A stretch of 64,000 nucleotides of DNA from an uncultured Gammaproteobacteria bacterium. GTDB lineage: Bacteria; Patescibacteriota; Patescibacteriia; UBA9934. Both the position numbers and the translations under genes were made by a program. Shown here piece after piece: positions 1 through 64,000 of this stretch (positions are counted from its first letter, which is position 1; the number at the start of each line of letters is the position of its first letter). Location of the stretch: contig CAYJQH010000002.1 in the NCBI GenBank assembly GCA_964372415.1, positions 21,803 through 85,802 of the forward strand, read 5' to 3'. The notes under the pieces were generated by a model that worked only from the letters and a program-made list of their open reading frames with translations, was not told the origin of the DNA and ran no database searches.

Positions 1-1169
1 ATGTCACGTTTCATGAGTTCGAATTCAATCGCCTGGGAGTGAAAAGCGGCGCGGAACAACACGGCGACATTTGAGAGCTTGGTACCGTCACTCAGTAGTT
101 CAAGTATTTGCTCAACAACATATTGTGCCTCTTGTCGATCATCGGCGGCCGGAACCAGGTATGGTTTGTCACCACTTTTTACGACAGCAACCAGGTCCTT
201 TATAAATTGTTCTTTGTTCCCCTTAATCACGGCGTTAGCTACAGCGAGAATTTCTGGCGTTGAGCGGTAGTTGACAACGAGCCTGAAAACCTTTGTTTGA
301 GCGTGATGCTTAGGAAAATCAAGAATGTTTTTGATTTCGGCTGCTCTAAACGAATAAATACTTTGAGCATCATCGCCAACGACCAAAAGGTTACGGTGAA
401 CACTCGATAAAAGTTCAACAATTTCAGCTTGAATTACGTTGGTATCCTGAAACTCATCAACTAGCACGTAACGAAAACGTTGAGCTAACGACTGACGAAC
501 TTCGCTGTCGTCACGCAACAGACGACGAAGCTCAAGAAGTAGGTCATCAAAATCCATCCCCTTACCCTGTCTTTTAGCTTCCTGAAAACGCAAAATAATC
601 TTCGCAATCTCCGTTTCAAACTCTTCAAAGTGCGGATACCGCCATTCCAGCACTTCACGTATCGGAATATTCGCGTTCGCGGCGTAGGAGGCAATGGCCC
701 GGAGCACAGCAGGACTTGGAAAGCGCTTGCCGTGCTCGGCCACGTGAGCCTCTTTCACACAAATTTTCATTAGGTCGTTGGTATCTTCTTCGTCGAGAAT
801 TGAAAAATCATTACCAAAACCTGTTCGCTGGCCATGTAGGCGCAGAATTCGATTAGCAATCGAATGAAAGGTTCCTGCCCACAAGCCTTGCGGATAAATT
901 TTTAATAAGCCTTCAACGCGAATCGCCATCTCTTTGGCCGCCTTGTTGGTAAAGGTCAAAAGCAAAATCTGATCTGGCGGCACGCCGTGTTCCAAAAGCC
1001 AGGCGACGCGATAAGTTACAGTTCGCGTCTTGCCACTCCCTGCCCCGGCCAAGACCAAACACGGCCCGTCACCATTTTCGACCACCGCCAGCTGCTCCTC
1101 ATTGAGCTCCGCCCGATAGTCGATATTCAACTTTCGCCCCTCGGGTGCTGAGAGAACAAATTCTTTCAT
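1..1169 (-). CDS. UvrD/PcrA-family ATP-dependent DNA helicase, N-terminal portion; the 3' end runs off the window start
   Basis: My own translation of the minus strand from the ATG at 1169 gives MKEFVLSAPEG...LVLAGAGSGKTRT (Walker A), TFTNKAAKEM and VDEFQDTN (DExQ box). The ORF is open to position 1. It is missing from the ORF track because no stop falls inside the window. Confidence 0.85.
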   Translation of the reverse strand, partial: MKEFVLSAPEGRKLNIDYRAELNEEQLAVVENGDGPCLVLAGAGSGKTRTVTYRVAWLLEHGVPPDQILLLTFTNKAAKEMAIRVEGLLKIYPQGLWAGTFHSIANRILRLHGQRTGFGNDFSILDEEDTNDLMKICVKEAHVAEHGKRFPSPAVLRAIASYAANANIPIREVLEWRYPHFEEFETEIAKIILRFQEAKRQGKGMDFDDLLLELRRLLRDDSEVRQSLAQRFRYVLVDEFQDTNVIQAEIVELLSSVHRNLLVVGDDAQSIYSFRAAEIKNILDFPKHHAQTKVFRLVVNYRSTPEILAVANAVIKGNKEQFIKDLVAVVKSGDKPYLVPAADDRQEAQYVVEQILELLSDGTKLSNVAVLFRAAFHSQAIEFELMKRD

Positions 1170-1177
1170 AGCGCTGG

Positions 1178-2206
1178 TTAATGGAGGTACCGCGCCTTAT
1201 TTGCCACATGCTCCCCATGTGTCTTAGCGTAATAAATTTCGCCGTCGTCGGTTGTAAGGAAGTAGAGGTAGTCGTTGGGGGTTGGGTTATAGACGGCGGT
1301 CAGTGCGTTTAAGCTTGGGTTACTGATAGGCCCAGGTGGCAGGCCAGGATATTTGTAAGTGTTGTAAAGCGAATCGGTGTTATCGCGTTCTTCGATGGTG
1401 ATTGATGGGCTATCACCGCCTGTTACATAGTTAACCGTCGAATCAGCTTGGAGAGCCATGCCAATATCTAAACGTTTCAAGAAAATATCGGCCACGTTTT
1501 TCATCGTCTCTGGTCGACGAACCTCACGCTCAATAATCGAGGCCAAGGTCAAAAGCTCGTGGGTGGTGTAACCGACAGCGTCACCACTTGGCGTACCGAG
1601 TGAATCAACTCTGGCCTCCATGGTGTCGAGCATGATGGTAGCAATATCGCTGGCCGTTGCCTCGACGTCAAAGCGATAAGTATCAGGAAACAGGTAGCCT
1701 TCGAGGTCGACGTCATCTGGTTTTTGCGCAGCCACTACAAACGCGTGACTCTCAAGACTCGAGGTAGAGCTCGTCGCCTCTGTCCACTCTTCAACCGAGA
1801 CCAAACCCTTCCGTGCTAGCAGCTCCCCCATCTGCTTAATGGTATAGCCCTCAGGAATAGTCACACTAACTTCATTACTAGAGGCAACAGACGTTAGCGC
1901 CCCAAGAATGTCGCTGTAATTATCTTTAGGAACAATGGCATGAACGCCACTTTGAATATTGTTTGTTAGACCGGCTAATTCGGCCACGATCCGAAACCAA
2001 AAGGCACTGGCAATAAAGTCCTGATCTTCAAGACGGTCAGCCATGGCCACAAACGACTCCCCTTCTTCAACCACAAAATCCTGAGTAGCTACATCTTTTC
2101 CCGGATCACGAATAAAGACTTGATAAATCTGGTTTAAAAAAACGAAAAGTCCAACGGACAAAAGCAATAAAATTATGCCGCACGCCATCAACATTTTCTT
2201 AATCAT
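1178..2206 (-). CDS. mltG: Endolytic murein transglycosylase MltG (YceG-like)
   Basis: 342 aa with an N-terminal TM helix and a YceG-like domain (…NPTPNDYLYFLTTDDGEIYYAKTHGEH). Overlaps the upstream gene by 4 nt. Confidence 0.8.
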   Translation of the reverse strand: MIKKMLMACGIILLLLSVGLFVFLNQIYQVFIRDPGKDVATQDFVVEEGESFVAMADRLEDQDFIASAFWFRIVAELAGLTNNIQSGVHAIVPKDNYSDILGALTSVASSNEVSVTIPEGYTIKQMGELLARKGLVSVEEWTEATSSTSSLESHAFVVAAQKPDDVDLEGYLFPDTYRFDVEATASDIATIMLDTMEARVDSLGTPSGDAVGYTTHELLTLASIIEREVRRPETMKNVADIFLKRLDIGMALQADSTVNYVTGGDSPSITIEERDNTDSLYNTYKYPGLPPGPISNPSLNALTAVYNPTPNDYLYFLTTDDGEIYYAKTHGEHVANKARYLH

Positions 2207-2955
2207 ACGCGGCCATTGTACCGGTCCTTAACAAAGGCCTCAACTCGAGCCAAACGTTCGTGAGTACCAGAGTCAAACCACGGCTCGGTGGCGTGATAAA
2301 AGCCGAGTGGTCGACCACACTTCGCAAGCGACGGCCACAGGTGCGCCTCGTTGGAGACAGGGAGATCTTCCGGTACGTGACTGCGTATCGCCGGCGTCAT
2401 AACGTACCAGCCAGATGAAACAAAGACGGTTGGTTGTTTGCGGAGTTCGTCACCGCGGTTGCGGTCGACATACTCGACAAGTTGCGTTCGCGAGTCATCC
2501 GGAGCCAGAAGCTCGTAATTCAATGCATTTGCGCTCGGGATTTCGATCGCCGCGATCGTCGCCGCAGCCCCAAGCGAACGATGTCGATCAAGAAATTTTA
2601 GCACCTCGATCCAAAAAAGATTGTCAGCATTCAGTACAAAAAAATTATCGGCCAATTTGTTCCAGTCAACAAGTTTCGTCCAACCCCCCGTGCCCATGGG
2701 ACTTGGCTCTCGTAAATACGACAATTGCAATCCTTGTGCAGAACCATCACCGAAAGTTTCTTCAATCATGTGCCCAAGATGGGCTGTCGCAATAGCAATA
2801 TTAGTAATTCCTGCCGACTTGAGGTGCTCGAGGACATAGGACATCATGGGTCGACCCGCAATCGGCACTAAGGGTTTTGGCAGATTATCCGTAAGTGGCG
2901 AGAGACGCGTTCCCTTGCCACCAGCTAAGACTATCGCTTGAATCTTCTCCTTCAT
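2203..2955 (-). CDS. Sugar-1-phosphate nucleotidyltransferase (NTP_transferase family, RmlA/GalU-like)
   Basis: N-terminal LAGGKGTRLSPLTDNLPKPLVPIAG motif typical of sugar-phosphate nucleotidyltransferases; 250 aa. Confidence 0.75.
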   Translation of the reverse strand: MKEKIQAIVLAGGKGTRLSPLTDNLPKPLVPIAGRPMMSYVLEHLKSAGITNIAIATAHLGHMIEETFGDGSAQGLQLSYLREPSPMGTGGWTKLVDWNKLADNFFVLNADNLFWIEVLKFLDRHRSLGAAATIAAIEIPSANALNYELLAPDDSRTQLVEYVDRNRGDELRKQPTVFVSSGWYVMTPAIRSHVPEDLPVSNEAHLWPSLAKCGRPLGFYHATEPWFDSGTHERLARVEAFVKDRYNGRV

Positions 2956-3036
2956 AATCGCGCCTTAGATTAAACTAAAAATACCCAAAACGTCAAAAAC
3001 GTCCTAGATGTCATCTGTGACGTCTTAAACGTCTCT

Positions 3037-3558
3037 TCAAAGAGAAAAAGTAAGAATGTAAGCAAGACCGAAAAGGGCACCAAGAAAAAAGCCAAGCATG
3101 ACATCAAAAAAGTAATGAACTCCAACAATGAGTCGAGACAAGCCAATCAGTAAGGTCGTAATTCCTAGAATGACGTACAGCCCAAAATCTAAGATAACGC
3201 TGCCAGTCTGACCACTCGCTAAAACAAGAGCCCAGGCGGCGCTCACAAAAGCATGGGCAGACGGACAAGCGAAAGTTCTGTACCAAAGTTTGTAATTAGT
3301 TTTACTCTCTTCTCTCGGCCGCTCACGGCGGATAATGTTTTGCAAAGCCAGAGCCAAGGGGTAGGCCAGCATGGGTGGCAAAACGATATGCAAGATATGC
3401 AAACCGTTTTGCCACAACAGAAAGGTCCCCACCAGCACAAAAAGCCACATTCCGTTTCCGGCGACACGTCGCCAAAAATCAAGCTGTGGCTTTCCCCACC
3501 GCTCAAGCTGTTCAGTTAACTCAACATCTCGTTCGCGTAATCGCTTGTGGAGGGTCAT
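3037..3558 (-). CDS. PAP2-family membrane phosphatase (undecaprenyl-PP / phosphatidic acid phosphatase-like)
   Basis: Multi-TM protein with the PAP2 motifs KxxxxxxRP-like, PSAHA (PSGH) and SRLIVGVHYFFDV (SRxxxxxHxxxD). Confidence 0.7.
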   Translation of the reverse strand: MTLHKRLRERDVELTEQLERWGKPQLDFWRRVAGNGMWLFVLVGTFLLWQNGLHILHIVLPPMLAYPLALALQNIIRRERPREESKTNYKLWYRTFACPSAHAFVSAAWALVLASGQTGSVILDFGLYVILGITTLLIGLSRLIVGVHYFFDVMLGFFLGALFGLAYILTFSL

Positions 3559-3561
3559 GGG

Positions 3562-4383
3562 TTACTCTTCGAGGCAGAATGTCTGCTGTGATAAATAGGT
3601 GTTTTGGGCACCTCCTACCTTCTCTTCTGGAGCTTCATAGACGTTCGTCTCTACACAGTTACGATCGAGCCATCGAAGGTTATATGCGGTACCAGTTCCG
3701 CCGAGATCAGCTATCGCACCATAAAATACCTCGTCCGTCTCACCGATGACTTCGGTTTCGCCACTCAACAAGTCCAACACGACAAGCTGATTTCCGGTTT
3801 CAGAAACTGCTGCGTCCATATCATACGGAACAAAAGCGAGTTTAGTCTGGTCGGGAGAAACCTCAAAAGCATCCATAATGACGTATGAATCTTGAGCGAA
3901 ATCTACTAATTTCTGGTCTCCTTCAGTATTCAAGTTGAGTTCATGAAGTTGTAGAAACGGGTTATCGCCTTCTCCTACAAGATGGACAAAAACGCGCCCG
4001 TCGTAGCCCACCTGAGGAACTGCGACGACTTCAACAAAACCACCTATACCTGTTTCGAACACGGTGGTTTCACGACCGGTTTGACGATTGATGATTAAAA
4101 GTTGTTGACCGTATGGATAGCCACCTTCAAGCTTTTTGGTGTAAAGAAGTGGCGCTAACATTGGAGCCTCTTCACGTTGCTCTTGAAATTTAGCAATAGC
4201 TTGGCTTTGGGTTTTTTGGAGATTGGAGTATTGAACAATCACGTAACCAAGGGCGAGTGTCTCGAGGGCAAGAAGAAAAGCCAGGAGAGCCGTGACGATC
4301 GGGTGAATTCCCGAACGGTCAACGTGAATAGATGACGGTTGTTCAATCTCGACTGGCGTCGGTTTCATTTCCGGGTTGTCCAT
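3562..4383 (-). CDS. Hypothetical membrane-anchored protein
   Basis: ORF with one TM helix and a soluble domain of unknown function. The ORF track starts at a GTG at 4410, but an ATG at 4383 (MDNPEMKPT) lies just downstream of repeat element E1, so I prefer it. Confidence 0.5.
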   Translation of the reverse strand: MDNPEMKPTPVEIEQPSSIHVDRSGIHPIVTALLAFLLALETLALGYVIVQYSNLQKTQSQAIAKFQEQREEAPMLAPLLYTKKLEGGYPYGQQLLIINRQTGRETTVFETGIGGFVEVVAVPQVGYDGRVFVHLVGEGDNPFLQLHELNLNTEGDQKLVDFAQDSYVIMDAFEVSPDQTKLAFVPYDMDAAVSETGNQLVVLDLLSGETEVIGETDEVFYGAIADLGGTGTAYNLRWLDRNCVETNVYEAPEEKVGGAQNTYLSQQTFCLEE

Positions 4384-4404
4384 AATCTGTTTACTAACCT
4401 TAAA

Positions 4405-4492
4405 GCCCACTCTGAGAGACAGCGAAGAGTTAGGTTGGTTCGGCGAAAAAATTTCGTCTTACGACCTAACCCCTCACTTTAGTTCGGGGTGG
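4405..4492. repeat. Copy 1 of the 'E' intergenic repeat (…CGAAGAGTTAGGTTGG…CCTAACCCCTCACTTTAGTTCGGGGTGG)
   Basis: Near-identical 28-nt core shared with 8961-9033, and a related copy at 46055-46130. In all three loci it sits between two minus-strand genes, immediately 5' of the downstream gene's start. Confidence 0.7.
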
Positions 4493-4532
4493 ATTCAAAT
4501 AAATTTCAATCCAGTATACCAGCTGATGGCGG

Positions 4533-5978
4533 TTATGTTACACGTTTCTTCAAAAAGCGAATCGCTTGGTCACGAGTCGTGACCTTACCGTGGTCACGAG
4601 CTTCCTCTAGCATACGTTGCAACTCCCCCACTTTGGGCCCAGGTTCAAGTCCTAGAAGATCGATAATCTCGCCGCCCGTGAGGAGTGGGGTTTTTATGGA
4701 TTCGAGAAGGCTATTTTGAGCGACAGCTTGACGCATGACCTCACCGGGAAGGTACGGAGCGGTTGTCGCATCCTTAACTCCCCGACCACGAACGTCGGCC
4801 TCGGTGACTTTCAAATATACCTCGAATGACGTTTCGCCGAGTCGACGGAGCAGTCGACGCACTGCATACACGTAAGATTCGTCATTCAAGTGACCGAGTT
4901 GGAGTTCGCGATACAACATTGAAGGCTTAAGATGATCTTTAACGATTCTTACCACGGAATCCTCGATCTCCCGACCAAAAGTAAACTTTTTAAGCAAACT
5001 CCGCGTCGGCTTCTCGCCTGCCTCCTCGTGGCCACGCGAACGTATTCGACCATCAATAATTGCTGTCGTTGTTGCCTTGCCTAGGTCATGACACAAGGCG
5101 CCTAACATTACCGTGAGCTGGTCTTCGAGGGTCAACTGACGATCCAAAATTAGCTTTGCGGCCTGATCGATAACCATCAGGCTATGAGTCCAAACGTCCC
5201 CCTCGGGGTGCCATTCAGGTTCCTGGTCTGTAGTCTTTAGAACAAACAGTTCTGGATAATATTTTTCGATAATCCCCAAAGCCCACATCAAACGAAAACC
5301 CACCGAAGGTAGCGTGGCTTTCAACAAAAGCTTACGCCATTCGTCGCTCACTCGTTCTTTAGGTAATTCGTTTAGGTCACCACGTTCGATCATTTGTGTC
5401 ATGAGTGCGAATGTCTTGTCTTCAAGGGTAAAGCCGAGGCGAGCCGCAAGTTGAATACCGCGAAAAACCCGTAAGGGATCTTCCTGAAAAGTCGCCGTGT
5501 CAACAACTTGCAAAACTTTTGCTTCAAGGTGAACCTGACCCTGATAAGGGTCATGAAGAACTTCCGTTAGAGGATCAAGACTTATGGCATTGACCGTGAA
5601 GTCCCGCCGGCGAGCCGCCTCACGAAACGACATTTCGGGCGCGCTCTCGGTGACAAAGCCCCTGTGTCCCTTGCCAACTTTAGACTCTCGGCGCGGCGTG
5701 CCGATGTCTATTTCGTATTCATCTGAATACACTTTCAGAATCCCAAATGACGAACCAACAAGATCAACTCGCGGGAACATTTCTTTCACAACCGAGTGAA
5801 GCTTGTCGGGGTGAACGCCGTAAACTTCGAGGTCAATGTCTTTTACTTCTTTACCGAGCAGTCGATCGCGCACATAGCCGCCAACCAAAAGCGCCCGCGG
5901 AGTCACGGGTGCATAAGTAGCATCTGGCTCAAGCTCGGCGATGCGTTTGGCAAACTCGAGAATTGCTTTGGGAAACAT
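4533..5978 (-). CDS. cca: CCA-adding tRNA nucleotidyltransferase (class II, with HD domain)
   Basis: GGYVRDRLLG polymerase-beta head motif, then an HD domain (HDLGK); 481 aa. Confidence 0.85.
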   Translation of the reverse strand: MFPKAILEFAKRIAELEPDATYAPVTPRALLVGGYVRDRLLGKEVKDIDLEVYGVHPDKLHSVVKEMFPRVDLVGSSFGILKVYSDEYEIDIGTPRRESKVGKGHRGFVTESAPEMSFREAARRRDFTVNAISLDPLTEVLHDPYQGQVHLEAKVLQVVDTATFQEDPLRVFRGIQLAARLGFTLEDKTFALMTQMIERGDLNELPKERVSDEWRKLLLKATLPSVGFRLMWALGIIEKYYPELFVLKTTDQEPEWHPEGDVWTHSLMVIDQAAKLILDRQLTLEDQLTVMLGALCHDLGKATTTAIIDGRIRSRGHEEAGEKPTRSLLKKFTFGREIEDSVVRIVKDHLKPSMLYRELQLGHLNDESYVYAVRRLLRRLGETSFEVYLKVTEADVRGRGVKDATTAPYLPGEVMRQAVAQNSLLESIKTPLLTGGEIIDLLGLEPGPKVGELQRMLEEARDHGKVTTRDQAIRFLKKRVT

Positions 5979-6114
5979 GGGCTAGTAAGAATAAACCATA
6001 TTCGTCATTGCGAAGGAGGTATTTATTTCCGACTGAAGCAATCTTTGGTTTACAGATTGCTTCGTCCCGCTCATATTCATTCGGGGTCCGCGCAAAGACG
6101 GAAATATGCAGTCA

Positions 6115-7716
6115 TCACAAAAGAGGGGTTCCGGTCATTTGAGGTGGCTGTTCAAGCCCAAGAATCTTTAGGAAAGTGGGGGCCACATCAGCCAGCATGC
6201 CAATTGGCGGCATAAGTGACAAATCACCGTTTGGTACATCACCAGCAATTGAGGGTTTGCCCTCAAATTCCTTGCCAACAATCCAAAATGGCACGGGGTT
6301 TGTGCTGTGCTCCTTATCTATGGCGTGGGTTTGTAAGTTTAAAACTTCTTCAGCGTTTCCGTGATCAGCAGTGATACAAACCACGCCGCCGGCTTCGAGT
6401 GTGGCCGCAACTATTTTACCCACACAATCATCTACCGTTTCTACAGCCTTGATGGTGGCAGTCACGTTTCCAGTGTGCGCTACCATGTCGGGGTTGGCAA
6501 AGTTCGCAACGATCACATCGTAATTGCCAGTTTGGATCTCTTTAACTACTCGTTCGGTAATTTGCGAGCCACTCATCGCTGGCTCTAAATCGTAACTCGC
6601 CACCTGAGGCGAGGGTATAAGCACTCTGTCTTCGTTTGCAAAAGGTTTCTCTCGTGTGCCGTTAAAAAAGAACGTCACATGGGCATACTTTTCGGTTTCG
6701 GCAATATGGAGTTGAACAAGTCCAGCATCAGAAATAACCTCGGTCAAACCTTTAGTGATCGATTCCGGCGGAAAAGCTACATCAACCGGGAGCCCCGCCT
6801 CATATTCGGTCATGGTGACAAAGGTTAAGTTTTTGATGAACTGGCGTGAGAATTTGTCGAACGATGGTAAAACAAAAGCTCTGGTTAATTGTCGAGCCCG
6901 ATCAGGTCGGTAATTAAAAAAAATTACTGCGTCCCCTTCTTTTACCGTGGCCTTGGGACGCCCAGCTTGAGTAAGAACAGTTGGTTTAAATTCCTCATCA
7001 TAAATTTCTTGGGCGTAAGATTCCTCAAGGGCCTTTAGTGGATCTTCGGCTGTGACCACACCCTGACCGTGAACAATGGCGTTATACGCCTTCTCAATTC
7101 GATCCCAACGATTATCACGGTCCATGGCAAAATAACGACCGGATAACGTAGCTAGATACCCCACGCCAAGTCTCTGAATTTTTTCAAGGAGACTTTTTAC
7201 AAAATCAAGGCCTGAGTTATAAAGCGTGTCCCGACCATCCAGAAAAGCATGCACCGCGACATCCTTGAGCTTAGCTTTTTTACACAAAGCGAGCAGTTGA
7301 TGACAATGATCATCAAACGAATGAACTTTGCCGGAAGACAGGAGTCCCATGAGGTGCAGAGTACCGCCACTTTCCTTAACCTTGGCAAAAGCTTTCTCAA
7401 AAACAGGATTTTTTTCAAAAGTCCCATCAACAATAGCTTTGTTAATTCGTGGCAAAGTTTGGTAATACACTCGGCCAGCGCCAATCGCCAAATGCCCGAC
7501 CTCAGAGTTGCCCATTTCACCCCAATTTAAACCAACATCGTCGCCCGAAGCGCGAAGAGTCATGGTTGGATAACGTTCAGTTAACATCTTAAAAGTTGGC
7601 GTGTTGGCTCTCGTAATCGCGTTTCCTTCACCGTCTGGCGCAACGCCAAAACCATCTAAGATAAGAAGAACCGCCGGACGCGGTCGCTCACCACCACGTG
7701 ATTGCTGTGTCCCCAT
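6115..7716 (-). CDS. gpmI: 2,3-bisphosphoglycerate-independent phosphoglycerate mutase
   Basis: 533 aa; LLILDGFG…NSEVGH…ITADHGN are canonical iPGM motifs. Confidence 0.9.
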   Translation of the reverse strand: MGTQQSRGGERPRPAVLLILDGFGVAPDGEGNAITRANTPTFKMLTERYPTMTLRASGDDVGLNWGEMGNSEVGHLAIGAGRVYYQTLPRINKAIVDGTFEKNPVFEKAFAKVKESGGTLHLMGLLSSGKVHSFDDHCHQLLALCKKAKLKDVAVHAFLDGRDTLYNSGLDFVKSLLEKIQRLGVGYLATLSGRYFAMDRDNRWDRIEKAYNAIVHGQGVVTAEDPLKALEESYAQEIYDEEFKPTVLTQAGRPKATVKEGDAVIFFNYRPDRARQLTRAFVLPSFDKFSRQFIKNLTFVTMTEYEAGLPVDVAFPPESITKGLTEVISDAGLVQLHIAETEKYAHVTFFFNGTREKPFANEDRVLIPSPQVASYDLEPAMSGSQITERVVKEIQTGNYDVIVANFANPDMVAHTGNVTATIKAVETVDDCVGKIVAATLEAGGVVCITADHGNAEEVLNLQTHAIDKEHSTNPVPFWIVGKEFEGKPSIAGDVPNGDLSLMPPIGMLADVAPTFLKILGLEQPPQMTGTPLL

Positions 7717-7760
7717 AACAGGGGCATTCTAGCATAAAACAGTAGATCGATTCAGATCCG

Positions 7761-8084
7761 CTACTGCTTTAATGCAACCTCCGGTGATTGAACCGAAATG
7801 TATTTAACGTTGGTGATTTTTGTGAGACCCAGAAATACCTCCCGTTCCTCAATGCTCGACAAAGAGCGAAGTCGATCAATTTCTGCTGCCAAGCGGTCAT
7901 TCTCTTGGCGTAGACTTTCGTTAGCTTCAATAAAATCGCGCATCATGTACCCCTTAGTAGATGCTGCATTGACCTGAATAATATACAAAATGCCAAAGGC
8001 TAAAATGAGACCGAGAACCAACACGCGCCACGTTTTTTCGTTGCTTATTAGGTGTCGCCAAATTCCTCCTCCTGTCATGGTCAT
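7761..8084 (-). CDS. ftsL: FtsL-like cell division protein (TM anchor plus coiled coil)
   Basis: 107 aa with a single TM helix followed by a leucine-rich coiled coil. Sits immediately downstream of rsmH, as in dcw clusters. Confidence 0.55.
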   Translation of the reverse strand: MTMTGGGIWRHLISNEKTWRVLVLGLILAFGILYIIQVNAASTKGYMMRDFIEANESLRQENDRLAAEIDRLRSLSSIEEREVFLGLTKITNVKYISVQSPEVALKQ

Positions 8085-8087
8085 ACT

Positions 8088-8942
8088 TTAGCGTCGTTCA
8101 GCCAAGCGCAATTTTGCGCTGCGTGCGCGCGGGTTATCTTCAACCTCGTCGCGGCCAGGAACGATCGGTTTTTTGGTAATGGATAAAAGTCCCTTCTGCT
8201 CTTTGAGCCACAACTTCACTTGACGATCTTCGAGCGAATGGAAGCTGATAACAGCCAGCCTACCGCCCGGTGTCAAGACTTCACGCGCTGCCTCCAAACC
8301 CTTGGCCAGTTCGCCAAGCTCATCGTTTACAATCATGCGGAGAGCTTGAAAAACTTTGGTCGCTGGATGAATTTTGCCCCGGCGGGCCACGACCTCTTCA
8401 ATAACTTCTGCCAGCTGCTTCGTGCTTGTAATGCGATCTCGCCGTCTGGCTTCAAAAATAGCTTTGGCAATAATCGCTGCCTTAGGTTCTTCACCTAACT
8501 GACGAAAGAGCGTTGCCAGTTCCTCGCGCGACCAGCTGTTCACCACTTCTTCGGCAGTTAACGACTGTTGTATGTCGTAACGCATATCGAGCGGGCCATC
8601 GTTCATGAATGAAAAGCCTCGAGCTGGGTCATCCACATGAACCGAGGAAAATCCCAGGTCCAGGAGTACCGCTTGAGCTCTCGTTACATGATTCCTAATG
8701 TCAGCGAACGAAGCGTGGACGAGGGTTACTCGTTCGCCAAATTCCCGCAATCGCTCAGTGGCTAGTTCAAGATTCCTCGTATCACGATCAAAACCGATAA
8801 GTTTGCCGTCCGGAGCGATTTGCTCGAGCATAAGACTCGCGTGTCCGCCAAGTCCCACGGTGCCATCAATCACAGTCATACCTGGCTTCAGCTGAAGCCC
8901 TTCGAGAATCTCTTTTGCTAGAACCGGGATGTGTTGGGTCAT
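8088..8942 (-). CDS. rsmH: 16S rRNA (cytosine1402-N4)-methyltransferase RsmH (MraW)
   Basis: HIPVLAKEILEGL…GTVGLGGHAS matches RsmH. The ORF track start (8963) is a GTG that overlaps repeat E2, so I prefer the ATG at 8942 (MTQHIPVL). Confidence 0.85.
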   Translation of the reverse strand: MTQHIPVLAKEILEGLQLKPGMTVIDGTVGLGGHASLMLEQIAPDGKLIGFDRDTRNLELATERLREFGERVTLVHASFADIRNHVTRAQAVLLDLGFSSVHVDDPARGFSFMNDGPLDMRYDIQQSLTAEEVVNSWSREELATLFRQLGEEPKAAIIAKAIFEARRRDRITSTKQLAEVIEEVVARRGKIHPATKVFQALRMIVNDELGELAKGLEAAREVLTPGGRLAVISFHSLEDRQVKLWLKEQKGLLSITKKPIVPGRDEVEDNPRARSAKLRLAERR

Positions 8943-8960
8943 AAGGAAGAACAACGCTGC

Positions 8961-9033
8961 CACTCCGAGCGAATGCGAGGAGTTAGGTCGGCGTGCTGTT
9001 TGGGGAACTAACCCCTCACTTTCGTTCGGGGTG
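8961..9033. repeat. Copy 2 of the 'E' intergenic repeat
   Basis: CCACTCCGAGCGAATGCGAGGAGTTAGGTCGG…ACTAACCCCTCACTTTCGTTCGGGGTGG. Matches E1 at 26 of 28 positions in the core and E3 in the 5' half. Confidence 0.7.
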
Positions 9034-9049
9034 GCAAGTAAGGCGAACC

Positions 9050-9481
9050 TTAAATACCCATTCCTCCCAATTGTTCAGCGATCGCTGTTGAATCCTCCTC
9101 GGCCTGTTTGGCGTAAGCCTCCCAGGTCGTCTTGTCCCATAGTTCCAAACGCGTCTGAACACCGACCATGATCACTTCTTTCCGTAGTTTTGCGAACTCT
9201 CGCAAATACTCCGGCACAATAAACCTTCCTTGCTTATCAAGCTCAACAGCCATAGCGCCAGCGAGCATAAAGCGCGCAAAAGCCCTAGAGTTGGCTTGCC
9301 CCAGGGGCAAACTAGCAATTTTTTCGGCCAGTTTCCCCCACTCCTCTTTAGGGAGCAAGAAAAGTGAAGCGTCGAGACCCCGCGTCACAACTGCCCCGTT
9401 CGCGAAGGTCTCACGCAACTTCACCGGAACGGCGAGCCGCCCCTTATCGTCGATGGTGATTTGGTATTCGCCAATGAGCAT
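9050..9481 (-). CDS. mraZ: Transcriptional regulator MraZ
   Basis: 143 aa with two MraZ/SpoVT-AbrB repeats (DDKGRLAVP…; DKQGRFIVP…). Confidence 0.85.
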   Translation of the reverse strand: MLIGEYQITIDDKGRLAVPVKLRETFANGAVVTRGLDASLFLLPKEEWGKLAEKIASLPLGQANSRAFARFMLAGAMAVELDKQGRFIVPEYLREFAKLRKEVIMVGVQTRLELWDKTTWEAYAKQAEEDSTAIAEQLGGMGI

Positions 9482-9498
9482 AGCAGTGTGAATTCCAT

Positions 9499-9543
9499 GT
9501 CACGAGTAACCCATCGCCAAAGAGTTGACGGGTTACTCATGAC
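9499..9543. promoter_or_regulatory. 14-bp inverted repeat (GTCACGAGTAACCC-N17-GGGTTACTCATGAC) just upstream of mraZ
   Basis: Near-perfect inverted repeat (13 of 14) lying 18-62 nt upstream of the mraZ ATG on the minus strand. Candidate operator or promoter-embedded hairpin. Confidence 0.4.
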
Positions 9544-9809
9544 AAGGGGAAGTTTCCCGAAATTCGGACACCATTATTTGCTGCATGACTACGTTGCGGA
9601 ACTCAGATTTTTTCCTTCCGTACGGTTTAAGTACGCCTCAAAAAATCTTCCCCGCGCCTTGCCCTGCAGCAAATACTGGCGTCCTCTGTTGAACAACAGA
9701 ATAATCAGCACACCCCACTTTGTGCCGCTGAGCACCACTTTACACCATTATTTTACCAACCCAAACCAAAAACCACCTTTTCTGTGGATAAAATTTACTT
9801 TAACCTAAT

Positions 9810-11150
9810 TCAGCTCTTTTTCTTAAGCGGCGAAATTCCAAGTGATCTTCGACTTCTGAGTACTCGATGATAGCTACCAGCAAAGCGATGCGCTTCATCA
9901 CGCGCTTTTTGAAATGTGTCTTTGAAGGCTTGTGCCACGCGACGCAGCTCGGCATTTGTCGTATCGTAAACCAAGCGATCTTGCTTTCGATCAAAACCTT
10001 TGGCAATGCCAATGACCGGAATTTTAAGGTCCATTTCTTTTAGTACCTCGTTGACCCGATTGACCTGCCCTTCTCCACCATCAATGATCATGATGTCCGG
10101 AAGCGGCCAAGCGTGCGGCGAAACCTTGTTGCGTGTTAGGCGTCGACGGAGCATCTCCTCCATTGCTCCGACATCATTGGCACCTTCAAAACCTTTTATT
10201 TTAAATTTTCGATATTCGCTCTTGTTTGGTTTGCCAGCCTCAAATACCACCATCGAACCAACGTTCGAGGTACCGGAAATATTTGCAATATCGTAAGCCT
10301 CGATACGACCGAGCGCGTTGATGTGTTTATTAATATCGTCGGCTTTATCAATAAACTCTTCCCGCATCAAGAGTCCGATATCTTGAACGTGTTCAAGAGC
10401 AAAAACCCGATCACGCAAGGAGGCTGCTTTTTCGAACTCATTCGCTCTCGCGGCGGCATTCATCTCACGTTTTAATTGCTTAAGAAGCGTATCTTTTCGT
10501 CCACTAAAGAAAAGCATGAGCTTTCGAATATTCCGTCGATACTCTTTTGGGAGAATAGTTCCAGCACAAACCCCCGGGCATTTGCCAATTTGAGCATCAA
10601 AACACGGCTTACTTGAACCGCTGACTTCCGGTGGGTTGCAGGTCGACCACGGAATAAATCGACGCACGAGGTCGAGTGCTATCTTGAGCGACCGAGCGCT
10701 CAAATACGGTCCATAAACAGCCAAAAATTGTCGTCGAGCTTTGAGTTGTAAAAATTTCGAAAATGGTTGAATACCCAAGCGCTCGAGATCAAGGCCACGC
10801 ATGAGTACGGGTTTAGGAAAGTCTTCGTTCGTAAGACAGAGGTAAATAAAACTCTTGTCATCACGCCCGGCAATGTTGTATGGCGGTTTGTGGGTACGAA
10901 TATTATTTGCTTCGAGAACTAGCGCTTCAAGCACAGATCCGGTTTGCAGGTAATCGATACGCGCAATGTTAGCCACCAGATCAGCTGTCCGCTGATTTTC
11001 TTTTTTTCCCACGAAGTATGAACCAACGCGCTTCTTGAGCGATGTCGCCTTACCTATATACAGCAACTTATTTTTGAGGTCGTAATAAAAATACACCCCA
11101 GGAGCATCGGGTAATTGATTATTGAGAATTTGGATCTCCTGCGGGATCAT
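9810..11150 (-). CDS. uvrC: Excinuclease ABC subunit C (UvrC), short form lacking the C-terminal (HhH)2 domain
   Basis: GIY-YIG N-terminus (GVYFYYD…LLYIGKA), Cys-rich region, UvrB-interacting region (…EFEKAASLRDRV…) and RNase-H-like endonuclease domain. At 446 aa it ends before the usual helix-hairpin-helix tail. Confidence 0.8.
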   Translation of the reverse strand: MIPQEIQILNNQLPDAPGVYFYYDLKNKLLYIGKATSLKKRVGSYFVGKKENQRTADLVANIARIDYLQTGSVLEALVLEANNIRTHKPPYNIAGRDDKSFIYLCLTNEDFPKPVLMRGLDLERLGIQPFSKFLQLKARRQFLAVYGPYLSARSLKIALDLVRRFIPWSTCNPPEVSGSSKPCFDAQIGKCPGVCAGTILPKEYRRNIRKLMLFFSGRKDTLLKQLKREMNAAARANEFEKAASLRDRVFALEHVQDIGLLMREEFIDKADDINKHINALGRIEAYDIANISGTSNVGSMVVFEAGKPNKSEYRKFKIKGFEGANDVGAMEEMLRRRLTRNKVSPHAWPLPDIMIIDGGEGQVNRVNEVLKEMDLKIPVIGIAKGFDRKQDRLVYDTTNAELRRVAQAFKDTFQKARDEAHRFAGSYHRVLRSRRSLGISPLKKKS

Positions 11151-11155
11151 ACGAA

Positions 11156-12190
11156 TCAGTCGGCGAGAATCACTAAACTATTAAGAACCTCTTCATAAAT
11201 CTTTTCGTCAAACTCAGGGTTAGCGGCAATTACGTAGTATCGGGTTGGACCTTCCTCCGCTCGAACATCGGTCACGATGTGACGACCATTACGCCACTCT
11301 GGTTGATCGGCAAAATCAGCTACGTTGGCTTTCTTTTCAATGTCGTAACGCTTGGCGGTGTAACTATTAGCAATCGTCAGATCTGCAGTCGCATGGATAG
11401 TTACGGTCCGCAACGTTAGGAATTCGCTCGCATCAAAGTAGCGAATAAAAATTTGCGATCGTTCGCGGGCGGTCCCCTCGCCTTCGAGACTGAAGATATT
11501 CAGAGCTTCGATCGACGGCACGTATTCAACTTCCATGTTCTCGGGAATAATGAACTGAATCGCGAACACATTCGCTCCCCTCTCGCTCGCGTCAAAACGC
11601 CGAGGTGAAGTAAGCATGCTTACCTCGTGCTCAGCAAAATAATTGGTCGGGTTCAACCAGGTACTAACCTCCTCGGCCGTACGTTCGTAACCATTGATCT
11701 TGATTGGCTCACCTTGGTACAAACCAAAGTGGAGATGCTTGCGCTCACCGTCGGTCTCTGGTGATCGATCGTCTCCTAAATTCCCGATCATTTGACCTTT
11801 AATCACGGTATCTCCTGGCTCAAGCGTTACGGAGCCAAGATCGAGATGACCATACAAAGCGTTCACGTCGCCGTGATCAATGAGCACAAAACCGCCGTAT
11901 CCCGAAACAAATTCTGCTCGCTCAACGGTGCCATCAGAAATTGCTACCACCGGCACTTCCTCGCCCACATCTTCGTATTCCACATCGTCGCCGACGTGAT
12001 AGCCCACAAAGCGGTCGCTAATGTATTCGCCAAACGACTTAACTGTTCGGCGTTCCACGTAATCATCAATCGGTAAGGTAACACTGGGGGTTACGTTAGT
12101 AACCCCGTTATTCGAGGTTTTTGGTAATGCGCTCGGTGCACAACCTGCGCCGAGCGCTAACAAACTCACGATCGCGAGAAGTTGATACAT
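11156..12190 (-). CDS. Secreted M23-family metallopeptidase (LytM domain), possible lipoprotein
   Basis: Signal peptide ending …LALGAGC. LytM motifs HxxxD and HLHFG (DHGDVNALYGHL…KHLHFGLY). The C-terminal ~150 aa are of unknown function. Confidence 0.75.
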   Translation of the reverse strand: MYQLLAIVSLLALGAGCAPSALPKTSNNGVTNVTPSVTLPIDDYVERRTVKSFGEYISDRFVGYHVGDDVEYEDVGEEVPVVAISDGTVERAEFVSGYGGFVLIDHGDVNALYGHLDLGSVTLEPGDTVIKGQMIGNLGDDRSPETDGERKHLHFGLYQGEPIKINGYERTAEEVSTWLNPTNYFAEHEVSMLTSPRRFDASERGANVFAIQFIIPENMEVEYVPSIEALNIFSLEGEGTARERSQIFIRYFDASEFLTLRTVTIHATADLTIANSYTAKRYDIEKKANVADFADQPEWRNGRHIVTDVRAEEGPTRYYVIAANPEFDEKIYEEVLNSLVILAD

Positions 12191-12192
12191 AT

Positions 12193-14724
12193 TTACTTTT
12201 TGGCACGTCCCACATAGGAACGCAAATATTTACCAGTGTGACTTAATGGTTTACGCGCAATATCTTCTGGGGTACCCGCAGCGACCACAGTGCCACCTTT
12301 GTCGCCTCCTTCGGGGCCCATATCTATAACCCAGTCAGCAGTTTTGATGACGTCCAGGTTGTGCTCAATCACCACCATCGTGTTTCCTTTGTCCACCAAT
12401 CGGTGAAGAACTTCAAGGAGCTGCCTGACATCGTCGAAGTGCAGACCGGTCGTCGGTTCATCGAGAAGGTAAAGCGTTTTACCTGTCTGTCGTCGTGCGA
12501 GTTCGGTGGCGAGCTTCACTCGCTGCGCCTCGCCGCCCGAGAGCGTAGTCGCCGACTGGCCAAGAGTGATGTACGACAAACCAACCTCATTTAAGGCTCT
12601 GAGCTTATTGTGAATGTCAGATATATCTTTAAAAAACTGCTCGGCGATTTCGACCGTCATGCTGAGCACATCCGAGATGTTTTTTTCTTTATAGGTGACC
12701 TCAAGTGTTTCCCGATTAAAACGTTTCCCTTTGCACACTTCACAAACCACATACACCGTGGGCAGAAAGTGCATCTCAATCTCAATCACGCCGTGGCCTT
12801 CGCAGTGATCGCAACGACCACCCGGCACGTTAAAACTAAAACGACCCGATTTATAACCGCGGAAGCGCGCTTCCTCGGTGGCAGCAAATAATTCACGAAT
12901 TGGCCCCCAAGCACCAGTGTAGGTAGCGGGATTGGAGCGTGGCGTGCGACCGATGGCTGATTGATCAATAAGAATAGCTTTATCGATGTATTCAATGCCT
13001 AAAACTGCTTTATTTTTCCCTGGCTCGTCCCTTCCGCCATAAAGTTTCTTGGCTATCGACTTGTACATCACATCGTAGGCCAGGGTAGATTTGCCAGAAC
13101 CGGAGACACCGGTGACGCAAATAAATTTACGGAGCGGAAAGTCGACATCAACATTTTTGAGATTATTTTCGTGAGCCCCACGAACTTTAATCGCTCCGGC
13201 ATCCTTAGCGCGACGCTCTCGGGGAACAGGAATAGCCTCATCACCTCGTAAATAGGCTGCGGTTCGTGATTTTTTATTCTTAAAAATATCGGGCGTGCTG
13301 CCGGAACATACCACTTCTCCGCCATGAACTCCTGCCCCGGGCCCAATTTCTACCAAGTAATCTGAACGGCGAATCGTGTCTTCATCATGTTCAACCACAA
13401 GTACGGTGTTCCCGAGATCACGAAGATCCTCGAGCGTCTTAATCAGACGTTCGTTGTCGCGTTGATGTAAGCCAATGGTTGGCTCGTCGAGGACGTACAT
13501 GGCGCCTACTAAGCGCGAGCCGATTTGTGAAGCGAGTCGGATACGCTGCGCTTCACCTCCGGAAAGCGTACCGGCCGTTCGATTGAGCGTCAGGTAATGC
13601 AAACCGACATCCAACATAAAACCTAGCCGATTCGAGATTTCTTTAAAGATGCTCGTGGCAATCTCTTGTTGACGATCGGTTAGGCGTAGCTCAAGTAAAA
13701 AATTGATCGCCTCGTCGACTGACATAGCGGTCAGGTCAACAATCGATTTGCCACCTATAAATACATGCAAGGCTTCTTTGCGGAGTCGTGCTCCAAGACA
13801 GACTCCACACAATTCATCGGAGAACAATTCACGGGTGCCAAGGCCTGAACATTCCGAACAAGCGCCGTAAGGGCTATTGAAGGAAAAAAGTCGCGGCTCG
13901 ATTTCCGGAAATGAAAAACCATCAACTGGGCAACTAAATTTAGCCGACAAGTAACGTTCGGCGCCGTCGGGCATAAGCACGAGTGCCAGATCTTGGCCAC
14001 GATCGATGGCCTGCTCAAGGGCATCGGCTAGTCGCTGTCGAGATTCTTTAGTCGGCGAGGTCAACATGGCAGTCGGAATAGTATCGATGACGAGCTGAAT
14101 GTCGTGCGCTTTATAACGCGACAGCTCAATGCGCTCATTCAGACGGAACATCTTGCCATCAATCCGAACTTTGGCAAAACCGGCATTGTAAAGATCGTAC
14201 AACATTTGGTAGTATTCACCCTTTCGTCCGCGAACAATAGGCGCAAGAATCGAGATCTCGGTGGGCTTTTGGGAAACCTCGGACTTTGCTTTCAATTCTT
14301 TAATAACAATATCGACCATCTCATCGACAGTGAGTTTTTCGATCTTTCGGCCGCACTCTGGACAATGAGGTTCGCCAATACGCGCGTAGAGCACGCGTAG
14401 GTAGTCGTAAATTTCGGTAATCGTGGCGATTGTAGAACGAGGATTTCGGGAATGTGCCTTTTGATCGATAGAAATAGCTGGCGACAGACCCTCGATTTCA
14501 TCAACGTCAGGCTTTTGCATATTGCCCAAAAATTGTCGGGCGTAGGCCGACAAAGACTCGACGTATCGGCGCTGACCTTCGGCAAAAATGGTATCAAATG
14601 CCAACGAGGACTTCCCCGATCCAGAAAGCCCGGTGATACACACCAGTTTGTTGCGCGGCAATTCAAGCGAAATGTTCTTTAAGTTATGTTCGCGAGCACC
14701 TTTGATGATGATCTTGTCTTGCAT
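12193..14724 (-). CDS. uvrA: Excinuclease ABC subunit A (UvrA)
   Basis: 843 aa with two ABC ATPase modules ([20 protein letters not shown]) and zinc-finger Cys clusters. The N-terminus [20 protein letters not shown] is diagnostic. Confidence 0.9.
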
Positions 14725-14760
14725 ATATATTTTCAGTATTGTGCGGGTTGGAGGTATTTA

Positions 14761-15201
14761 ATGTCTTCCGAAAAACCAGAAGTGAGGCAAGCCGGTTGCG
14801 GCGGTCTGGGCTCGGCTGAAGGCGGTTTGCCGCGCGTCGATCCGAGACACGGACACGATCCGGGCGATGAGGACCCGACTGTCGATAAACCTATTTTCGA
14901 AGACCCAACGGTGCTCAATGATCTGCCACGCGACGCTTCGACCAACCGCGTCGGCCCACCGATCTATGAGCTGCCAACTGAGGCAGGACGCACCACCTGG
15001 GGCTGGGATCAACAGACTCGCTCTCCAGCCGAGATCACCGCGGCCATGTTTCTCCTCACCACGATGGGGCGTCTCCCCTATCGAGACATTCTTCTCCTTG
15101 CCGATCAGTGTGTAGGCGCGAACCTGAACAGCTTGTCGGACGAGGATCGTCAACTGTTCTTCGAGCGCCTGGCAGCGCTCAAGAGCCGCTACCAGAGTTA
15201 A
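14761..15201 (+). CDS. GC-rich small hypothetical protein (146 aa, Pro/Asp-rich) inserted between uvrA and uvrB
   Basis: ATG at 14761 preceded by GGAGG at -12. Codon usage is strongly GC-biased relative to the flanking genes. It exactly fills the uvrB-uvrA intergenic gap in the opposite orientation, and its 3' end overlaps the uvrB stop by 23 nt. Confidence 0.5.
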
Positions 15202-17248
15202 TCGGCAACTCCTTGCTGCGACGCCTCGCTTGTTTCTTAGCAGGCGTTTTTTGTTTACCTGAAAGTTCTTTTTCGAGCAGGGCTATCTCGTCACGCAGAA
15301 TTGCCGCTGTTTCGAAAAGCAAGTTGGCGGCTGCGGCTTTCATTTCGACCTTTTTCTCATTTATTACTTCTTCTAGCTCCTTAGGACTTGCCGTGAGTTC
15401 GATCTGAAGAATTTGCTTAGTTTTATCTTCGCTCACCTCGCCGAGCATGGCTCTGATATCAGAAATCTTTTTATTAATACTCTTTGGCGTAATGCCATGT
15501 TCTTTGTTGTACGCGAGCTGAAGTACCCGACGGCGCTTGGTTTCGTTTAGTGCTCGTTCTAGTGAACCGGTTTGATGATCCGCATAAAGCACCACGAGAC
15601 CGTTAACGTTGCGTGCGGCACGACCAATAGTTTGCACGAGCGATGTTTCGGATCGAAGAAAGCCCTCTTTATCGGCGTCTAGAATACCAATAAGCGAGAC
15701 CTCCGGCAGGTCTAATCCTTCACGAAGTAAGTTAACTCCGACCAGGACATCATATGCGCCACGTCGCAAATCAGAGAGAATCGTAATGCGTTCCAGGGTT
15801 TCGATATCAGAGTGTAAATAAGCGACTTTTATTCCCTCATCCTTCAGATACTGCGCCAAATCTTCAGCCATTTTTTTAGTCAGAGTCGTAATTAGTGCGC
15901 GTTCTCCTTGATCAACTCGCTCCCGGATTCGCTTGATGATGTCTTTTACCTGACCGGGGTGATCGCCACTAGGAATAACTGGCAGGACAAGTGTTTGTGG
16001 GTCAACCAGTCCGGTAGGGCGGACAATTTGCTCGACGACCTGTTCCGAAATCTGTCGTTCGTAGGGTCCCGGGGTGGCTGACACCATCACCATCTGATTA
16101 ACTTGGCCAATAAATTCATCAAAAGTTAGCGGTCGATTGTCTTTAGCTGAGGGCAACCGGAATCCGTGCTCAATTAGCGTTTGTTTACGGGCTTGATCAC
16201 CAGCATACATACCCCCGATTTGCGGCAAGGTGACGTGTGACTCGTCGACTATTGTCAAAAAGCCATCCGGAAAGTATGACAATAAAGTTGATGGCGGCTG
16301 ACCCGGCGATCGGCCATCGAAGTGTCGCGAATAATTTTCAATGCCACTGCAGTAACCAAGATTACGAATCATTTCTATGTCGTATCTTGTGCGACGCGAT
16401 AATCGTTCGTATTCAAGAACCTTGCCCTGGGTATCAAACTCTTTTAGACGGGCTCCCAGTTCGGATTCAATATCCTTAAGAGCCCGCTCGCGTTCCCCGG
16501 GTGCGCTCATGAAGTGTTTGGCCGGAAAAAGCCAAACGTCTTCTGGTTGGTCTTTGATCTCGCGGGTTACCGGGTCGAGGCGAAAGATTTGTCGTACCTT
16601 CTCACCTTCAAGAACGATGCGATAAATCACCTCTTCATTGACCGGCATGACCTCGATAACGTCACCGCGAGCGCGGAACTGACCGCGTGTCAGATCACTT
16701 GTTGTGCGAGTGAATTGCATCTCGACCAGTCGCCGCATGATCTCCTCGCGAGCCTGTTGCTGCTGAGCGGTCACCCGCAGCACAACCGCTTGATACTCCT
16801 CAGGCGAGCCCAAACCGTAAATGCAAGACACCGAGGCCACGATAATGACATCCTTACGAGTTAGCAGCGCTTGCGTGGCTGCGTGCCGAAGGCGATCGAT
16901 CTCGTCGTTGATCGTGGCTTCTTTTTCGATATACGTGTCAGTTCGTGGCAAGTAGGCCTCTGGCTGATAGTAGTCGTAGTACGAAACGAAGTATTCGACG
17001 ACGTTATCGGGAAAAAATTCGCGAAACTCGTTACACAGTTGAGCAGCTAGAGTTTTGTTGTGCGCTATAACGAGCGTTGGCTTTTGGATCTGCTGAATCA
17101 CGTTGGCCATCGTAAAAGTTTTGCCTGAGCCAGTTACGCCAAGCAATGTTTGGCGCGACAAACCCTCACGAAGTCCGTTCGTGAGTTGCTCGATCGCTTT
17201 AGGCTGATCACCAGCCGGCTGATACTCGGAATTTAACTTGAATTGCAT
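15179..17248 (-). CDS. uvrB: Excinuclease ABC subunit B (UvrB), with a ~24-aa basic C-terminal extension
   Basis: [11 protein letters not shown]alker A, helicase motifs, and the UvrC-binding helix (…[12 protein letters not shown]…). The tail …[19 protein letters not shown] extends past the usual terminus. Confidence 0.9.
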
Positions 17249-17359
17249 AACTACAGAGATGCCTCACTTTCGTTTGGCATAAAATCAGCAAATGCCCCAA
17301 GAGCGGAGGCTCTAGGGGTATGTTCGTATTTTGTACGGTTACAATAACATGCCTAATTA

Positions 17360-17863
17360 TCACTGTCGAGAAGTATCCACACCTCCGCCAAGACTTTTTT
17401 TCTCAATCACGTCAAGGGTTCCAGCCGGCACCTTACTTCGCCATGCTTTATTGCCACTTGCAATCAACTGACGAATTTCCGCGCCAACAATGCCTGGCAC
17501 TGGCACCACTTTTTTCGTGGCGATATTTTTCTTTTCGAAAATTGATCGTACCGCTTCGTTGCCACTCCAAATCACCGGCTCGGTTGGGTTATTAGCAGCA
17601 TCGAGCACATGGACTGCCCAATCTTCATCAGCTGGCGCGTCCTTAACAACGGCAATAGTTGCGTCCGGCAGATTGGCCGCCAACAGGGCGCCAGAAATCA
17701 TTTCGCGACGTTGTTCTAGTGTGAAAGGGTCTTCGTTACCGTTCTTGACCCCATCGCAAATAACCACGACAACGCTATCAGACAATTTTGCCATGCCTTG
17801 GACAACCATCAGGTGTCCGTTATGAAATGGCTGAAATCGACCAGGGAAAATAAGCGTGGACAT
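17360..17863 (-). CDS. Archaeal-type nicotinamide-nucleotide adenylyltransferase (NadM-like cytidylyltransferase fold)
   Basis: GRFQPFHNGH (HxGH) motif at the N-terminus; 167 aa. Confidence 0.7.
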   Translation of the reverse strand: MSTLIFPGRFQPFHNGHLMVVQGMAKLSDSVVVVICDGVKNGNEDPFTLEQRREMISGALLAANLPDATIAVVKDAPADEDWAVHVLDAANNPTEPVIWSGNEAVRSIFEKKNIATKKVVPVPGIVGAEIRQLIASGNKAWRSKVPAGTLDVIEKKSLGGGVDTSRQ

Positions 17864-17866
17864 AAG

Positions 17867-18787
17867 CTAGTCTGTCATTAGTCGCTCTTTGGTCATAACC
17901 GGGAGCGCAAATTTTCGAGTCAGCTGAGTTAAAAGAAGCGGCGGAACATCAATCTTGGACATGTCATTTGTCCCTGTGCCGCGCCCCGACAAGGCCTCAA
18001 GATAACCAATGTCATGAGGATCAAAACCCATGAGCGTGGCCGCTACGGCATCGGCGGCAACTGGATCAGTACTCGCCAACACTACTCCCATTGAGACCGG
18101 CGTGCCATCAACTGGGCCATCACCTTCCATGCCCAGGATACCATCAATAACTACCAAATCGCAGGGTAAATGTTTAAAAAGCTGAGCAATGAGCTCATTG
18201 GCTGCTGCCAGTCCATAAGCGTTGAGCCAGGGAGCCCGAGACCAAACCCGTCCCTGAATACCTACCCGTGAGGGCACAATCATCGTTGCCTCAGACCACG
18301 AACTGATAGCGAGTGACGCCCCATAAACATGATGGGTCTTAAGAGGCGCGACGGCAATTCGTAAATCACAATCACGCACCAATCGTGGCCGACGAACCGC
18401 GACAGTTCGACCTTCAACCAGATATGATTCCTCGTAAATATCTTCGTCGTTCAAGTCGACGAGTGAAAGATTGACGTACTGCGTGATTAAGCCTTCATAG
18501 CCAAAATTTCTAAAACTAGCCTTAGTGCCGTAATGCGCCCCGTCGGCGATCACAATAGGAACATCGGTATATACCCGAATCTGATCCAAGACTCCCCGTA
18601 CCGCGTCAACGTGGGTTGAGGCAAGTTGCAGTTCATGATGCGTTAGGTTGGGCTGAATTAGAATCTGCTTGGCGGATCTAAAACGAGCCACAGCCTCATT
18701 GCCAAGCTCATCGATTGCCTGGCGCACAGCTTTTCGACGATGTTCGTTCTGGATCAAGGCAACCTTCTGCATAGCTGGCCTGAGCAT
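17867..18787 (-). CDS. DUF362 domain protein
   Basis: 306 aa with the GILGMEGDGPVDG motif characteristic of DUF362. Confidence 0.5.
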   Translation of the reverse strand: MLRPAMQKVALIQNEHRRKAVRQAIDELGNEAVARFRSAKQILIQPNLTHHELQLASTHVDAVRGVLDQIRVYTDVPIVIADGAHYGTKASFRNFGYEGLITQYVNLSLVDLNDEDIYEESYLVEGRTVAVRRPRLVRDCDLRIAVAPLKTHHVYGASLAISSWSEATMIVPSRVGIQGRVWSRAPWLNAYGLAAANELIAQLFKHLPCDLVVIDGILGMEGDGPVDGTPVSMGVVLASTDPVAADAVAATLMGFDPHDIGYLEALSGRGTGTNDMSKIDVPPLLLTQLTRKFALPVMTKERLMTD

Positions 18788-18815
18788 ACACAGGCTACCT
18801 TAGAGAGGCAATGAG

Positions 18816-20051
18816 TTATTCGTAACGCAAAGCTTCAATTGGACTTTTCCGGGAAGCGCGTAGCGCTGGGTAAAGCCCAAAAACAATACCAGTAATAGCC
18901 GCTACGACAAGCGCTGCCCCGGCGGCTGAAGAGGGAAAAATATAAGTCCACTCCATATTGATTATTGAGCTTAAAATCTTCGATGCCAAAAACGACAATC
19001 CTGATCCGAAAATTATCCCTATTAGGCCGCCAAGAGTTGTGAGTAATAAAGCTTCAAAAAGAAACTGCAAAAGAATGTCTCTGTTTCTGGCTCCGAGTGC
19101 TTTACGCAAGCCTATCTCTTTGGTCCGTTCAGTGACAGCCACCAGCATAATATTCATAATGCCAATACCACCGACTACGAGAGAAATCGCCGCAATCGCC
19201 GAAAGAAAAACGGTCAAAATGTTGGTTACGCTAGCTACTTGTTTGGCTGCATCAGCTTGGGAAGTAACATGAAAATCGTCGTTTATAGGATCGTCAATAG
19301 AATGTTCCCGACGGAGGGTGCTTAGAATTTCCTCCTTAGCGAGCGGTACAGCTTCTTCACTTATGGCCTGAGTAATAATCATGTTGTAGTGATCAATGTC
19401 CACCATATCCTGAGCGGTGGTGTAAGGGATGAGCACCATGAAATCGACTTCGAAGAGACCAAAAAAACCCTTCTTATCAAACGTGCCAATAACTTCAAAT
19501 TCTTCGTTCTGTATCTCAATCGTCTGCCCAACTGGATCTTGGTTCGGGAATAATTCCTGACGCACCTCAAACCCAAGTACCGCAACTTTACGCTTAGAAG
19601 AGACATCTTCCTCCCTTAGCAAGCGACCGGTGGAGAGTGAGACACCAAAAACCGAGGCAAAATTTTCCGTTGAACCGGTAGTACTCGCTTCGGCCGAAAA
19701 CTTGTCAATCATCACCCGGCCAGGAACAAAAACAACAGGGGCTAAATCAACCAAATTTGGTGCGTTTGCTTTATCACTCAACACCTCAAGATCACTGTTT
19801 TTAAGAGAATTAGACAAAAGGGACACAAGATCAGAAGGCGTTTCGGGCATCGGTCCTGGCTCAATAATAATCGTGCCGAGGCCAAGCCCTTGAATTTGAC
19901 CCAAAATCAAATTCTCGGCCCCCTGCCCCACGGACTGGATGAGGGTGATTGAGGTCACGCCAATAACAATGCCAAGAATCGTGAGCGCAGAACGCGTGGC
20001 GTGGGCCCAAAGGCCCGACAAGGCGGTCTTGAAAGCGTGAGATATTTTCAT
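18816..20051 (-). CDS. ABC transporter permease, MacB/FtsX-like
   Basis: N-terminal TM helix, large periplasmic domain, and a C-terminal FtsX-like 3-TM module; 411 aa. Confidence 0.8.
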   Translation of the reverse strand: MKISHAFKTALSGLWAHATRSALTILGIVIGVTSITLIQSVGQGAENLILGQIQGLGLGTIIIEPGPMPETPSDLVSLLSNSLKNSDLEVLSDKANAPNLVDLAPVVFVPGRVMIDKFSAEASTTGSTENFASVFGVSLSTGRLLREEDVSSKRKVAVLGFEVRQELFPNQDPVGQTIEIQNEEFEVIGTFDKKGFFGLFEVDFMVLIPYTTAQDMVDIDHYNMIITQAISEEAVPLAKEEILSTLRREHSIDDPINDDFHVTSQADAAKQVASVTNILTVFLSAIAAISLVVGGIGIMNIMLVAVTERTKEIGLRKALGARNRDILLQFLFEALLLTTLGGLIGIIFGSGLSFLASKILSSIINMEWTYIFPSSAAGAALVVAAITGIVFGLYPALRASRKSPIEALRYE

Positions 20052-20929
20052 AATGAGTCACGGCTATCGCTTGCTATTTGTCCGTCTTTAATTCGAATCG
20101 TCCTTTTGGCCTGGCTTGCCGTCCAAGCATCGTGAGTGATAACAATAATGGTTCGACCTTTGGCGTGAAGATCATTTAAGGTTTCCATAACCGTCTGTCC
20201 AGAGACAGAGTCAAGATTTCCCGTTGGTTCATCGGCAAAAATGACCGCAGGATTATTAACTATCGACCTCGCAATCGCCACGCGTTGTTTTTCGCCTCCG
20301 GAAAGCTGGTTGGCTGTGTGGTTTAAGCGGTGCGAAAGTTGAACGGACTGAAGAGCCGTGGTGGCTAACTCGTCCCATATGCTTTTTGGCGTTTTTGAGT
20401 ACATGAGAGGGAGCTTCACGTTTTCAAGCACCGTAGCACGAGGCAAAAGATTGAAGGCTTGAAAAACAAAACCTAAACTCTCGTTACGCAAACGAGCTAA
20501 GGCATTTGGAGAAAGTTGTTCGGTATTGAGACCAGAAAAAAAATATTCACCGCTACTTGGTCGGTCAAGACAGCCAAGTAATTGCAAGAGCGTAGACTTG
20601 CCAGATCCCGATGGGCCCATGATGGCAATAAATTCTCCCTTGTTTATTGAAAGATTAACGTTCCGGAGCGCGACAGTTTGAACGCCGCCTGTTTCGTAGA
20701 CCTTACATAAATCGCGTGTTTCAATGAGAGCTTTTGCTGGCGTGACAGTGCTAGTTAAAGAAACTGTTTTGGCGCTCAAACGGGGCGTAAGGTTCTTGAA
20801 AGCATAACGAAGCTGACGCTTAGACCAACCTACACGTAACAACTCGTCGGAAATTTTTAACTCATCCAAACCCTGCTCTTGGGCGGCAATTATATAGGCC
20901 TTTAACTTTTCTATTTCTGCGGGTGTCAT
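20048..20929 (-). CDS. ABC transporter ATP-binding protein (MacB/LolD-like) with a ~75-aa N-terminal extension
   Basis: [11 protein letters not shown]alker [14 protein letters not shown] signature and a Walker B. 4-nt overlap with the permease gene. Confidence 0.85.
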
Positions 20930-20995
20930 AAAGGTGGGAGGTTACTCTGGTCAAACCGAATTAACAATCCCCAATAAAACAAAGCGTGGTAAAAG

Positions 20996-21024
20996 TTGAA
21001 ATTTTTCTCAACTTCAGCTATCAT
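20996..21024 (+). promoter_or_regulatory. Candidate sigma70-like promoter (TTGAAA-17-TATCAT) upstream of the tRNA-Gln leader element
   Basis: Hexamers read directly from the sequence with a 17-nt spacer. It lies ~45 nt upstream of the conserved element at 21055. Confidence 0.35.
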
Positions 21025-21054
21025 GATTACAATTTTTAACAAGAAAACGTATTA

Positions 21055-21169
21055 AGTTTCGTCAGTTACGAGGAGGAGACGAGTAAGGGCGAGGCGTACT
21101 GATAAGTACGGTGAGTCCGACGGAGTCGACGACGAAGTAAATGGCGAAACTTGGATACGTTTTCTATAC
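21055..21169 (+). ncRNA. Conserved tRNA-abutting element, copy 1 (candidate structured leader or ncRNA)
   Basis: Shares the blocks CGAGGAG…GAGGCGTAC-loop-GTACGGTGA…CCGGAGTCG…ACTTGGATA…TAC with 34156-34307 and 26277-26369, and ends exactly at the tRNA-Gln 5' end. The hairpin stem covaries between copies (GTACT/AGTAC versus GTAGT/ACTAC). Confidence 0.5.
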
Positions 21170-21243
21170 TCCGGGATCGTCTAAGGGCAGGACAGCGGCC
21201 TTTGAAGCCGTGAATCTTGGTTCGAATCCAAGTCCCGGAACCA
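21170..21243 (+). tRNA. tRNA-Gln (anticodon TTG), CCA encoded
   Basis: Manual cloverleaf: acceptor TCCGGGA/TCCCGGA, anticodon loop CTTTGAA, T-arm CTTGG-TTCGAAT-CCAAG. Confidence 0.85.
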
Positions 21244-21246
21244 AAA

Positions 21247-21280
21247 AACCTCGACACAATTTCGAGGTTTTTTGTTTTTG
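21247..21280 (+). terminator. Rho-independent terminator after tRNA-Gln
   Basis: Hairpin AACCTCGACACAATTTCGAGGTT followed by TTTTTGTTTTT. Confidence 0.7.
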
Positions 21281-21417
21281 AGTTTAAGAATTTAGTATTC
21301 GAGACGAGTTTGGGTGAATGGGGAAGATTTTTCCGAAGCGTAGTTCATGCTACGGTGAGGAAAAATCGGGGCCCCATGAGGCCAAAATTGGCCGAATAAT
21401 AAATTCTCCAAAAAGAA

Positions 21418-21455
21418 GCGCCCCGGCCAGTCTGACGACTGGTCGGGGCACGTGA
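21418..21455 (-). terminator. Rho-independent terminator of the 519-aa gene
   Basis: GC hairpin CCCCGGCCAGTC…GACTGGTCGGGG, followed on the minus strand by a TTCTTTTT run. Confidence 0.6.
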
Positions 21456-21465
21456 CGGTGACCGG

Positions 21466-23025
21466 TTAGAGGTCGTCGAGATCGTTCGACATGTCCTCGA
21501 CCGGCACGGCTTCGTCTTCGACGAAGTCAACCGAGGTGGCCATGGTCCGCCGGATGGCGGTCTCCACAGCCTCGGCGATCTCCTCGTTTGAGAGCAGGGA
21601 CGGACGCTGCGGGTGCGACAGCGACCCGTTCAGCAACATGCCCGCCTCGACGAAGAAATACCAGTGCTGCGCCGGCTCCGGCAGATCTCGGCCGGCCGCC
21701 TCGCCATTATGGAAGTTGTCGATGATCCGCCGAACGTCAGACACGAGGTCAGCATGATCGATCCTGACCTCGGACCAACCGGCGCGTCGGGCCTCGGCGA
21801 GAGCGATCTCCTCGGCGATCTCCCAGATCTGCTGCTTGTTGTCATCGGACGTGAAGACGCTCACGTTGCCGCTCGATCGACGGATGACGACCACCTGAGC
21901 CTGATGCACGCTCCGAAGCCACGAGCTCATCTTTCGGAGATTCGTCTCGGCGAAGGCCACTCGCACCCCAGAAATCTGGCGCAAGAGGCCGTTATTTTCC
22001 TGGAAGGATTGTGCGCATTCCTCTTGAAACTCGCGAGCACTCGCCAAGTAGCAGTTGAAGATCTTGAAGACCTTCCGGCCAAGCTCCTCCGGGGACATCT
22101 TGCCCCAAATGTTCAAAGCCGTGACCACGGAGTCGAGCTCGAACGGCAACTGCTTGCGGTCCGGCTCGCGGTACCGCTTGAGCTCCCTTAGAAGGTAGCG
22201 CAAGAGCTTGGCCTCACGATCCTCCACCCTCTTGAAGTTGAGGCCAAAGAACTTGGCCACCTCGTCCGCCGTCGTGGACGGCGGAAAGTGTCCGCCTTCA
22301 ATATCCACGAAGATGGTTCGCGGATTCTCCAGGTACTCTCTCAGGGTTTCCGCGTCCGCGTAGACGAGCTGCGGCTCGTTCAGATACCGCCCGACGATCC
22401 AAGCCTTGGCCAATCCATTCAAGGTGGCGTAGGCCGGAACCACGATAGTCGGTCGACGGAGCTTGCGCATGGCTTCGGCCGTCATCGGCTCGGAAGCCGT
22501 AGACAGAGCGAGGGGCACAGTGAGCGGTCGCGCCATGGGCTGACAGCTCGCGCCATAAAGATGCGCATTGACCACGGCCTCGATCCAGTTGAAGACCCAC
22601 AAGTCGTCGACCTTCTGGTCCTTGCCCCACCATTCGAGCGTCTTGACCACCTCCCCCCATTCGAGGCGAGTTTGTCCGGACACTGCACCCTGGTCATCCT
22701 TGCGCGTGTCAGCGCGGCGAATTTCCGAAAGCAGCGTCTTGTACTCGGATCTGTCGAACAGTCCAAGTTCCTTGGCGGTCAGAGTGGCGGCGCACTCGCC
22801 GGGCAATCGGCCATCCAGCCGGTGCTCGTCAAACATTCCGCCACCAATGCCGATCAGGGCCACCGTGGAGTCACCAAGAAAGGTGCGCTTGGCGCGCTCC
22901 TCATCCCAGAACTCCACCGTGGCTTCAGGATTGGCCCGGCGGATGAGCGCCGCGGCCACGTGCTCGTCGGCATGTGCCCCTCGGTGGGAAACGGCCAGCC
23001 TGAGCTTGAGCGGATCGAGAGCCAT
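21466..23025 (-). CDS. GC-rich hypothetical protein with an N-terminal MYG1/UPF0160-like metal-dependent hydrolase motif and an acidic C-terminal tail
   Basis: 519 aa. N-terminal VSHRGAHADEH…IGIGGGMFDEHR resembles the HxGxFHADE…GG.YD..HH pattern of the MYG1 family. AGGAG lies 8 nt upstream of the ATG. GC content is much higher than in the neighbouring genes. Confidence 0.45.
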   Translation of the reverse strand: MALDPLKLRLAVSHRGAHADEHVAAALIRRANPEATVEFWDEERAKRTFLGDSTVALIGIGGGMFDEHRLDGRLPGECAATLTAKELGLFDRSEYKTLLSEIRRADTRKDDQGAVSGQTRLEWGEVVKTLEWWGKDQKVDDLWVFNWIEAVVNAHLYGASCQPMARPLTVPLALSTASEPMTAEAMRKLRRPTIVVPAYATLNGLAKAWIVGRYLNEPQLVYADAETLREYLENPRTIFVDIEGGHFPPSTTADEVAKFFGLNFKRVEDREAKLLRYLLRELKRYREPDRKQLPFELDSVVTALNIWGKMSPEELGRKVFKIFNCYLASAREFQEECAQSFQENNGLLRQISGVRVAFAETNLRKMSSWLRSVHQAQVVVIRRSSGNVSVFTSDDNKQQIWEIAEEIALAEARRAGWSEVRIDHADLVSDVRRIIDNFHNGEAAGRDLPEPAQHWYFFVEAGMLLNGSLSHPQRPSLLSNEEIAEAVETAIRRTMATSVDFVEDEAVPVEDMSNDLDDL

Positions 23026-23144
23026 TTTTCACTCCTACTCTTGTATGTGATGCCGGCAGATTTCCGGCGGTGAATGAACAACGTGCCCAAGCTTGACACA
23101 AAACAGACCTTTTGTCAAGGTTTTTGGCCAACATTAGATATTTT

Positions 23145-24056
23145 TTACGTTTTTAGGTATTTTCGCATAGCCATCCAGGTGGTCACCATACTAAGGAGGG
23201 CCAGGAGTGCGAATTGAGAGCCAAAAATAAGTGGTGCTTGGACCCAAAAATAATCTGAAAGATTTATGTCTACGCCGCTAAAAAAGCGACTAATACTTGG
23301 CTCGAGCGTAGTGAGGACAAGGGCTACAAGGCCGGCTACTAGCACTGTGGCAGCAAAGCTGTAAAGCATGGCCTCAAGTAAGAAGGGTCCACGCACGAGC
23401 CAGTTTTTGGCGCCCACGAGCTTCATGACCGCGATTTCATCCCGATGAACGTAAATGGCCACGCGAATCGTATTGAAAACTATCAGCATGGCAATGAGCG
23501 CAAAAAAGGCGGCTAACCCAAAACCTCCCCAACGAACCTTTTCGGCAAAGTTCGACAACTTAGTAATCACTAACGCGTGATCGGCAAAATTTGTTTCTTT
23601 GATATAGGGTGTGAACTCAGGGCTTTGAACAGCCTCTAAAATAAATGGAAAATCCTCCGGGTCGTGAGCGGAAATAAGAAGCGAATCGCCAATTGGATTG
23701 CCACCCACTTCTTCTAGGGCGGCCAAAATTTCTGGGTCGTCAGCGTGGAGTCGTTTAAAATTCTCAAGTGATGCTTCGGCCTCAATGACGGATACGTCCC
23801 TGACTTGTGGGAGTCCTAAGAGATAGCCCCGAACCGCTGCTTGAATATCGTTACTAGTACCTTGATTAAAGAAAATCTCAACCTGCACGCTTTGCTCTAC
23901 CGAACGTATAGTTGTTTCGGCCAGCACATTTAAAATAAGAACGGCATTTATAGTAATGAGCGTAAGCAGCATCACTGTAGTTGTCACAAAAGACAACCAA
24001 AAATTACGCAAGGCACTTTGCAGAGCAAACTTCACCAAGCGCCACATTTCTTGCAT
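23145..24056 (-). CDS. ftsX: Cell division permease FtsX
   Basis: 303 aa with an N-terminal TM helix, periplasmic domain and C-terminal 3-TM FtsX module. Directly follows ftsE. Confidence 0.8.
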   Translation of the reverse strand: MQEMWRLVKFALQSALRNFWLSFVTTTVMLLTLITINAVLILNVLAETTIRSVEQSVQVEIFFNQGTSNDIQAAVRGYLLGLPQVRDVSVIEAEASLENFKRLHADDPEILAALEEVGGNPIGDSLLISAHDPEDFPFILEAVQSPEFTPYIKETNFADHALVITKLSNFAEKVRWGGFGLAAFFALIAMLIVFNTIRVAIYVHRDEIAVMKLVGAKNWLVRGPFLLEAMLYSFAATVLVAGLVALVLTTLEPSISRFFSGVDINLSDYFWVQAPLIFGSQFALLALLSMVTTWMAMRKYLKT

Positions 24057-24061
24057 AGGTA

Positions 24062-24904
24062 TTAACCAAGATGATAACGACCGTGTTCAGCATCAGCCAC
24101 AATCTTGCCGTCATTTAAAGTAATAACTCGCTTACGAAGCCCATTCACGATATCTCTGTCGTGAGTCACAAGAACGATAGTTGTTCCTACCTCGTGGATG
24201 CGTTTAAAGAGCTCAAGAATATCACGAGCCGTCAAGGTATCGAGGTTTCCTGTCGGCTCATCAGCTATGATGATCTTTGGCCTGTGCACCAAGGCACGGG
24301 CCACTGAGACGCGTTGTTGTTCACCACCAGAAAGCTGTCTTGGGTAACGATGCAATTTATCAGCTAAACCAACGATCTTCATGACTTGCGGCACCACCTG
24401 CCTGATACGGCTCGTTGCTGCTCCGGCAACTTCCAAAGCAAAAGCTACGTTTTCGTAAGCGGTTTTTTTGGGTAATAGTTTATAGTCCTGAAAAACCACA
24501 CCAATCTGACGACGTAAAATTGGTACTTCGTGATACCTGAGACGTGAAATATCCCAATCCCCAACCGAAATCTGCCCATGGGTTGGCTGTTCTTCCGCAA
24601 AAAGAAGTTTAGCTAAAGTTGTTTTTCCGGATCCGCTCGTACCAACAATCGACACGAACTCGCCAGGTTTAATATGAAAACTTACGCCATCCAAAGCGCG
24701 CGTGTCTGGTTGGTAGATTTTACTCACGTTTTTAAACGTAATCACTCGGGCAGTATAGCATGTACGACCGTTGACTAAAAATGAATTTTCAACTAGACTG
24801 GGGCGTCGTTTCTTGGAGGTAATGTTGGATAACGACTCAGAGATCATTCTCGTGAAAAGCAAGTTCGGAGACCGTGAGATCTCCCGGGAAAACGTGGATT
24901 CCAT
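24062..24904 (-). CDS. ftsE: Cell division ATP-binding protein FtsE
   Basis: GTSGSGKTTL…LSGGEQQRVSVAR…[11 protein letters not shown]. The first ~50 aa of the ORF are probably not translated. A GTG at 24745 (VITFKNVSKIY) is the likelier start. Confidence 0.8.
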   Translation of the reverse strand: MESTFSREISRSPNLLFTRMISESLSNITSKKRRPSLVENSFLVNGRTCYTARVITFKNVSKIYQPDTRALDGVSFHIKPGEFVSIVGTSGSGKTTLAKLLFAEEQPTHGQISVGDWDISRLRYHEVPILRRQIGVVFQDYKLLPKKTAYENVAFALEVAGAATSRIRQVVPQVMKIVGLADKLHRYPRQLSGGEQQRVSVARALVHRPKIIIADEPTGNLDTLTARDILELFKRIHEVGTTIVLVTHDRDIVNGLRKRVITLNDGKIVADAEHGRYHLG

Positions 24905-25976
24905 TCTGGATACGCGGATTTTCCGGATTGTCGGTAAGCGGGAGTGGGTGGTAAAGAGCGGTTTCTACGACCGGCCCTTCATCTGCTACAACCGCAGTCA
25001 AGATAGGCACCATGCCTACCAAAACCCGCACACCGCATTTCGAGCCACGGTTTACGCCGATGGCTTCGAGGGGTACGGCGCCGACGACATTCCGGAAGGC
25101 GACCTGCAAAAGCTCAAGGCCTGGCTCGAGCGTCACCGCTACCTGCAGCTCCTTGTGTCCGACGACATGATGCGCGGGCCGGAGCGGGCCATGTTCAACA
25201 GGCTGTGCATCGAGCTCGCGACCAAGATGGGTCGGCCGGTGAACGAGGTCAAACGCGAAATCCTGACTCAGACCATCATTGCCGCCACCCTTGAGGGTGA
25301 AGCGGCAGTCGAGAGCTTGGGCGAGACGATCGGGCTTGATCGGCGACGGATTGCAGAAATCACCGCCATCGGTCGAAACGTCAACTGGCACGGGGCCCTC
25401 ATCGTGCGTGAGATCAGAGAACAAGAAGATCTCATGACGGCCTGCGGCGCCGAGCTGAGCGCCCTTCTCGAAGCCCGTTCAACGCTCTTCGACGACGCGG
25501 CCAGACGCGAAAGTCACCTGAGGAACGTCAAAAACATCGCAACGCTCCTCGGCACGATCAAGGACCGCCCATGGCGAAGCCTGGCACAACGCGACATTCA
25601 GGACCTCGAACAGTACGTCGGCTATGGCTCAACGGGTGTCGAAGCCCTGATCCAGGCCGAACTCTTCCTCCGTCGACCGGTAGCCGCGCACAAGTGCTTC
25701 TACCTGTCGCGCCAGATCAACGTAGTGCTCTATCGGCTGGCCATGGCCGAAGCGAGACAAGGCAACATCCGCTCCGCTCTCCTTGATCGGGGCTACGCCG
25801 AACTCGTCGCCATTCGGGACTCCATCGATCCCGCGACGGGCGAAATCCTGCAGCGCAACCCGCTCTGGAGCGCCCTCGGTCGCATCAACGATGCGCTCCA
25901 TATCTGGCGTGCGAGCAGCAGCCACTTCGAGGACGTTCGCAACCTCCTCCGCCACGCCGCTGCCACGTTCGGCTAG
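24771..25976 (+). CDS. GC-rich hypothetical protein (401 aa), no recognisable domain
   Basis: Long ORF whose codon usage shifts to high GC after about 24880. Followed by a strong terminator. Its start overlaps the dubious N-terminal extension of ftsE on the other strand. Confidence 0.5.
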   Translation: MTKNEFSTRLGRRFLEVMLDNDSEIILVKSKFGDREISRENVDSILDTRIFRIVGKREWVVKSGFYDRPFICYNRSQDRHHAYQNPHTAFRATVYADGFEGYGADDIPEGDLQKLKAWLERHRYLQLLVSDDMMRGPERAMFNRLCIELATKMGRPVNEVKREILTQTIIAATLEGEAAVESLGETIGLDRRRIAEITAIGRNVNWHGALIVREIREQEDLMTACGAELSALLEARSTLFDDAARRESHLRNVKNIATLLGTIKDRPWRSLAQRDIQDLEQYVGYGSTGVEALIQAELFLRRPVAAHKCFYLSRQINVVLYRLAMAEARQGNIRSALLDRGYAELVAIRDSIDPATGEILQRNPLWSALGRINDALHIWRASSSHFEDVRNLLRHAAATFG

Positions 25977-25984
25977 GCATCTCC

Positions 25985-26017
25985 CGGCTCGGACCCCTTG
26001 GTCCGAGCTGCTTTTTA
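25985..26017 (+). terminator. Rho-independent terminator of the 401-aa gene
   Basis: GCTCGGACC-CCTT-GGTCCGAGC followed by TGCTTTTT. Confidence 0.7.
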
Positions 26018-26034
26018 TGTTCGACCTCCCCTCA

Positions 26035-26100
26035 CCCCTCCTTCTTAAGGAGGGGACTGCTCACTGTTTCACCCTTTATAAGGGGGAATGAAGGGGGTCG
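26035..26100. repeat. GC-rich palindromic hairpin element (CCCCTCCTTCTTAAGGAGGGG … CCCTTTATAAGGG … GGGGGAATGAAGGGGG)
   Basis: A near-identical CCCCCTCCATTTATGGAGGGGG…GGGGGTTGGGGGAGG element is found at 62405-62440. Both lie just beyond the terminator of a GC-rich gene. Confidence 0.6.
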
Positions 26101-26107
26101 AACACAA

Positions 26108-26135
26108 AAAGCACATGCCTTCTGGCACGTGCTTT
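26108..26135. terminator. Bidirectional terminator hairpin (GCACATGCC-TTCT-GGCACGTGC, A-run on one side, T-run on the other)
   Basis: Serves the plus-strand 401-aa gene region and the minus-strand tRNA-Thr. Confidence 0.6.
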
Positions 26136-26211
26136 TGGAGCCACTTCCGGGATTTGAACCCGGGACCTCTGCTTTACGAAAGCATTGCTCTACCGCTGAG
26201 CTAAAGTGGCC
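26136..26211 (-). tRNA. tRNA-Thr (anticodon CGT), CCA encoded
   Basis: Reverse complement is GGCCACTTTAGCTCAGCGGTAGAGC…TTCGTAA…GGTCCCGGGTTCAAATCCCGGAAGTGGCTCCA. Confidence 0.85.
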
Positions 26212-26230
26212 TAGAAAACGTATAACCAAA

Positions 26231-26259
26231 TTATCGACCATGAGAAAACTGATTTAAAC
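26231..26259 (-). promoter_or_regulatory. Candidate promoter of tRNA-Thr (TTTAAA-17-GATAAT on the minus strand)
   Basis: Read directly from the sequence. The promoter-proximal sequence TTGGTTATACGTTTTCTA resembles the 3' end of the tRNA-abutting element copies. Confidence 0.35.
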
Positions 26260-26276
26260 GGCCAAATACTAAAAAC

Positions 26277-26369
26277 AGCGAGGAGCGAAGTGAGGCGTAG
26301 TTAATACTACGGTGAACGAGCACCGGAGTCGCGACAACGCAGTTGGTTATTTGAATCAGTTTTTTGTAC
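26277..26369 (+). ncRNA. Conserved tRNA-abutting element, copy 3 (plus strand, ending at the 3' CCA end of the minus-strand tRNA-Gly)
   Basis: AGCGAGGAGCGAAGTGAGGCGTAGTTAATACTACGGTGAACGAGCACCGGAGTCGCGACAACG…TTGGTTA…TTTTTTGTAC. The hairpin carries compensatory changes relative to copies 1 and 2. Confidence 0.45.
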
Positions 26370-26444
26370 TGGAGCAGGAGACGGGACTCGAACCCGCGAC
26401 CCTTTGCTTGGGAAGCAAATGTTCTACCACTGAACTACTCCTGC
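26370..26444 (-). tRNA. tRNA-Gly (anticodon CCC), CCA encoded
   Basis: Reverse complement is GCAGGAGTAGTTCAGTGGTAGAAC…TTCCCAA…GGGTCGCGGGTTCGAGTCCCGTCTCCTGCTCCA. Confidence 0.85.
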
Positions 26445-26593
26445 GTTTTAAGCGCAAAATATATAGCACGATTTTACTATCCAGTCTAGACTAAGTCTCG
26501 GGTTTCTGCTAACCTTTAGCCGCATCGTGATCCCCATGATGCATCAAGCCAACCCTTTCCACTACAGCGCTCCCCGCGCTGAGCGGAGAGTCC

Positions 26594-27124
26594 ATGATCC
26601 TCGAAACCAGGGCGGTAATCCCCCGCCTTTCGCTCCAGTCGCGACTCCCCCGTGCAGCCAGCATCATCCGCCCCAAGCTGACCGATGATGGCAATCTGAT
26701 CTTGATCCTCAACCCCGAGGGTCTGATCCGCATCCATCTCCGCCGTGAGAACGTCGACAATCAGGCTCTCTACGAATGCCTGGTGGTCGACGAAGAAGGC
26801 CGGCCCCTCGAGCTCTTCTTCGGACGCGGCATCTGCGACGCACTCCTCAACGCCTGTGCCCACCTCGTGGAACACGGCGCCGTCATCCTCCCCGTGAGCG
26901 ACGAAGTGCGCGGCAAGTACATCTCGAACGAACGGCATCACAAGTCGGTCCGCCTGAACTTCGACGACACGAAGGACCTGTCCGTCATCGAGGTGATCCG
27001 GCTCCGACTCAACACCTACGAGGTCAAGATCTTCGACGAGCCGCTCCCGGGATTCTTCTCGAACCCCGTGCTCGGCGTCATCGGGGGCCTGTATTACCTC
27101 AAGGCGAAGGGCTACCTCATGTAG
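26594..27124 (+). CDS. GC-rich hypothetical protein (176 aa)
   Basis: ATG preceded by GGAGAG. GC-rich codon usage. Followed by a nested GC hairpin and T-run terminator. The antisense ORF (26516..27169) has an Asp/Glu/Gly/Val-rich composition typical of an artefact. Confidence 0.5.
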   Translation: MILETRAVIPRLSLQSRLPRAASIIRPKLTDDGNLILILNPEGLIRIHLRRENVDNQALYECLVVDEEGRPLELFFGRGICDALLNACAHLVEHGAVILPVSDEVRGKYISNERHHKSVRLNFDDTKDLSVIEVIRLRLNTYEVKIFDEPLPGFFSNPVLGVIGGLYYLKAKGYLM

Positions 27125-27140
27125 CGCCGACTCGTTCCCC

Positions 27141-27190
27141 TCCCGCACTCCCTGGCTCCCCCGAGCCATGGCGTGCGGGAATCTTTTTTT
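27141..27190 (+). terminator. Rho-independent terminator (CCCGCAC…GGCTCCCCCGAGCC…GTGCGGG followed by TCTTTTTTT)
   Basis: Read directly from the sequence. Confidence 0.65.
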
Positions 27191-28040
27191 ACCACACTAA
27201 AACTAGCGGTGGATTAGCTTGTCTTCTTGTGGCAATGATCTCTCCCAAGGTTAATTTTTTAACCGCGATTCCTCTAAACCTTACATACTCTTCACCGTTT
27301 ATTTTTTCTCGGCTAAGTAACTCAACAACCCAGTAAGCTTCTGGTCCACTCAAAATTTCTGAGTGTTCGCTAATCTGAAGAGTGAGCGCCGGCCTTAACC
27401 AGTGCGGCACCTCGCTCACCTTCATGAGCCCTAGATCACCTTTATTTTTAGCTGAAATGTCCTCAGAAAAATACTCCGCCACATCCCTAAACGGCATGCC
27501 GTCATCAATTTTTTTCATGATCTCCTCAAGAGTATTTTTAGCTGCCTCCTGACCAGCATCACCCAAGGCTACCGCCTGTTCCACGCCTTGCGACAAGAGA
27601 AGCGGCGCCACCACAAACTGACGGTAATCGTCTACAGTCCAACCAGCCTGACTAAGTCCTGAAGCAATTAGCTCCTCATTAACTTCATAATGAGCTATAG
27701 CTTCACGGTTAGTAATCACTCCAAGTTCATTGGCTAATTGCTCAATATACAAACGGTGAACACCACTTTTTAAACCTTCGTCGAAAGCTTCTTCGCCTTG
27801 TGCCTGGCCAAATGCTTCTGCCGCTCGAGCAAGTTCTAGGATGGTGCTATAAGATAAAGTTTTTTGGGACGAAGCTTCACCAGCCTTAATAAAAACTGCT
27901 GGCGCAATTACGCCTCTAGCAAAAAGGCGCGCCGGGCCGTGCGTAAAATGAAAAATAAAAAAAGAATAATTAAAAATTGCATAAACAAAAATTACGCTCA
28001 ACAGAAAAAAACCTGCAGGGCGTAATCTCGCGAACTTCAT
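27189..28040 (-). CDS. Membrane-anchored parvulin-type peptidyl-prolyl cis-trans isomerase (PrsA/SurA-like)
   Basis: N-terminal TM helix and a PpiC-type rotamase domain (…FSEDISAKNKGDLGLM…GPEAYWVVELL). Confidence 0.65.
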   Translation of the reverse strand: MKFARLRPAGFFLLSVIFVYAIFNYSFFIFHFTHGPARLFARGVIAPAVFIKAGEASSQKTLSYSTILELARAAEAFGQAQGEEAFDEGLKSGVHRLYIEQLANELGVITNREAIAHYEVNEELIASGLSQAGWTVDDYRQFVVAPLLLSQGVEQAVALGDAGQEAAKNTLEEIMKKIDDGMPFRDVAEYFSEDISAKNKGDLGLMKVSEVPHWLRPALTLQISEHSEILSGPEAYWVVELLSREKINGEEYVRFRGIAVKKLTLGEIIATRRQANPPLVLVW

Positions 28041-28435
28041 AACCCCTCAAGCGAAGCAAAACGAGCAGGGTTGAAAAAATAATAAAACCAACGAGCCGGA
28101 TTTTTCAGACCATCATCTATAGCTACCCCCTCAACCAGCCCATTATTAACGACGTCATCCGGGAGATCGACAACCACCAAAGTTTCGCCTGATTCACCTA
28201 AACCACGTTTCATCCGGGCCTCTCGCTCCAGATAATATTCGCTCGACAAGCTCTCAATAAGTGTGAGTGATGCCAGTTTTTCTCCTTCTAATCGGTCATA
28301 TTCGGCCTGAAGCGCAGCGATTTCATTTTCGATTTGGCGGTTACGGAAATATTCCCGACCAAAACCCACAAATAACAAGCCAAGAACAACCATGGTTCCA
28401 AGAAGAAAAAGGGATATTTTAGGCAACAATCTCAT
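28037..28435 (-). CDS. FtsB/DivIC-like septum formation initiator
   Basis: 132 aa with a single TM helix and a coiled coil (…ENEIAALQAEYDRLEGEKLAS…). Sits upstream of murE and murD in dcw context. Confidence 0.55.
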   Translation of the reverse strand: MRLLPKISLFLLGTMVVLGLLFVGFGREYFRNRQIENEIAALQAEYDRLEGEKLASLTLIESLSSEYYLEREARMKRGLGESGETLVVVDLPDDVVNNGLVEGVAIDDGLKNPARWFYYFFNPARFASLEGL

Positions 28436-28494
28436 ATAACTAACTAATCGGCTAATGGGCTAAACAGCTAACCAGCCTCTAAAACCAACGGCTT
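28436..28494. repeat. 8-nt periodic tandem repeat (AATCGGCT/AATGGGCT/AAACAGCT/AACCAGCC)
   Basis: Period-8 units containing GCTAA. The reverse-complement family lies at 29820-29883 on the other side of murE. Confidence 0.55.
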
Positions 28495-29814
28495 TCAGGT
28501 GTTATTGTACCCCATTCGTTTAAGTGCCGCACGCGCGACTTGGCGATCGTCCCAAGGAATTTTTTTTCCGTGAGCTACGGCCATAACAGGTTCCGATCCC
28601 TTGCCGGTAATAAGTACCGCATCCCCTTCGCGGGCGAGTGACAAGGCTTTAGCGATCGCTTCGCCGCGATCGTCAATTACAAACAAATCCAGTCCGTCTC
28701 TCTTGCCTATTTCTCGAGCCCCTTGAGCCACTTGTTCCATGATGGTTCGCGGATCATCATCATAAGGATCCTCGTTCGTCACAATAACAAAGACTTCGTT
28801 CTCGGCGGCCAATTTACCGATGAGCGGTCGACGCGCCAAATCGCGCCCGCCACCAGCTGAACCGTGAACGCCAATGAGCCGCCTCGCGCCGTGAGCTTTT
28901 GCCGCCGCCATAAGCGCCTTTAGGGCATATGGCTCATATGCGTAATCAACAATCACCGTAAATGACTGACCTTGGTTGATGAGTTCGAATCTTCCTGCCA
29001 CAGGGTGTAATGACTCGGCGGCAGTCAAAACATCGGTCAACGAATAGCCAAGACTCGCCACAGCCGCCATTGCGGCGAGTGCATTGTATCGCTCGAACTT
29101 GGCCGGCAGGGCAAGTCGACAAGGTACATTGTTAACACTGACGTCTGCCCCTTTCTCATCAACGAGCAACTCACGAGCCGCATATCCCTCGCCCGGCAGT
29201 TGCGACCAGCCGTAGTACACGTGTCTATCTGCCTTGAACTCAGCAAAATAGCGCGTGTGCTCATCATCAGCGTTTAACACACTCACCTTGAGTACTCGCT
29301 TATCGTCGATAATTTTATGAGGACGTCGCGTTAGATGATCAAATAATTTCCCTTTGGCCGCTTTGTACTTTTCGAATCCACCATGAGCTTCAATATGTTC
29401 TGGGGTTAAATTCGTAAAAACGACTTCGTCGTAATTAATGCCCAAATGACGGTATTGAGAGATCCCTTGTGAAGAACTTTCGACAACCGCATACGAACAG
29501 CCCGCAGCCACCATGTCAGACAACATTTTTTGCAACAAAAAACGACCCGGCATGGTCATCTTCATGCGGTTCTCAATGTCGCGCCCTGCAATGTTGAACC
29601 CTGCTGTCGAAGTGTAACCAACAGTCTCGCCAAGTTCGGTAAGAATCTGAGCAATAAAATTTACGGTTGACGATTTGCCGTTAGTTCCGGTCACGCCGAT
29701 AACAATGAGTTGCGATGAGGGGTTGCCATAAAACGCCGCTGCCAGTTTAGCAAGAGCAAAGTGATAAACAACCTTAATGGGCTCGGGAATGAGTTGCTTA
29801 AGCCAGTAAAGCAT
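28495..29814 (-). CDS. murE: Mur ligase, most like UDP-MurNAc-L-Ala-D-Glu:meso-DAP (or Lys) ligase MurE
   Basis: GVTGTNGKSST P-loop, TNLTPEHIEAHGGFEKY, and a C-terminal …NEDPYDDDPRT (DNPR-like) motif. Confidence 0.75.
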   Translation of the reverse strand: MLYWLKQLIPEPIKVVYHFALAKLAAAFYGNPSSQLIVIGVTGTNGKSSTVNFIAQILTELGETVGYTSTAGFNIAGRDIENRMKMTMPGRFLLQKMLSDMVAAGCSYAVVESSSQGISQYRHLGINYDEVVFTNLTPEHIEAHGGFEKYKAAKGKLFDHLTRRPHKIIDDKRVLKVSVLNADDEHTRYFAEFKADRHVYYGWSQLPGEGYAARELLVDEKGADVSVNNVPCRLALPAKFERYNALAAMAAVASLGYSLTDVLTAAESLHPVAGRFELINQGQSFTVIVDYAYEPYALKALMAAAKAHGARRLIGVHGSAGGGRDLARRPLIGKLAAENEVFVIVTNEDPYDDDPRTIMEQVAQGAREIGKRDGLDLFVIDDRGEAIAKALSLAREGDAVLITGKGSEPVMAVAHGKKIPWDDRQVARAALKRMGYNNT

Positions 29815-29819
29815 AGCCG

Positions 29820-29883
29820 GTTAGCCGGTTTGCCGATTAGCGGCGCGGATGGTTCTAACCGGCTAATCGACTAATCGACTTTA
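29820..29883. repeat. 8-nt periodic repeats in both orientations (CCGGTTAG/CCGGTTTG/CCGATTAG … TAACCGGC/TAATCGAC/TAATCGAC), forming a 9-bp inverted repeat
   Basis: GCCGGTTAG…CTAACCGGC inverted repeat plus direct octamer repeats. Lies between murD and murE. Confidence 0.55.
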
Positions 29884-31338
29884 TTAGAGGTTACGCACTT
29901 CTTCACGAAACTGCTCGCCACGATCAAATTCGTTCTTGAACATATTAAAACTTGCGGCGCCAGGAGACAAAAGCACCACGTCAGCAGTAGCGGCTAGCTT
30001 GCTCGCTTTTTGAACCGCCTCCTTCATGCTGTGCACTTCATGAATAGGCACTTTGCCGATAATTTTCGGCTTGAGAATTTCCGAAGCCGTACCCGGGAAA
30101 AGCATAACCGCCTTGACCCCATCGACAATCGACTGGGCCAGACCATCAAATACAAGTTTCTTGTCGACGCCACCACAAATTAGAATCAAATGCTCCTTGC
30201 TCCCAAACCGCTTGATGGCTGCGACGACGGCATCGGGCGAGGTGGCAGCTGTGTCGTTAATGTATGTTATTTCATTAACTTCACGAATCAGTTCTTGCCT
30301 GTCTGGAACGCCTTTGAATTCACGTAGCACTTTGGCCACCCCTTCAGGCGGCACGCCGCGAAGAATTGCTGCGCAGGAAGCCGATAAAACATTTTCAAGA
30401 TTATGTTCGCCTGATAAGGCGATCTCAGAAACCGGTAAAATCTCTGTTTCTTCCCCATCTTGTAAAAAGATTAATTGACCGTTTTTTATTGAGCAGCCAT
30501 TTTTTTGTAATTCATTTCGTGAAAACCACCATAGCTGCCCCTTGATCCGTGGCTCCATCGAGCGAACAAGATCATGATCCCAGTTTATAACAGTGTGTTG
30601 ACTCTCCGTTTGATAGGCGAAAATTATCTCTTTCGACTTTTGATAGTCCTCAAATGAGGCATAACGATTGAGATGATCTGGGTAAATATTAGTTAACACG
30701 GATATTTCTGGACCTTTACCAAGATCCATAAGTGCCGCCGGAAGACTATCAAGGAGCCAAGATGAGAGTTCAAGGACGATGGGTGTGGGAGTGTTTGTTT
30801 TCAGGAGTTCGTCCAAAAATTCAAGTGGCGAAACACGAATGTTTCCGGCAGTGATCGCCTTTGGATCTAAGATCTTTAACATTTCACCAATTAAGAGTGT
30901 GGTCGTCGTCTTACCACGAGTTCCAGTAACCGCCATGATGGGATGCTTGTAGTAACGAAAAAACAAACTGACGTCTGACTCAATATTTACTCCCTTTTCG
31001 CGAGCTAACTTTACATATTCAGATTCACTTGGCACGCCGGGATTTTGCACCACGCAATCCACGTTTTCGAAATCCTCTTTACGATGCTGTCCGAGAACAA
31101 ACACCGGTTGATAAATTGTTCTGTCCGGATACATGTCGCGGTACTTATGGAACCACTCCATAACAAGCTCCACTGATTCTTTGAGTTCGTCTGTATCTTT
31201 AAGGTCAGTAATCACAGTTTGTGCCCCATGACGCATAAGCCACTTGGCAGTGCTTAGGCCGCTTCCCTGTTTAAAGCTGCCGAGTCCCATGACGGTAACC
31301 ACGGCGTCCTTAAAGTTCTCTATTTTTGATAAATTCAT
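29884..31338 (-). CDS. murD: UDP-N-acetylmuramoylalanine--D-glutamate ligase MurD
   Basis: N-terminal VMGLGSFKQGSGLSTAKWL…AVTGTRGKTTTT, with the central and C-terminal domains of the Mur ligase family. Confidence 0.85.
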   Translation of the reverse strand: MNLSKIENFKDAVVTVMGLGSFKQGSGLSTAKWLMRHGAQTVITDLKDTDELKESVELVMEWFHKYRDMYPDRTIYQPVFVLGQHRKEDFENVDCVVQNPGVPSESEYVKLAREKGVNIESDVSLFFRYYKHPIMAVTGTRGKTTTTLLIGEMLKILDPKAITAGNIRVSPLEFLDELLKTNTPTPIVLELSSWLLDSLPAALMDLGKGPEISVLTNIYPDHLNRYASFEDYQKSKEIIFAYQTESQHTVINWDHDLVRSMEPRIKGQLWWFSRNELQKNGCSIKNGQLIFLQDGEETEILPVSEIALSGEHNLENVLSASCAAILRGVPPEGVAKVLREFKGVPDRQELIREVNEITYINDTAATSPDAVVAAIKRFGSKEHLILICGGVDKKLVFDGLAQSIVDGVKAVMLFPGTASEILKPKIIGKVPIHEVHSMKEAVQKASKLAATADVVLLSPGAASFNMFKNEFDRGEQFREEVRNL

Positions 31339-31345
31339 ATTTTCT

Positions 31346-31384
31346 CAAGACCCAGGACTCAAGACTCTAGACTCTAGAGTCTCG
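31346..31384. repeat. Heptamer tandem array (CAAGACC CAGGACT CAAGACT CTAGACT CTAGAGT CTCG) containing the palindrome GACTCTAGAGTC
   Basis: Member of the CTAGACT/AGTCTAG family. Lies between the P-type ATPase stop and the murD start. Confidence 0.7.
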
Positions 31385-31397
31385 TGGTTGGTAATGG

Positions 31398-33920
31398 TTA
31401 AGATTGTAACAGACGAAGCTTGGTAAACTCCATGAGAAGTAATTTTACCGTTAGACCGGCTAAGAATATGGCGAATACAGTTAGTCCCGGCCAGCCCAGA
31501 TCCAGAGTTACGGTGAGACCGGGAATGAGTAGTGGCAGAAAGAGCAATAGGCCACTCACTAAAAGCGCCATTGAGAGTAGCGGATTGTTGAAAATTCGCA
31601 CCTTCCATAAAGGCTGCCGTAAAACACGAAGAACATAAATGCTAACCAAGGAATCAAGACCAAGAGCCAGAAAAACCATGGTTCTAGCTATATTCTCACT
31701 GAAGCCGAGTTCAATCGCCGCGACGTACAAAGTAACTAACATCACAACCGACAGTCCGCCAATAAACAGCGTCCACTTACCTAATTCTGAACCGATAATC
31801 GACGACCCTTTTGGTCGAGGATATTCCTTCATAATGCCTGGTTCAGCTGGCTCTGTAGCGAGCGCCATGGCGGGCAAACCGTCGGTAACTAAATTAATCC
31901 ACAGAATATGAATCGGTCCTAACGGCAAAGGAAAGCCTAAGATCAGAACGGCAGCAATAAGTGCTACCTCGCTTAAGCTAAAAGTTAACAGGTAAACTGT
32001 TACTTTGCGAATATTATCGTAAATAGTGCGACCCTCGCGTATAGCATCAATGATCACCTGAACATTACTTTCAAGAAGCACCATATCGGCAGTCTCTTTA
32101 GCGACATCAGTGCCGCTCCCGACGGCAATGCCGATTTCGGCGGCACGCAAAGCGGGAGCGTCGTTCACTCCATCCCCAGTCATAGCGACCGAGAATCCAC
32201 GTCGCTGAAAGGCTTTTACAATTCGCACCTTTTGCTCAGGCAAAACTCGCGCATAAACCCCAATATCTGCCACCAAACGTTCTAGCTCGGCATCCGATAA
32301 TGTCGTCATTTCGGTACCGGTAATTACTCTCTCACCGTTTGTGAGTAAACCGATATCGCGAGCCACCCGCTCGGCGGTTGCGGGATGATCACCGGTCACC
32401 ATAACTACGCGGATGCCAGCATTCATTGCTTGAGCAACAGTTTGTCGAGCTTCCGGTCGGAGCGGATCAGCAAGACCAATGATGCCTAGCGCAGTAAAAT
32501 CAACCATGGCCTTGACTGAAAATTCTTGCGGTACGTCATGTTGTCGCTTAGCTAGTAAAAAAAGCCGCAACCCACGCTTGGCCAAACTGTCGATTTCCGT
32601 TTCCAGACGAATTCTTGTGGCATCATCAATATCGCACCGCGCCAAGACTACCTCAGGGGCTCCCATGAGATACCAAACTACCCCGCCGTCTTCTTGAACG
32701 GCTCTAGCCGAAAATTTTCGGACTGAATCAAAAGGCAACTCAGCAATAATTTGCGCCTCCGTAAAAATACTTTCGGCCGATAAGTACTTTTGAAAGGCTG
32801 TCTGACTGGCGCTTGCCAAATCACCCTGACCACGCACAAAAAGAGATAAAGCGTGATTGATCTCTGACTTTGTCACATAATCCCTCACTTTAACCTCGAC
32901 AACAGTCATTTCGCCGGTCGTGAGCGTCCCGGTTTTATCCACACAAACTACATTAACCTGCCCCAGTGTTTCGGCGGCTAAAAGCCGTCGTACCAAAGCT
33001 TTTTTTCTAAGCATCCGTTGCATACCAGCAGTCAAAATAACGGTTAAGGCAACGCCTAAACTCTCAGGCACCACAGCTACCGCGAGGGCAGCTGCAATGG
33101 CCAAGAGGCTGGTAGTTTCAATACCACGCCAAGCGCCAAGAATAACCACAAAAGCCGCAGACAATAAGGCGATGCCAATAATCAGGCGCGACAAACCGTA
33201 AAGTTCCCTCTGTAGTGGAGTGGGCTCGGCTTGAATATTCGTCACCATACCTGCCACGCGACCAAACTCGGTGGCTGAGCCAGTTGTGACAATTACTGCC
33301 TCACCTATTCCAGCCATCACAGTTGTTCCTGCAAAAACCATTGAGGCTCGCTCAGTTATCGAGGTTTCATTAGACACCGGAAATATTTGCTTACCAACTT
33401 CGCTCGATTCTCCAGTTAAAGTTGACTCATTGACCGCTAAAAAATTCGCCACGATCAAACGGCTGTCAGCTGTAATCCTATCTCCGGCTGAAAGAACAAC
33501 TATATCGCCGGGCACCAATTCGATAGCTGATAGTCGAATCAGCTTCCCCTCGCGACGCACGGTAACCTGATATTCAAGCTTCTGCTCCAAGGCAGCCAAG
33601 GCGTGATCAGCGCGATACTCTTGGTAAAAACCAAGCAGCGTGTTACCAAGTAGAATAGCTAGGATCAAACTAGCATCAATACTCTCCCCCAGGGTAACGC
33701 TCACGGCCGCGGCGATGGCCAAGATAAAAACTAAGGGACTTTTGAGTTGACGTACTAAGTACGTAACTGTCGTCACGCGTCGTGGCTTAGGCAGTTCATT
33801 CTTGCCGTAATCCAACAGTCGCCGCTTCGCCTCCTCGGCGCTCAGCCCATCTCGGCTCACCCCCTGAGCCCGCATCACCTCCTGAACCGGCATCGCGTGC
33901 CAAGGCAAAACCTCCACCAT
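31398..33920 (-). CDS. Cation-transporting P-type ATPase (Ca2+/Mg2+-type, P2/P3-like)
   Basis: 840 aa with DKTGTLT, TGDGVNDAPAL and 10 predicted TM helices. Has the cation_ATPase N-terminus. Confidence 0.85.
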   Translation of the reverse strand: MVEVLPWHAMPVQEVMRAQGVSRDGLSAEEAKRRLLDYGKNELPKPRRVTTVTYLVRQLKSPLVFILAIAAAVSVTLGESIDASLILAILLGNTLLGFYQEYRADHALAALEQKLEYQVTVRREGKLIRLSAIELVPGDIVVLSAGDRITADSRLIVANFLAVNESTLTGESSEVGKQIFPVSNETSITERASMVFAGTTVMAGIGEAVIVTTGSATEFGRVAGMVTNIQAEPTPLQRELYGLSRLIIGIALLSAAFVVILGAWRGIETTSLLAIAAALAVAVVPESLGVALTVILTAGMQRMLRKKALVRRLLAAETLGQVNVVCVDKTGTLTTGEMTVVEVKVRDYVTKSEINHALSLFVRGQGDLASASQTAFQKYLSAESIFTEAQIIAELPFDSVRKFSARAVQEDGGVVWYLMGAPEVVLARCDIDDATRIRLETEIDSLAKRGLRLFLLAKRQHDVPQEFSVKAMVDFTALGIIGLADPLRPEARQTVAQAMNAGIRVVMVTGDHPATAERVARDIGLLTNGERVITGTEMTTLSDAELERLVADIGVYARVLPEQKVRIVKAFQRRGFSVAMTGDGVNDAPALRAAEIGIAVGSGTDVAKETADMVLLESNVQVIIDAIREGRTIYDNIRKVTVYLLTFSLSEVALIAAVLILGFPLPLGPIHILWINLVTDGLPAMALATEPAEPGIMKEYPRPKGSSIIGSELGKWTLFIGGLSVVMLVTLYVAAIELGFSENIARTMVFLALGLDSLVSIYVLRVLRQPLWKVRIFNNPLLSMALLVSGLLLFLPLLIPGLTVTLDLGWPGLTVFAIFLAGLTVKLLLMEFTKLRLLQS

Positions 33921-34155
33921 AGTTGGGAGTATTTTATCATCAAAAACCTCCTAAAATTTATCCCGGCGTTGTCGCGTCGCCATGCTCGGACTCGCCGTAG
34001 CTCTACTACGCCTCGTCCTGCGCTATCGTCGCTCCTAGCCGGAATAAATTTCTATGAGGTTTTTGGTACACCTACTCTACTCTTTTCAAAATCTTAAATT
34101 TTTGCTATCCTTTGCCCGATATTTCATTAGTCTGTTGAGAGAAAACCTAATAAGG

Positions 34156-34307
34156 TTCGTCAGTTTTACAGATTATTGCGTTGGCCTACTAAGTTCGGCG
34201 AGGTTCAAGGAGCAACGAGGACCGACTGAGGCGTACTTGAAAAGTACGATGAAGGAGGCCCGGAGTTGCACGAAGAAGATCGTCGAACTTGGGTAGGCCA
34301 AAGGTAC
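34156..34307 (+). ncRNA. Conserved tRNA-abutting element, copy 2 (upstream of tRNA-Lys)
   Basis: TTCGTCAGTT…AACGAGGACCGACTGAGGCGTACTTGAAAAGTACGATGAAGGAGGCCCGGAGTTGCACGAAG…CGAACTTGGGTA…GGTAC, ending at the tRNA +1. It has a GAAA-loop hairpin and a 50-nt insertion in its 5' part. Confidence 0.5.
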
Positions 34308-34382
34308 GCGCTGGTAGCTCAGTGGTAGAGCAAAGGCCTTTTAAGCCTGTGGTCGTGGGTTCGATCCCCACCCGGCGCACCA
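34308..34382 (+). tRNA. tRNA-Lys (anticodon TTT), CCA encoded
   Basis: GCGCTGGTAGCTCAGTGGTAGAGC…CTTTTAA…GTGGGTTCGATCCCCACCCGGCGCACCA. Confidence 0.85.
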
Positions 34383-34412
34383 AAAAACACCCAGCTTTGG
34401 GTGTTTTTTGTT
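34383..34412 (+). terminator. Rho-independent terminator after tRNA-Lys
   Basis: ACACCCAGCTTTGGGTGT followed by TTTTTTG. Confidence 0.7.
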
Positions 34413-35059
34413 TATTTAGTACACACGATTTTTAATGTTTCATTCTCCCAAACAAACCAGGTGGTCTCATCGTTATTTTCGAAACCCAGTAGATTGCTAG
34501 AGGTTTCATAGACGTAGCCTCTTTCGGTCGTTTCTCCATATTCATAAATCTCTCCGGTATCGGCATCGACGATGGCCATGCCATAACAGCCCTCGCTACA
34601 ACCCCATTCGGCAAATACATACTTGCCAGCAAAATTCACTCCGCGATTGACATCACGCGTTATTGCCGTTCGATGATGCGTGGCGGCCTCGTTGCTTGAA
34701 AAATCCGGAGCTGCGACACGACCTTGATATACGTCGACGGAATAATCAGAAAATGTTGGCGTCGAAGCACAAGCTCCATTTGACTGAGCCTCTAGGGTCC
34801 CGACCGGCTCGTTTAGTTCGTGATCAATTCTTATCTGAGTAAATTGATGGGTTTCTTGGTTGAACGATAGTCGAGTGCTGTCTGGACTAATGCACGTGGG
34901 TTGGCTAGCTCCGTATAACCATTCCCCACCTACTTCCTCGCAATGCATCATGTAGTGGCGAACGGAGCCTTCAGGTGGAGCCAAAAAAATAGCCGTGGCG
35001 CCGCCTGCAGCTGCCAAACCTGCAATAATCACAAAAACAGCTGATTGTAAGCGTGTCAT
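34412..35059 (-). CDS. Hypothetical secreted or membrane-anchored Cys-rich protein
   Basis: 215 aa with an N-terminal hydrophobic segment and 8 or more Cys. No recognisable domain. Confidence 0.45.
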   Translation of the reverse strand: MTRLQSAVFVIIAGLAAAGGATAIFLAPPEGSVRHYMMHCEEVGGEWLYGASQPTCISPDSTRLSFNQETHQFTQIRIDHELNEPVGTLEAQSNGACASTPTFSDYSVDVYQGRVAAPDFSSNEAATHHRTAITRDVNRGVNFAGKYVFAEWGCSEGCYGMAIVDADTGEIYEYGETTERGYVYETSSNLLGFENNDETTWFVWENETLKIVCTK

Positions 35060-35112
35060 ACATTAATACTTCCGGACTGTAAGCCGAAAATAGCCCAATT
35101 AGAAATTCCTAG

Positions 35113-36180
35113 TTAGGACCTTATCATTGCCATGGCCTCATGGACAATACGTGCGTCAGCATTCACCGGAAAAAGTCCCCTAATGTTGTGACCTAAGCTA
35201 GTTCGGCGTACGGAATCTTCAAGCAGGCGTTCGATTGCGGTCCTAAGTGACTGTGGTGTGAATTCACTTAAAAACTCAGCCGCTCGTTGCCCAGCCAGAA
35301 CTTGTGCATTGGCCACCTGTTGCGAGCCTGGTAATGGGACAAGAATCGCTGCTTTGCCGAGAGCTGCGAGTTCAGTGATGGTACCCATACCTGCCCGAGC
35401 AACGACGACATCGCTCGCTGCGTACAGATCGGCGAGATCGTTGGCTGCAAACTCCAGAGCTGCGTAATTTGGCGCGAGCCCTCGTAGGCTATGAAGCATT
35501 TTTCCTTGCCCAGTAAGATGAATAACGTTGGCTTTTTTTGTTAGCTCTTGGCCAATAATAGCCATCGCTTGATTGAGGCTGGCTGCTCCGGTGCCGCCAC
35601 CGATCACCAACACTGTGGGCTTGGCGCTCTCAAATCCGTAGCTTTCGTAAACTCGCTCGCGTTGACCGTGGAGAAGCTGCTCTCGTGCCATCGCGCCAAC
35701 AACGGTCGTTTTGCGAGCCGCAAAGGAAGCTGCGCTTAAAGGCCAAGTGACACTAATCTTTTTTGCAAAAGGAGCCATGAGTCGATTGGCCAAACCGGGA
35801 ACAACGTCAAGCTGATGCAGCCAGACAGGCACGCGCTTAAGCCAAGCGGCAATAACAATGGGAACGCTGACGTAAGCACCAGCCGTAAAGATGATTGTTG
35901 GCTCAAGTTGAGTCAGGAGCTGCCAAGCCTTAAAAAAAGAAAATAAAAATTGCCCTGGAATGAATGGCCACAGCCAAGGTCGATGACGGTCAAATTTAGG
36001 CGCCGCAAGCGCGAAAAAAGGGATCCGAGAGGCCTCGACCAAGGTCCTTTCAGGCCCCTGCGGTGTACCAATCCATGACAGGCGAGCCCCAGGCTGACGC
36101 TTACGCCATTCGTGAGCTACTGCCAAAAGAGGGGTTACCGGCCCTAGGGTTCCGCCACCAGTTAACAAAATATTACTCAT
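35113..36180 (-). CDS. murG: UDP-GlcNAc:MurNAc-pentapeptide-PP-undecaprenol GlcNAc transferase MurG
   Basis: GT28 fold. N-terminal LTGGGTLGPVTP and a C-terminal …GGGTGA… with a conserved E/Q. Confidence 0.85.
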   Translation of the reverse strand: MSNILLTGGGTLGPVTPLLAVAHEWRKRQPGARLSWIGTPQGPERTLVEASRIPFFALAAPKFDRHRPWLWPFIPGQFLFSFFKAWQLLTQLEPTIIFTAGAYVSVPIVIAAWLKRVPVWLHQLDVVPGLANRLMAPFAKKISVTWPLSAASFAARKTTVVGAMAREQLLHGQRERVYESYGFESAKPTVLVIGGGTGAASLNQAMAIIGQELTKKANVIHLTGQGKMLHSLRGLAPNYAALEFAANDLADLYAASDVVVARAGMGTITELAALGKAAILVPLPGSQQVANAQVLAGQRAAEFLSEFTPQSLRTAIERLLEDSVRRTSLGHNIRGLFPVNADARIVHEAMAMIRS

Positions 36181-37289
36181 AATGGCTGCCCTTTTGATGC
36201 CGAAACATTCAGTACGATTCCCGCGGCTGTCAACGATACTGCAAGTGCCGTTCCGCCGTAACTAATAAACGGCAGCGGCACGCCAGTAATTGGCAGTAGA
36301 CCAACCATAGCGCCGACGTTAATCAATGCCTGCAGACCGAACCAGGTCATGATACCCATAACTAGATATTTGCCAAAAAGGTCTGGCGCTCGTTCGCCAA
36401 TATTGATGCCGCGCAACAAAAAAACAAGATAGAAACCAAGAAATGCGCTGGTTAAGACAAATCCCAATTCTTCGGCCACGATCGGAAAAATTGAGTCGCC
36501 CGCGACCTCCGGCAGATATTGAAATTTTTGTAAGCTGTGCCCATAACCTCGTCCAAATAATCCACCTGAGCCAATAGCGAGGAGTGCTTGATTAATGTGA
36601 TAGCCGATCCCTCGAGGGTCAAGCTCAGGATGCAAAAAAGTTAGAACACGCGCCGCCCGATATTCTGAAAAACGGAGAATAAGGGCCATGATACCTAATC
36701 CAGAAAGACCAGCTCCGAGGAGATACCTAAGAGGCGCACCGGCTACAAAATACACCACGAACGAAGTCAGCACGATGATAGCCAAGGTACCTGTGTCGGG
36801 CTGCAAAAAAAGAAGTAGCGCGATCACGCCCATCACCGACAGAAACGGAATGAGTCCGCCCCAAAATGATTTTAGTTCAAGGTGACTTCTTTTTTCAAGC
36901 CAAGCTGCCAAATAGATAAGAAAAGTCAGCTTCACTACTTCTGATGGTTGAAAAGATATGCCACCAAGCGAAATCCAGCTATGCGCCGTGCCAAACTCGG
37001 CGCCAACACCCGGAATAAACACAAGGAGCAACAGAATAATCGAAATTATCAACATGTGTGGCGCGAAATGCCTAAAAAAGCTGTACGGGATTCGGTAAGC
37101 AATAACAAACCCGACAACCCCAACGAGCACGCCAAAAATAAGTTGATGTTTAAGAAAGTAATAACCGTCAGCAAATTTTTCGTAACCGAGTGGCCAAGAG
37201 GCTGAAGTGAGAAGAATTAAACCAAGAAGGACGAGGCCGGCAAGCAAGCCCAGGAAGGCGCGGTCAGCCGCTGACCGAGTACGATTCAT
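36177..37289 (-). CDS. ftsW: SEDS-family peptidoglycan glycosyltransferase FtsW/RodA
   Basis: 370 aa, 10 TM, with characteristic motifs (…GDSIFPIVAEELGF…PFISYGGT…). 4-nt overlaps with mraY and murG. Confidence 0.85.
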   Translation of the reverse strand: MNRTRSAADRAFLGLLAGLVLLGLILLTSASWPLGYEKFADGYYFLKHQLIFGVLVGVVGFVIAYRIPYSFFRHFAPHMLIISIILLLLVFIPGVGAEFGTAHSWISLGGISFQPSEVVKLTFLIYLAAWLEKRSHLELKSFWGGLIPFLSVMGVIALLLFLQPDTGTLAIIVLTSFVVYFVAGAPLRYLLGAGLSGLGIMALILRFSEYRAARVLTFLHPELDPRGIGYHINQALLAIGSGGLFGRGYGHSLQKFQYLPEVAGDSIFPIVAEELGFVLTSAFLGFYLVFLLRGINIGERAPDLFGKYLVMGIMTWFGLQALINVGAMVGLLPITGVPLPFISYGGTALAVSLTAAGIVLNVSASKGQPL

Positions 37290-38392
37290 AAAGAAACTGG
37301 AGTCAAATCAAGAAGCGCCACGATAAGACCAAGGCCGGCACCAATCCATGACACAACCCAAAATCGCATGACGACTTTTGGTTCCGGCCAACCTTTAGCC
37401 TCGAAGTGGTGATGTATGGGCGCAATCAGAAAAATTTTCCGTTTGAAAATTTTCTTAGAGAGAATTTGAATGATAGTGGTCACTGCCTCAACTACAAATA
37501 CGATACCGATAATGGGTAGAAGAAAGGCGCCGTTTGTCAGCATAGCCACTATGCCAAGCGTCACCCCGAGACTCATCGCACCCGTGTCGCCCATAATAAA
37601 ACGGGCAGGATAAATATTGAACCACAAAAAAGCCAGGAGTGTGCCCACGATAACCGCGCAAAATACAGCTAGGTCTTCCCTGCCCTGAAGGAGCGCGATG
37701 ACGGCGTAGGCCGAGAAAGCCGAGGCTAAGGAACCGCCGGCCAGGCCGTCGAGTCCATCTGTTTGGTTAACGGAAAACGAAGTAGCAACAATGACTAGAA
37801 TAAAAAACGGTACATACCACCATCCCATAGCAATATCGCCCAAGTTAAGAATGGGTACATGGAGCGTGTCAAAACCAAGTTTAAAATAAAACCACCAAGC
37901 CCCCACGGCCGCAATTACTGTATAGAGCGCCAAACGATGCCTAATGTTAATCCCTCCGCCGTGCGGGCCTATTTTAAGAACATTAAAAAAATCATCAGCC
38001 AAACCGACGAGCCCGGCTGCGACCAGGGCAAATAATGGTAACCAGGTTTGGGCTCGTGACAAAAAATTTAGTTGCCCTAAAACGCCGTCAAAAAATACTG
38101 CCCCAAGTGCCACAAGAAGCGTTATTACGAGCGTCGTGCCCCACATTAAAACTCCTCCCATAGTGGGCACACCAGCTTTCTTTTTATGGAGCTCAGCGAA
38201 CATTGGAGCTTTAACGGCGCTCCTTATGGATTTTCCGAGGCGATATTTATACAAAAAATGTGTCAAAAGTGGTGTCCAGGCAATGGCTAAAACAAAGGCG
38301 ATGGTTGACATGATTAACATGTGAACAATCGTCGCTGAGAAAATTGGGTCACCTGAAAAATCAACCACCATAGGTGAGGTGAAGAAAAACAA
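37286..38392 (-). CDS. mraY: Phospho-N-acetylmuramoyl-pentapeptide transferase MraY
   Basis: 10 TM, with the motif triad that includes NxTDGLDGLA and the HHHFE region. Confidence 0.9.
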   Translation of the reverse strand: MFFFTSPMVVDFSGDPIFSATIVHMLIMSTIAFVLAIAWTPLLTHFLYKYRLGKSIRSAVKAPMFAELHKKKAGVPTMGGVLMWGTTLVITLLVALGAVFFDGVLGQLNFLSRAQTWLPLFALVAAGLVGLADDFFNVLKIGPHGGGINIRHRLALYTVIAAVGAWWFYFKLGFDTLHVPILNLGDIAMGWWYVPFFILVIVATSFSVNQTDGLDGLAGGSLASAFSAYAVIALLQGREDLAVFCAVIVGTLLAFLWFNIYPARFIMGDTGAMSLGVTLGIVAMLTNGAFLLPIIGIVFVVEAVTTIIQILSKKIFKRKIFLIAPIHHHFEAKGWPEPKVVMRFWVVSWIGAGLGLIVALLDLTPVSL

Positions 38393-38753
38393 TAAAAATC
38401 ATGGCCACAAATAACAATAGCTCAACTAGTACCGTAGCCGAAGCAACAACGTACGACAGCATAGGGTCTCGTTGCCAGGTAAAACGCGCCGCAAATAAAT
38501 TGAGAATAATAAACAAGATACCTACCCCGGGAACTACGTAAATTTGCCACCACGGGCCAACCGTATCAATGCCAAAATGAATATTGTAATGAAGTGGCAC
38601 GGCTTTTTTATTAATAATTTCCGGCACTACCCGCCACGAAGGAAGGGCGACAGCTAAAGCCCAAAAAAGAAGCGATAACGCTATGGCCATTTGAAAAAAA
38701 CGGCGTCGTGCCATTTCTTTTAAGGGTTCTTGCGGAGTAAGTCCAAGGGTCAT
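38361..38753 (-). CDS. Hypothetical small membrane protein (4 TM)
   Basis: 130-aa hydrophobic ORF whose 3' end overlaps the mraY start by 32 nt. Confidence 0.45.
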   Translation of the reverse strand: MTLGLTPQEPLKEMARRRFFQMAIALSLLFWALAVALPSWRVVPEIINKKAVPLHYNIHFGIDTVGPWWQIYVVPGVGILFIILNLFAARFTWQRDPMLSYVVASATVLVELLLFVAMIFIVFLHLTYGG

Positions 38754-38757
38754 GAAA

Positions 38758-39027
38758 TTAAGCTACGGCTACAACGCGTCGGACTTCAGGAAGTCGTTTG
38801 CAAAGCGCCGTCTCAACGCCGTGTTGCAAGGTTATCGAAGAAAGGGCACAGGAAGCACAGGCGCCTGTCAGTTTGACCGTCACCGTACCCGTTGGTTCGT
38901 CAACTGAAATGAGTTCAATTCCTCCACCATGCAGACCGAGCGTCTGACGAACCTCCTCAAGGACCGCGCACACAAGATCGTGCATACGAAGCAAAGTATA
39001 GCTTAAAATCGTTAACTTTAACAACAT
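38758..39027 (-). CDS. Nfu/NifU-like Fe-S cluster scaffold domain protein
   Basis: 89 aa with …VKLTGACASCALSSITLQHGVE… (the CxxC NifU C-terminal domain). Confidence 0.7.
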   Translation of the reverse strand: MLLKLTILSYTLLRMHDLVCAVLEEVRQTLGLHGGGIELISVDEPTGTVTVKLTGACASCALSSITLQHGVETALCKRLPEVRRVVAVA

Positions 39028-39090
39028 TTTCCACCTTGACGGAATCCGTGCCTTCCGCTACTCTGTACGCTATTAACCGAGAGCCAAACA

Positions 39091-39208
39091 TTAGACTCTA
39101 GATCCTAGACTCTAGACGCAAGTATCTAATATTGCGTCTTTGACGTCTTGTACGTCGCGATGGAGCGAGTCTAGAATCTAGGGTCTCGAGTCTTGAGTCT
39201 TGAGTCTC
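39091..39208. repeat. Large inverted array of heptamers. Left arm TAGACT CTAGATC CTAGACT CTAGAC, ~50-nt core with its own GACGCAA…TTGCGTC hairpin, right arm AGTCTAG AATCTAG GGTCTCG AGTCTTG AGTCTTG AGTCTC
   Basis: Arms are reverse complements built from the CTAGACT unit. Lies between the divergent nfu and rpmA genes and ends 4 nt before the rpmA ATG. Confidence 0.75.
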
Positions 39209-39212
39209 TTCT

Positions 39213-39485
39213 ATGGCACATAAATTAGCCCAGGGTTCAACGCGAAATGGCCGCGATTCGCAGGCCAAGCGACTCGGCGTTAAGCGCGCCGATGGCCAGG
39301 TTGTTAAAACCGGTCAAATTATTGTTCGCCAGCGCGGCACTAAAATCCATCCGTCTAAAAACGTTAGCGCCGGTAAAGACTTTACACTTTTCGCCATGAA
39401 AGATGGCAAGGTAAAGTTCAACACCAAAAAAACACCGAACTTCATTGGTAAACTCCAGGTACGAACTTTCGTCTCAGTGGTTTAA
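39213..39485 (+). CDS. rpmA: 50S ribosomal protein L27
   Basis: [25 protein letters not shown]…; 90 aa. Confidence 0.95.
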
Positions 39486-39519
39486 TAAAAATTCGAGCCT
39501 AGGCTCGAATTTTTATTTT
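39486..39519. terminator. Bidirectional terminator (AAAAATTCGAGCCTAGGCTCGAATTTTT) between convergent rpmA and pyrG
   Basis: Perfect 20-bp palindrome centred on CCTAGG and flanked by an A-run and a T-run. Overlaps the pyrG stop codon. Confidence 0.75.
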
Positions 39520-41150
39520 CTACGACTTACCCGTTGTTTGGCGGCCCTGAGCAAACCAACAAACAAGGGGTGAGCCGACAAGGGCCTACTTTGAAATTCC
39601 GGATGAAATTGGACGCCCACAAAAAATGGGTGATCTTTGACTTCAACAATTTCAACCAGTTGATTATCTGGCGAGATTCCCGCAATCACCAAACCAGCCT
39701 TTTCTAGATCGGCTCGATACTTGTTGTTAAACTCGTATCTGTGACGATGACGTTCGCTCACTTCCCCGACCCCATAGGTGGCCCGCGACGTTGATCCTGG
39801 CATGAGGCGACAAGGGTACGCACCAAGTCTTAGCGTTCCGCCGTATTTTTTGTCCTTAACATTTTGGCCTTGACCATCCATGAGATCGATTACCGGGTGT
39901 TTAGTTTTAGGGTTAATCTCGGTCGTGTTGGCCGATTTTAAGCCGAGTTCGTGACGGGCAAATTCAATGACCGCGCACTGCATGCCATAACATAGGCCGA
40001 GATACGGAATTTTCTTTTTTCGGCAATACTCAATAGCCGCGATCTTTCCCTCAATACCTCGTGATCCGAAACCGCCAGGAATAATTATCGCGTCGAGTTT
40101 TTTGAGTTCCGCCAGCTTCTTTGGATGCTCTTCAAATTCTTCTGAATTAAGCCATTCAATCCTCGGCTTAACTTGGGCGGCAGCCCCAGCATGCTTCACG
40201 GCTTCGAGCACAGAAATATAGGCATCGGACAAGGTAAAACTTCCAGTCGAGAAATATTTGCCAATAACGCCGACGCGAACCTCTTTACGACTGTTCTCGC
40301 GCGCCTTCACAAAGGCATCCCAATGGCGAAGATCGTTCTTTTTTACGCGAAGACCAAAGCTCTTCAAAACTTTTCGCGCAAAATCTTGCTCCTCGAATAT
40401 CCTCGGGATGTCGTAGATGGACTTCACATCTGGGGCCGAAATAATGTGCTCCCAGGGTACTTGGCAAAAATGGGCTATTTTTTGTTTGCGTGGCTTGTCC
40501 ATTGGCTCTTCAGAACGGCCAACCACAAAATTTGGTTGAATGCCCGCGCTGTTGAGCGTGCGCACTGCGTACTGAGTGGGCTTGGTCTTCATCTCCCCCA
40601 CAGACCGTGGCACGGGCAAATAGCTCACGAGCGCAAATTGCACATCCTGACCATGACGCACTTGCATCATTCGAGCAGCCTCCAAAAACAGAATGTTCTG
40701 GTACTCACCAACCGTACCGCCAACTTCAATGAGCGTAATGTCTGCCTTGGCTGTTTTGGCCGCGGTCTCAATACGCTGAATAACCTCTTCTGGCACGTGC
40801 GGCACTACCTCAACGCACTTGCCGCCGTACTCCAAATTACGCTCCCGTTCAATGACAGAGTTATAAACTCGGCCGGTTGTCATGTAGTTGAGTTTGGTTA
40901 TATCAACATCAAGATATCTTTCGTAGGTACCAATATCCTGATCTGTCTCATCGCCGTCCACGGTAACAAAAACCTCCCCGTGTTCTACGGGGTTCATCGT
41001 TCCGGCGTCAACGTTTACGTAAGGGTCAATTTTGATAGCGGTCACGCGGTAACCTTTCGCTTTGAGGGTCAAGCCGAGAGCCGCGGTGGATGTTCCTTTC
41101 CCCACGCCGCTCATGACGCCTCCGACCACGAACAGGTACCGATGACGCAT
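39513..41150 (-). CDS. pyrG: CTP synthase
   Basis: MRHRYLFVVGGVMSGVGKG…, and a C-terminal GATase domain with GLCYGMQ and HPEF. Confidence 0.95.
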   Translation of the reverse strand: MRHRYLFVVGGVMSGVGKGTSTAALGLTLKAKGYRVTAIKIDPYVNVDAGTMNPVEHGEVFVTVDGDETDQDIGTYERYLDVDITKLNYMTTGRVYNSVIERERNLEYGGKCVEVVPHVPEEVIQRIETAAKTAKADITLIEVGGTVGEYQNILFLEAARMMQVRHGQDVQFALVSYLPVPRSVGEMKTKPTQYAVRTLNSAGIQPNFVVGRSEEPMDKPRKQKIAHFCQVPWEHIISAPDVKSIYDIPRIFEEQDFARKVLKSFGLRVKKNDLRHWDAFVKARENSRKEVRVGVIGKYFSTGSFTLSDAYISVLEAVKHAGAAAQVKPRIEWLNSEEFEEHPKKLAELKKLDAIIIPGGFGSRGIEGKIAAIEYCRKKKIPYLGLCYGMQCAVIEFARHELGLKSANTTEINPKTKHPVIDLMDGQGQNVKDKKYGGTLRLGAYPCRLMPGSTSRATYGVGEVSERHRHRYEFNNKYRADLEKAGLVIAGISPDNQLVEIVEVKDHPFFVGVQFHPEFQSRPLSAHPLFVGLLRAAKQRVSRRK

Positions 41151-41177
41151 AGATTGCTAGCTACTGGCTACTAGCGG

Positions 41178-41600
41178 TTAGCCGCTAGCGGATTCAATAT
41201 TTACTCGGACTTTCGCATCGAAGCCGCTTGGAAATTCGAGATCGACCTCAAAGGTCCCGGGTTCGGTCAAGGGATCTGTTTTGATAACGTTTTTAGGCAC
41301 CGCGACATCTTGTTCTTTAAGAGCCGCCCGGATCTCTGTAGCAGTAACCGGTTTTTTAAGTTTGCCGTCTTTTACTGGCACAGAAATTGTCAGTTCCAGT
41401 CCATCGGCCGCACTCGCGAGTGACTGCTCTTCTTGTTCAGCCTTTGACGGCATCTTGGCCGGCGCTTCGGCGTTTGATTCAGAAGTTTGGACGGCAAGAA
41501 ATTGCGGAAATAAAAAATTCTTAGCGTACCCATCCGGTACCTCAATGGTTAAACCTTTTGGTCCAAGCGAGGCAACTGTCTCAAGGAGGGTGACGAACAT
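41178..41600 (-). CDS. rplI: 50S ribosomal protein L9
   Basis: N-domain …SLGPKGLTIEVPDGYAKNFLFP… and the C-domain; 140 aa. Confidence 0.8.
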   Translation of the reverse strand: MFVTLLETVASLGPKGLTIEVPDGYAKNFLFPQFLAVQTSESNAEAPAKMPSKAEQEEQSLASAADGLELTISVPVKDGKLKKPVTATEIRAALKEQDVAVPKNVIKTDPLTEPGTFEVDLEFPSGFDAKVRVNIESASG

Positions 41601-42106
41601 AAGCGTAAAGCTTTCTTTATAATACCAAGCATGTCGCGGTAACTGGAACGGCGCAAAACCTGACGAGCTGGCACCCAGACAACATCACGAATGCGCTCTC
41701 CGCCCTCACTTCGTTCGGGGCGAACTAATTTTGCCTCAGAGAAGGCCTCAAAAAGAAAATAATGAATGTATTTGTGGATAAGCGTTCCCTTGTGCACAAA
41801 TCTATCGTGAAACCAAATATCAATGGTGTCGAGCTGGGCCACGTACTTAAGCGGCGACAAACCCATTTCTTCTTTTATTTCACGTACTGCCGCCTCCCGA
41901 TATGATTCACCGGGTTGTACATGACCCTTAGGAAAAGCCCATTTACCATACGAATCAATCACCATGGCAAAAAAGACTCCGCTCTTTGTTCTTTTGAACA
42001 CCAAACCACCCGAGGACACCTCGGTACGGTGGCGAGCTTTCCGCCGTTTACTCGGATGCCTCGAGGAAACGAAGCGCCGCGTCGAATTGGGAGTCTTCTT
42101 CTGCAT
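41549..42106 (-). CDS. NUDIX hydrolase
   Basis: Nudix box GHVQPGESYREAAVREIKEEMG. The 3' end overlaps rplI by 52 nt. Confidence 0.75.
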   Translation of the reverse strand: MQKKTPNSTRRFVSSRHPSKRRKARHRTEVSSGGLVFKRTKSGVFFAMVIDSYGKWAFPKGHVQPGESYREAAVREIKEEMGLSPLKYVAQLDTIDIWFHDRFVHKGTLIHKYIHYFLFEAFSEAKLVRPERSEGGERIRDVVWVPARQVLRRSSYRDMLGIIKKALRLCSSPSLRQLPRLDQKV

Positions 42107-43286
42107 TTTCTGAAGGGGCTACGATTTCGTCTGGAGTGATGCCAAGTTCATCAATTGACCTACCGAGCGGCGTGAGCCAGCGAGCCACGGTAATTTTAAC
42201 TGCGCTGCCGTCAGGAAGCTCATGGTATTCCTGAACCGAACCCTTACCGAAAGTTTGTTCGCCAATAAGGTGCGCAAGTTTGTAGTCTTGGAGTGCGCCG
42301 GAAAGAATTTCTGACGCTGAAGCCGAGCCACCGTTCACCAAAACCACAGTGTCAAGTCCGGCAAGTCGAGAATCACCTTGAGCTAAAAAGGCTTGCTGTT
42401 CGCCGCGAACTTCTTCAATGACCGCGGTTCGGTTATCTATCCAGTAACCGGCCAAATTGATGGCCGCGTCAAGATAACCACCAGGATTGTTTCGTAGATC
42501 AAGTACGAGTTTTTTTGCGCCTCTATTGAGCACCTCTTTGACCGCTTTGTCAAAAAGCCGCACCGTGTCTTCATTGAACATGGTTATGGTGATAACCACT
42601 ACCCCGTCGTCGCGAATCTCAGAAATTACGCTATCGACATTGATTTCGTCACGAATAATATCAACATCGAAAGGTTCTTCTAGGCCTTCACGAAAAATGG
42701 TCAGCACGACATGCGTACCTTTGTCGCCACGAATTAAATCAACGGCCTCATTAACTGACATGCCAGTAGTATCAACCTTGTCTATCATGATGATGTGATC
42801 ACCCGGTTTAAGACCGGCGTTATCGGCTGGCGTCTCCGGCAAAGGAGCGATAACCACTACAAAACCATCGTCGTCGAGCCCTATTTCAGCCCCAATACCA
42901 AAAAACGAACCCTCCAGCTCTTGGGCAAAGCTAGCGGCCATTTCTGGCGTGAAAAAAGTCGAATATGGGTCCCCGAGTCCCCACAAGAGTCCCTGGAGCG
43001 AACCGTAAAAAAGGTCTTTGTCAACGACTGGCTGATCAACATACTGTTGTTCAACTAACCGCCAAACGTCCCAGAACAGGTCAAAATCTACATCAGCACC
43101 AGAAACTACAGGTGGATTTTGATATTTTCCAATAACCGCACCTGAGCCATCGTCGTTGGTGTGACCTATGGTGTAACCAAAAACGAAAAAAAAGGCCGCA
43201 ACCCCTAGCGCCAAAATTGCTTTAAGTGGCGCCAAAAGCGGCGAACGTAACTCTTTAGCCTCAGACATACGCAAGGATTGTAGCAC
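42048..43286 (-). CDS. ctpA: Carboxy-terminal processing peptidase (S41, Ctp/Prc-like) with a PDZ domain
   Basis: N-terminal TM, PDZ (GLKPGDHI), and S41 motifs LDLRNNPGG and TFGKGSVQ. Confidence 0.85.
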   Translation of the reverse strand: MLQSLRMSEAKELRSPLLAPLKAILALGVAAFFFVFGYTIGHTNDDGSGAVIGKYQNPPVVSGADVDFDLFWDVWRLVEQQYVDQPVVDKDLFYGSLQGLLWGLGDPYSTFFTPEMAASFAQELEGSFFGIGAEIGLDDDGFVVVIAPLPETPADNAGLKPGDHIIMIDKVDTTGMSVNEAVDLIRGDKGTHVVLTIFREGLEEPFDVDIIRDEINVDSVISEIRDDGVVVITITMFNEDTVRLFDKAVKEVLNRGAKKLVLDLRNNPGGYLDAAINLAGYWIDNRTAVIEEVRGEQQAFLAQGDSRLAGLDTVVLVNGGSASASEILSGALQDYKLAHLIGEQTFGKGSVQEYHELPDGSAVKITVARWLTPLGRSIDELGITPDEIVAPSENAEEDSQFDAALRFLEASE

Positions 43287-43379
43287 GAGTCGTCCGCTTC
43301 TAAAATCCTAGAAAAACTAGACATTGATTGATAATAAAATTCCCCAGAAACGCTAGCGCCTCGTGAGGAATTGATTCGG

Positions 43380-44111
43380 TTACTTCATACGGAACGTCAC
43401 AACGCCAACACCAGCCTCCGGCCGCGAATACATTGCACTCGTCAATCGAATTGTACTGTTAGCTTGCCAAATTCCAAGCCAAGCGCAATTTTTCACATCT
43501 GCACGCTCGACTGAACCAGGTAGTAGCATCGCGTGGCATTCCAGCCTGAGATTTTTCTTGTAATGAACGTACAGAGCAATGCCTGCGTCCGCAGTACCTG
43601 CGAGTATGTTGCCAACGCATTCCTTCAGACACTCTTTTGGTTCGCGACCACGATTTTTCCAACCGTAGTTAGCACGAAACCAGTAAGGTTCTTTAGGAAC
43701 AGCGTGTAGTTCATCACGTGGCACAAAACTCTCATTATCGTACTTATACGTGAGCCCTCTGTAGGTAATTCCAACACGCTCAACTCGAAGAGTACGGGAG
43801 GGACGAGGATCATCAAGAGCAAGAAGTGGGAATTTTTCATCTTCGTCGAGCAGGGTTTCCGGAATCTCAGGGATAGATTCCAAGTAGCTGTTGAATCTTC
43901 GATAGCTGAGGGAGCGAACTGCACCGAGTTCCCACAAACACCTTGCTTGTTGAGTACGTAGATCATTCGGCCCCTTGTTGAACTCATCCACCATTAACTT
44001 TTGGATGAGCTTGTCCATCTCGTCACCAATCCCAGGCAAACCTCGCTTGATTCGAGCTTCTTGAATTTGGTAAAGTTTGCGAATGTGCTCATCAGTCAAC
44101 CGATCAGACAT
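43380..44111 (-). CDS. Hypothetical protein
   Basis: No recognisable domain. I prefer the ATG at 44111 (MSDRLTDEH, GAGG at -7) to the ORF-track start at 44180. Confidence 0.45.
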   Translation of the reverse strand: MSDRLTDEHIRKLYQIQEARIKRGLPGIGDEMDKLIQKLMVDEFNKGPNDLRTQQARCLWELGAVRSLSYRRFNSYLESIPEIPETLLDEDEKFPLLALDDPRPSRTLRVERVGITYRGLTYKYDNESFVPRDELHAVPKEPYWFRANYGWKNRGREPKECLKECVGNILAGTADAGIALYVHYKKNLRLECHAMLLPGSVERADVKNCAWLGIWQANSTIRLTSAMYSRPEAGVGVVTFRMK

Positions 44112-44219
44112 TGAAACCTCAGTCGAGCATTTATGGTTACTAGTGCTGGTACGCAAAGTCTTTTCAGACCTAGGCCACACTCAATAAAATGTACTAGCAA
44201 TTGTTAAAAAAAACAATTA

Positions 44220-45203
44220 TTGATATGCTTCGCAAAATTTATGCACCGCGTTGTCCGAAAATTTCTCTTCGCCTTTTTTGTGGCCGTGTTTGTGGTGGCA
44301 ACACCACTTGTTATTTTGTATACCGCTGGTTACCGGCTCAATATTACCAGTCGTCGCGTACTCCAAACAGGAGTGATTGCGATCACCACCTCTCCTAGGG
44401 GAGCAAGTATTTATCTGGATAACACGCTAATAAACGACAAAACTCCGCTCGTCATTCAACGACTGGCACCTAAAACTTACGAGTTACAATTCGAAAAAAA
44501 TGGTTATCACACCTGGGAACAGCGGGTGGAGGTGCGCGAAGGTGTGACCACTTACGTCACCGCCCGACTCTTTGCTGCTTCAGAGCCAACTCCCCTAGCG
44601 TTAAGTGAAGCTCGTGAGCTATTAGCCGAACACGATAAAGATTCACAATTACCCGCTATCCCGGACGATATTCAGTTGCTTGATAAACGAGTCCAAGTTG
44701 AAGTTTGGCGCCAAACTGATGAAGAGAGCGTGCTCATCGGCATTCTCCCGCCAGGCGTCTACACCTTACTCTACGACGACGGAGAGTATCTGCTATTTGA
44801 GACTGAAAGTCGTGCCGCATTTGTGGTGTCGCGAGCCGGAAACAATGTGACCACGCTGTCACCAAACATGGGGGCGTTCTCCTGGCTTGATGACACCCAC
44901 AGCTTACTTTGGACAGACGGCACCGAAGTGGCTCTTTTTGAAGCTTCGACTGGCGAACGGTTAACCATCACTAGGCTCGGTGAGCCCATCATTAATGTGG
45001 CCTGGCACCCTTCTGGCGATACTCTCTTCTACGCCACTAACCGCTCCCTTCTTGCCGCCTCACGGGAACAGTACGACACGCGTCCGACGACGCTTCTTGT
45101 TGACGGGGTGACGATCAACGATTTTTGGCTGGCTGAAAACGGTAAAGAACTGTACCTAGCCACCGGTCCACAAGCCATCTCTACCCTGTCACTCACCGAG
45201 TAA
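44220..45203 (+). CDS. Membrane-anchored PEGA-domain protein
   Basis: TM helix followed by a PEGA-like segment (ITTSPRGASIYLDNTLINDKTPLV…KNGYHTWEQRVEV…) and a beta-rich C-terminal region. Confidence 0.55.
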   Translation: MICFAKFMHRVVRKFLFAFFVAVFVVATPLVILYTAGYRLNITSRRVLQTGVIAITTSPRGASIYLDNTLINDKTPLVIQRLAPKTYELQFEKNGYHTWEQRVEVREGVTTYVTARLFAASEPTPLALSEARELLAEHDKDSQLPAIPDDIQLLDKRVQVEVWRQTDEESVLIGILPPGVYTLLYDDGEYLLFETESRAAFVVSRAGNNVTTLSPNMGAFSWLDDTHSLLWTDGTEVALFEASTGERLTITRLGEPIINVAWHPSGDTLFYATNRSLLAASREQYDTRPTTLLVDGVTINDFWLAENGKELYLATGPQAISTLSLTE

Positions 45204-46043
45204 GTAGGCGCGAAGCGCTAACTGACGGTGACGCAATTTGGGAAATTTAGTATTTTGCAAAGCCGCAAACTTTGGTCTTTTGGCTGGTTTAGGAAACTCA
45301 TCTGAGGCCACTCTTTTTCGCGGAGTTTTAATCTCAAGAAGTGTAAAAACTTCCTCGGCAAACTCATACCAGGTAACGCCTTCGCCGTCGTTTACTAAAT
45401 GATAAACGCCCGGCGCATACCCCTCGGTCACCAGTCGGTAAGTGGCAAGCGCCAAGTCCGGCGTATAAGTTGGGCAGCCAACTTCTTCGTTCACAATTGA
45501 AAGCTCTGGTTTGCTCGCGGCCAGACGCGCGATAAGATCAACAAAACTTTCTTTGCTGTCTTCGGTTAATCCTCTTTTACCAAAAAGACGCGAAGTGCGA
45601 ACGATATATATCTTGCCCCCCACCTCGCTTACTAATTTTTCGCCCAAATGTTTAGTTTCACCGTATTTAGAAATCGGTCGCGGCTCGTCGGTTTCTAAGT
45701 AGCCCTCTGGTTTATTACCAGAAAAAACATAGTCGGTGCTGAAGTGAACCAGGGGCACACCAAGCACCTTTGCAATCTCTGCTAAATACTGGGGCCCGAG
45801 CGCGTTTATGGCATAAGCTACAGGAAAGACCGTGGCCTCTTCGATTTTATCAACTGCATTAAACGCTGCGCAGTTAATAATCAATTCTGGTTGCAATTCT
45901 GCCACTTTATTGAGCACTTGATCGTGATTGGTAATATCCAAATCGCCCTGAGTCCAAGCCACCACGTCGTGCCCCTGACTTGAAAAAACTTTAATAATAT
46001 CTTGTCCAAGTGACCCTAGAGCTCCGGTGATTAAGACTTTCAT
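45189..46043 (-). CDS. rfbD: dTDP-4-dehydrorhamnose reductase
   Basis: MKVLITGALGSLG Rossmann motif and the YxxxK family. The ORF-track start (GTG at 46058) overlaps repeat E3, so I prefer the ATG at 46043. Confidence 0.85.
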   Translation of the reverse strand: MKVLITGALGSLGQDIIKVFSSQGHDVVAWTQGDLDITNHDQVLNKVAELQPELIINCAAFNAVDKIEEATVFPVAYAINALGPQYLAEIAKVLGVPLVHFSTDYVFSGNKPEGYLETDEPRPISKYGETKHLGEKLVSEVGGKIYIVRTSRLFGKRGLTEDSKESFVDLIARLAASKPELSIVNEEVGCPTYTPDLALATYRLVTEGYAPGVYHLVNDGEGVTWYEFAEEVFTLLEIKTPRKRVASDEFPKPAKRPKFAALQNTKFPKLRHRQLALRAYLLGE

Positions 46044-46054
46044 AATCCGTTTGT

Positions 46055-46130
46055 CCACTCCGAGTGAATACGAGGAGTTAGGTTGGTGCGGCGTCGTTCC
46101 TCCAAGACCCCTCGCATTCGCTCAGGGTGG
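46055..46130. repeat. Copy 3 (divergent) of the 'E' intergenic repeat
   Basis: CCACTCCGAGTGAATACGAGGAGTTAGGTTGGTGCGGCG…GACCCCTCGCATTCGCTCAGGGTGG. The 5' half is nearly identical to E2. Confidence 0.6.
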
Positions 46131-46139
46131 CTGACAGAG

Positions 46140-46685
46140 TTAGAACGGCAGGTTAAGCACCGACAGTCGCGGCGCGGCGGCGTCACGTGCCGAAAGAATC
46201 GGCGGCTGACCCTGAAGCAGAGGCCAGTTAATAGCGAGCTCAGGATCATTCCAAGCCACGTTGGCATCCGCGGCTTTATCGAATGTTTCGGTACATTTAT
46301 ACACCACTTCAGCGTCCTCAAAGGTATAAAAACCATGTCCAAAGCCGGGTGGCACCCACAACATTCTTTTGTTGGCAGCCGTTAGCTCAAGGCCAAACCA
46401 TTGTTTATAGGTTGGTGAGGCCTTACGCAGGTCGACGGCCATGTCCCAAATGCGCCCCCGCGTACAACGCACAAGCTTGCCCATCGCTTTTGGCGGCAAT
46501 TGAAAATGAATTCCGCGGAGCACACCCTTAACTGAAAACGAATGGTTGTCTTGTGAAAAATTAGTGGGCAGCCCTAAAGCGGCAAATTTATCGGCGTTAA
46601 ATGATTCATAAAAAAATCCTCGGTCATCTCCAAAGACCTCCGGTTCGATGATCAACAAACCCTCAAGGGGGTGAAGGGCCTTCAT
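46140..46685 (-). CDS. rfbC: dTDP-4-dehydrorhamnose 3,5-epimerase
   Basis: …DDRGFFYESFN…RGIHFQ…; cupin fold, 181 aa. Confidence 0.9.
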   Translation of the reverse strand: MKALHPLEGLLIIEPEVFGDDRGFFYESFNADKFAALGLPTNFSQDNHSFSVKGVLRGIHFQLPPKAMGKLVRCTRGRIWDMAVDLRKASPTYKQWFGLELTAANKRMLWVPPGFGHGFYTFEDAEVVYKCTETFDKAADANVAWNDPELAINWPLLQGQPPILSARDAAAPRLSVLNLPF

Positions 46686-47692
46686 AAAACTCGACCAAAT
46701 TGCAACTTAAACCACTCTCGGTAAGCCGAGCTTTGACGAATCGGCCGCCACCAAGGCTCATTCTTGCGGTACCAGGCGACCATATTCTTAAGTCCTTCAT
46801 CAAAAGTAAAAGCTGGTTGCCAGCCGAGTTCGCGTTGGATTTTTGAGTAATCAATGCTGTAGCGACGATCCTGACCAGGACGATCGTTAATAAACTCGAG
46901 CATGTTTTCGGTTAAGCCCATAGCGTTTAAAAGTATGCGAGCGGTTTCAAGCATACTCATCTCGGAATTGCCTCCCATCATGTAAGTTTCACCAATAACC
47001 CCTTTTTCTAAAATCGCGAGCAACCCCAGGGAATGATCGCGCGCGTGAATCCAATCACGAACCTGACGCCCGTCCCCGTGAATTAATACTGGGTGCCCGT
47101 CTATAAGATTGGTGATAGCAATCGATAAAAACTTTTCGGGGTACAAAAAAGGACCGTAGTTATTGGTGCAGTTTGAAATTGTTGCCTTAAGTCCGTGGGT
47201 ATGGACTGCGGCCCGCACCAAATGATCAGAAGCCGCCTTGGTAGCTGAATATGGGTTACGCGGATCGTACGGTGTTTTTTCGTGAAATTTAGAATCAGTT
47301 GGCCCGAGTGAGCCAAAAACTTCGTCGGTGCTCACGTGGTGCAGGCGCTTACCATGCTTTACACAAGCATCAATAATGCGCTGCGTGCCAAGTACGTTGG
47401 TCAAAATAAAAGGCTCAGCATCAACTATCGAGCGATCAACATGCGTTTCGGCGGCAATATTCACAACCACATCAACCGCGGCCACAAGCTCGTCAACTAT
47501 CTTCTTATCGACAATCGAACCATAAACAAACTTATAACGCGGGTTGGTCTGAATATCCATGGTATTGGCAAGATTGCCCGCATAGGTAAGAGAGTCAAGA
47601 TTGACCACTTCCCAATCCGGGCGTTCGCTCAAAACCGTGCGAATAAAATGGCTGCCAATAAAGCCGCAACCGCCGCTAACCAAAACCTTCAT
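46682..47692 (-). CDS. rfbB: dTDP-glucose 4,6-dehydratase
   Basis: MKVLVSGGCGFIGSHF…YSATKAASDHL… (extended SDR family). Confidence 0.9.
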   Translation of the reverse strand: MKVLVSGGCGFIGSHFIRTVLSERPDWEVVNLDSLTYAGNLANTMDIQTNPRYKFVYGSIVDKKIVDELVAAVDVVVNIAAETHVDRSIVDAEPFILTNVLGTQRIIDACVKHGKRLHHVSTDEVFGSLGPTDSKFHEKTPYDPRNPYSATKAASDHLVRAAVHTHGLKATISNCTNNYGPFLYPEKFLSIAITNLIDGHPVLIHGDGRQVRDWIHARDHSLGLLAILEKGVIGETYMMGGNSEMSMLETARILLNAMGLTENMLEFINDRPGQDRRYSIDYSKIQRELGWQPAFTFDEGLKNMVAWYRKNEPWWRPIRQSSAYREWFKLQFGRVL

Positions 47693-47746
47693 AGCACTCC
47701 GGAGCTTACTTTAGAGAGCTTTTACCCGTCAAATAGCCATTTTCCG

Positions 47747-48151
47747 CTACATCGCTGCCCGTAATGTTGCTCGAGTGGCGGCCAACATGTCTTTTGTCGG
47801 GTGCATTTTAGTAAAAGTTCGTGCCTGTCCCTCATAACGCGGCATGAGGTGCACATGGGTATGCATAACAACTTGGCCGGCGACCTCACCCTCATTCATT
47901 CCGAGGTTATAACCTGTAGCGCTAAGCGCCTGCATAATTTTCGGCGCAATACTATGAATGACTCTCATCACAGCCAGGGCATCCTCCAGACTACCTTGGC
48001 TCAAACATTGGGCATGCGCTTTAGGAACTATTAGCAAATGCCCTTGACTTACCGGATTAATGTCAAGGAAAGCAATAATTTTGTCGTCCTCATAAACTTT
48101 TTCTGCCGGCACTTGACCGTCGATTATTTTACAAAAAAGACATTCAGCCAT
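47747..48151 (-). CDS. HIT-family (histidine triad) nucleotide hydrolase
   Basis: …GQVVMHTHVHLMPR… HxHxHxx motif; 134 aa. Confidence 0.85.
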   Translation of the reverse strand: MAECLFCKIIDGQVPAEKVYEDDKIIAFLDINPVSQGHLLIVPKAHAQCLSQGSLEDALAVMRVIHSIAPKIMQALSATGYNLGMNEGEVAGQVVMHTHVHLMPRYEGQARTFTKMHPTKDMLAATRATLRAAM

Positions 48152-48161
48152 ACAAAAAAAA

Positions 48162-48527
48162 TTAATCTTTTTCTTGTTTGAGTGACCTTACCACATAAAG
48201 CGACGTCCAAGGAAGAATTGCTGTCACTAAAAGCACAAACAGTTCCCAGGCTCCATAAATTAGGCGCACAGATACTACATAACTTACAAGAAGGAGCGTA
48301 AGGCCAAGCGTTAAAACAAAATTCAACGGTCGCAGACGTTGCTTAAAATCAGGTACGCTGGGTAAAAAAATGATTGCCATTAAGCCAAAAGACAAAGTTA
48401 AAAAGAACCAAATTTGGATAGGGAAAACGCGATCAACTATCCCTTTTGTAACTTGAAAATATAACAAACCAAGTAACACGAGTGAAAAAACTATAAACCC
48501 GTTGTAAAAAATTTTACCCATATTCAA
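48162..48527 (-). CDS. Hypothetical small membrane protein (3-4 TM)
   Basis: Hydrophobic 121-aa ORF. 4-nt overlap with the upstream gene. Confidence 0.45.
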   Translation of the reverse strand: MNMGKIFYNGFIVFSLVLLGLLYFQVTKGIVDRVFPIQIWFFLTLSFGLMAIIFLPSVPDFKQRLRPLNFVLTLGLTLLLVSYVVSVRLIYGAWELFVLLVTAILPWTSLYVVRSLKQEKD

Positions 48528-49969
48528 TGAAATAGTACTCGAATTTCGTGGAGATATGGTTCTGTTTCAAAAACCTCAAGTCCAGGCACTGAAATGATAA
48601 ATTTATAACTTCCTTGCTCGCTAGCCAAATCCCATAAGCTCCAGGTGGCACTTGCTATTTGCCAACCATCACTCCTAAGCGACTCTTTAGGCAGACGCGC
48701 ATAAATAGCCTCAGCCTCGAGGACTGCTAAATTAGTGAAAGCATTAATCGAGACTGGGTCGGGGTTAAAGAAGGCATCGGGCGACAATGCGTACTTCCCC
48801 TCCCCCACGATCTTGACGTCACCAACGGGGCTTGAAGCTTGAACAACTCCCGGTTTGTGAATGGCCAGAGCGTACTTTTGCTTAACCTCTTTGATGGCAA
48901 GTTGTTCCTGACCAAAACGTATGGTCTGCAGTCCTTCAGCATGGGCCGTCTCAACAGTTACCCGTTTGGCGTCAGTCACAAAATCCGTGGCTCTAGGTGC
49001 CACTAAAAAGCCTACGTCATCTCCAAGGTAGATTGAATTTTTGAACACAAAATAACTTTGGGCGGTTTCTATGGATCGCCACATGGTATCTGAGGTCCCG
49101 GACAACACAATCCGATACACGCCCTCTGACCAACCATGGCCGATTATTTCAAGCCTCGTTAGCGGTGATTGCTCCTGGTTAGTTGAGATATTTTCGTCGT
49201 CGGCAAAGGATAACGACTTCATGAGGTCACCGTTCTCATTAAAAACTTTGATAAAACCTTCATCACTACCGTAAGTTCGATTAATATCTACAAAAGATGC
49301 AACAAGCCTGAAGTTCTCATTTTTAATGTATGTTAGAGCTTCGTGCGGTCCACGCAAGGCCACGTTCCAGGAGTGGCAACTCGTTTGTCCGCAGGAGGCG
49401 TAATCGTCATCCCTGTAAGGTTGCGGATACGAAGCACGGTATGTGGCCACGTCAGCACGCAGTGGCAAACCGCCTGCAAGTTCAATTCCAGAAACCGGTG
49501 AAATAAAAATTGAATTTCCGTTAGCCAATTCAGTCACTGGCCAAGTTACTTCCTCCAGTATGGAGTTATGCAAAGGCACAAAATCAAAAGCTTGAGCCGA
49601 CAAATCTTTGAGCGCCCCAACTTCTATGATTGAAGCGCCTCGGTCGTCAAAAGCGAGTTCTACTGTTACCTCATCAAACTCGCCGTAGGGCGGGGTCACC
49701 GTGAAATATACCGGCTCGCCCGTTAAAGCCAAGTAGGCGCCGCGTTCGTCATGAAGAACGTCGCTTACCCGGTCGTCAGGGAGTGGCCGATTGATGTACG
49801 GCGAAATTTTTCCTGGACGATACGCCACTTCGCGCTCTCCGGAAGGTGATGTCCAGGACCAAAGCAAATACCCAGCCAAAACCGTGGGAGCAAAAATTAT
49901 GAAGAGAGTTAGGAGACGTGACCAAAACATATTAATGTGCACGTAATCTGTACAAAGACTCTTCGTCAA
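48524..49969 (-). CDS. Hypothetical membrane-anchored extracytoplasmic protein (481 aa)
   Basis: N-terminal TM helix and a large domain with no recognisable motifs. Sits in an operon with the glycosyltransferases. Confidence 0.45.
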   Translation of the reverse strand: MTKSLCTDYVHINMFWSRLLTLFIIFAPTVLAGYLLWSWTSPSGEREVAYRPGKISPYINRPLPDDRVSDVLHDERGAYLALTGEPVYFTVTPPYGEFDEVTVELAFDDRGASIIEVGALKDLSAQAFDFVPLHNSILEEVTWPVTELANGNSIFISPVSGIELAGGLPLRADVATYRASYPQPYRDDDYASCGQTSCHSWNVALRGPHEALTYIKNENFRLVASFVDINRTYGSDEGFIKVFNENGDLMKSLSFADDENISTNQEQSPLTRLEIIGHGWSEGVYRIVLSGTSDTMWRSIETAQSYFVFKNSIYLGDDVGFLVAPRATDFVTDAKRVTVETAHAEGLQTIRFGQEQLAIKEVKQKYALAIHKPGVVQASSPVGDVKIVGEGKYALSPDAFFNPDPVSINAFTNLAVLEAEAIYARLPKESLRSDGWQIASATWSLWDLASEQGSYKFIISVPGLEVFETEPYLHEIRVLFH

Positions 49970-51461
49970 CGGTCAATACTTGTTCGATTAAGACTCCGTA
50001 ATTAAGTAATTTAATCTCACGCAAATACGCAAAATCTTCTTCCGGTAGGGTTATGCCAAAGTAATAAAGCGGGGCGGTTTGATCGAGTTCGGACAAGGCA
50101 TTATAAGTCTCTTCACTTCTAAGTGGCGTCACCACGCGACGATACGGAAAAAGATATTTATCAGCTCGATCAACAATAATAATCGCCTGCTCTTCGGTGT
50201 TCAGGAGAATAATTTCCCGTTTCTTAGCGAACGAATCTAGTGCGGCACGAGTTGGTACAAACCCGTCATGGCCAAAAAAGACTAGCTGCGCTGAGAGCGT
50301 AAAGCATAACCCAAGCACAGCTAGCGCTCCCCATTTATACTTTGACCACAAGACAGTCGTCGCCTGCGCGGCATAAAGAGAAGCCACCACAAAAATCGGC
50401 AACCAGTACCTAACATGAGAGTTGGCTAGGCTCGCAATCGTTGGGTCGGGATTATCGACCGTGAGCCAACTACCGTACAGCACAATGAGCCAAAGCGAAA
50501 TTGCCGCCCCAAGTGCTATAGCCACTTGCCATCGACGGTCGCTTAGCTCACGAGTCAGTATAACCATGACGAGACCCAAAATGGCGGGTATTGTCATCCA
50601 CGGATAAAGGCCAAAAACATAGTCACGAAGGTTCTTAAGGATGTTCATCTCATGGAAACCAAACGGCAGAACGAGCGACCAGGGACTGGATTCTGCAAGC
50701 GAAGTCTCAAGCGCGCCTCCCGTAATTTCATATGCATAATGCGCAGTGTAGCCAGTCGTAAATAAACTGCCAAAAGTTGCTTGTTGAGTAACTAGCATGA
50801 GTATGATTGGAGGTAAAATTCCAAAAACAATCGGTAGAACCCGTGTTCGTGTTACGAGCGCAAGTGTAATGGCGCTAGGCACAAGCCACCACGCTTCAAC
50901 CGGTCTTATAAAAAGCGCCATGCCAAGGCAGAGACCGCTCGCAACTAGCCAACGTTGTCCTTTGCTACCGAACCATAAAGCAAAAACAATAAAAGCTAAA
51001 AACGCTACATTGTGCATCATGACTCGTCCGGTGTAGTACCAAAAGGCGGGGTGGATAGCCAAAAAAAACGCCGCCAAATTTGCTAGAAGTTGATTGCTGA
51101 AAACTTTCTGAATAAAATCTCGCCAGGCGAAAATAGCCAAAATCGCAAGCAGCGGTGTCACGATGAACATGCTGTAGGAACCAAAAATGGCTGCGACGGT
51201 TCCGGTCAAGACCAAAAAACCCAAAAAACCACCCGGGACGATACTGGCTCCAAAACCAAGAGCGCTCCTAGGATGTAACAGTCCAGCGAAGTTTTCATTA
51301 AGCGGCTCAGGAATAACTAAGGAACCGGTTTTGGCCAAAGTGCGAGCAAACACAAAAGCGGCGTTTTCGTCGGGTGAGACGAAAACGTCACCTTTAACCA
51401 ACCAAAACAAGGTCAATCCGTAAAAGACAAGGAGACAGGCAACAATTATCTTTTTAGCCAT
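49932..51461 (-). CDS. GT-C fold membrane glycosyltransferase (ArnT/PMT-like, polyprenyl-phosphate-sugar dependent)
   Basis: 509 aa and 11 or more TM helices. The N-terminal loop motif …VSPDENAAF… is typical of GT-C enzymes. Confidence 0.6.
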   Translation of the reverse strand: MAKKIIVACLLVFYGLTLFWLVKGDVFVSPDENAAFVFARTLAKTGSLVIPEPLNENFAGLLHPRSALGFGASIVPGGFLGFLVLTGTVAAIFGSYSMFIVTPLLAILAIFAWRDFIQKVFSNQLLANLAAFFLAIHPAFWYYTGRVMMHNVAFLAFIVFALWFGSKGQRWLVASGLCLGMALFIRPVEAWWLVPSAITLALVTRTRVLPIVFGILPPIILMLVTQQATFGSLFTTGYTAHYAYEITGGALETSLAESSPWSLVLPFGFHEMNILKNLRDYVFGLYPWMTIPAILGLVMVILTRELSDRRWQVAIALGAAISLWLIVLYGSWLTVDNPDPTIASLANSHVRYWLPIFVVASLYAAQATTVLWSKYKWGALAVLGLCFTLSAQLVFFGHDGFVPTRAALDSFAKKREIILLNTEEQAIIIVDRADKYLFPYRRVVTPLRSEETYNALSELDQTAPLYYFGITLPEEDFAYLREIKLLNYGVLIEQVLTVDEESLYRLRAH

Positions 51462-51465
51462 AACC

Positions 51466-52050
51466 CTATAACGAATACGTCATTACCGCGACGAGCGCAA
51501 ATACCAAGGACACCGCAAGAATTCCTTCACCAAAAATTATGAGTTCAGGCAGCCCGAGGGCTAAGCCAAGTAGTAAACAAGTAAATGAAGTGAATTGCAG
51601 GAACATTTTTAACTTACCCCATACGTTGGCCATCATGACCGTGCCTACATAACGAGTCGACGCCCAACGCAGTGAAGGCAGGATATCCAAAACGATGGCG
51701 CTAAAAATAATTATTGGATGGTAATACAGAAGTCCAAGAAGTATCGCAATAGAACCAATAAGCAATTTGTCGGCGATTGGATCAAAAAAAATGCCCCACG
51801 GAGTGATTTTGTTGCGTACCCTGGCGAGAGAGCCGTCAATAGCGTCGGTGAAGGCCGTAAAAATAAAAAGTGGCACACCGTAAAGATAGTTCTCAACAAA
51901 CAAAAGCCAAAGCACGAGCGGGGTCAACAAAAAACGCAGAGCCGTTACATGGTTGGGCTGCACCGCCTCCGGGATAAATGGCAAAACAATAAGCCGCATG
52001 ATACGGTCATGCGGAAGTAATTTGGAAGACCGGGTATTTTCTTTCTGCAT
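51466..52050 (-). CDS. CDP-alcohol phosphatidyltransferase family protein
   Basis: DAIDGSLAR…G…DPIADK, i.e. the D-x2-DG-x2-AR…G-x3-D-x3-D motif. Confidence 0.8.
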   Translation of the reverse strand: MQKENTRSSKLLPHDRIMRLIVLPFIPEAVQPNHVTALRFLLTPLVLWLLFVENYLYGVPLFIFTAFTDAIDGSLARVRNKITPWGIFFDPIADKLLIGSIAILLGLLYYHPIIIFSAIVLDILPSLRWASTRYVGTVMMANVWGKLKMFLQFTSFTCLLLGLALGLPELIIFGEGILAVSLVFALVAVMTYSL

Positions 52051-52083
52051 GCTATCATTCTAGCAAATCTTGGCGCAAAATAC

Positions 52084-53940
52084 ATGATTGCCCGTACCGT
52101 CAGTCTGTTTCTGGCTCTGGTTAGCCTCATCGGCTGCGCTTTTTATTATACGTCTAAACTCACCACGCCGATACTTGTCATAACGCTTCTCCTTGCCCTG
52201 CTCGTCACCTTACTTATTACCCTTAAAAAACCTGGACTTAAAGTAACACCCTTAAAATTACGACTAACCACTCTTGAGGGAATTATTGGCGCCAGCGGTC
52301 TGTTTTGTCTTATCTTGTGGTGGCTGCAAATTTTTCCGTTGCGTGAAGCTTTCCTTAACCAAGCCCACCGCACCCTCTGGGATGTAGTCAACCCGGAATA
52401 TCTTTTTCTTATTGCTCTTGCCTGGTGGTGCGTTTTACTTCTCGCCTACCGCGCCTCATGGCTCGCTTGGCCGCTTGCCAGTCTTACGCTTTTTAGCGGC
52501 GTTGCTCTGGCCGCCTCGCTCTTTCCGCTAGGTTTTGGCTTTGACCCATTCATTCATCGAGCAACCATTGAACACCTTGCAAATTTTGGAACGATCACTC
52601 CTAAACCGCTTTATTACATTGGGCAATACGTGCTTGAACTCATTGCCGTCAAGCTCTTTTTTATACCCCTTAACGTGGTTGATAGTCTGCTCGTTCCAGT
52701 GCTGTTTTCGGTTCTCGTTCCACTTTTTCTTATTGGGCAACGTCAACCGATTGTCTTAGCCACACTTGTCTTAATACCTCTTGGAATCTTTGTCCAAACC
52801 ACCCCCATGGCTTTGGCGCTTCTTTGGACCTTATTAACAGTACTTGCACCGCGAGAGCCTAAGTATCTGCCAGCTATTTTGTCACTCGCCGCGCTCCTCA
52901 CTCATCCGCTTACTGGCATACCCGCTGTTATTTACGTGGTCTTACTCACGGGTGATGAGTTTATTACCCACCGTTATCTTCGTCAGGCATTTCGGGCTGT
53001 AATTTTTACAGTGTCTAGCTTAGCTATTCCTCTGGCCTTTGTAATTCAAGCAAAAATTTCTGGTTTAGCTTTAAACTTCGATTTTGGGCATTTGTTCGCC
53101 TGGACTGAATTGCCGCTAACGAGTTTTATAGGCACGCACTGGCAAGTCTTTGGCGACCTCGCCTACACTTTCATAAAAAACTCCCAGATATTCTTGGTTA
53201 TCTTAGCAATACTTACTCTCGTTATGGTTCCGGCTAGCCGCCGCCTGGCTACGCCCAATATTCTCATCGCTGCCTCGCTCCTCGTAAGTTTTATTGTGCT
53301 CAGTCTGGGCTTTGATTTCAGGTTTCTTATTTCTTATGAACGAACAGATTTTGCCTTACGACTCCTAGGCATCACGCTCCTTTTTTTGATCCCCATACTT
53401 CGTGATGGTGTGGTCGCCTTATTTGATCGAGTAAAACCCTTTCCGGCTCTGACCTTGGGAATTGTAGGACTAAGTACCATGATGTTCGCCGCCTTCACTT
53501 ATGGCGCCTATCCGAGGCACGATAACTACGCCCGTTCAGCCGGCTTCAATGTAACAACACTCGACTTAGCCACCGTTCACGCTATAGACAATTACCAAAC
53601 GGGAGAGGAATATGCAGTCCTTGCGGATCAGGCACTATCAGCGGCGGCGATTAGAGAATTCGGTTTTGTTAAATATTATCCCGGCGATATCTTTTACTAT
53701 CCTGTACCAACCGGTGGGCCACTTTACGCTATCTACCTTGATCTTGTAGAAAACGGACCTGAACTACAAAAAATTGAACAAGCCATGGAACTTACTGGCG
53801 TTGATCTAGTGTTCTTTGCCATTCATGGATATTGGTGGCAAGCTGACCGTCTAATTGAAAACACTAAACCTCTGGCTCGTGACTGGTTTGCTTTTGGCCA
53901 AGGCGAGCAAGGCATCACGATTTTTGTTTTCTCACGCTAA
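52084..53940 (+). CDS. Large polytopic membrane protein (618 aa), possible GT-C-like or polymerase-like enzyme with a C-terminal soluble domain
   Basis: About 14 TM helices and a ~150-aa soluble tail. No firm family assignment. Confidence 0.45.
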   Translation: MIARTVSLFLALVSLIGCAFYYTSKLTTPILVITLLLALLVTLLITLKKPGLKVTPLKLRLTTLEGIIGASGLFCLILWWLQIFPLREAFLNQAHRTLWDVVNPEYLFLIALAWWCVLLLAYRASWLAWPLASLTLFSGVALAASLFPLGFGFDPFIHRATIEHLANFGTITPKPLYYIGQYVLELIAVKLFFIPLNVVDSLLVPVLFSVLVPLFLIGQRQPIVLATLVLIPLGIFVQTTPMALALLWTLLTVLAPREPKYLPAILSLAALLTHPLTGIPAVIYVVLLTGDEFITHRYLRQAFRAVIFTVSSLAIPLAFVIQAKISGLALNFDFGHLFAWTELPLTSFIGTHWQVFGDLAYTFIKNSQIFLVILAILTLVMVPASRRLATPNILIAASLLVSFIVLSLGFDFRFLISYERTDFALRLLGITLLFLIPILRDGVVALFDRVKPFPALTLGIVGLSTMMFAAFTYGAYPRHDNYARSAGFNVTTLDLATVHAIDNYQTGEEYAVLADQALSAAAIREFGFVKYYPGDIFYYPVPTGGPLYAIYLDLVENGPELQKIEQAMELTGVDLVFFAIHGYWWQADRLIENTKPLARDWFAFGQGEQGITIFVFSR

Positions 53941-55155
53941 GCGGCGCTCCCGTTTTTTTTGAACCTGCTTAACAATCAACTGTAAAAAGGTATCGGTGTA
54001 ATTGGGAAGGGCGTAAGGAATCACACTTTTAGCTATCTCCTCCGTATTTTTAAGATACTCCTCTTTTTTTTGATTTATCACCTGGGCTGCACGTAAAAAA
54101 TCCTCTTTGTTGCCGGGGGTAAAAAGCTCACCGGTTTTCCCTTCAGTCACGAGCTCGCCAACGCCGCCAATCCGCGAGGCCAAAACCGGCACACCGGCGC
54201 TAAGCGATTCGTAAATAACTGTAGGCGAATTCTCGTAGCACAAAGACGGCACAACTGTGGCGTGAACAATGGCAAAAAGTTTTTGAATCTCTTGAGACGT
54301 CATGTAACCTAAAAATCTTATCCGGTGATCTTTTGCTGCATATTCTTCCACAGTGCTTCTAAGCGGTCCATCGCCAATAATAAGTAACGTCGTATCTTGC
54401 GGCAATTGGGAAAACATTTCCAAAAGAAACATTACACCTTTGTGAGTCGCCAATTGACCGGCAAATAAGAGTCGCAAGCCACTCGCCCGGCTCAAGTCGC
54501 GTTGCACCATGCTGTAACTTGGTCCTGGATTCCTAAGTACTATCGTTTCACTCTCTTCAAAAAAGCCGTAATTCAGATACATGGTGCGTAAGTATTCTGA
54601 AGGCGAAATGACTAGTTCTGGCCTGCCCATAGCTCGCCGACACAAGGCCCGGTAGACGGCATAAAAGGGCCACACATACCAAGGCAGCCGCTCACGGCCA
54701 AACATCAAAAGACCCGAGGGAAAAAGTAGCTGAACGTCGTGCAAAACATGAATGTGTGGAATATTTTCCCTCTGAATAATGAGCGGAACGTTTATCCCAA
54801 GACCCTTGAGGTTGTGAGTGATTACGATGTCAGGTGATTCCTGACGCAAGATTTGCTTAATTATCCCACTGCTTCGCAAGCTTAAGGTGTCAATCACGTG
54901 CCACAACAATCTTAGCCACTTGGGATATTTGTAATCATGCGAAGTAAAGTAAATATTGGTTGGAAAAAACCTGTAAATACGTTCCGAGCTCGCATCGTCC
55001 ATAGTGAAACGTTCAACCGAACCTCTGGGCTGACCAGTGATAACAAAAACATCGTGCCCGCGAGCGACTAATTCCTCTACGGTGCGAACTATAACGTTTT
55101 CTGCGCCGCCGCGAGCGTAAGGCGGATAAAGATTTGTGATTATGCCAATTTTCAT
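53932..55155 (-). CDS. Glycosyltransferase family 4
   Basis: MKIGIITNLYPPYARGGAENV…, with a C-terminal E-x7-E-like GT4 region. Confidence 0.8.
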   Translation of the reverse strand: MKIGIITNLYPPYARGGAENVIVRTVEELVARGHDVFVITGQPRGSVERFTMDDASSERIYRFFPTNIYFTSHDYKYPKWLRLLWHVIDTLSLRSSGIIKQILRQESPDIVITHNLKGLGINVPLIIQRENIPHIHVLHDVQLLFPSGLLMFGRERLPWYVWPFYAVYRALCRRAMGRPELVISPSEYLRTMYLNYGFFEESETIVLRNPGPSYSMVQRDLSRASGLRLLFAGQLATHKGVMFLLEMFSQLPQDTTLLIIGDGPLRSTVEEYAAKDHRIRFLGYMTSQEIQKLFAIVHATVVPSLCYENSPTVIYESLSAGVPVLASRIGGVGELVTEGKTGELFTPGNKEDFLRAAQVINQKKEEYLKNTEEIAKSVIPYALPNYTDTFLQLIVKQVQKKRERRLA

Positions 55156-56222
55156 ACCGTCCGCAATGAGTTGTACAAAGGCAACAAATTTTCTGCAAGC
55201 TTCTCCCGACTATAAAGCACTAATGTTCTATCTCTTGCAGCCTGACCAAGACGTGCACACAAAACTTCATCTTCAAGTAATCTTTTAAGCGCGCCAGCGA
55301 GCGCATCAGGGTCTTTTGGCGGCACCACCAAGCCTGTTTCTTCTGGCACAACTACCGTGCGCACCCCCGGCAAGTCAACCACAATCGAGGGCACGCCGCT
55401 TGCTGCGGCCTCAAGGGTAACTAAGCCGAAGGCTTCGTTCATCGCTACCGAGGGCAAAACGTGCACCTGAGCTTCGCGAACAATTGATGGCAAATCGCGA
55501 TCACTGATATTGCCCAAAAATCTAACCCGGTCGCTAATGCCGAGAGTCATGGCCAACTGCTCATACACTGGTCTTAGATCGCCCTCGCCAACAATAACCA
55601 GGTTCCAAGGCACGCTTGATGACAGCTGCCACATTGATTGCAGGAGCACGTCAACCCCCTTAAAATCATGAGCCGTATCTAAGCCGCCAATAAACAAGAC
55701 GATTCGCTTGTCTAAGGGTATTTGAAAACGCTCCCTAATTTTTAAGTCACGTCCTGGAAAAAAACGAGCGACCTCAACGCTGAGCGGCCGTTCAACCATT
55801 CTGGGGTGACGAAGGCCAATGGCTCTGGCGTAATCAAACGAACTCACCAAGATCATTTTTGCTAGACGTAAAATTATCGGTTCCAAAAAAATTCGGTGCA
55901 GATGAAAAATAATTCCCCGGTAATCTTTAGCGCTAGGCGCCATGTGATAAGTAACAATAAGTGGCGTGTGAAAAAAAAGACTGGCTAGTGCCGCAAAAAT
56001 GTCGCTCCCGTAGAACGGATAGTGAAGATGAATAAAATCAAAACCTCTTAACTGCCAAAGTAACTGCGGCATGACGGCCGCGTTACCAAAATTTCGTTTT
56101 TTGGGAACAATAACCGAGACCTCAAGGCCAGAAGCGCGTAAAGCCTCAACGTCAGCTGCCGCCACTGCCCCCATACCGCCACGGTATGGTGGATAAACAG
56201 GCGTGATTATTGCTACCCGCAT
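55152..56222 (-). CDS. Glycosyltransferase family 4
   Basis: MRVAIITPVYPPYRGGMG… is the likelier start. The ORF track extends to 56282. Confidence 0.8.
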   Translation of the reverse strand: MRVAIITPVYPPYRGGMGAVAAADVEALRASGLEVSVIVPKKRNFGNAAVMPQLLWQLRGFDFIHLHYPFYGSDIFAALASLFFHTPLIVTYHMAPSAKDYRGIIFHLHRIFLEPIILRLAKMILVSSFDYARAIGLRHPRMVERPLSVEVARFFPGRDLKIRERFQIPLDKRIVLFIGGLDTAHDFKGVDVLLQSMWQLSSSVPWNLVIVGEGDLRPVYEQLAMTLGISDRVRFLGNISDRDLPSIVREAQVHVLPSVAMNEAFGLVTLEAAASGVPSIVVDLPGVRTVVVPEETGLVVPPKDPDALAGALKRLLEDEVLCARLGQAARDRTLVLYSREKLAENLLPLYNSLRTV

Positions 56223-56223
56223 A

Positions 56224-57303
56224 TTACCAGCGTACTCCGGCTCGCAGGACTTTGAACAGTCTGTCCATGAGCGGATTAGCAAACTTTTGCAACAAACTGT
56301 TCTCTGTCTCTTGATACTCTATACGGCCGGTGAAAAATCGTAATAGTTCTTGGTCAGAAATTTTCCGCAACTTCTGTACTCGACAACGCATAGCGCATAG
56401 CAGGTTCCAGCTAGAGGGCTTAAACCATTGTGCACTAGCCCAGACTTTTGCCCTAAACCAACCGCCCCGTATAGCCATAAGCCATGAACCGCAATTAATG
56501 GCTAAGATGAGTGGGGCAAAAATTATTAAGGTGCGGTAACGAAAATACGACAAGATCACAATCATCCGATACAGTTCCATCCAGGCAAACTTTTTTGGAT
56601 TACGCGAAAAGTGATAATCATGAAAGGCAGAGGCCTGAGTCGCTAGAAGGTTCTTATAACCGGCAAGCCTAAGCCTTAGCCCTAGCTCAAGATCTTCGTG
56701 ATACATAAAAAATCCTTCCTCTAAAAGTCCCACTTCACGAAGAGCCGCAGCCCTATACAATACCGCGGCGCCGCTTGCATAGGTGATCTCTTCCCCATCC
56801 TTAACTGCCACCTCGCTCATGAGGCGGCCATTATCACGAGCGTAACCGTAGCCAGCAATGTGTACCATGCCACCTGACACATTAACCTTTTCTGGCTGGG
56901 GCCAATAACGAATCAAGCATTGAACCGAACCTACCCGCGGATCATGTTGAGCAAGTTCCACGAGCTTGGTTATTGACTCGGGAGCTAAGCGCAGATCTCC
57001 GTTGTGCAAAAAAACATAGTCGAATTCCTGATTAAGCGCCCAGCGTATGCCAAGATTATTACCCTTGCCAAAACCATGATTTATTCCGTCATTTAACAAT
57101 TTAATTTCAGGCAAATCTTTGCCGCTACGTGGTATAACATCTCTTTCTATGACTTCAACCACGTTGTCACTAGAACCATTTGGTATAAAAATCAAGGTCA
57201 AACAATCCTTAGGGTATTGAAGTTTGGCGATAGCAGCGACAACCTCCGGCACGTACTGCACTGTGCCGTGGCAAATATAAATAATAGCAACCCGCGGCAT
57301 CAT
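56224..57303 (-). CDS. Glycosyltransferase family 2
   Basis: …VAIIYICHG…GKGNNLG…DYVFLHNGD…; GT-A fold with DxD. Confidence 0.75.
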   Translation of the reverse strand: MMPRVAIIYICHGTVQYVPEVVAAIAKLQYPKDCLTLIFIPNGSSDNVVEVIERDVIPRSGKDLPEIKLLNDGINHGFGKGNNLGIRWALNQEFDYVFLHNGDLRLAPESITKLVELAQHDPRVGSVQCLIRYWPQPEKVNVSGGMVHIAGYGYARDNGRLMSEVAVKDGEEITYASGAAVLYRAAALREVGLLEEGFFMYHEDLELGLRLRLAGYKNLLATQASAFHDYHFSRNPKKFAWMELYRMIVILSYFRYRTLIIFAPLILAINCGSWLMAIRGGWFRAKVWASAQWFKPSSWNLLCAMRCRVQKLRKISDQELLRFFTGRIEYQETENSLLQKFANPLMDRLFKVLRAGVRW

Positions 57304-57653
57304 ACCTTTTTAAGCTCTTTCTCCCCTTCCAAAATCGCCAGGTGACTAACCAAATCGGTTAGTTCGCGTTGCAGTTGATGCTGCCTAATAAGCACGCGGT
57401 GATATGACCAAATGAGACCCAAAATTGCGAGGTATATCAACAGATCAGCGCCCCGTCCTACACCCACAAAGCGAGCCAAGATATCGGTCCACTCAGGCAC
57501 GACCGCCACCACAATCACGAGCGTCCAGACAATCATCATGAGGGCCAGCCAATATTTAGACACCTGTCTTGCGCTGTATTGCGAGACGGTGCGGCCAATA
57601 GCCAATAGGGAAAAGAGAACTAAAAAAATCTTAAACACCATATTAGCCAACAA
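57300..57653 (-). CDS. DUF2304-like small membrane protein associated with GT2 enzymes
   Basis: 117 aa and 3-4 TM helices. Sits between two GT2 genes, as in GtrB-type loci. Confidence 0.5.
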   Translation of the reverse strand: MLANMVFKIFLVLFSLLAIGRTVSQYSARQVSKYWLALMMIVWTLVIVVAVVPEWTDILARFVGVGRGADLLIYLAILGLIWSYHRVLIRQHQLQRELTDLVSHLAILEGEKELKKV

Positions 57654-58320
57654 TGCGCTTTTTTAGCATATCAAACACGCTCAACATTGCTTTAAGCGTA
57701 GTTTGGCCCTTCGCGAGCGAAGTAATTGAGTAACGAATAGTTACCGGCACCTCCACGTAACGTAACCTTTTTGCCACGATGAGATCCAAAATTTCTGAAG
57801 CGTGAGCCATGCGGTCGAGAGTAATTTCAATCTCCTGCGCTGCCTTACGAGATAAGGCACGAAAACCGTTGTGACTATCGGTTACCCGAATGCCTGAAAA
57901 AAACATGGTAAACAGTGTGCCAACTTTAAGCATGAGGCGTCTAAACCACGGCATGTTAATCGCTTCTTTACCTAAAAATCGCGAGCCTAAAACCACGTCC
58001 GCACGTCCCATGATGATTGGCTCAAGGAGCGTTGGTATCTCCTGTCCCTCCATTTGGCCGTCGGCGTCAAAATGAACAATGATCTCAGCGTCTAAATTTT
58101 TGAGGGCAAAAATCTTGCCGGTCTCGAGCGCCGCGCCTTGTCCACGATTAATTATGTGACGCAGTACCATAGCCCCAGCCTGGCGCGCTGCGTCACTTGT
58201 TGCATCAAGACTGCCGTCATCAACGACTACCACATGATTAACAAAAAGTTTGGCGTCAGCCACCGCTTTCGCTACTCTAGATGCTTCATTGTACGCGGCT
58301 ATGATCGCAACTGATCGCAT
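57643..58320 (-). CDS. GT2 polyprenyl-phosphate glycosyltransferase (DPM1/GtrB-like)
   Basis: …IIAAYNEASRV…VVVDDGSLD…GQGAALETG…HFDADGQ… The ATG at 58320 is preferred. The ORF-track start at 58341 is a TTG that lies inside the heptamer repeat. Confidence 0.8.
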   Translation of the reverse strand: MRSVAIIAAYNEASRVAKAVADAKLFVNHVVVVDDGSLDATSDAARQAGAMVLRHIINRGQGAALETGKIFALKNLDAEIIVHFDADGQMEGQEIPTLLEPIIMGRADVVLGSRFLGKEAINMPWFRRLMLKVGTLFTMFFSGIRVTDSHNGFRALSRKAAQEIEITLDRMAHASEILDLIVAKRLRYVEVPVTIRYSITSLAKGQTTLKAMLSVFDMLKKRIVG

Positions 58321-58325
58321 AAAAT

Positions 58326-58398
58326 AAGACCCGAGACTCAAGACTCAAGTTGGCACAACTGGCCATTTTTACCACTTGGGTCTTGGGTCTGGGGTCTC
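58326..58398. repeat. Inverted heptamer array (AAGACCC GAGACT CAAGACT CAAG … CTTGGGT CTTGGGT CTGGGGT CTC)
   Basis: Reverse-complementary arms around a 27-nt spacer. Lies between the epimerase stop and the GT2 start. Confidence 0.7.
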
Positions 58399-58421
58399 AA
58401 ATACTGTACTTTCGTACCCTT

Positions 58422-59447
58422 TTATCCATTATTGGTCAAGAGAATCTTATTGGCCCTGATGTAATCAATAGTCTTTTTTAAACCGTCTTCCAAGCGTACA
58501 AGGGGCAACCAGCCCAGAGTTTCTTTGGCTTTATTAAGATTGGGTAAAGTAAGTGGAATTAGGTAAGGCGGTTGAGCCTCATAGTTTACGGCTACCTCGG
58601 CTTCAGCTAACTTCATAATCATGCGAGCTACCTCAATAATTGGTACTTCGGTGTCGCTCCCTAGGTTAATCGGCCCTATTCCTTTTTCGGTCTTCATGAG
58701 CCTCAAAAGTCCGTCAACCACATCGGTTACATAAATCAGGGCGGTAGTTGTAGCTTCGTTTCCCATGACGGCTAGCGGTTTTCCATCAAGCACATTTAAC
58801 ACAAAATCAGGCACTTGGTGACCGTGAAATAACGCCATGCGTGGCCCATAAGTGCGGAAGATACGGGCGATTTTGCAATCAATGCCATAGACGTCGGCAT
58901 AAGTGGTAAACATAGTCTCAGCAAAACGTTTGCCCTCGTTCAAGGCAGCCCGCGGATTCAGGTGATCAATAATTCCAAGCTCAGTTTCATCAACGCCATC
59001 AGAATCAACTGCGCTTCGCGCTCCATAAATGGCACCTGTTGAGGCAAGCAGCGTCTTGGCTTTATATTTGACCGCCAAATCAAGAATATTTTTTGTGCCA
59101 AGTGAATTGGTAAATAAAGTTTGCATCTTAAATTTATCGTAGGCTTTGACCGAAGTCGGCATGGCCAGGTGATAAATTTCTTGGAGACCAAGAAAACGGA
59201 ACTTAAACGCATCGAGCTCGGGAAACGATTCTAGATCGAATGGTTCATTAATGTCTAAACGCAAAAATTGAAAATCAGGATTTCTAAGCAGTGGGTCGAT
59301 GTTACGAACGTGACCGGTCGAAAAATCGTCAAGACAAATGACTCTGTTTTGAGCTCTAAGTAATGATTCACATAAGAATGAACCGATAAATCCTGCCCCG
59401 CCAGTCACGAGCACGTTTTTTTTCTCCATACCGCTACCAAGCGCCAA
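58422..59447 (-). CDS. NAD-dependent epimerase/dehydratase (UDP-glucuronate decarboxylase/UXS-like extended SDR)
   Basis: VLVTGGAGFIGSFL… Rossmann motif and a YxxxK-family fold; 341 aa. Confidence 0.75.
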   Translation of the reverse strand: MALGSGMEKKNVLVTGGAGFIGSFLCESLLRAQNRVICLDDFSTGHVRNIDPLLRNPDFQFLRLDINEPFDLESFPELDAFKFRFLGLQEIYHLAMPTSVKAYDKFKMQTLFTNSLGTKNILDLAVKYKAKTLLASTGAIYGARSAVDSDGVDETELGIIDHLNPRAALNEGKRFAETMFTTYADVYGIDCKIARIFRTYGPRMALFHGHQVPDFVLNVLDGKPLAVMGNEATTTALIYVTDVVDGLLRLMKTEKGIGPINLGSDTEVPIIEVARMIMKLAEAEVAVNYEAQPPYLIPLTLPNLNKAKETLGWLPLVRLEDGLKKTIDYIRANKILLTNNG

Positions 59448-61527
59448 GAAAGGCGCCGTTATCTGTAATTAATTTTTGTCCAACAATAATTATTTCGTTG
59501 CCGGAACTTGAGAACACGCGTATCTCGCCAGCCGTGAGTCGCGGAGCGATCGTCAAGTCAATCTCGCCATCGATATCAATGTCTGAAGCTTGAATCTCTA
59601 CTCCCCTAGACAGTGCTCCGTCTGCAATTGAGAAACTTCTGATAAGCGCTCCAATTTTATTATAAGCCCTAATCGTGGCACCTGAGGCAGTTGGCACAGC
59701 CACGATAATCTCATCGCGGTCATCAAGATCAACGTCTCCAATCGTGACCCCAAGCCCTTGAGTGGTCACGGGATCCCCCAAAAAACTTGTGATCAAGCTT
59801 CCGTTGTTATCATAAATAGCAATTCTTGGCTCCCCGCTCGTAGCCCAAACTACAAATTCTGCGTCCCAGTCGTCGTCAACATCTGCCACCTCTATGGCAA
59901 GTGGCGCCTGAGGTGCAAAGCCGTCTACCGTAAATCGTGATAGCTCTTGGCCGCGTTCTGTCCAGATCACAATATCATTGCTTACCCCAGCGCCCACAGC
60001 TGACACAATCTCAAGCGTGCTGTCGCCATTCACATCCCCAACCGCAATATTTACCCCGTGGGTAGAACTTTTTTCGTAGGCAAACCATTCGTAAACCATG
60101 GCTCCGAAAGGTTTAAAAATTCTGATGTGCGGTCCGCCAGTTTCCCCGGCAGAAGCCACGACCTCAGGAATTGCGTCGCCGTCAAAATCGGCCAGCTCAA
60201 CGTGTACTCCGCCTGTAAAGTTAGTGGTATAAGCCGTAAAGGTGGCGTACGGCGTGCCGTCAGCCCGAACCACTTGAATGTCTGGTCTAGCCCCAAATGG
60301 GGCGCCAAGCGCAACGAATGAATAGTATTCGTTGCTTTTATCGGGTGATATAGTTTTATCTATTGCCTCATTCTCTGGTTCTGCAGGCTCAACGTTCTCC
60401 GTCTCTTCTGGCTCGGCCACAGAAATACCGTCTGAATACGCCGAACCAATCTCAAGCGCGCGGGCGATGTTTAACCTGCCAACCCCAAAACTTCCTACTC
60501 CTCCGGGAGCGGAACGAATTGGATCAACCGACAACTTCAAAATAATAGCCACCTCATCTGGAGTTAGGTCTGGATACTGGATAAGTAAAAGCCCAACTGC
60601 TCCAGCCACAAGCGGGCTAGCTGTGGAAGTGCCCGACCACGGACCGCTGTAGGGATCGGCAAATCCTTGGGTGATATCTTGGTATCCCAGACCAAAAATA
60701 TCTTCACCTGGGGCCGACAGATCGGCACATTCAACGCCGTAGTTTGAGAAATCAGAACCGTTATCACCGTCGTCGGTTGAAGTCACGCCAATTACCCAAT
60801 CAGTAGATTGCCCTGTAAGACAAGCCGGGTAAACCGGAATGTTGTTTACGTTTTGCGCGTTGTTCCCTAGTGCCGCCACAATAACCACCCCAGCCTCGTA
60901 AGCCCGTTTGACCGCCGAAGTTAAAATAAGTGAAGCGTTGTCACCGGCAAAACTCATGTTAATGACTTTAGCCCCATTTTCGACGGCATAATCAATAGCC
61001 GCCGCGGCATCTGGCTCGTTGCCTACACCAACCTCGTCAAGCATTCTGAGGGTCATTATCTTAGCTTCCCAAAGAACACCGGCGTAACCGCTACCGTTAT
61101 TTGTTTCGGCCGCAATGAGTCCAGCCACGAGCGTGCCGTGCGAAACCGCATCGGGATCAGTGGTGAGCGAAAGATCAACCGAGGGATTGTTATCATTACT
61201 CACAAAATCCCAACCGTTAACATCATCTACGTAACCGTTACCATCGTCATCTTTGCCGTTGCCGGCAATCTCTTTGCTGTTTTGCCACACATGTTTGGCA
61301 AAATCAGGGTGATCAACGTCTATCCCGGTATCTAGGACGGCAATAATCAAAGACGAATCTCCAGTTTCTGTATCCCAGGCCACAGGAGCTTGAATTTTTG
61401 TTAGATACCACTGCTCGGGAAACAACGAATCATTTGGCGTTAAGGCTAAAACTTGTATTGGCAAGCCTAAAATAACTATTAATACAAAAATCTTGCGGAG
61501 CCGCGACCAAAACTTTGGGTACTCCAT
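59434..61527 (-). CDS. Secreted subtilisin-like serine protease (S8) with C-terminal FG-GAP/VCBS-like repeats
   Basis: Asp, His and Ser catalytic motifs (AVLDTGID; HGTLVAG; GTSTASPLVAG). Five or more repeats of the form DxDGD..E(I/V)V. Confidence 0.8.
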   Translation of the reverse strand: MEYPKFWSRLRKIFVLIVILGLPIQVLALTPNDSLFPEQWYLTKIQAPVAWDTETGDSSLIIAVLDTGIDVDHPDFAKHVWQNSKEIAGNGKDDDGNGYVDDVNGWDFVSNDNNPSVDLSLTTDPDAVSHGTLVAGLIAAETNNGSGYAGVLWEAKIMTLRMLDEVGVGNEPDAAAAIDYAVENGAKVINMSFAGDNASLILTSAVKRAYEAGVVIVAALGNNAQNVNNIPVYPACLTGQSTDWVIGVTSTDDGDNGSDFSNYGVECADLSAPGEDIFGLGYQDITQGFADPYSGPWSGTSTASPLVAGAVGLLLIQYPDLTPDEVAIILKLSVDPIRSAPGGVGSFGVGRLNIARALEIGSAYSDGISVAEPEETENVEPAEPENEAIDKTISPDKSNEYYSFVALGAPFGARPDIQVVRADGTPYATFTAYTTNFTGGVHVELADFDGDAIPEVVASAGETGGPHIRIFKPFGAMVYEWFAYEKSSTHGVNIAVGDVNGDSTLEIVSAVGAGVSNDIVIWTERGQELSRFTVDGFAPQAPLAIEVADVDDDWDAEFVVWATSGEPRIAIYDNNGSLITSFLGDPVTTQGLGVTIGDVDLDDRDEIIVAVPTASGATIRAYNKIGALIRSFSIADGALSRGVEIQASDIDIDGEIDLTIAPRLTAGEIRVFSSSGNEIIIVGQKLITDNGAFLGAW

Positions 61528-61554
61528 ACCGGGACATTATACCGTATCCAAGCA

Positions 61555-61648
61555 CTAGACTCTAAACCCTAGACTCTAAAAAATTACCAAAAAACAGGTT
61601 CTTCTTGAGCTACTTGAGGCTTGAATCTAGGGTCTTGGATCTAGAGTC
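61555..61648. repeat. Inverted heptamer array (CTAGACT CTAAACC CTAGACT CTAAA … TTGAATC TAGGGTC TTGGATC TAGAGTC)
   Basis: Same CTAGACT/AGTCTAG family. Lies between the TPR-protein stop and the protease start. Confidence 0.7.
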
Positions 61649-61651
61649 GAT

Positions 61652-62362
61652 TTAGGAATTTTCACATTGCGTTTTAGCCGACGCAATATCTTGTTTTATG
61701 GCCTCATTGTCGGGTGGCAGTAAATCCTTGGCCACCTCATAGTGATCTAGTGCCCTATCGCAGTCATCGTGAGTCAAATACCATGTGGCGAGTTCGGTCA
61801 TAAACCACGGTGTTTGGCCAACACGGTCGACGCCATCTTCAAGCACTATCTTTACCTCGTCTTCTCGCGAACCGTCAGGGGGGTTATTCCGAATAGCCAT
61901 TACTAAGTCGCGATAAAACTCCTCTGTTGGATCAAGTTCAACAGCCTTGGCAAACGCCGCTTCGGCTTTGCTGTAATCCTCCATCCGAGTCAAAATTTCG
62001 CCGTAAAAATTCCAGGCTGACATGTTAATAGCGTTGAGCGTTAAGTATTCCTCAATGGTCTCGCGCGCGAGCACCAGGTCACCAAGCATAGAAGCATTCC
62101 AGGCGATTGAGGTAAACAAATCCCAGTCAACATCCTGAATGTCCATGGTGGCTTTTTGAGCTACCAAGGCCGACTGAGCTATATCGAGTTGCTGCTCATA
62201 ATACGCCCGTTCCGAATCGGTCATTTGCGCGTAATCGTCAGTTAGCACCAGACCGCGATAAGCGTAAGCGTCGGAATTAAAGTACCAAACCGCAAAGACC
62301 CCAAGAACCACCATCAATACGACGGCAATACCGGCAATAAAAACATTTCTAGAAAACGTCAT
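61652..62362 (-). CDS. Membrane-anchored TPR-repeat protein
   Basis: I prefer the start MTFSRNVFIAGIAVVLMVV at 62362. The ORF-track start at 62446 would run through the upstream terminator hairpins. Confidence 0.55.
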   Translation of the reverse strand: MTFSRNVFIAGIAVVLMVVLGVFAVWYFNSDAYAYRGLVLTDDYAQMTDSERAYYEQQLDIAQSALVAQKATMDIQDVDWDLFTSIAWNASMLGDLVLARETIEEYLTLNAINMSAWNFYGEILTRMEDYSKAEAAFAKAVELDPTEEFYRDLVMAIRNNPPDGSREDEVKIVLEDGVDRVGQTPWFMTELATWYLTHDDCDRALDHYEVAKDLLPPDNEAIKQDIASAKTQCENS

Positions 62363-62404
62363 ACGCCAAGTATGGTAAGTGATGCAGACTAAAAGTGCAA
62401 TGCT

Positions 62405-62476
62405 CCCCCTCCATTTATGGAGGGGGTTGGGGGAGGTTAAAACCAAACACCCCGGCCCTTGCGAGCACGGGGTGTT
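62405..62476 (-). terminator. GC hairpin element (CCCCCTCCATTTATGGAGGGGG) plus a rho-independent terminator (ACACCCCG…CGGGGTGT, then a T-run on the minus strand)
   Basis: Lies just 3' of the GC-rich surface-protein gene. The first hairpin is a near-copy of the one at 26035. Confidence 0.6.
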
Positions 62477-62520
62477 TGTTGCTCCCGGAGCTTGCGCCCC
62501 GAGTCAGGTAACCGCCGTCA

Positions 62521-64000
62521 TTAGAAGACGAGCGAGTTGCCGGTCACTGGTAGGTTGTCTACCAAGTGAGCACCGTAGCGTTCCTGAGCGCCGGTTGAGG
62601 TGGAGCCATCGGAGAGCGTGAAGCTACCAATGGACGTTACACCGTCATCCTGCCAGAGGAAGGCACCAGGTACACGGTCGACGTTGTCACCCGTGTCGTT
62701 GAGGCTACCTGTGTCTGGCGTTGTGGCCAAGTAGCCGCGGACTACCGTGAGGGTTGTGCCGCCATCTACAACGACCAGCATCTTTTCGTCATCCGAGCCA
62801 CAACCGTTATCGGCGGTGTCCATACAGAGCACATCACCCAAGGCGTAGGTTGAAGCTGCGCCCATGCTGAGTATTGTATCGGTACCTGTGACGTTGTCCT
62901 CTGCGAGCTCATCAGCTGCAAGGAAGCTAGCGTCAGCCACGATCGGATCGGTGGCCATCTCAACTTGGAAGGTATCGTCATTAGCCGCTGAAGCGAGCGA
63001 TAGGTCAACCCACAACGCATACATGTAGGTCTGTCCCTTCGGCACTACTTCCTCGGTCGTGAGCGACAAACGCTGCCAAGCAAGATCGGTTGAGGCGGTC
63101 GTACAGTCAGCACCGGTTGCGGTGAGACCAGTCCAATCGGCATCCACATCAAGCGCCAAGGCCGTGCCCTGTTCGCTCATGTTGTAGAAGTCGAAATCCT
63201 CGTCGTTCATTGAGGTGGCGTCAGCATCCGTATCACAGTTCTCCCACAAGGTCGGCGTGCCGGTGTTGTCGGTCGCGCTAATCTTGAAGAGAATGTTTTT
63301 GAAGATCACGTCTTCGTTTGAAGAAGCCGCAATGTTGAAGCGGAAGACTTCCTGGTCGCCAGGCACCTTAGCGCCTGTCGGACTTGAGGAATTGAGACTG
63401 ATGGTTGGCTTGGTTTCGCGGACTACAAACTGGGCAATGCCGTCCGTAGCGTAAGCGTCATCACCAACCACTGTAGCATCGTCGTCATCAAGCGTGGTGC
63501 CAGAACCAGCACCTACGGCCTGGAAGTTGTCATCGTTTGTGGTGTCCGCAAAGAGACCCATGCGGATTTCTTCATTGGAACGCGCGTTACCACCCGAATC
63601 ACGATCCGTGAGAGGAGTAGTTACGTAGACGTTCACAATACCCGGAGTTCCAGTCTTAACGTACATGTCAAGATCCGAGAACTTGGCTTCGTTGCCGGTC
63701 ATCGAGACCGACTTCGAACCAGTCGTACCATCGGCCTTCGGGAAGTCGATCTTCACCGTTGAAATGTTATTAGCGTAAGACGATGAGTTCGCGGTACCGG
63801 TGTCATCTTCAGCCGCCTCTTCCGAGAAGGTGAGGATATTCACATCGAAGTTTTCATTCGTAGCGGTGAAGCGGAAGGTCGAAACCTTCACGTCAGTCGA
63901 GCTCGTAAGAATGAAGTCCGGCGATGGCGTGCTCGAATCAGCAGCCATAGTGAGCGAACCGGCATCGTTGACACTGACCACGTTGGTCGGGCTTGTGCCG
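62521..64000 (-). CDS. Large GC-rich Thr/Asp/Gly-rich secreted surface protein, C-terminal part; the 5' end runs off the window
   Basis: Open minus-strand frame of 486 or more aa, low-complexity acidic and T/S-rich, with GC-rich codon usage. Its stop is at 62521. Confidence 0.55.
   Translation of the reverse strand, partial: GTSPTNVVSVNDAGSLTMAADSSTPSPDFILTSSTDVKVSTFRFTATNENFDVNILTFSEEAAEDDTGTANSSSYANNISTVKIDFPKADGTTGSKSVSMTGNEAKFSDLDMYVKTGTPGIVNVYVTTPLTDRDSGGNARSNEEIRMGLFADTTNDDNFQAVGAGSGTTLDDDDATVVGDDAYATDGIAQFVVRETKPTISLNSSSPTGAKVPGDQEVFRFNIAASSNEDVIFKNILFKISATDNTGTPTLWENCDTDADATSMNDEDFDFYNMSEQGTALALDVDADWTGLTATGADCTTASTDLAWQRLSLTTEEVVPKGQTYMYALWVDLSLASAANDDTFQVEMATDPIVADASFLAADELAEDNVTGTDTILSMGAASTYALGDVLCMDTADNGCGSDDEKMLVVVDGGTTLTVVRGYLATTPDTGSLNDTGDNVDRVPGAFLWQDDGVTSIGSFTLSDGSTSTGAQERYGAHLVDNLPVTGNSLVF

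What the first reader, a model, noticed from the sequence alone, without database searches (positions are those of the whole stretch)
21245..27190. Mosaic GC-rich foreign segments embedded among tRNA genes and ftsEX
Three genes have sharply higher GC (about 60% or more, with G/C-ending codons) than the ~48% background: the 519-aa MYG1-like gene (21466-23025), the 401-aa hypothetical (about 24880-25976) and the 176-aa hypothetical (26594-27124). Each ends with a strong GC hairpin terminator.

They are interleaved with native-looking low-GC ftsE/ftsX and three tRNA genes (Gln at the left edge, Thr and Gly in the middle). tRNA genes are classic integration targets, and the pattern suggests successive horizontal acquisitions.

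None of the three proteins has an assignable function. No integrase, transposase or direct att repeat is visible in the window, so the mechanism and any cargo function (defense, stress, signalling) are unknown.
Basis: partly seen in the sequence, partly recalled or inferred. Interest (0 to 1): 0.7.

Follow-up and report, generated by a model that had tools for sequence, protein, structure and literature searches.

The report
Old GC-rich orphan genes, not recent imports
Three single genes with strikingly GC-rich codons sit beside tRNA genes in the cell-division region of a Candidatus Uhrbacteria (CPR) genome, but related species carry GC-rich genes in the same three gaps (homologues of A and B; for C only an ORF in the same gap), so they look like long-term residents whose odd composition is kept up, not fresh foreign DNA.

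Summary
Three genes have GC 0.60-0.61 and GC3 0.76-0.85, against 0.468 +/- 0.034 GC3 for 44 other genes (z = 8.6-11.3): A (21466-23025, -), B (24822-25976, +) and C (26594-27124, +). Each ends in a strong terminator hairpin, and the three tRNAs are where stated.

The interpretation of successive recent acquisitions at tRNA targets is largely not supported.
- The host is a Candidatus Uhrbacteria (CPR).
- Other Uhrbacteria species carry GC-rich genes in the same three gaps. B homologues (31-37% identity) lie next to ftsE in five other contigs. An A homologue follows ftsX in one, and a second lies beside the same DUF362/CTP-transferase/UvrB block. GC-rich ORFs fill the C gap in four.
- ftsE synonymous sites are saturated between almost all species pairs (pS 0.69-0.87), so a donor signature should have decayed.
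- In one close pair, B co-diverges with its flanks (dS 0.38 against 0.43-0.52; omega 0.14).
- No integrase, att repeat, phage or plasmid relative was found.

The parts
21042..21165 (+). Rod-like hairpin element 1, just upstream of tRNA-Gln, with the apical motif GGCGTA-N8-TACGGTGA
   Evidence: RNA MFE -57.7 kcal/mol, z = -9.9. Motif search gave 4 matches against 0.33 expected.
21170..21243 (+). tRNA-Gln(UUG), with its own terminator at 21242-21274. Its 3' end faces gene A.
   Evidence: In outgroup relatives (L007, L010, L012) ftsX is followed by this tRNA within 23-220 nt.
21287..21407 (+). Rod-like hairpin element 2, with the same apical motif, between the tRNA-Gln terminator and the terminator of A
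   Evidence: MFE -55.7 kcal/mol, z = -7.8. Direct repeats D7 and D9.
21405..21452 (-). Intrinsic terminator of gene A
   Evidence: About 14-bp GC-rich stem followed by CUUCUUUUU; -32.2 kcal/mol, z = -4.1. Sequence read.
21466..23025 (-). Gene A (519 aa): DHH/DHHA1-fold phosphoesterase, long form. GC 0.614, GC3 0.78.
23145..24056 (-). ftsX (native, GC3 0.47)
   Evidence: Pfam FtsX_ECD and FtsX on the identical protein. 51-78% identical in the Uhrbacteria/Patescibacteria relatives L003-L012.
24062..24745 (-). ftsE (native; true start GTG 24745)
   Evidence: All homologues start at VITFKNVSK. 80-85% identical in relatives by tblastn.
24771..24799 (+). Promoter-like site for B, in the 76-nt spacer between the divergent ftsE and B genes
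   Evidence: TTGACT-17-TAGACT. GGAGG lies just upstream of ATG 24822.
24822..25976 (+). Gene B (384 aa): clade-restricted protein, mostly helical, always divergent from ftsE. GC 0.603, GC3 0.76.
   Evidence: Homologues in L003, L005/L006, L011 (P0005) and L015 (P0006) at the same position. Omega = 0.14 between L005 and L006. No family or fold assignment.
25985..26018 (+). Intrinsic terminator of B
   Evidence: 11-bp stem with 8 GC pairs, then CTTTTTAT; -21.1 kcal/mol.
26009..26113 (+). Long hairpin (105 nt) between the B terminator and the terminator of the tRNA operon
   Evidence: Inverted repeat I5, 21-nt arms, 90% complementary. MFE -55 kcal/mol, z = -6.2. Only generic hairpin matches in Rfam.
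26136..26210 (-). tRNA-Thr(CGU). A terminator hairpin lies at 26108-26132 on the minus strand.
26243..26365 (+). Rod-like hairpin element 3, between tRNA-Thr and tRNA-Gly, with the same apical motif. Also present between the same tRNAs in L006 and L009.
   Evidence: MFE -42.3 kcal/mol, z = -4.8..
26370..26444 (-). tRNA-Gly(CCC)
26594..27124 (+). Gene C (176 aa): orphan ORF. GC 0.610, GC3 0.85.
   Evidence: Codon-position GC is 0.64/0.34/0.85, the pattern of the verified genes A and B. The antisense ORF 26516-27169 has 0.81/0.40/0.64, the pattern of the antisense 'shadow' ORFs of A and B. A plus-strand terminator follows. GC-rich ORFs of 173-212 aa fill the same gap in L006, L009, L011 and L015, but homology to C176 is not demonstrable.
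27141..27190 (+). Intrinsic terminator of C
   Evidence: Inverted repeat I14, 18-nt arms, 89% complementary. -30.5 kcal/mol, then AAUCUUUUUUU.

Best explanation
The three GC-rich segments are three separate single-gene units, each with its own terminator. They occupy the only permissive gaps (boundaries of transcription units next to tRNA genes) in the conserved division and cell-wall block of a Candidatus Uhrbacteria genome. In window order that block runs UvrB, CTP-transferase, DUF362, MacB-type ABC transporter, tRNA-Gln, [A], ftsX, ftsE, [B], tRNA-Thr/Gly, [C], PpiC, DivIC, murE, murD.

Shown:
- A and B are real protein-coding genes. C is inferred to be coding, on the plus strand, from its codon-position GC pattern.
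- A is a DHH/DHHA1-fold phosphoesterase.
- B is under purifying selection but evolves about 40 times faster than its flanks at the protein level.
- A and B homologues, and GC-rich ORFs in the C gap, occupy the same gaps in other Uhrbacteria species. Homology of the window's C176 to those ORFs is not shown.
- All of these are GC3-rich relative to their hosts.
- The housekeeping flanks are saturated at synonymous sites between almost all these species.

Inferred:
- The genes are old residents of these gaps, entering an ancestor of the clade or arising there. They are inherited mostly vertically, with occasional loss (L004) and possibly some allele exchange.
- Their GC3-rich codon usage is actively maintained by a force specific to this class of genes, not left over from a recent donor. 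I think selection on synonymous sites or the transcript is most likely: expression level, mRNA stability or structure, or decoding by particular isoacceptors. GC-biased gene conversion is the second choice.

Likely function of A (inferred from fold and conserved His/Asp motifs): a metal-dependent nanoRNase, pAp phosphatase or dinucleotide phosphodiesterase. B may act with, or regulate, ftsEX, because it always shares a 60-80 nt divergent control region with ftsE. This is a weak inference from position only.
For: 1. Composition and coding frames.

2. Synteny.
- B lies next to ftsE in L003, L005/L006, L011 and L015.
- A follows ftsX in L003. P0003 (41% identical) is followed by DUF362, CTP_transf and UvrB, as on the tRNA-Gln side of the window.
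- GC-rich ORFs fill the C gap in L006, L009, L011 and L015.

3. GC3 of the gap genes against the host median:
- window 0.76-0.85 against 0.47
- L003 0.73-0.87 against 0.49
- L006 0.70-0.82 against 0.47
- L015 0.80-0.91 against 0.53
- L009 0.83 against 0.46
- L011 0.62-0.63 against 0.54
Values agree within a genome and differ between genomes, which fits a genome-level force.

4. ftsE pS is 0.69-0.87 in all 15 species pairs, so dS is saturated in all but one pair.

5. L005 and L006 are 91.5% identical and colinear across B, ftsE and ftsX. B has dS 0.38 and omega 0.14. The flanks have dS 0.43-0.52 and omega 0.003-0.004. So B shows vertical co-divergence, purifying selection and no hypermutation.

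6. The B identity matrix recovers the same two clusters as ftsX.

7. No GC-rich relative with this gene order appeared in the peptide-based scan of GTDB species genomes; all hits were GC 0.44-0.53 apart from an unrelated Thermoanaerobaculia contig.

8. The pattern is general.
- Short-form A relatives have higher GC3 than their neighbours in 21 of 24 metagenome loci (mean +0.09, maximum +0.34) and are single-gene outliers among housekeeping genes.
- Further long forms: L065 0.78 against 0.53, L066 0.87 against 0.57-0.60.
- A fourth gap (recR to rplU) holds GC-rich orphans in L006, L011 and L015.

9. The junctions are real. Two independent Logan assemblies from two runs match the window through A, ftsX, ftsE and B, one exactly and one with a single mismatch.
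Against: - No mechanism for keeping GC3 high was demonstrated, and no motif-avoidance or overlapping-gene signal was found.
- Gene histories are partly discordant. B groups L011 with L015 (62%) and leaves L006 at 42-43%, whereas ftsX and ftsE place L006 nearer to L015. C is detectably homologous only between L006 and L015. This could mean allele replacement, not pure vertical descent.
- L004, which sits inside the cluster that carries B, C and D, has none of them.
- The L005/L006 divergence is too shallow to exclude amelioration in progress.
- Mutation in bacteria is generally AT-biased (background knowledge), so a maintained GC3 of 0.8 requires a strong force that is so far unidentified.
- A's fold assignment rests on a medium-confidence model (pLDDT 66) built from a three-sequence alignment.
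Confidence: 0.55

Rival explanations
1. Hypervariable slots with recurrent allele replacement. Divergent GC-rich alleles of A, B and C circulate in a gene pool shared among Uhrbacteria, or on an unsampled GC-rich episome or virus. They are swapped in by homologous recombination through the conserved flanks (ftsE, the tRNAs, PpiC), much as O-antigen and capsule loci keep a deviant composition.
For: - Presence is patchy (L004 is empty) and divergence between alleles is very high at fixed positions.
- The histories of B and C are discordant within cluster 2.
- C-gap ORFs are mostly not detectably homologous.
- The tRNA-Thr/Gly pair between B and C is inverted in some lineages, which shows local rearrangement.
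- Island boundaries are sharp and coincide with gene ends.
Against: - No GC-rich donor lineage, phage, plasmid or viral contig carries relatives.
- B and its flanks co-diverge in L005/L006.
- At cluster level the B groupings match those of ftsX.
- Island GC3 is coherent within each genome, which is not expected from independent draws on a pool.
- The model only moves the question of why the pool is GC-rich.
Confidence: 0.27
2. One reading: recent, successive horizontal acquisitions from GC-rich donors, integrated at tRNA genes in this genome.
For: - The composition and codon usage look strongly foreign.
- The genes are adjacent to tRNA genes.
- Compositionally predicted genomic islands are reported as common in Patescibacteria (PMC12455944).
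Against: - A and B homologues lie at the same positions with the same composition in species whose flanks are saturated at synonymous sites.
- There are no att repeats, and no integrase or transposase in the region.
- B (and, as far as searched, C) has no homologue outside these Uhrbacteria loci, and A's relatives were not found in any phage, plasmid, viral or GC-rich donor genome, among 5.8 billion proteins.
Confidence: 0.08
3. High GC3 is a side effect of dual coding: an overlapping antisense or alternative-frame gene constrains the third codon positions.
For: - Full-length antisense ORFs cover several islands (for example C217 in the window, 404 aa in L006 B, 509 aa in L003 A) and are even the annotated genes in public records.
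- The +2 sense frame is somewhat more open than synonymous shuffles predict in several genes.
Against: - Antisense open runs are no longer than in synonymous-codon shuffles, so they follow from the codon usage itself.
- The antisense products have the GNN-rich composition typical of shadow ORFs.
- L011 B keeps the protein but has no long antisense frame.
Confidence: 0.03
4. An assembly or binning chimera: GC-rich reads from another organism were stitched into a CPR contig.
For: None beyond the compositional contrast.
Against: The same junctions appear in the window, in two independent Logan assemblies (100% and 99.98% identical) and, with diverged sequence, in five other genomes.
Confidence: 0.01

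Closest known systems
tRNA-associated genomic islands or islets (integrase-mediated integrative elements)
   Same: Deviant base composition and codon usage, location next to tRNA genes, patchy presence among relatives, and cargo of unknown function.
   Different: There is no integrase and no att direct repeat. Each unit is a single gene. The units flank both sides of a tRNA pair. The positions are conserved between species whose flanks are saturated at synonymous sites, so these are not recent insertions.
DHH/DHHA1 phosphoesterases (NrnA, PggH, archaeal PAP phosphatase, GdpP catalytic domain, RecJ core) and the related MYG1/UPF0160 family
   Different: No Pfam DHH, DHHA1 or UPF0160 hit at E <= 1. 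The motif reads DEH, not DHH. The long form carries an extra beta-alpha-beta-alpha-beta module of about 150-200 aa (residues about 185-260) that looks like a degenerate copy of the N-terminal subdomain; the internal alignment is only suggestive (z about 2.8). Activity and substrate are untested.
ORFans, meaning fast-evolving lineage-specific genes (Daubin and Ochman 2004; from memory)
   Same: B and C have no homologues outside a narrow clade, no domain hits, and evolve far faster than their neighbours.
   Different: Classical ORFans are short and AT-rich relative to their genome. These are strongly GC3-rich, up to 519 aa, and B at least is under clear purifying selection (omega 0.14).
Long-lived compositionally deviant loci (AT-rich Salmonella pathogenicity islands, low-GC O-antigen and capsule loci; from memory)
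   Same: The deviant composition persists at a fixed chromosomal position far longer than simple amelioration predicts.
   Different: The deviation runs the opposite way (GC-rich in a mid-GC genome). The units are single genes. No silencing system or known diversifying function is involved.
GC3 elevation by GC-biased gene conversion in recombining bacterial genes (Lassalle et al. 2015; from memory)
   Same: An excess of GC at synonymous sites without a matching shift in amino-acid composition.
   Different: The reported effects are a few percent and regional. Here the GC3 excess is 0.3-0.4, with boundaries that coincide with single genes.

Membership tests
tRNA-targeting integrative genomic island | Tyrosine or serine integrase (or another recombinase) at one end | tested here: not met
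   The genes within about 8 kb on either side that were identified are all housekeeping types: UvrA, UvrB, CTP_transf, DUF362, MacB ABC, FtsX/E, PpiC, DivIC, MurE/D and a P-type ATPase. A, B and C have no recombinase domain. The whole 64-kb window was not screened ORF by ORF.
tRNA-targeting integrative genomic island | Direct att repeats that duplicate the 3' end of the target tRNA | tested here: not met
   The repeat finder on 21000-27400 found no repeat of any tRNA end at an island border. The only shared repeats are the apical motifs of the hairpin elements.
tRNA-targeting integrative genomic island | Recent insertion: absent from the orthologous site in close relatives, with unrelated sequence in distant ones | tested here: not met
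   Homologous, or for C positionally equivalent, GC-rich genes are at the same sites in L003, L005/L006, L009, L011, L015 and the P0003 contig. Only L004 and more distant genomes have empty sites.
tRNA-targeting integrative genomic island | Atypical composition relative to the host | tested here: met
   GC3 z = 8.6-11.3. Tetranucleotide r with the host is 0.02-0.24.
DHH/DHHA1 phosphoesterase superfamily (gene A) | Two-domain DHH plus DHHA1 fold | tested here: met
DHH/DHHA1 phosphoesterase superfamily (gene A) | Catalytic motifs (DxD, D, DHH, D) and the DHHA1 GGGH motif | tested here: inconclusive
   Invariant in four homologues: H14, H18, D20, E21, D66-E67-H68, and N466-G-S-L-S-H471. The pattern is similar but not identical (DEH for DHH, GSLSH for GGGH). 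No residue-level superposition was done.
DHH/DHHA1 phosphoesterase superfamily (gene A) | Match to the Pfam DHH or DHHA1 profile HMMs | tested here: not met
   No Pfam family at E <= 1 for A519, or at E <= 0.1-1 for 18 relatives. A profile search against PDB sequences also found nothing.
DHH/DHHA1 phosphoesterase superfamily (gene A) | Metal-dependent phosphoesterase activity | not testable with these tools
   Requires biochemistry.
   No hit at E <= 1. The resemblance is at motif level only, recalled from memory.
Anti-phage defence systems (PADLOC) or phage gene families (PHROGs) | Profile match of any of A, B or C | tested here: not met
   No significant hits. The best was E = 0.011, to a Cas10 model, and that hit was on the antisense shadow ORF.
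Rho-independent single-gene transcription units | GC-rich hairpin plus U tract immediately after each stop codon | tested here: met
   for A, B and C.

The most novel reading that the evidence does not exclude
CPR bacteria of this clade, and perhaps CPR more widely given the DHH-like family, may hold a class of single-gene, lineage-specific loci whose GC3-rich codon usage is kept about 0.3-0.4 above the genome. This would persist over evolutionary spans in which neutral synonymous sites turn over many times, at a level set per genome: non-ameliorating 'GC islets'. That would imply a gene-class-specific force, such as a codon- or isoacceptor-based expression programme, protection of transcripts, or targeted biased conversion. 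It would also mean that compositional island predictors mislabel old native genes as recent transfers in these genomes.
Probability: 0.35. Interest if true: 0.7.

Novelty: new variant of a known kind. Interest (0 to 1): 0.5.

Why it matters
1. It is a concrete counter-example to the habit of reading deviant GC and codon usage next to tRNA genes as recent horizontal transfer. Here the signal persists at orthologous sites across species whose flanks are saturated at synonymous sites. Composition-based estimates of transfer in Patescibacteria, such as island predictions covering up to 13% of a genome (PMC12455944), may therefore include old residents.

2. It raises a testable question about what can hold synonymous GC 0.3-0.4 above the genome in specific genes of a reduced genome.

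3. It identifies a sizeable family of DHH-fold phosphoesterases with no Pfam match (847 clusters at 50% identity). These are candidate nanoRNases or pAp phosphatases for organisms in which this step is poorly annotated.

4. It shows that gene callers pick the wrong strand in such GC-rich islets, which hides these proteins from homology searches.

Tried and rejected
- Family scans. Pfam, NCBIfam, PADLOC and PHROGs scans of A, B, C and the antisense ORF gave nothing significant.
- Protein database searches.
- Mobile-element searches. Viral-contig scans with single proteins and with alignments found no relatives. tblastn against phage and plasmid collections found no match. A metagenome scan with the B alignment found none.
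- Homology of C176 to the other C-gap ORFs. BLASTP and hhalign were not significant (E 0.08-2). Only the L006 and L015 ORFs are related.
- att-like direct repeats: none.
- Known RNA families for the hairpin elements: only generic miRNA-hairpin matches well below the gathering scores.
- Motif avoidance in island transcripts, such as endoribonuclease sites: no striking depleted 3-mer or 4-mer against synonymous shuffles.
- Overlapping antisense genes: open antisense frames are what the codon usage predicts.
- Translational optimisation: ribosomal protein L9 and the other housekeeping genes have ordinary GC3 (0.45-0.52), so island codons are not the genome's preferred codons.
- tRNA-codon link. 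ACG is enriched in A and B next to tRNA-Thr(CGU). However, C prefers ACC, GGG is not enriched, and L004 has the tRNAs without the islands.
- SNP analysis of two identical-strain contigs: only one difference, so uninformative.
- Internal duplication in A: alignment score 39 against 26.9 +/- 4.3 in shuffles (maximum 50), so only suggestive.
- The afdb50 fold library was unavailable.

Full report
**1. The observation**

The window averages 48.9% GC. Only five stretches exceed 56% in 500-nt windows, and three of them are the segments in the finding.

| Gene | Coordinates | Length | GC | GC3 | z (GC3) |
|---|---|---|---|---|---|
| A | 21466-23025 (-) | 519 aa | 0.614 | 0.78 | 9.4 |
| B | 24822-25976 (+) | 384 aa | 0.603 | 0.76 | 8.6 |
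| C | 26594-27124 (+) | 176 aa | 0.610 | 0.85 | 11.3 |

- The 44 other genes of the window have GC3 0.468 +/- 0.034 (maximum 0.522).
- The excess lies almost entirely at third codon positions; GC1 and GC2 are close to host values.
- Codon choice is systematically shifted to C- or G-ending codons.
- Tetranucleotide profiles of the three genes resemble each other (r 0.70-0.83) and not the host (r 0.02-0.24).
- Each gene is followed by a strong hairpin plus U tract.

Corrections to the coordinates:
- B most likely starts at ATG 24822, behind a GGAGG. A TTGACT-N17-TAGACT site lies in the 76-nt spacer it shares with ftsE.
- ftsE really starts at GTG 24745.

**2. The organism and its neighbourhood**

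A peptide-pattern scan of one genome per GTDB species with FtsX returned 12 loci. The closest are Candidatus Uhrbacteria and other Patescibacteria MAGs, with FtsX 51-78% identical.

In window order the region reads: UvrA, UvrB, CTP-transferase-like, DUF362, MacB-type ABC transporter, tRNA-Gln, [A], ftsX, ftsE, [B], tRNA-Thr, tRNA-Gly, [C], PpiC-type rotamase, DivIC, MurE, MurD, P-type ATPase. This is a housekeeping block for division, cell wall and repair. It contains no integrase or transposase, and no att-like repeats border the GC-rich genes.

**3. Comparison with relatives (the decisive test)**

I used tblastn of the window proteins on the fetched loci, tRNA scans and GC profiles.

- *B.* Homologues at 31-37% identity lie divergently next to ftsE in L003, L005/L006, L011 (P0005) and L015 (P0006). 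All are richer in GC3 than their hosts.
- *A.* A homologue at 45% identity follows ftsX in L003, the closest relative. The homologue P0003 (41%) lies in a JGI contig where it is followed by DUF362, CTP_transf and UvrB, the same block that lies beyond tRNA-Gln in the window.
- *C.* The gap between PpiC and the tRNA pair holds a GC-rich ORF of 173-212 aa in L006, L009, L011 and L015. Only the L006 and L015 ORFs are demonstrably homologous (E = 4e-11). The window's C176 has no demonstrable homologue.
- *Empty sites.* L004 falls inside the cluster of L006, L011 and L015 by FtsX and FtsE (80-93% identity). It has a compact PpiC, tRNA-Thr, tRNA-Gly, ftsE arrangement and none of the islands. More distant genomes (L007, L010, L012) have tRNA-Gln within 23-220 nt of ftsX.
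- *A fourth gap.* GC-rich orphans lie between recR and rplU in L006, L011 and L015. L006 and L015 are 48% identical there, where RecR is 90% identical. L004 again lacks the gene.

GC3 of the gap genes against the host median:

| Genome | Gap genes | Host median |
|---|---|---|
| window | 0.76-0.85 | 0.47 |
| L003 | 0.73-0.87 | 0.49 |
| L006 | 0.70-0.82 | 0.47 |
| L015 | 0.80-0.91 | 0.53 |
| L009 | 0.83 | 0.46 |
| L011 | 0.62-0.63 | 0.54 |

The values agree within each genome and differ between genomes.

**4. How old are they?**

- ftsE has 227 codons and no gaps in six genomes. Its pS is 0.69-0.87 in every pair, which is saturation in all but one pair.
- If B and A descend from the common ancestor of these genomes, their synonymous sites have been replaced many times. 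A donor's signature should therefore be gone.
- L005 and L006 are a close pair, 91.5% identical and colinear across B, ftsE and ftsX. Here B has dS 0.38, dN 0.052 and omega 0.14. ftsE has dS 0.52 and ftsX 0.43, both with omega about 0.003-0.004.
- So B is a functional gene under purifying selection. It diverges together with its flanks and is not hypermutating, but its protein changes about 40 times faster than theirs.
- The B identity matrix recovers the same two clusters as FtsX (window + L003; L006 + L011 + L015).
- Inside the second cluster the order differs. B is 62% identical between L011 and L015 but 42-43% to L006, and C tells the opposite story. Some allele exchange or strong rate variation therefore remains possible.

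**5. Where could they have come from?**

- Nothing related was found in viral contigs, phage genomes or plasmids.
- Among 5.8 billion proteins, A has two relatives and B has two.
- No GC-rich relative sharing this gene order appeared in the composition-independent scan of GTDB genomes.
- Two independent assemblies from other sequencing runs match the window through the A, ftsX, ftsE and B junctions, one exactly and one with a single mismatch. This excludes a chimera.

**6. What the genes are**

*Gene A.*
- Invariant residues are H14, H18, D20, E21, D66-E67-H68 and NGSLSH 466-471. They sit where DHH and DHHA1 motifs are expected.
- An exhaustive profile search found 847 cluster representatives (36 at E <= 1e-30). 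Long forms are 470-570 aa like A. Short forms of 300-370 aa match only the N- and C-terminal parts. None of the 18 relatives tested has a Pfam assignment for this region.
- In 24 metagenome loci the short forms are single-gene outliers among housekeeping genes (infC-rplT, smpB, tmRNA, argS). Their GC3 is higher than that of their neighbours in 21 of 24 cases, by +0.09 on average and up to +0.34.
- Two more long forms show the same contrast: 0.78 against 0.53, and 0.87 against 0.57-0.60.

*Gene B.* It is predicted to have a small N-terminal beta region followed by helices, but the model is poor and the fold matches are generic helical bundles.

*Gene C.* It is an orphan. Its coding strand is inferred from codon-position GC. 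C176 shows 0.64/0.34/0.85, like A and B. The antisense ORF shows 0.81/0.40/0.64, like the antisense shadows of A and B. A plus-strand terminator follows it. Public gene calls chose the antisense ORF.

**7. Explanation**

The best-supported reading is that these are old, mostly vertically inherited, clade-specific genes. They occupy the few permissive gaps of a conserved block, and their GC3-rich codon usage is actively maintained.

What maintains it was not established. I rank the candidates as follows.
1. Selection on synonymous sites or the transcript, which fits the sharp boundaries at gene ends and the per-genome coherence.
2. GC-biased gene conversion.
3. Recurrent replacement from an unsampled GC-rich allele pool. 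This is the main rival. It is supported by the patchiness, the discordant histories of B and C, and the inversion of the tRNA pair between lineages.

The following were tested and not supported:
- dual coding;
- avoidance of specific motifs;
- translational optimisation;
- a tRNA-codon link.

**8. Comparison with what is known, and novelty**

- As genomic islands, these units fail the defining tests: no integrase, no att repeats, and no recent insertion.
- As ORFans, they are atypical because they are GC-rich rather than AT-rich.
- A is a new and divergent branch of the DHH superfamily, without a Pfam match.
- Persistence of a deviant composition at fixed loci has precedents (from memory): AT-rich pathogenicity islands and low-GC O-antigen loci. 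I found no description of GC-rich single-gene islets in CPR genomes in the literature searches.
- I rate the finding as a new variant of a known kind. Interest is moderate and would be higher if active maintenance is confirmed.

Noticed in passing
window 21042-21165, 21287-21407, 26243-26365; also L006 4923-4943 and L009 9107-9127: Three rod-like hairpins of 115-125 nt have different stems but share an apical motif, G(A/G)GCGTA-N8-TACGGTGA. All lie next to tRNA genes. MFE is -42 to -58 kcal/mol (z -4.8 to -9.9). The copy between tRNA-Thr and tRNA-Gly is conserved in two relatives. There is no Rfam match. They could be an unknown tRNA-linked RNA or a MITE/REP-like element.
   Followed up: partly
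window 26009-26113: A fourth long hairpin (105 nt, -55 kcal/mol, z = -6.2) is wedged between the terminator of B and the terminator of the tRNA operon. It has a different apex from the other three.
   Followed up: partly
window 26136-26444 compared with L003, L004, L006, L008, L009, L011, L015: The tRNA-Thr/tRNA-Gly pair is inverted as a unit in the window, L015 and L009 relative to L003, L004, L006, L008 and L011. In the second group B, tRNA-Gly, tRNA-Thr and C are all co-directional. In L009 the hairpin motif between the tRNAs has the opposite orientation relative to them.
   Followed up: partly
window 26516-27169 (-); L015 11617-12219 (-): Public gene calls (P0155 and P0156, and the Logan call in L015) annotate the antisense shadow ORF of the C-gap gene. 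The high-GC3 frame on the other strand is not called. The real proteins are therefore probably missing from protein databases, which would hide their homologues.
   Followed up: partly
L015 843-1442 (+), L006 14933-15547 (-), L011 11155-11802 (-): A fourth conserved gap, between recR and rplU, holds a GC-rich orphan of 200-215 aa with no Pfam match (GC3 0.67-0.80). It is 48% identical between L006 and L015, where RecR is 90% identical. The gap is empty in L004.
   Followed up: partly
L004 (CALRHE010000001.1) 7900-10000 and 17500-18600: This Uhrbacteria genome is as close to L006 and L015 as they are to each other, yet it lacks every GC-rich islet (B, C and D). This suggests coordinated loss, or a lineage in which this class of genes is dispensable.
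   Followed up: no
window 62521-63981 (-) and 14686-15201 (+): Two more ORFs without Pfam matches are moderately GC-rich (GC3 0.63 and 0.60; z = 4.7 and 4.1). The second lies in the 454-nt gap between uvrA and uvrB. Whether they belong to the same class of genes, and whether the second is a real gene, was not examined.
   Followed up: no
window 24062-24904 (-): The longest ftsE ORF (280 aa) carries a spurious 53-codon N-terminal extension that overlaps the start of B. All homologues begin at VITFKNVSK, which corresponds to GTG 24745.
   Followed up: yes
P0140 (914 aa) and the short forms in L017-L060: The DHH-like family of gene A has 847 cluster representatives and no Pfam model. One member is fused to a TruD pseudouridine synthase domain. 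Many short forms end in a Cys-rich tail (for example C-x-W-Y-x-x-G-x-x-R-C).
   Followed up: no
A, B and C and their homologues: The +2 sense frame is open for longer than synonymous-codon shuffles predict in several island genes: L003 A 295 codons against 133 +/- 39, L015 C 195 against 112, L006 C 149 against 91. This may reflect context-dependent avoidance of T-ending codons before purine-purine. The effect is weak and not corrected for multiple tests.
   Followed up: no

What the first reader, a model, noticed from the sequence alone, without database searches (positions are those of the whole stretch)
21466..23025. 519-aa GC-rich protein: MYG1/UPF0160-like metal-dependent hydrolase N-terminus fused to a long unknown region
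The N-terminus (AVSHRGAHADEHVAAALI … IGIGGGMFDEHR) matches the MYG1 family's signature HxGxFHADE … GG.YD..HH metal-binding motifs. MYG1 proteins are about 330 aa, whereas this one continues for ~300 more residues and ends in a strongly acidic tail (…EDEAVPVEDMSNDLDDL).

It has its own AGGAG RBS. An imperfect palindrome, TTGACAAAAGG…TTTTGTGTCAA, lies ~60-85 nt upstream of the start and could be an operator. A foreign, possibly regulated, nucleotide or phosphoester hydrolase of unknown role is worth following up.
Basis: inference. Interest (0 to 1): 0.6.

Follow-up and report, generated by a model that had tools for sequence, protein, structure and literature searches.

The report
Uncharacterised DHH-type phosphoesterase with dead duplicate
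The gene is real and encodes a member of an unnamed protein family, so far named only from candidate-phyla (Patescibacteria) bacteria, that is a very distant cousin of MYG1 and other DHH-type metal-dependent phosphoesterases; its extra length is a catalytically dead internal copy of its own active domain, not a C-terminal add-on.

Summary
The 519-aa ORF (21466-23025, minus strand) is a real gene with its own RBS, promoter-like -35 box and strong terminator. It hits no Pfam, NCBIfam, PHROG, PADLOC or PDB sequence. PF03690 (MYG1/UPF0160) matched 0 of 100 family members. An exhaustive profile search still found 847 relatives. The few that carry a name are "hypothetical protein" from Patescibacteria MAGs.

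Most relatives are 310-360 aa and match query residues ~5-110 and ~300-500. The extra ~190 residues are therefore an internal insert. Part of it (residues 185-300) is a degenerate copy of the N-domain (hhalign E 1.2e-14) that has lost every conserved ligand residue compared.

A high-confidence AlphaFold model (pLDDT 93.6) retrieves only DHH/DHHA1 phosphoesterases at the top of two fold libraries. The N-domain profile matches MYG1's N-domain remotely (E 1.4e-6; controls 0.05-0.19). The MYG1 idea is right at superfamily level and wrong on membership and architecture.

The palindrome is real but ordinary. Only its TTGACA half is conserved in orthologues, so it reads as a promoter rather than an operator.

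The gene is a GC3 outlier (78% against 48%), and so are its syntenic, fast-diverging orthologues. This is unexplained. Function is inferred, not shown.

The parts
21466..23025 (-). Protein-coding gene, 519 aa plus stop codon: long form of an unnamed DHH-superfamily family
   Evidence: ORF list and translation. 847 relatives at E<=1e-3. AlphaFold2 model with mean pLDDT 93.6 and pTM 0.91.
22546..23013 (-). N-terminal catalytic-type domain (residues ~5-160), DHH-like and remotely MYG1-like
   Evidence: Carries the near-invariant H14, H18, D20, G59, G61, D66, E67, H68, C78 and D106. hhalign to the MYG1 N-domain gives E 1.4e-6. Foldseek top hits are DHH phosphoesterases.
22963..22986 (-). Motif H14-R-G-A-H18-A-D20-E21, the predicted metal-binding motif I
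   Evidence: H14, H18 and D20 are conserved in at least 90% of 150 family members. The motif aligns to MYG1 THNGTFHCDE.
22822..22851 (-). Motif G59-I-G-G-G-M-F-D66-E67-H68, counterpart of the DHH motif (here DEH)
   Evidence: G59, D66, E67 and H68 are conserved in at least 90% of members. The motif aligns to MYG1 GG...YDHH.
22126..22473 (-). Inserted degenerate duplicate of the N-domain (residues ~185-300), with all ligand positions lost. Together with the helical linker (residues ~108-184) it forms the ~190-residue insert that short forms lack.
   Evidence: hhalign of residues 5-110 against 185-300 in 18 long forms gives Prob 98.3%, E 1.2e-14. H14 aligns to P197, H18 to T201, D20 to N203, and D66-E67-H68 to P248-P249-S250. 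Short forms skip profile positions ~116-305.
21526..22125 (-). C-terminal alpha/beta domain (residues ~301-500), proposed DHHA1-like substrate-binding domain. Holds G386, E411, W455 and the N466-G467-S468 motif (21613-21630 also covers H471).
   Evidence: Shared by short and long forms. Conserved residues. Foldseek alignments to two-domain DHH/DHHA1 enzymes span 339-386 columns. Sequence similarity to the MYG1 C-domain is not significant (E 0.13).
21469..21525 (-). Acidic, predicted disordered C-terminal tail (residues ~501-519)
   Evidence: Translation. Mean pLDDT 53 and 46 for the last two 10-residue blocks. Tails of variable length and acidity occur in P0002 and P0004; P0003 has none.
23032..23036 (-). 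Shine-Dalgarno AGGAG, 6 nt upstream of the ATG
   Evidence: Read directly from the sequence.
23113..23118 (-). TTGACA, a -35-like hexamer and the conserved half of the palindrome
   Evidence: Conserved as TTGACG in the orthologous ftsX-gene spacers of L004 and L006, followed there after 17 nt by TAATAT or TAATGT. In the window the -10 position reads CAAGCT preceded by TGT, which is weak.
23089..23122 (.). Imperfect inverted repeat: 13-nt arms, 11/13 complementary, 8-nt gap
   Evidence: Chance test and window-wide count. The second arm is not conserved.
21409..21451 (-). Intrinsic terminator: 14-bp G+C-rich hairpin followed by CUUCUUUUU, starting 15 nt after the stop codon
   Evidence: RNA fold gives -35.7 kcal/mol, z = -4.8 against 200 shuffles, none folding as well.

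Best explanation
The gene encodes a single-chain, three-module enzyme of the DHH phosphoesterase superfamily. It belongs to a family that has no name.

Module 1 (residues ~5-160) is the catalytic domain. A cluster of conserved His, Asp and Glu residues (H14, H18, D20, E21, D66, E67, H68, D106) is inferred to hold one or two divalent metal ions that activate water for attack on a phosphoester.

Module 2 (residues ~185-300) is a duplicated copy of module 1 that has lost all these residues. It is inferred to act as a built-in structural partner, a pseudo-dimer mate.

Module 3 (residues ~301-500) is the family's second domain. It carries a conserved W455 and an NGS-x-S/T-H loop. By analogy with DHHA1 domains, it is inferred to bind the substrate and close over the active site.

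The most likely substrates are small nucleotide phosphoesters: 2-5-nt RNA, pAp, linear or cyclic dinucleotides, or RNA 3' ends.

The gene is an independent transcription unit with its own promoter-like element, RBS and terminator, located downstream of ftsEX.

Shown here: gene reality, family membership, domain layout, the duplication, the fold class and remote homology to MYG1's N-domain. Inferred: metal binding, hydrolase activity, substrate class and the role of the dead copy.
For: - Family and layout. 847 relatives were found. Short forms of 310-360 aa equal N-domain plus C-domain, and about 20 long forms carry the insert.
- Conservation. H14, H18, D20, G59, G61, D66, E67, H68, C78, D106, G386, E411, W455, N466, G467 and S468 are at least 90% conserved, and all are present in the query.
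- Duplication. hhalign gives E 1.2e-14, with every ligand position replaced in copy 2. Variants with the dead copy placed first exist (P0024).
- Fold. The model has pLDDT 93.6 and pTM 0.91. PDB Foldseek top hits are PggH 7d62 (E 6e-4, prob 0.99), pAp phosphatase 8a8k, NrN 9lqa, 6mtz, Cdc45, family II pyrophosphatases and PPX1. The same hit class came from the earlier low-confidence model. The top BFVD hits are almost all annotated DHH or related phosphohydrolases.
- MYG1 link. N-domain profile-profile comparison gives Prob 90.5%, E 1.4e-6, against controls of E 0.05-0.19. MYG1 is reported as an experimentally shown DHH-motif 3'-5' RNA exonuclease (PMC6582341).
- Transcription unit. RBS, conserved -35 box, terminator.
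Against: - No curated profile recognises the protein. Pfam DHH matched 1 of 100 members at E 0.056, and PF03690 and DHHA1 were not among the reported matches.
- Foldseek E-values are modest (about 1e-3 to 1e-4) and TM-scores are low (0.15-0.31). I attribute this to the insert and to domain orientation, but did not show it.
- The canonical motifs are altered: DEH instead of DHH, no Asp in the motif II position, and NGS instead of GGGH.
- I could not inspect model coordinates to confirm that the conserved residues cluster.
- The C-domain has no significant sequence similarity to MYG1's C-domain (E 0.13).
- No conserved operon partner points to a substrate.
- A nearly invariant Cys (C78) is not a feature of known DHH enzymes, to my knowledge.
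Confidence: 0.6

Rival explanations
1. It is a true MYG1/UPF0160 orthologue, a 3'-5' RNA exonuclease, that has gained a C-terminal extension.
For: Motif-level resemblance, and a significant N-domain profile match to MYG1. Short forms of the family are about the same length as MYG1.
Against: - PF03690 gave no hit for the query or any of 100 relatives, even at E<=1.
- Homology covers only about 60-150 columns of the N-domain. The C-domains do not match (E 0.13).
- The motif is DEH, not DHH, and the spacing in motif I is one residue shorter.
- The extra residues are internal, not C-terminal.
Confidence: 0.07
2. It is a recently acquired foreign gene, inserted next to tRNA-Gln, whose expression is controlled by a repressor binding the upstream palindrome.
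For: - GC 61.4% and GC3 78.3% against 48.7% and 48.2% for the window.
- The GC-rich segment (21301-23100) coincides with the gene and abuts tRNA-Gln.
- Other GC-rich, Pfam-less segments flank tRNA genes, and one of them (26501-27200) is absent from the related genome L006.
- The family gene has the highest GC3 among local ORFs in 14 of 25 low- or mid-GC loci.
- An inverted repeat of this quality is uncommon in shuffles of the spacer (15 of 2000).
Against: - The gene occupies the same place (ftsE-ftsX-gene-tRNA-Gln) in L004, L006 and L007, where the neighbouring proteins compared are 74-85% identical. Any acquisition therefore predates that split or was repeated at the same site.
- P0003's contig keeps the DUF362, CTP_transf and uvrB neighbours.
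- No integrase, no phage or viral-contig match, and no defence-system model match.
- The palindrome's second arm is not conserved, and the conserved half behaves like a -35 box. The window holds 29 comparable repeats.
Confidence: 0.2
3. It is a non-catalytic scaffold or sensor that only retains a DHH-like fold, as Cdc45 does. It could instead be related to the ChrB C-terminal domain.
For: - Cdc45 chains appear among the fold matches.
- 18 of 100 family members give sub-threshold hits to ChrB_C PF09828, best E 6.9e-6, over the N-domain.
- The canonical DHH and GGGH motifs are altered.
- The protein already contains one demonstrably degenerate copy of the domain.
Against: - The His/Asp/Glu positions of copy 1 are at least 90% conserved across 150 diverse sequences, while the same positions are freely replaced in copy 2. 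That pattern is what selection on catalysis or metal binding would produce.
- The query itself gives no ChrB_C hit.
Confidence: 0.12
4. It is a spurious ORF, open only because GC-rich DNA has few stop codons.
For: Long ORFs also occur on the opposite strand within the same segment: 22288-23073 (+) of 261 aa and 21613-22191 (+) of 192 aa.
Against: Hundreds of homologues with conserved motifs, a high-confidence fold, and an RBS and terminator in the right places.
Confidence: 0.01

Closest known systems
MYG1 / UPF0160 (Pfam PF03690), a DHH-motif 3'-5' RNA exonuclease
   Same: - N-terminal beta-strand ending in T/S-H, then H-x-D-E opening a helix.
- A GG-containing strand followed by an acidic-His motif.
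- A later conserved Asp.
- The overall length of the family's short forms (~330 aa).
- N-domain profile-profile E 1.4e-6.
   Different: - No PF03690 hit in 0 of 100 members.
- H-x3-H here against H-x4-H in MYG1, and DEH against DHH.
- The GG-to-D-x-H spacing is 2 residues here instead of about 10.
- The Asp of MYG1's VDVGG is absent.
- The C-domain is not detectably similar.
- The query has an inserted dead duplicate.
Stand-alone DHH/DHHA1 phosphoesterases: NrnA-type nanoRNases and pAp phosphatases, PggH, NrN, Rv2837c/CnpB
   Same: These are the best fold matches in the PDB (7d62, 8a8k, 9lqa, 6mtz, 5jju) and in BFVD. They share a two-domain alpha/beta layout joined by a long helix, with conserved His/Asp in the first domain and a conserved Gly-containing loop near the C-terminus of the second.
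   Different: - No sequence-profile hit to Pfam DHH or DHHA1.
- Motif I is H..H.DE rather than DXD, motif III is DEH, and the C-terminal loop is NGS rather than GGGH.
- The long form is a single chain with a pseudo-second catalytic domain, whereas, from my own knowledge, these enzymes are usually homodimers.
Cdc45 / inactive RecJ-like proteins
   Same: A DHH-fold domain that has lost its catalytic residues and serves a structural role. This is a precedent for module 2. Cdc45 chains appear among the fold hits.
   Different: In Cdc45 the whole protein is inactive and works in a helicase complex. Here the dead copy sits beside an apparently intact copy in the same chain.
ChrB C-terminal domain (Pfam PF09828)
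   Same: It is the only Pfam family hit repeatedly by family members: 18 of 100, best E 6.9e-6, over residues ~12-160.
   Different: The scores seen individually (20.1 and 21.9 bits) are below the 25-bit gathering score. The query gives no hit. ChrB_C is a single domain of ~130 residues. The relationship was not examined further.

Membership tests
MYG1 / UPF0160 (PF03690) | Matches the Pfam PF03690 profile at or above the gathering score | tested here: not met
   No hit for the query at E<=10. 0 of 100 relatives hit at E<=1. Real MYG1 sequences retrieved as a positive control all carry PF03690.
MYG1 / UPF0160 (PF03690) | Detectable homology to the MYG1 N-terminal domain, including THxGxFHxDE | tested here: met
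   hhalign of 80 short forms against 14 MYG1 sequences. Whole proteins give Prob 73%, E 3e-5. N-domains give Prob 90.5%, E 1.4e-6, with controls at E 0.05-0.19. The motif here is H-x3-H-x-D-E, one residue shorter.
MYG1 / UPF0160 (PF03690) | Catalytic D-H-H triad (human residues 106-108, PMC6582341) | tested here: not met
   The aligned positions are D66-E67-H68. DEH is at least 90% conserved in the family.
MYG1 / UPF0160 (PF03690) | Homologous C-terminal domain with the GFIGGH loop (His344 region) | tested here: inconclusive
   hhalign of the C-domains gives E 0.13, Prob 0.5%. Even so, LLNGSxT is placed opposite FIGG(H/N)xT.
MYG1 / UPF0160 (PF03690) | 3'-5' RNA exonuclease activity | not testable with these tools
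   Needs biochemistry.
DHH phosphoesterase superfamily (DHH + DHHA1) | Two-domain DHH/DHHA1-type fold | tested here: met
DHH phosphoesterase superfamily (DHH + DHHA1) | Sequence motifs I-IV (DXD, D, DHH, D) and the DHHA1 GGGH motif, as I recall them from Aravind and Koonin 1998 | tested here: inconclusive
   Analogous conserved acidic and His positions exist (H14, H18, D20, E21; D66, E67, H68; D106; N466, G467, S468) but with different residues. No Asp is conserved at the motif II position.
DHH phosphoesterase superfamily (DHH + DHHA1) | Matches Pfam DHH (PF01368) or DHHA1 (PF02272) | tested here: not met
   DHH matched 1 of 100 members at E 0.056. DHHA1 is not among the 25 of 57 families listed. 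The query gave no hit.
DHH phosphoesterase superfamily (DHH + DHHA1) | Conserved residues form a divalent-metal site, with metal-dependent phosphoester hydrolysis | not testable with these tools
   Model coordinates could not be inspected, and there is no biochemistry.
ChrB_C (PF09828) | Matches the Pfam profile at the gathering score (25 bits) | tested here: not met
   The query gave no hit. 18 of 100 relatives gave weak hits. The two seen individually scored 20.1 and 21.9 bits, below the cut-off.

The most novel reading that the evidence does not exclude
The family could be a Patescibacteria-type replacement for the known nanoRNases or dinucleotide phosphodiesterases, built in the long form as a single-chain pseudo-heterodimer of a live and a dead catalytic domain.

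Its persistently GC3-rich, fast-diverging yet syntenic genes would then reflect recurrent allele replacement or biased gene conversion at a locus under conflict-type selection, for example turnover of nucleotide signals in phage or host interactions.
Probability: 0.12. Interest if true: 0.7.

Novelty: new variant of a known kind. Interest (0 to 1): 0.45.

Why it matters
If the inference holds, this adds an unrecognised branch to the DHH phosphoesterase superfamily: about 850 clusters at 50% identity, with no Pfam, NCBIfam or PDB entry. The named members come from candidate-phyla bacteria with reduced genomes, whose RNA and nucleotide turnover enzymes are, to my knowledge, poorly mapped.

The long form would also be a clean natural example of a live/dead tandem duplication of a catalytic domain.

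The composition pattern is a separate small puzzle about how foreign or fast-evolving genes persist in these genomes. The gene is the local GC3 maximum in most low-GC genomes, including syntenic orthologues that are 44% identical where neighbouring proteins are 74-85% identical.

None of this is a major surprise for a specialist. Uncharacterised families are common in these lineages, and the function remains inferred.

Tried and rejected
- Single-sequence scans against Pfam, NCBIfam, PHROGs, PADLOC and PDB sequences gave nothing meaningful. A PDB profile search with 150 family members also gave nothing.
- The word-indexed protein search found only 3 proteins, alone and again with a 100-sequence profile. 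The exhaustive representative search was what opened up the family.
With the 5 closest long forms it found 2 loci in reference genomes, none in JGI metagenomes and none in viral contigs. tblastn against phage records gave no match.
- Neighbourhood analysis of 39 short-form loci found no general operon partner. metF-metH lies upstream in 11 loci, but these are one narrow 63-66% GC clade (76-95% identical). An S1-domain protein, FtsH and a class-V aminotransferase each recur in 3-4 loci.
- Rfam found no riboswitch or leader in the 5' region.
- The operator reading of the palindrome was rejected in favour of a promoter.
- The spurious-ORF reading was rejected.
- The organism of the window could not be named. 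Exact look-ups returned no names. Patescibacteria is inferred only from the named relatives.
Full report
**1. The observation**

An ATG-to-stop ORF of 519 codons lies exactly at 21466-23025, on the minus strand. The quoted peptide strings, the acidic C-terminus and the AGGAG 6 nt before the ATG are all present.

The gene is GC-rich relative to its surroundings. GC is 61.4% and GC3 is 78.3%, against means of 48.7% and 48.2% (sd 3.5 and 6.4) for 46 ORFs of the window.

The inverted repeat exists at 23089-23122, with 13-nt arms, 11/13 complementary and an 8-nt gap.

A strong hairpin plus U-tract starts 15 nt after the stop codon (-35.7 kcal/mol, z = -4.8). The gene therefore looks like a self-contained transcription unit. 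It lies between ftsE-ftsX upstream and a tRNA-Gln on the opposite strand.

**2. What the protein is**

Curated libraries do not recognise it. There was no meaningful hit in Pfam, NCBIfam, PHROGs or PADLOC, and none among PDB sequences. The word-indexed search found only the protein itself and two relatives at 41% identity.

An exhaustive profile search of 1.84 billion cluster representatives found much more: 847 proteins at E<=1e-3 and 368 at E<=1e-10. Mapping the 151 best hits onto the profile gave two groups.
- About 20 proteins of 470-570 aa are collinear with the query.
- Most are 310-360 aa and match in two abutting pieces, profile positions ~15-115 and ~306-504.

The query is therefore not a ~330-aa enzyme with a C-terminal extension. 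It is the ~330-aa two-domain protein with about 190 residues inserted between the domains.

Slices of the 18-member long-form alignment show what the insert is. Residues 185-300 are homologous to residues 5-110 (hhalign Prob 98.3%, E 1.2e-14). Every conserved ligand position compared is replaced in the second copy: H14 by P197, H18 by T201, D20 by N203, and D66-E67-H68 by P248-P249-S250. Some relatives (P0024) carry the degenerate copy in front of the intact one.

Across 100-150 diverse members, these positions are at least 90% conserved: H14, H18, D20, G59, G61, D66, E67, H68, C78, L82, A84, D106, G386, E411, W455, N466, G467 and S468. The query has all of them.

The members that carry a name are all "hypothetical protein" from Patescibacteria MAGs: Uhrbacteria, Paceibacterota, Vogelbacteria and "Patescibacteria group". 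One locus is labelled Gammaproteobacteria (L004). It is a 5-kb MAG contig syntenic with the window, and I suspect it is mis-binned.

**3. Fold**

With only 3 sequences the model was poor (pLDDT 66). With the 100-sequence alignment it reached pLDDT 93.6 and pTM 0.91. Only the last ~19 residues, the acidic tail, are disordered.

Foldseek against the PDB put these at the top (the poor model gave the same class):
- pGpG phosphodiesterase PggH (7d62, E 6e-4, prob 0.99)
- an archaeal pAp phosphatase (8a8k)
- NrN (9lqa)
- a Helicobacter pylori uncharacterised protein (6mtz)
- Cdc45 chains
- family II pyrophosphatases
- PPX1

As far as I know, the named proteins in this list are all DHH-superfamily members. 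Against predicted viral structures, the top hits are almost all annotated DHH or related phosphohydrolases.

**4. The MYG1 claim**

PF03690 gave no hit for the query or for any of 100 relatives at E<=1.

I retrieved real MYG1 proteins, all carrying PF03690, and compared profiles.
- Whole proteins: Prob 73%, E 3e-5 over 146 columns of the N-domain.
- N-domains alone: Prob 90.5%, E 1.4e-6.
- Swapped-domain and reversed-sequence controls: E 0.05-0.19, Prob <=1.1%.

TH..PHxDE aligns with THNGTFHCDE, and GGGxFDEH aligns with GG...YDHH. The C-domains are not significantly similar (E 0.13), although LLNGSxT falls opposite FIGG(H/N)xT.

The MYG1 study describes MYG1 as a DHH-motif 3'-5' RNA exonuclease and models it on RecJ (PMC6582341). 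The protein is not a MYG1 family member.

The only Pfam model hit repeatedly by relatives is ChrB_C (PF09828): 18 of 100, best E 6.9e-6. The two hits seen individually were below threshold. I did not follow this further.

**5. Mechanism proposed**

- Shown: the domain layout, the duplication, the fold class and the conservation pattern.
- Inferred: module 1 binds divalent metal through the conserved His, Asp and Glu residues and hydrolyses a phosphoester.
- Inferred: module 3 supplies substrate binding through W455 and the NGS loop, as DHHA1 domains do.
- Inferred: module 2 is a structural stand-in for a second subunit.
- Inferred: by analogy with the nearest structures and with MYG1, the substrate is probably a short RNA or small nucleotide phosphoester.

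The contrast between copy 1 (ligand positions at least 90% conserved) and copy 2 (the same positions freely replaced) is the best internal argument that copy 1 is functional. My confidence is about 0.8 for the fold and superfamily, about 0.55 for phosphoesterase activity, and below 0.3 for any particular substrate.

**6. Regulation**

In the orthologous ftsX-gene spacers of L004 and L006, the first half of the palindrome is conserved as TTGACG. It is followed after 17 nt by TAATAT or TAATGT, a textbook sigma-70-type promoter. The second arm is not conserved. In the window the -10 position reads CAAGCT preceded by TGT.

An equally good inverted repeat arises in 15 of 2000 shuffles of the spacer, and the window holds 29 such sites. 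Rfam finds nothing in the leader. I read the element as the gene's promoter rather than an operator.

**7. Is it foreign?**

Composition says yes (z about +3.6 on GC and +4.6 on GC3, from the figures). The GC-rich segment 21301-23100 is essentially the gene, next to tRNA-Gln.

Synteny complicates this.
- The same order occurs in L006: tRNA-Thr and tRNA-Gly, an unknown gene, ftsE, ftsX, this gene, tRNA-Gln. L004 and L007 show the ftsE-ftsX-gene part.
- In L006, FtsE, FtsX and two Mur ligases are 74-85% identical to the window's. This protein is only 44% identical, and the other GC-rich unknown gene only 35%.
- The orthologue in L006 is even more GC3-rich: 87%, against 45-53% for its non-GC-rich neighbours.
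- A distant long form in a 45% GC Patescibacteria contig (L005) has GC3 71%, against 30-43% for its neighbours.

Among 25 low- or mid-GC loci, the family gene has the highest GC3 of all local ORFs in 14 and ranks first or second in 20. In a 63-66% GC clade it is unremarkable.

Simple recent transfer does not explain a syntenic, long-diverged, still GC3-rich gene. Candidate explanations are repeated replacement at the locus, biased gene conversion, or selection on composition. I could not discriminate between them. No phage, viral-contig or defence-system link was found.

**8. Neighbourhood**

There is no general operon partner.
- The ftsEX linkage is confined to the window's close relatives.
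- P0003's contig shares DUF362, a cytidylyltransferase-like gene and uvrB with the window.
- The GC-rich clade has metF-metH upstream, but it is one narrow lineage.
- L005 sits between folD and glyA.

Two independent contexts near one-carbon metabolism genes is a weak hint, not evidence.

**9. Verdict**

This is a real gene. It is a new, unnamed branch of the DHH phosphoesterase superfamily, with a live/dead tandem catalytic-domain architecture in the long form. It is remotely related to MYG1 but is not a member of that family. Function is inferred only. Interest is moderate. The composition pattern is the oddest feature.

Noticed in passing
window 14701-15300, 24801-26200, 26501-27200, 62401-63100 (and 21301-23100): The 48.9% GC window contains five discrete gene-sized segments at 56% GC or more in 400-bp windows. 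The ORFs tested in them have no Pfam family. Three of the segments lie next to tRNA genes.
   Followed up: partly
window 24771-25976 (+); L006 4868-5989 (-): An unknown ~380-400-aa gene divergent from ftsE is also GC-rich (GC 59.5%, GC3 73.9%). It is only 35% identical to its syntenic counterpart in L006, whereas FtsE, FtsX and the Mur ligases are 74-85% identical. This is the same behaviour as the gene under study.
   Followed up: partly
window 26501-27200 versus L006 4328-4361: The GC-rich ~650-bp segment between the PPIase-domain gene (27189-28040) and tRNA-Gly has no counterpart in L006, where the homologous gene abuts tRNA-Thr. The long minus-strand ORF there (26516-27169) translates to an implausible D/E/V/G-rich protein, so the real gene, if any, may be on the plus strand.
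   Followed up: partly
window tRNA-Gln 21170-21243, tRNA-Thr 26136-26210, tRNA-Gly 26370-26444; L006 10067-10140, 4361-4436, 4713-4786: Relative to the collinear protein-coding genes, tRNA-Gln and the tRNA-Thr/tRNA-Gly pair are each inverted in place between the window and L006. Order and strand are both flipped. This suggests local rearrangement at the tRNA-proximal sites that also carry the GC-rich genes.
   Followed up: partly
L021, L031, L035, L039, L042, L043, L051, L052, L059, L060, L064 (upstream of the family gene); L005 6361-7221 and 9115-10398: In a 63-66% GC clade the short-form gene lies 1-2 genes downstream of metF (MTHFR) and metH (B12-dependent methionine synthase). In the unrelated Patescibacteria contig L005 the long form lies between folD and glyA. 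This is a possible but weak link to one-carbon metabolism.
   Followed up: partly
relatives P0032, P0066 and 16 others, residues ~12-160: There are sub-threshold but recurrent matches of the family's N-domain to Pfam ChrB_C (PF09828): 18 of 100 members, best E 6.9e-6. This hints that ChrB_C may be a distant relative of this DHH-like domain.
   Followed up: no
relatives P0024, P0026, P0021, P0035: Alternative architectures exist. The degenerate copy can precede the intact N-domain (P0024, probably P0026). P0021 shows a partial extra N-domain. The N-terminus of P0035 aligns better to the degenerate-copy part of the profile.
   Followed up: no
L004 (CAZXUX010000054.1): This 5.2-kb MAG contig is labelled 'uncultured Gammaproteobacteria'. 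It shows the same ftsE-ftsX-gene order as the window, and its gene compositions and lengths match those of L006. The taxonomic label is probably a binning error.
   Followed up: no
window 15179-20929: uvrB, a cytidylyltransferase-like gene, a DUF362 gene and a MacB/FtsX-type ABC transporter pair lie downstream. uvrB, the cytidylyltransferase-like gene and DUF362 are also neighbours of the relative P0003 in its own contig.
   Followed up: partly
family position C78 (window 22792-22794): A nearly invariant cysteine in the motif E-C-A-A-T-L sits in the catalytic-type domain. To my knowledge it is not a feature of known DHH enzymes, and its role is unknown.
   Followed up: no

What the first reader, a model, noticed from the sequence alone, without database searches (positions are those of the whole stretch)
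26035..26100. Shared GC-rich palindromic element at the 3' ends of two separate GC-rich segments
CCCCTCCTTCTTAAGGAGGGG … CCCTTTATAAGGG … GGGGGAATGAAGGGGG (26035-26100) and CCCCCTCCATTTATGGAGGGGG…GGGGGTTGGGGGAGG (62405-62440) are clearly related. Each lies immediately beyond the terminator of a GC-rich gene, 40 kb apart and on opposite strands.

The two elements may mark the ends of related mobile or acquired units (att or terminal repeats). They could also be a common 3'-UTR structure, or G-rich sequences able to form G-quadruplexes.
Basis: seen in the sequence. Interest (0 to 1): 0.55.

Follow-up and report, generated by a model that had tools for sequence, protein, structure and literature searches.

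The report
Triplex-forming GC hairpin repeats (BoxC-like)
The two GC-rich palindromes are real, related copies of a known, widespread bacterial repeat (a hairpin plus a mirror-image G-run that can fold one DNA strand into a triple helix); they are sporadic about 30-base insertions after terminators, not the edges of acquired gene islands.

Summary
Both sites carry the same 31-32-nt architecture: pyrimidine arm, loop, purine arm, 2-3 nt, then a G-run that mirrors the purine arm. The copies are 62405-62436 on + and 26024-26055 on -. This pattern occurs 2 times against 0.00 expected.

The layout is that of a class II purine-motif intrastrand triplex. This repeat is published as BoxC, PIT elements or TM/TMECO (PMC4666352). 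Site 1 is an inverted doublet, with a second, degenerate unit at 26068-26097, inside a 105-nt palindrome. Such doublets are also described for E. coli.

In contigs fetched from metagenomes, variant units with other arm sequences keep the mirror rule (44 perfect mirror, 5 perfect direct). A is mirrored by A or T about equally.

The island-boundary reading fails:
- The flanking genes are syntenic in related Patescibacteria that lack the motif.
- A third GC-rich gene has no motif.
- The element behaves as a discrete indel of about 30 nt, once in frame inside a gene.

This is a new member of a known kind, with no established function. New here are its presence in a Patescibacteria (CPR) genome and in IMG/VR viral contigs.

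The parts
25987..26019 (+). Intrinsic terminator of the GC-rich gene 24822-25976: stem GCTCGGACC/GGTCCGAGC followed by TGCTTTTTATG. Its T-tract overlaps the left arm of the palindrome.
26009..26113 (.). 105-nt palindromic doublet. Outer arms are 26009-29 and 26093-113 (21 nt, 90% complementary), enclosing units A and B in inverted orientation.
   Evidence: I1. RNA fold z = -6.8 and -8.5. DNA fold -34.8 and -34.2 kcal/mol, z = -10.3 and -8.8.
26024..26055 (-). Unit A, a class II triplex motif read on the - strand: Y CCCCTCCT, loop TAAGA, R AGGAGGGG, loop TGA, third strand GGGGAGGT. All 8 triplets are perfect. The Watson-Crick stem is 9 bp (26035-43 with 26047-55).
26068..26097 (+). Unit B, a degenerate class II unit on the + strand: Y TTCACCC, loop TTTATAA, R GGGGGAA, loop TG, third strand AAGGGGG. 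The mirror is perfect over 7 nt, with one Watson-Crick mismatch (A26071). There is an inner hairpin CCCTT-TAT-AAGGG.
   Evidence: (mirror plus hairpin detector). Coordinates read.
26107..26136 (-). Terminator hairpin of the tRNA-Gly/tRNA-Thr transcription unit, convergent with the gene terminator. Its T-tract overlaps the right arm of the palindrome.
   Evidence: I2; tRNA-Thr at 26136-26210 on -.
62405..62436 (+). Site 2 unit, a class II triplex motif on the + strand: Y CCCCCTCC, loop ATTTAT, R GGAGGGGG, loop TT, third strand GGGGGAGG. All 8 triplets are perfect. The Watson-Crick stem is 10 bp (62405-14 with 62417-26).
62444..62478 (-). Intrinsic terminator of the surface-protein gene (62521 to beyond 64000, on -): an 11-bp stem followed by GTTTT, immediately upstream of the site 2 unit on that strand.
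62363..62400 (-). Short stretch between the unit and the ATG (62362) of the TPR gene. It contains a possible -35/-10 pair, TTGCAC-N17-TACCAT. The unit therefore sits between a terminator and the next gene's likely promoter.
   Evidence: Read from the sequence; this is inference. The consensus scan did not call a promoter here.

Best explanation
These are copies of a short G/C-rich interspersed repeat of the 'intrastrand triplex motif' class, published as BoxC, PIT elements and TM/TMECO.

One DNA strand reads pyrimidine arm, loop, purine arm, 2-3 nt, G-rich run. The first two blocks form a Watson-Crick hairpin. The third block is the mirror image of the purine arm, so it can lie antiparallel in the hairpin's major groove through reverse-Hoogsteen G*G-C and A/T*A-T triplets. 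This is a class II purine-motif triplex. It would form when that strand is single-stranded, during replication, repair or transcription.

Site 1 is an inverted doublet that can alternatively form a 105-nt hairpin or cruciform.

The units are not tied to the neighbouring genes. They are gained or lost as discrete blocks of about 30 nt in tolerated spots, here between a terminator and the next feature. Their likeliest effect is a local obstacle to DNA polymerase and a local hotspot of instability, not gene regulation.

Shown here: the architecture, its non-randomness, mirror-rule covariation in other genomes, unit-wise presence and absence, and synteny of the flanks.

Taken from the literature: triplex folding of such oligonucleotides in vitro.

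Inferred: formation in vivo, and any effect on replication or rearrangement.
For: Architecture and significance:
- Both window units meet the class II rule with perfect 8-nt triple stems. The direct-repeat control gave 0, and 100 Markov simulations gave 0 at stem length 7.
- The tool pattern gave 2 matches against 0.00 expected.

Covariation, tested on units not selected by my search pattern in the 120 fetched metagenome loci:
- 122 hairpin-strands had clearly asymmetric purine arms. Of these, 44 had a perfect mirror third strand and 5 a perfect direct copy.
- Examples: AAAGGGGGG to GGGGGGATT, GGGAGAAGGGGG to GGGGGGATGAGG, AAGGAGAGGG to GGGTGAGGTT.
- The third-strand base opposite A is T 36 times and A 32 times. 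That matches the reverse-Hoogsteen rule stated in PMC4666352.

Literature, all (PMC4666352):
- The same architecture is published.
- Triplex formation by the single strand was shown by CD and NMR.
- The elements are intergenic with no strand bias.
- Closely spaced inverted doublets are described.

The strict TMECO pattern was found in the same contigs as CCCCTCC-type units in L017, L064, L087 and L125. In L017 the two units lie adjacent.

Unit-wise indels:
- L140 keeps the gene, terminator and TPR arrangement but lacks the unit. Its terminator-to-ATG spacer is about 36 nt shorter.
- L009 has a 30-nt in-frame insertion, equal to one complete unit, in a gene whose 70%-identical ortholog in L011 lacks it.
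- Relatives with the site 1 gene lack the motif.
Against: - Holder et al. could not detect the triplex in vivo by DMS footprinting. Double-stranded TMECO was ordinary duplex.
- Earlier work found no promoter, terminator or in-vivo polymerase effect. The biological consequence therefore remains unproven.
- The window units do not match the strict E. coli TMECO consensus.
- Only 2-3 copies are visible here, and the rest of the source genome was not available.
- Both units have the same orientation relative to the upstream gene, with the C-rich version in the mRNA sense just after a terminator. With n = 2-3 this could be chance, or it could hint at a transcript-level or insertion-site rule.
- The mechanism that creates or spreads the units is unknown.
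Confidence: 0.75

Rival explanations
1. Boundary markers (att sites or terminal repeats) of horizontally acquired GC-rich gene cassettes.
For: Site 1 adjoins a 60% GC gene next to tRNA genes, and site 2 adjoins a 55% GC gene. The tRNA-Gly/tRNA-Thr pair beside site 1 is inverted relative to several relatives.
Against: - The flanking genes are syntenic in relatives without the motif.
- GC-rich homologs of 61-65% GC sit at the same position in L004 and L007.
- Two other GC-rich genes in the window lack the motif.
- There is no second boundary copy, no direct repeat and no tRNA-end duplication.
- Pfam and NCBIfam found no integrase or any other family in the GC-rich genes.
- The motif is found in contigs of 26-74% GC.
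Confidence: 0.03
2. A transcript-level element. The upstream gene's read-through RNA would carry CCUCCCC-N-CCCCUCC-loop-GGAGGGG. This is a stable hairpin, possibly a pyrimidine-motif (class IV) RNA triple helix, that protects the 3' end from exonucleases or acts as a back-up terminator, as REP elements do.
For: Both units, and unit B relative to the tRNA operon, lie directly after a terminator with the C-rich version in the sense strand. The hairpins are stable as RNA. PMC4666352 states that pyrimidine-type intrastrand triplexes can form in RNA. The core 7 triplets of both window units are compatible with C+*G-C and U*A-U.
Against: - The units follow the U-tract, so most transcripts should end before them.
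- No U-run follows the unit hairpins, so they are not terminators themselves.
- PIT elements showed no terminator or promoter activity.
- In about half of the variant units the third strand has T opposite A. This fits the DNA purine motif but gives A on the C-rich strand, which does not fit the pyrimidine motif.
- C+ triplets need acidic pH.
- E. coli elements show no orientation bias.
Confidence: 0.1
3. A G-quadruplex or G4-hairpin switch on the G-rich strand is the selected structure.
For: G-runs are clustered: GGAGGGGG TT GGGGGAGG and GGAGGGG TGA GGGGAGG. PMC8044849 shows that related archaeal repeats interconvert between triplex, hairpin and G4 with K+.
Against: - Each window unit has only two runs of three or more G, so at best a two-tetrad G4 is possible.
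- A G4 needs neither the complementary C-arm nor the mirror rule, and it does not explain A/T placement in the third run.
- A 9-10 bp G-C hairpin competes strongly.
Confidence: 0.07
4. A REP/REPIN- or MITE-like mobile element, moved in trans by a transposase. The mirror run would then be part of a protein recognition site rather than a triplex strand.
For: - Inverted doublet with 21-nt outer arms at site 1.
- Discrete unit-sized indels.
- Multi-copy contigs with conserved flanks, for example L177 with 6 copies and L196 with 5.
- Many copies in viral contigs.
Against: No other copy of the outer arms exists in 64 kb. No transposase was identified nearby. No target-site duplication is evident at the L009/L011 junction. 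Covariation follows a base-triplet chemistry rule across many different arm sequences, which sequence-specific protein recognition does not predict. TMECO was not associated with mobile elements in E. coli.
Confidence: 0.15

Closest known systems
G/C-rich class II intrastrand triplex motifs (ITxF 'TM' class; Holder et al. 2015, PMC4666352; PIT elements of Hoyne & Maher 2000/2002)
   Same: Same block order (Y, loop, R, loop, reverse-Hoogsteen G-run). Same triplet rule, stem length (8 nt) and loop lengths (2-6 nt). Also intergenic, over-represented against shuffles, occurring as inverted doublets, and patchily present among relatives.
   Different: The arm sequence is CCCC(C)TCC / GGAGGGG(G) rather than CCCTCNCCC / GGGNGAGGG. 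The host is a Patescibacteria (Uhrbacteria-like) genome, with only 2-3 copies in 64 kb. Both copies sit immediately after terminators.
E. coli BoxC / TMECO sensu stricto
   Same: Same architecture and inverted type A plus type B doublets. TMECO-pattern units occur in the same metagenome contigs as CCCCTCC-type units and lie adjacent to one in L017.
   Different: The strict consensus has 0 matches in the window. TMECO has 9-nt stems and a 3-nt second loop.
Recurrent PQS plus C-tract repeats of Methanomicrobiaceae (PMC8044849)
   Same: An intergenic G-rich repeat with an adjacent complementary C-tract. It folds as an antiparallel triplex, hairpin or G4 in vitro.
   Different: The archaeal units have the C-tract 3' of the G-runs (a class I-like order) and four G3 runs. 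The window units are class II and have only two long G-runs.
REP/BIME/REPIN elements
   Same: Short GC-rich extragenic palindromes, often after convergent 3' ends, often as inverted doublets forming long hairpins.
   Different: REPs lack the mirror third run and are defined with a 5' GTAG and a cognate RAYT transposase. Neither is seen here.

Membership tests
Class II purine-motif intrastrand triplex motif (ITxF criteria, PMC4666352) | Homopyrimidine arm and homopurine arm forming a Watson-Crick hairpin, with a stem of 6-15 nt. | tested here: met
   8-nt all-pyrimidine/all-purine stems inside 9- and 10-bp hairpins.
Class II purine-motif intrastrand triplex motif (ITxF criteria, PMC4666352) | A third block 3' of the purine arm, antiparallel (mirror) to it, giving G*G-C and A*A-T or T*A-T triplets with at most one mismatch. 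| tested here: met
   Perfect 8 of 8 in both units: GGAGGGGG / GGGGGAGG and AGGAGGGG / GGGGAGGT. The direct-copy control gave 0. Unit B has one Watson-Crick mismatch.
Class II purine-motif intrastrand triplex motif (ITxF criteria, PMC4666352) | Both loops 1-6 nt long. | tested here: met
   Loops are 6 and 2 nt at site 2, and 5 and 3 nt in unit A.
Class II purine-motif intrastrand triplex motif (ITxF criteria, PMC4666352) | More frequent than in scrambled sequence. | tested here: met
   2 against 0.00-0.02 expected. 0 in 100 Markov simulations at stem length 7.
Class II purine-motif intrastrand triplex motif (ITxF criteria, PMC4666352) | The single strand actually folds into a triplex (CD/NMR). 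| not testable with these tools
   Shown only for the TMECO oligonucleotide in PMC4666352. ViennaRNA models only the hairpin.
BoxC / TMECO sensu stricto | Consensus CCCTCNCCC-N3-6-GGGNGAGGG-N3-GGGNGAGGG. | tested here: not met
   0 matches in the window. It is present in 4 fetched metagenome loci.
BoxC / TMECO sensu stricto | Intergenic location, with frequent closely spaced inverted doublets of two unit types. | tested here: met
   Both sites are intergenic. Site 1 is a doublet of two different units.
Genomic-island att site / terminal repeat | Two repeat copies flank a segment that is absent as a block from related genomes, usually with an integrase and a tRNA-end duplication. | tested here: not met
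   No flanking repeat was found. There is no integrase domain. The flanking genes are conserved in relatives without the motif.
Canonical G-quadruplex motif (G3+ N1-7)x4 | Four runs of at least 3 G within one strand. | tested here: not met
   Read directly from the sequence. Each unit has only two runs of 4-5 G plus two GG.
Intrinsic terminator | GC hairpin followed directly by a U/T run. | tested here: not met
   The unit hairpins are followed by ACTGCTC / TGAGGGG and by TTGGGGG / AGCATTG. The scans call only the neighbouring genes' own terminators.
REP/REPIN (RAYT-associated) | A conserved 5' GTAG tetranucleotide, and a cognate RAYT (Y1 transposase) gene in the genome. | not tested
   No GTAG precedes the hairpins (sequence). 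The rest of the genome was not available and the window's ORFs were not all scanned.
Any Rfam RNA family | A match at or near the gathering score. | tested here: not met
   Only tRNAs pass. Sub-threshold hits are generic long-hairpin miRNA models.

The most novel reading that the evidence does not exclude
The roughly 30-nt triplex units are actively generated or mobilised as discrete cassettes by an unrecognised mechanism. Candidates are a structure-specific nuclease, transposase or polymerase template switch acting on the folded single strand. This mechanism would operate across bacteria, minimal-genome Patescibacteria and phages. It would insert units preferentially beside terminator hairpins and occasionally in frame inside genes, and would seed local inversions such as the flipped tRNA-Gly/tRNA-Thr pair next to site 1.
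Probability: 0.1. Interest if true: 0.8.

Novelty: new member of a known kind. Interest (0 to 1): 0.35.

Why it matters
The biological role of this repeat class has been open since the 1990s. Triplex folding has been shown in vitro but not detected in vivo, and no function has been established (PMC4666352).

- The same architecture occurs in a reduced Patescibacteria genome.
- The exact CCTCCCC...CCCCTCC...GGAGGGG pattern occurs in at least 120 metagenome contigs spanning 26-74% GC, and in at least 120 IMG/VR viral contigs.
- The unit appears and disappears as a clean block of about 30 nt, once in frame inside a conserved gene.

The mirror-rule covariation across many arm sequences argues that the three-stranded fold, or the process that writes it, is what is conserved.

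For annotation, these elements should not be read as island borders, sRNAs or terminators.

Tried and rejected
- Rfam at gathering and at permissive thresholds gave only tRNAs and generic hairpin noise.
- BLAST of each element against the window found no further copies and no alignable similarity between the sites beyond 7-mers.
- GTTCGACC beside unit A looked like a tRNA T-arm remnant or att duplication. It does not match the neighbouring tRNAs, and no direct repeats were found.
- An SD / anti-SD sequestering idea (CCUCCUU / AAGGAGG) was dropped. No start codon follows unit A, and the site 2 GGAGG is about 45 nt from the TPR start.
- The word-indexed protein search returned only the window's own protein for the GC-rich gene. 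This wrongly suggested an ORFan; tblastn on syntenic loci then found homologs of 31-35% identity.
- Exact-protein look-ups returned only short contigs of the same strain, with no polymorphism at the elements.
- My first two mirror-versus-direct tests were confounded by near-symmetric arms such as GGGAGGGG. The test was repeated on clearly asymmetric arms only.
- The rough ORF-overlap test shows depletion in ORFs, not exclusion: 41% against 82% background in metagenome contigs, and 61% against 83% in viral contigs. It overestimates 'inside ORF'.

Full report
**What is in the sequence**

The window is a chromosome fragment of a Patescibacteria (CPR) bacterium related to Candidatus Uhrbacteria. 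Its ftsX finds relatives of 50-78% identity in MAGs of that group. Genes in the window include ftsEX, Mur ligases, a PPIase and four tRNAs.

The quoted sequences are at the stated coordinates. Site 1 lies between two convergent terminators. One belongs to a 60% GC hypothetical gene (24822-25976, +). The other belongs to the tRNA-Gly/tRNA-Thr unit on the - strand. Site 2 lies on the - strand between the terminator of a large Ser/Thr/Asp-rich protein gene (62521 to beyond 64000) and the start of a TPR gene (61652-62362).

CCCTCC-N2-12-GGAGGG occurs twice against 0.02 expected. No other copy exists in the window.

**The shared architecture**

BLAST does not align the two sites. Reading site 1 on + and site 2 on - gives the same layout: terminator, T-tract, ACC, TCCCC, N2-3, CCCC(C)TCC, loop, GGAGGGG(G).

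The first C-run is the mirror image of the hairpin's pyrimidine arm. On the complementary G-rich strand the order is pyrimidine arm, loop, purine arm, 2-3 nt, then a G-run that mirrors the purine arm.

A purpose-written scan for this layout required all-pyrimidine and all-purine arms and a third block antiparallel with G opposite G and A or T opposite A. It finds perfect 8-nt triple stems at 62405-62436 (+) and 26024-26055 (-). A control asking for a direct copy instead of a mirror found nothing. None of 100 Markov simulations gave a hit at stem length 7. The tool's own pattern search gives 2 matches against 0.00 expected.

Site 1 also holds a second, degenerate unit on the + strand at 26068-26097: TTCACCC, loop, GGGGGAA, TG, AAGGGGG. 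It has a perfect mirror and one Watson-Crick mismatch. The two inverted units plus 21-nt outer arms make a 105-nt palindrome (26009-26113). It folds far better than shuffles, either as DNA or as RNA.

**Related sequences elsewhere**

A third instance turned up in relative L009 (18815-18847).

The contigs span 26-74% GC, and many carry closely spaced inverted pairs like site 1. A scan of IMG/VR viral contigs also hit its limit, with up to six copies per contig.

The 120 metagenome loci contain 480 perfect hairpins with all-pyrimidine arms. Most of these have arm sequences other than the one I searched for.

On those unselected units I tested the mirror rule, using only clearly asymmetric purine arms. 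Of 122 hairpin-strands, 44 have a perfect mirror third run and 5 a perfect direct copy. Each hairpin is counted on both strands, so about half is the ceiling for a one-sided feature. The arms vary widely, for example:
- AAAGGGGGG to GGGGGGATT
- AGAGGAGGGGG to GGGGGTGGTG
- GGGAGAAGGGGG to GGGGGGATGAGG

Opposite an A in the purine arm, the third run carries T 36 times and A 32 times. G*G-C with A*A-T or T*A-T in antiparallel orientation is the rule of the purine (reverse-Hoogsteen) triplex motif, as set out in PMC4666352.

**Comparison with what is known**

A literature search led to Holder et al. [quoted passage not shown] That paper describes the same block order as class II. It traces the E. 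coli example back to BoxC (1990s) and to the PIT elements of Hoyne and Maher. It gives the TMECO consensus CCCTCNCCC-N3-6-GGGNGAGGG-N3-GGGNGAGGG.

The paper reports that:
- the elements are always intergenic in E. coli, with no strand bias;
- five inverted doublets of two unit types occur;
- the single strand forms a triplex in vitro (CD, NMR);
- the triplex was not detected in vivo, and the double-stranded sequence is plain duplex;
- earlier work found no promoter or terminator activity;
- TM-bearing loci vary more between strains.

PMC8044849 describes comparable archaeal repeats that interconvert between triplex, hairpin and G-quadruplex. BoxC is also listed among stem-loop repeat families in PMC2267715.

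The window units meet every structural criterion of the class. These are block order, triplet rule, stem and loop lengths, over-representation, intergenic position and doublet formation. They do not match the strict TMECO consensus. TMECO-pattern units occur in the same contigs as CCCCTCC-type units in four metagenome loci, and the two lie adjacent in L017, so the two types belong together. I therefore file the finding as a new member of a known kind. It is a CCCCTCC-armed variant in a CPR genome, not BoxC sensu stricto.

**The island-boundary idea**

This fails on several counts.
- The GC-rich gene at site 1 has homologs of 31-35% identity in the same place, divergent from ftsE, in L004, L007 and L012. 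In L007 it is followed by a plain terminator and then the tRNAs, with no motif. L004 likewise shows no motif.
- The homologs in L004 and L007 are themselves 61-64% GC against 46-47% for ftsEX. High GC is therefore a stable property of this gene family in this neighbourhood.
- Two further 61-62% GC genes in the window (21466-23025 and 26516-27169) have no motif.
- At site 2, relative L140 keeps the same upstream gene (its product ends ...LPVTGNSLVF, as in the window), a terminator and the TPR gene, but has no unit. Its terminator-to-ATG spacer is about 36 nt shorter.
- No flanking direct repeats exist, and the GC-rich genes carry no integrase domain.

**Behaviour as a discrete unit**

Besides the site 2 comparison, the L009 copy lies inside a conserved DUF362-like gene. 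The 70%-identical ortholog in L011 lacks exactly 30 nt (10 codons). That indel equals one complete unit, from pyrimidine arm to third run.

In 153.5 kb of related Patescibacteria loci this is the only unit. Presence is therefore patchy, as reported for E. coli strains.

A rough test in lower-GC contigs shows that units are depleted in long ORFs but not excluded from them. The figures are 41% against 82% background in metagenome contigs and 61% against 83% in viral contigs.

**Most likely mechanism and its limits**

I conclude that these are short structure-defined repeats whose G-rich strand can fold into hairpin plus third strand when single-stranded. They sit where they do least harm. At site 2 that is between a terminator and what looks like the next gene's -35/-10 (TTGCAC-N17-TACCAT, my reading). 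At site 1 it is between two convergent terminators.

The covariation argues that the three-stranded fold, or the process that generates it, is conserved. It fits DNA better than RNA. According to PMC4666352 the purine motif does not form in RNA. The frequent T opposite A also makes the complementary C-rich strand a poor pyrimidine-motif former.

Not shown are folding in vivo, any effect on replication or recombination, and how units arise. Both window units have the C-rich version in the sense of the upstream gene, right after its terminator. With two or three cases this cannot be separated from chance, so a transcript-level role keeps some probability. A canonical G-quadruplex is not encoded, since each unit has only two long G-runs. 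A two-tetrad form in equilibrium is possible.

Site 1 sits at one edge of the tRNA-Gly/tRNA-Thr segment, whose orientation differs among relatives. This fits the reported link with rearrangement, but it is only a co-location.

**Verdict**

The feature is real and non-random, and the two copies are correctly linked. The attractive interpretation, island ends, is wrong. The element belongs to a published but functionally unexplained repeat class.

Noticed in passing
window 21094-21114, 21338-21358, 26295-26315 (all +); also L005:9105-9124, L007:4923-4943, L010:9107-9127: A second small conserved hairpin motif, GCGTA-N-TACGGTGA, occurs 3 times in the window against 0.02 expected. It lies in the tRNA-Gly/tRNA-Thr spacer and on both sides of tRNA-Gln. 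The spacer copy is conserved in three relatives and sits inside a larger inverted repeat (26245-26265 / 26343-26363). It could be a processing signal or a small RNA. It has no Rfam match.
   Followed up: partly
window 26136-26444; L004, L005, L007, L009, L012 versus L008, L010: The tRNA-Gly/tRNA-Thr pair has opposite orientation relative to ftsE in different relatives. The window, L010 and L008 show one orientation; L004, L005, L007, L009 and L012 show the other. The segment has therefore inverted at least once. Site 1 lies at one edge of it.
   Followed up: partly
window 21466-23025 (-), 24822-25976 (+), 26516-27169 (-): Three hypothetical genes of 60-62% GC surround ftsEX (46% GC) and the tRNAs. 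None has a Pfam hit, and none has an NCBIfam or word-indexed homolog where tested. Yet two have fast-evolving homologs (31-45% identity), mostly GC-rich, at the same positions in relatives L004, L007 and L012. What keeps them GC-rich is unexplained.
   Followed up: partly
L009:18815-18847, inside ORF 18673-19485: One complete triplex unit is a 30-nt in-frame insertion (encoding ..SPPPRSGGGR..) in a conserved DUF362-like gene. The 70%-identical ortholog in L011 lacks it. In E. coli these elements were reported as strictly intergenic.
   Followed up: yes
L177 (6 copies, all on the - strand), L196 (5 copies), L160 (3 copies): IMG/VR viral contigs carry many copies of the same motif. In L177 each copy is preceded about 35-40 nt upstream by a conserved AAGGGGTGGTCCGC, which suggests a longer repeat unit. 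The E. coli study found no association with phages or plasmids.
   Followed up: no
L069 about 120-530; L121:2209-2508; L116:1690-1767: In some metagenome contigs the units form short tandem arrays with a period of about 45-95 nt, rather than singletons or inverted doublets.
   Followed up: no
L003 = window 21217-26185: An independent assembly of the same strain (sample ERR4904390) breaks its contig inside tRNA-Gln and inside tRNA-Thr. The block holding both GC-rich genes and ftsEX is thus bounded by assembly-graph branch points. This may only reflect tRNA conservation between co-occurring strains.
   Followed up: no
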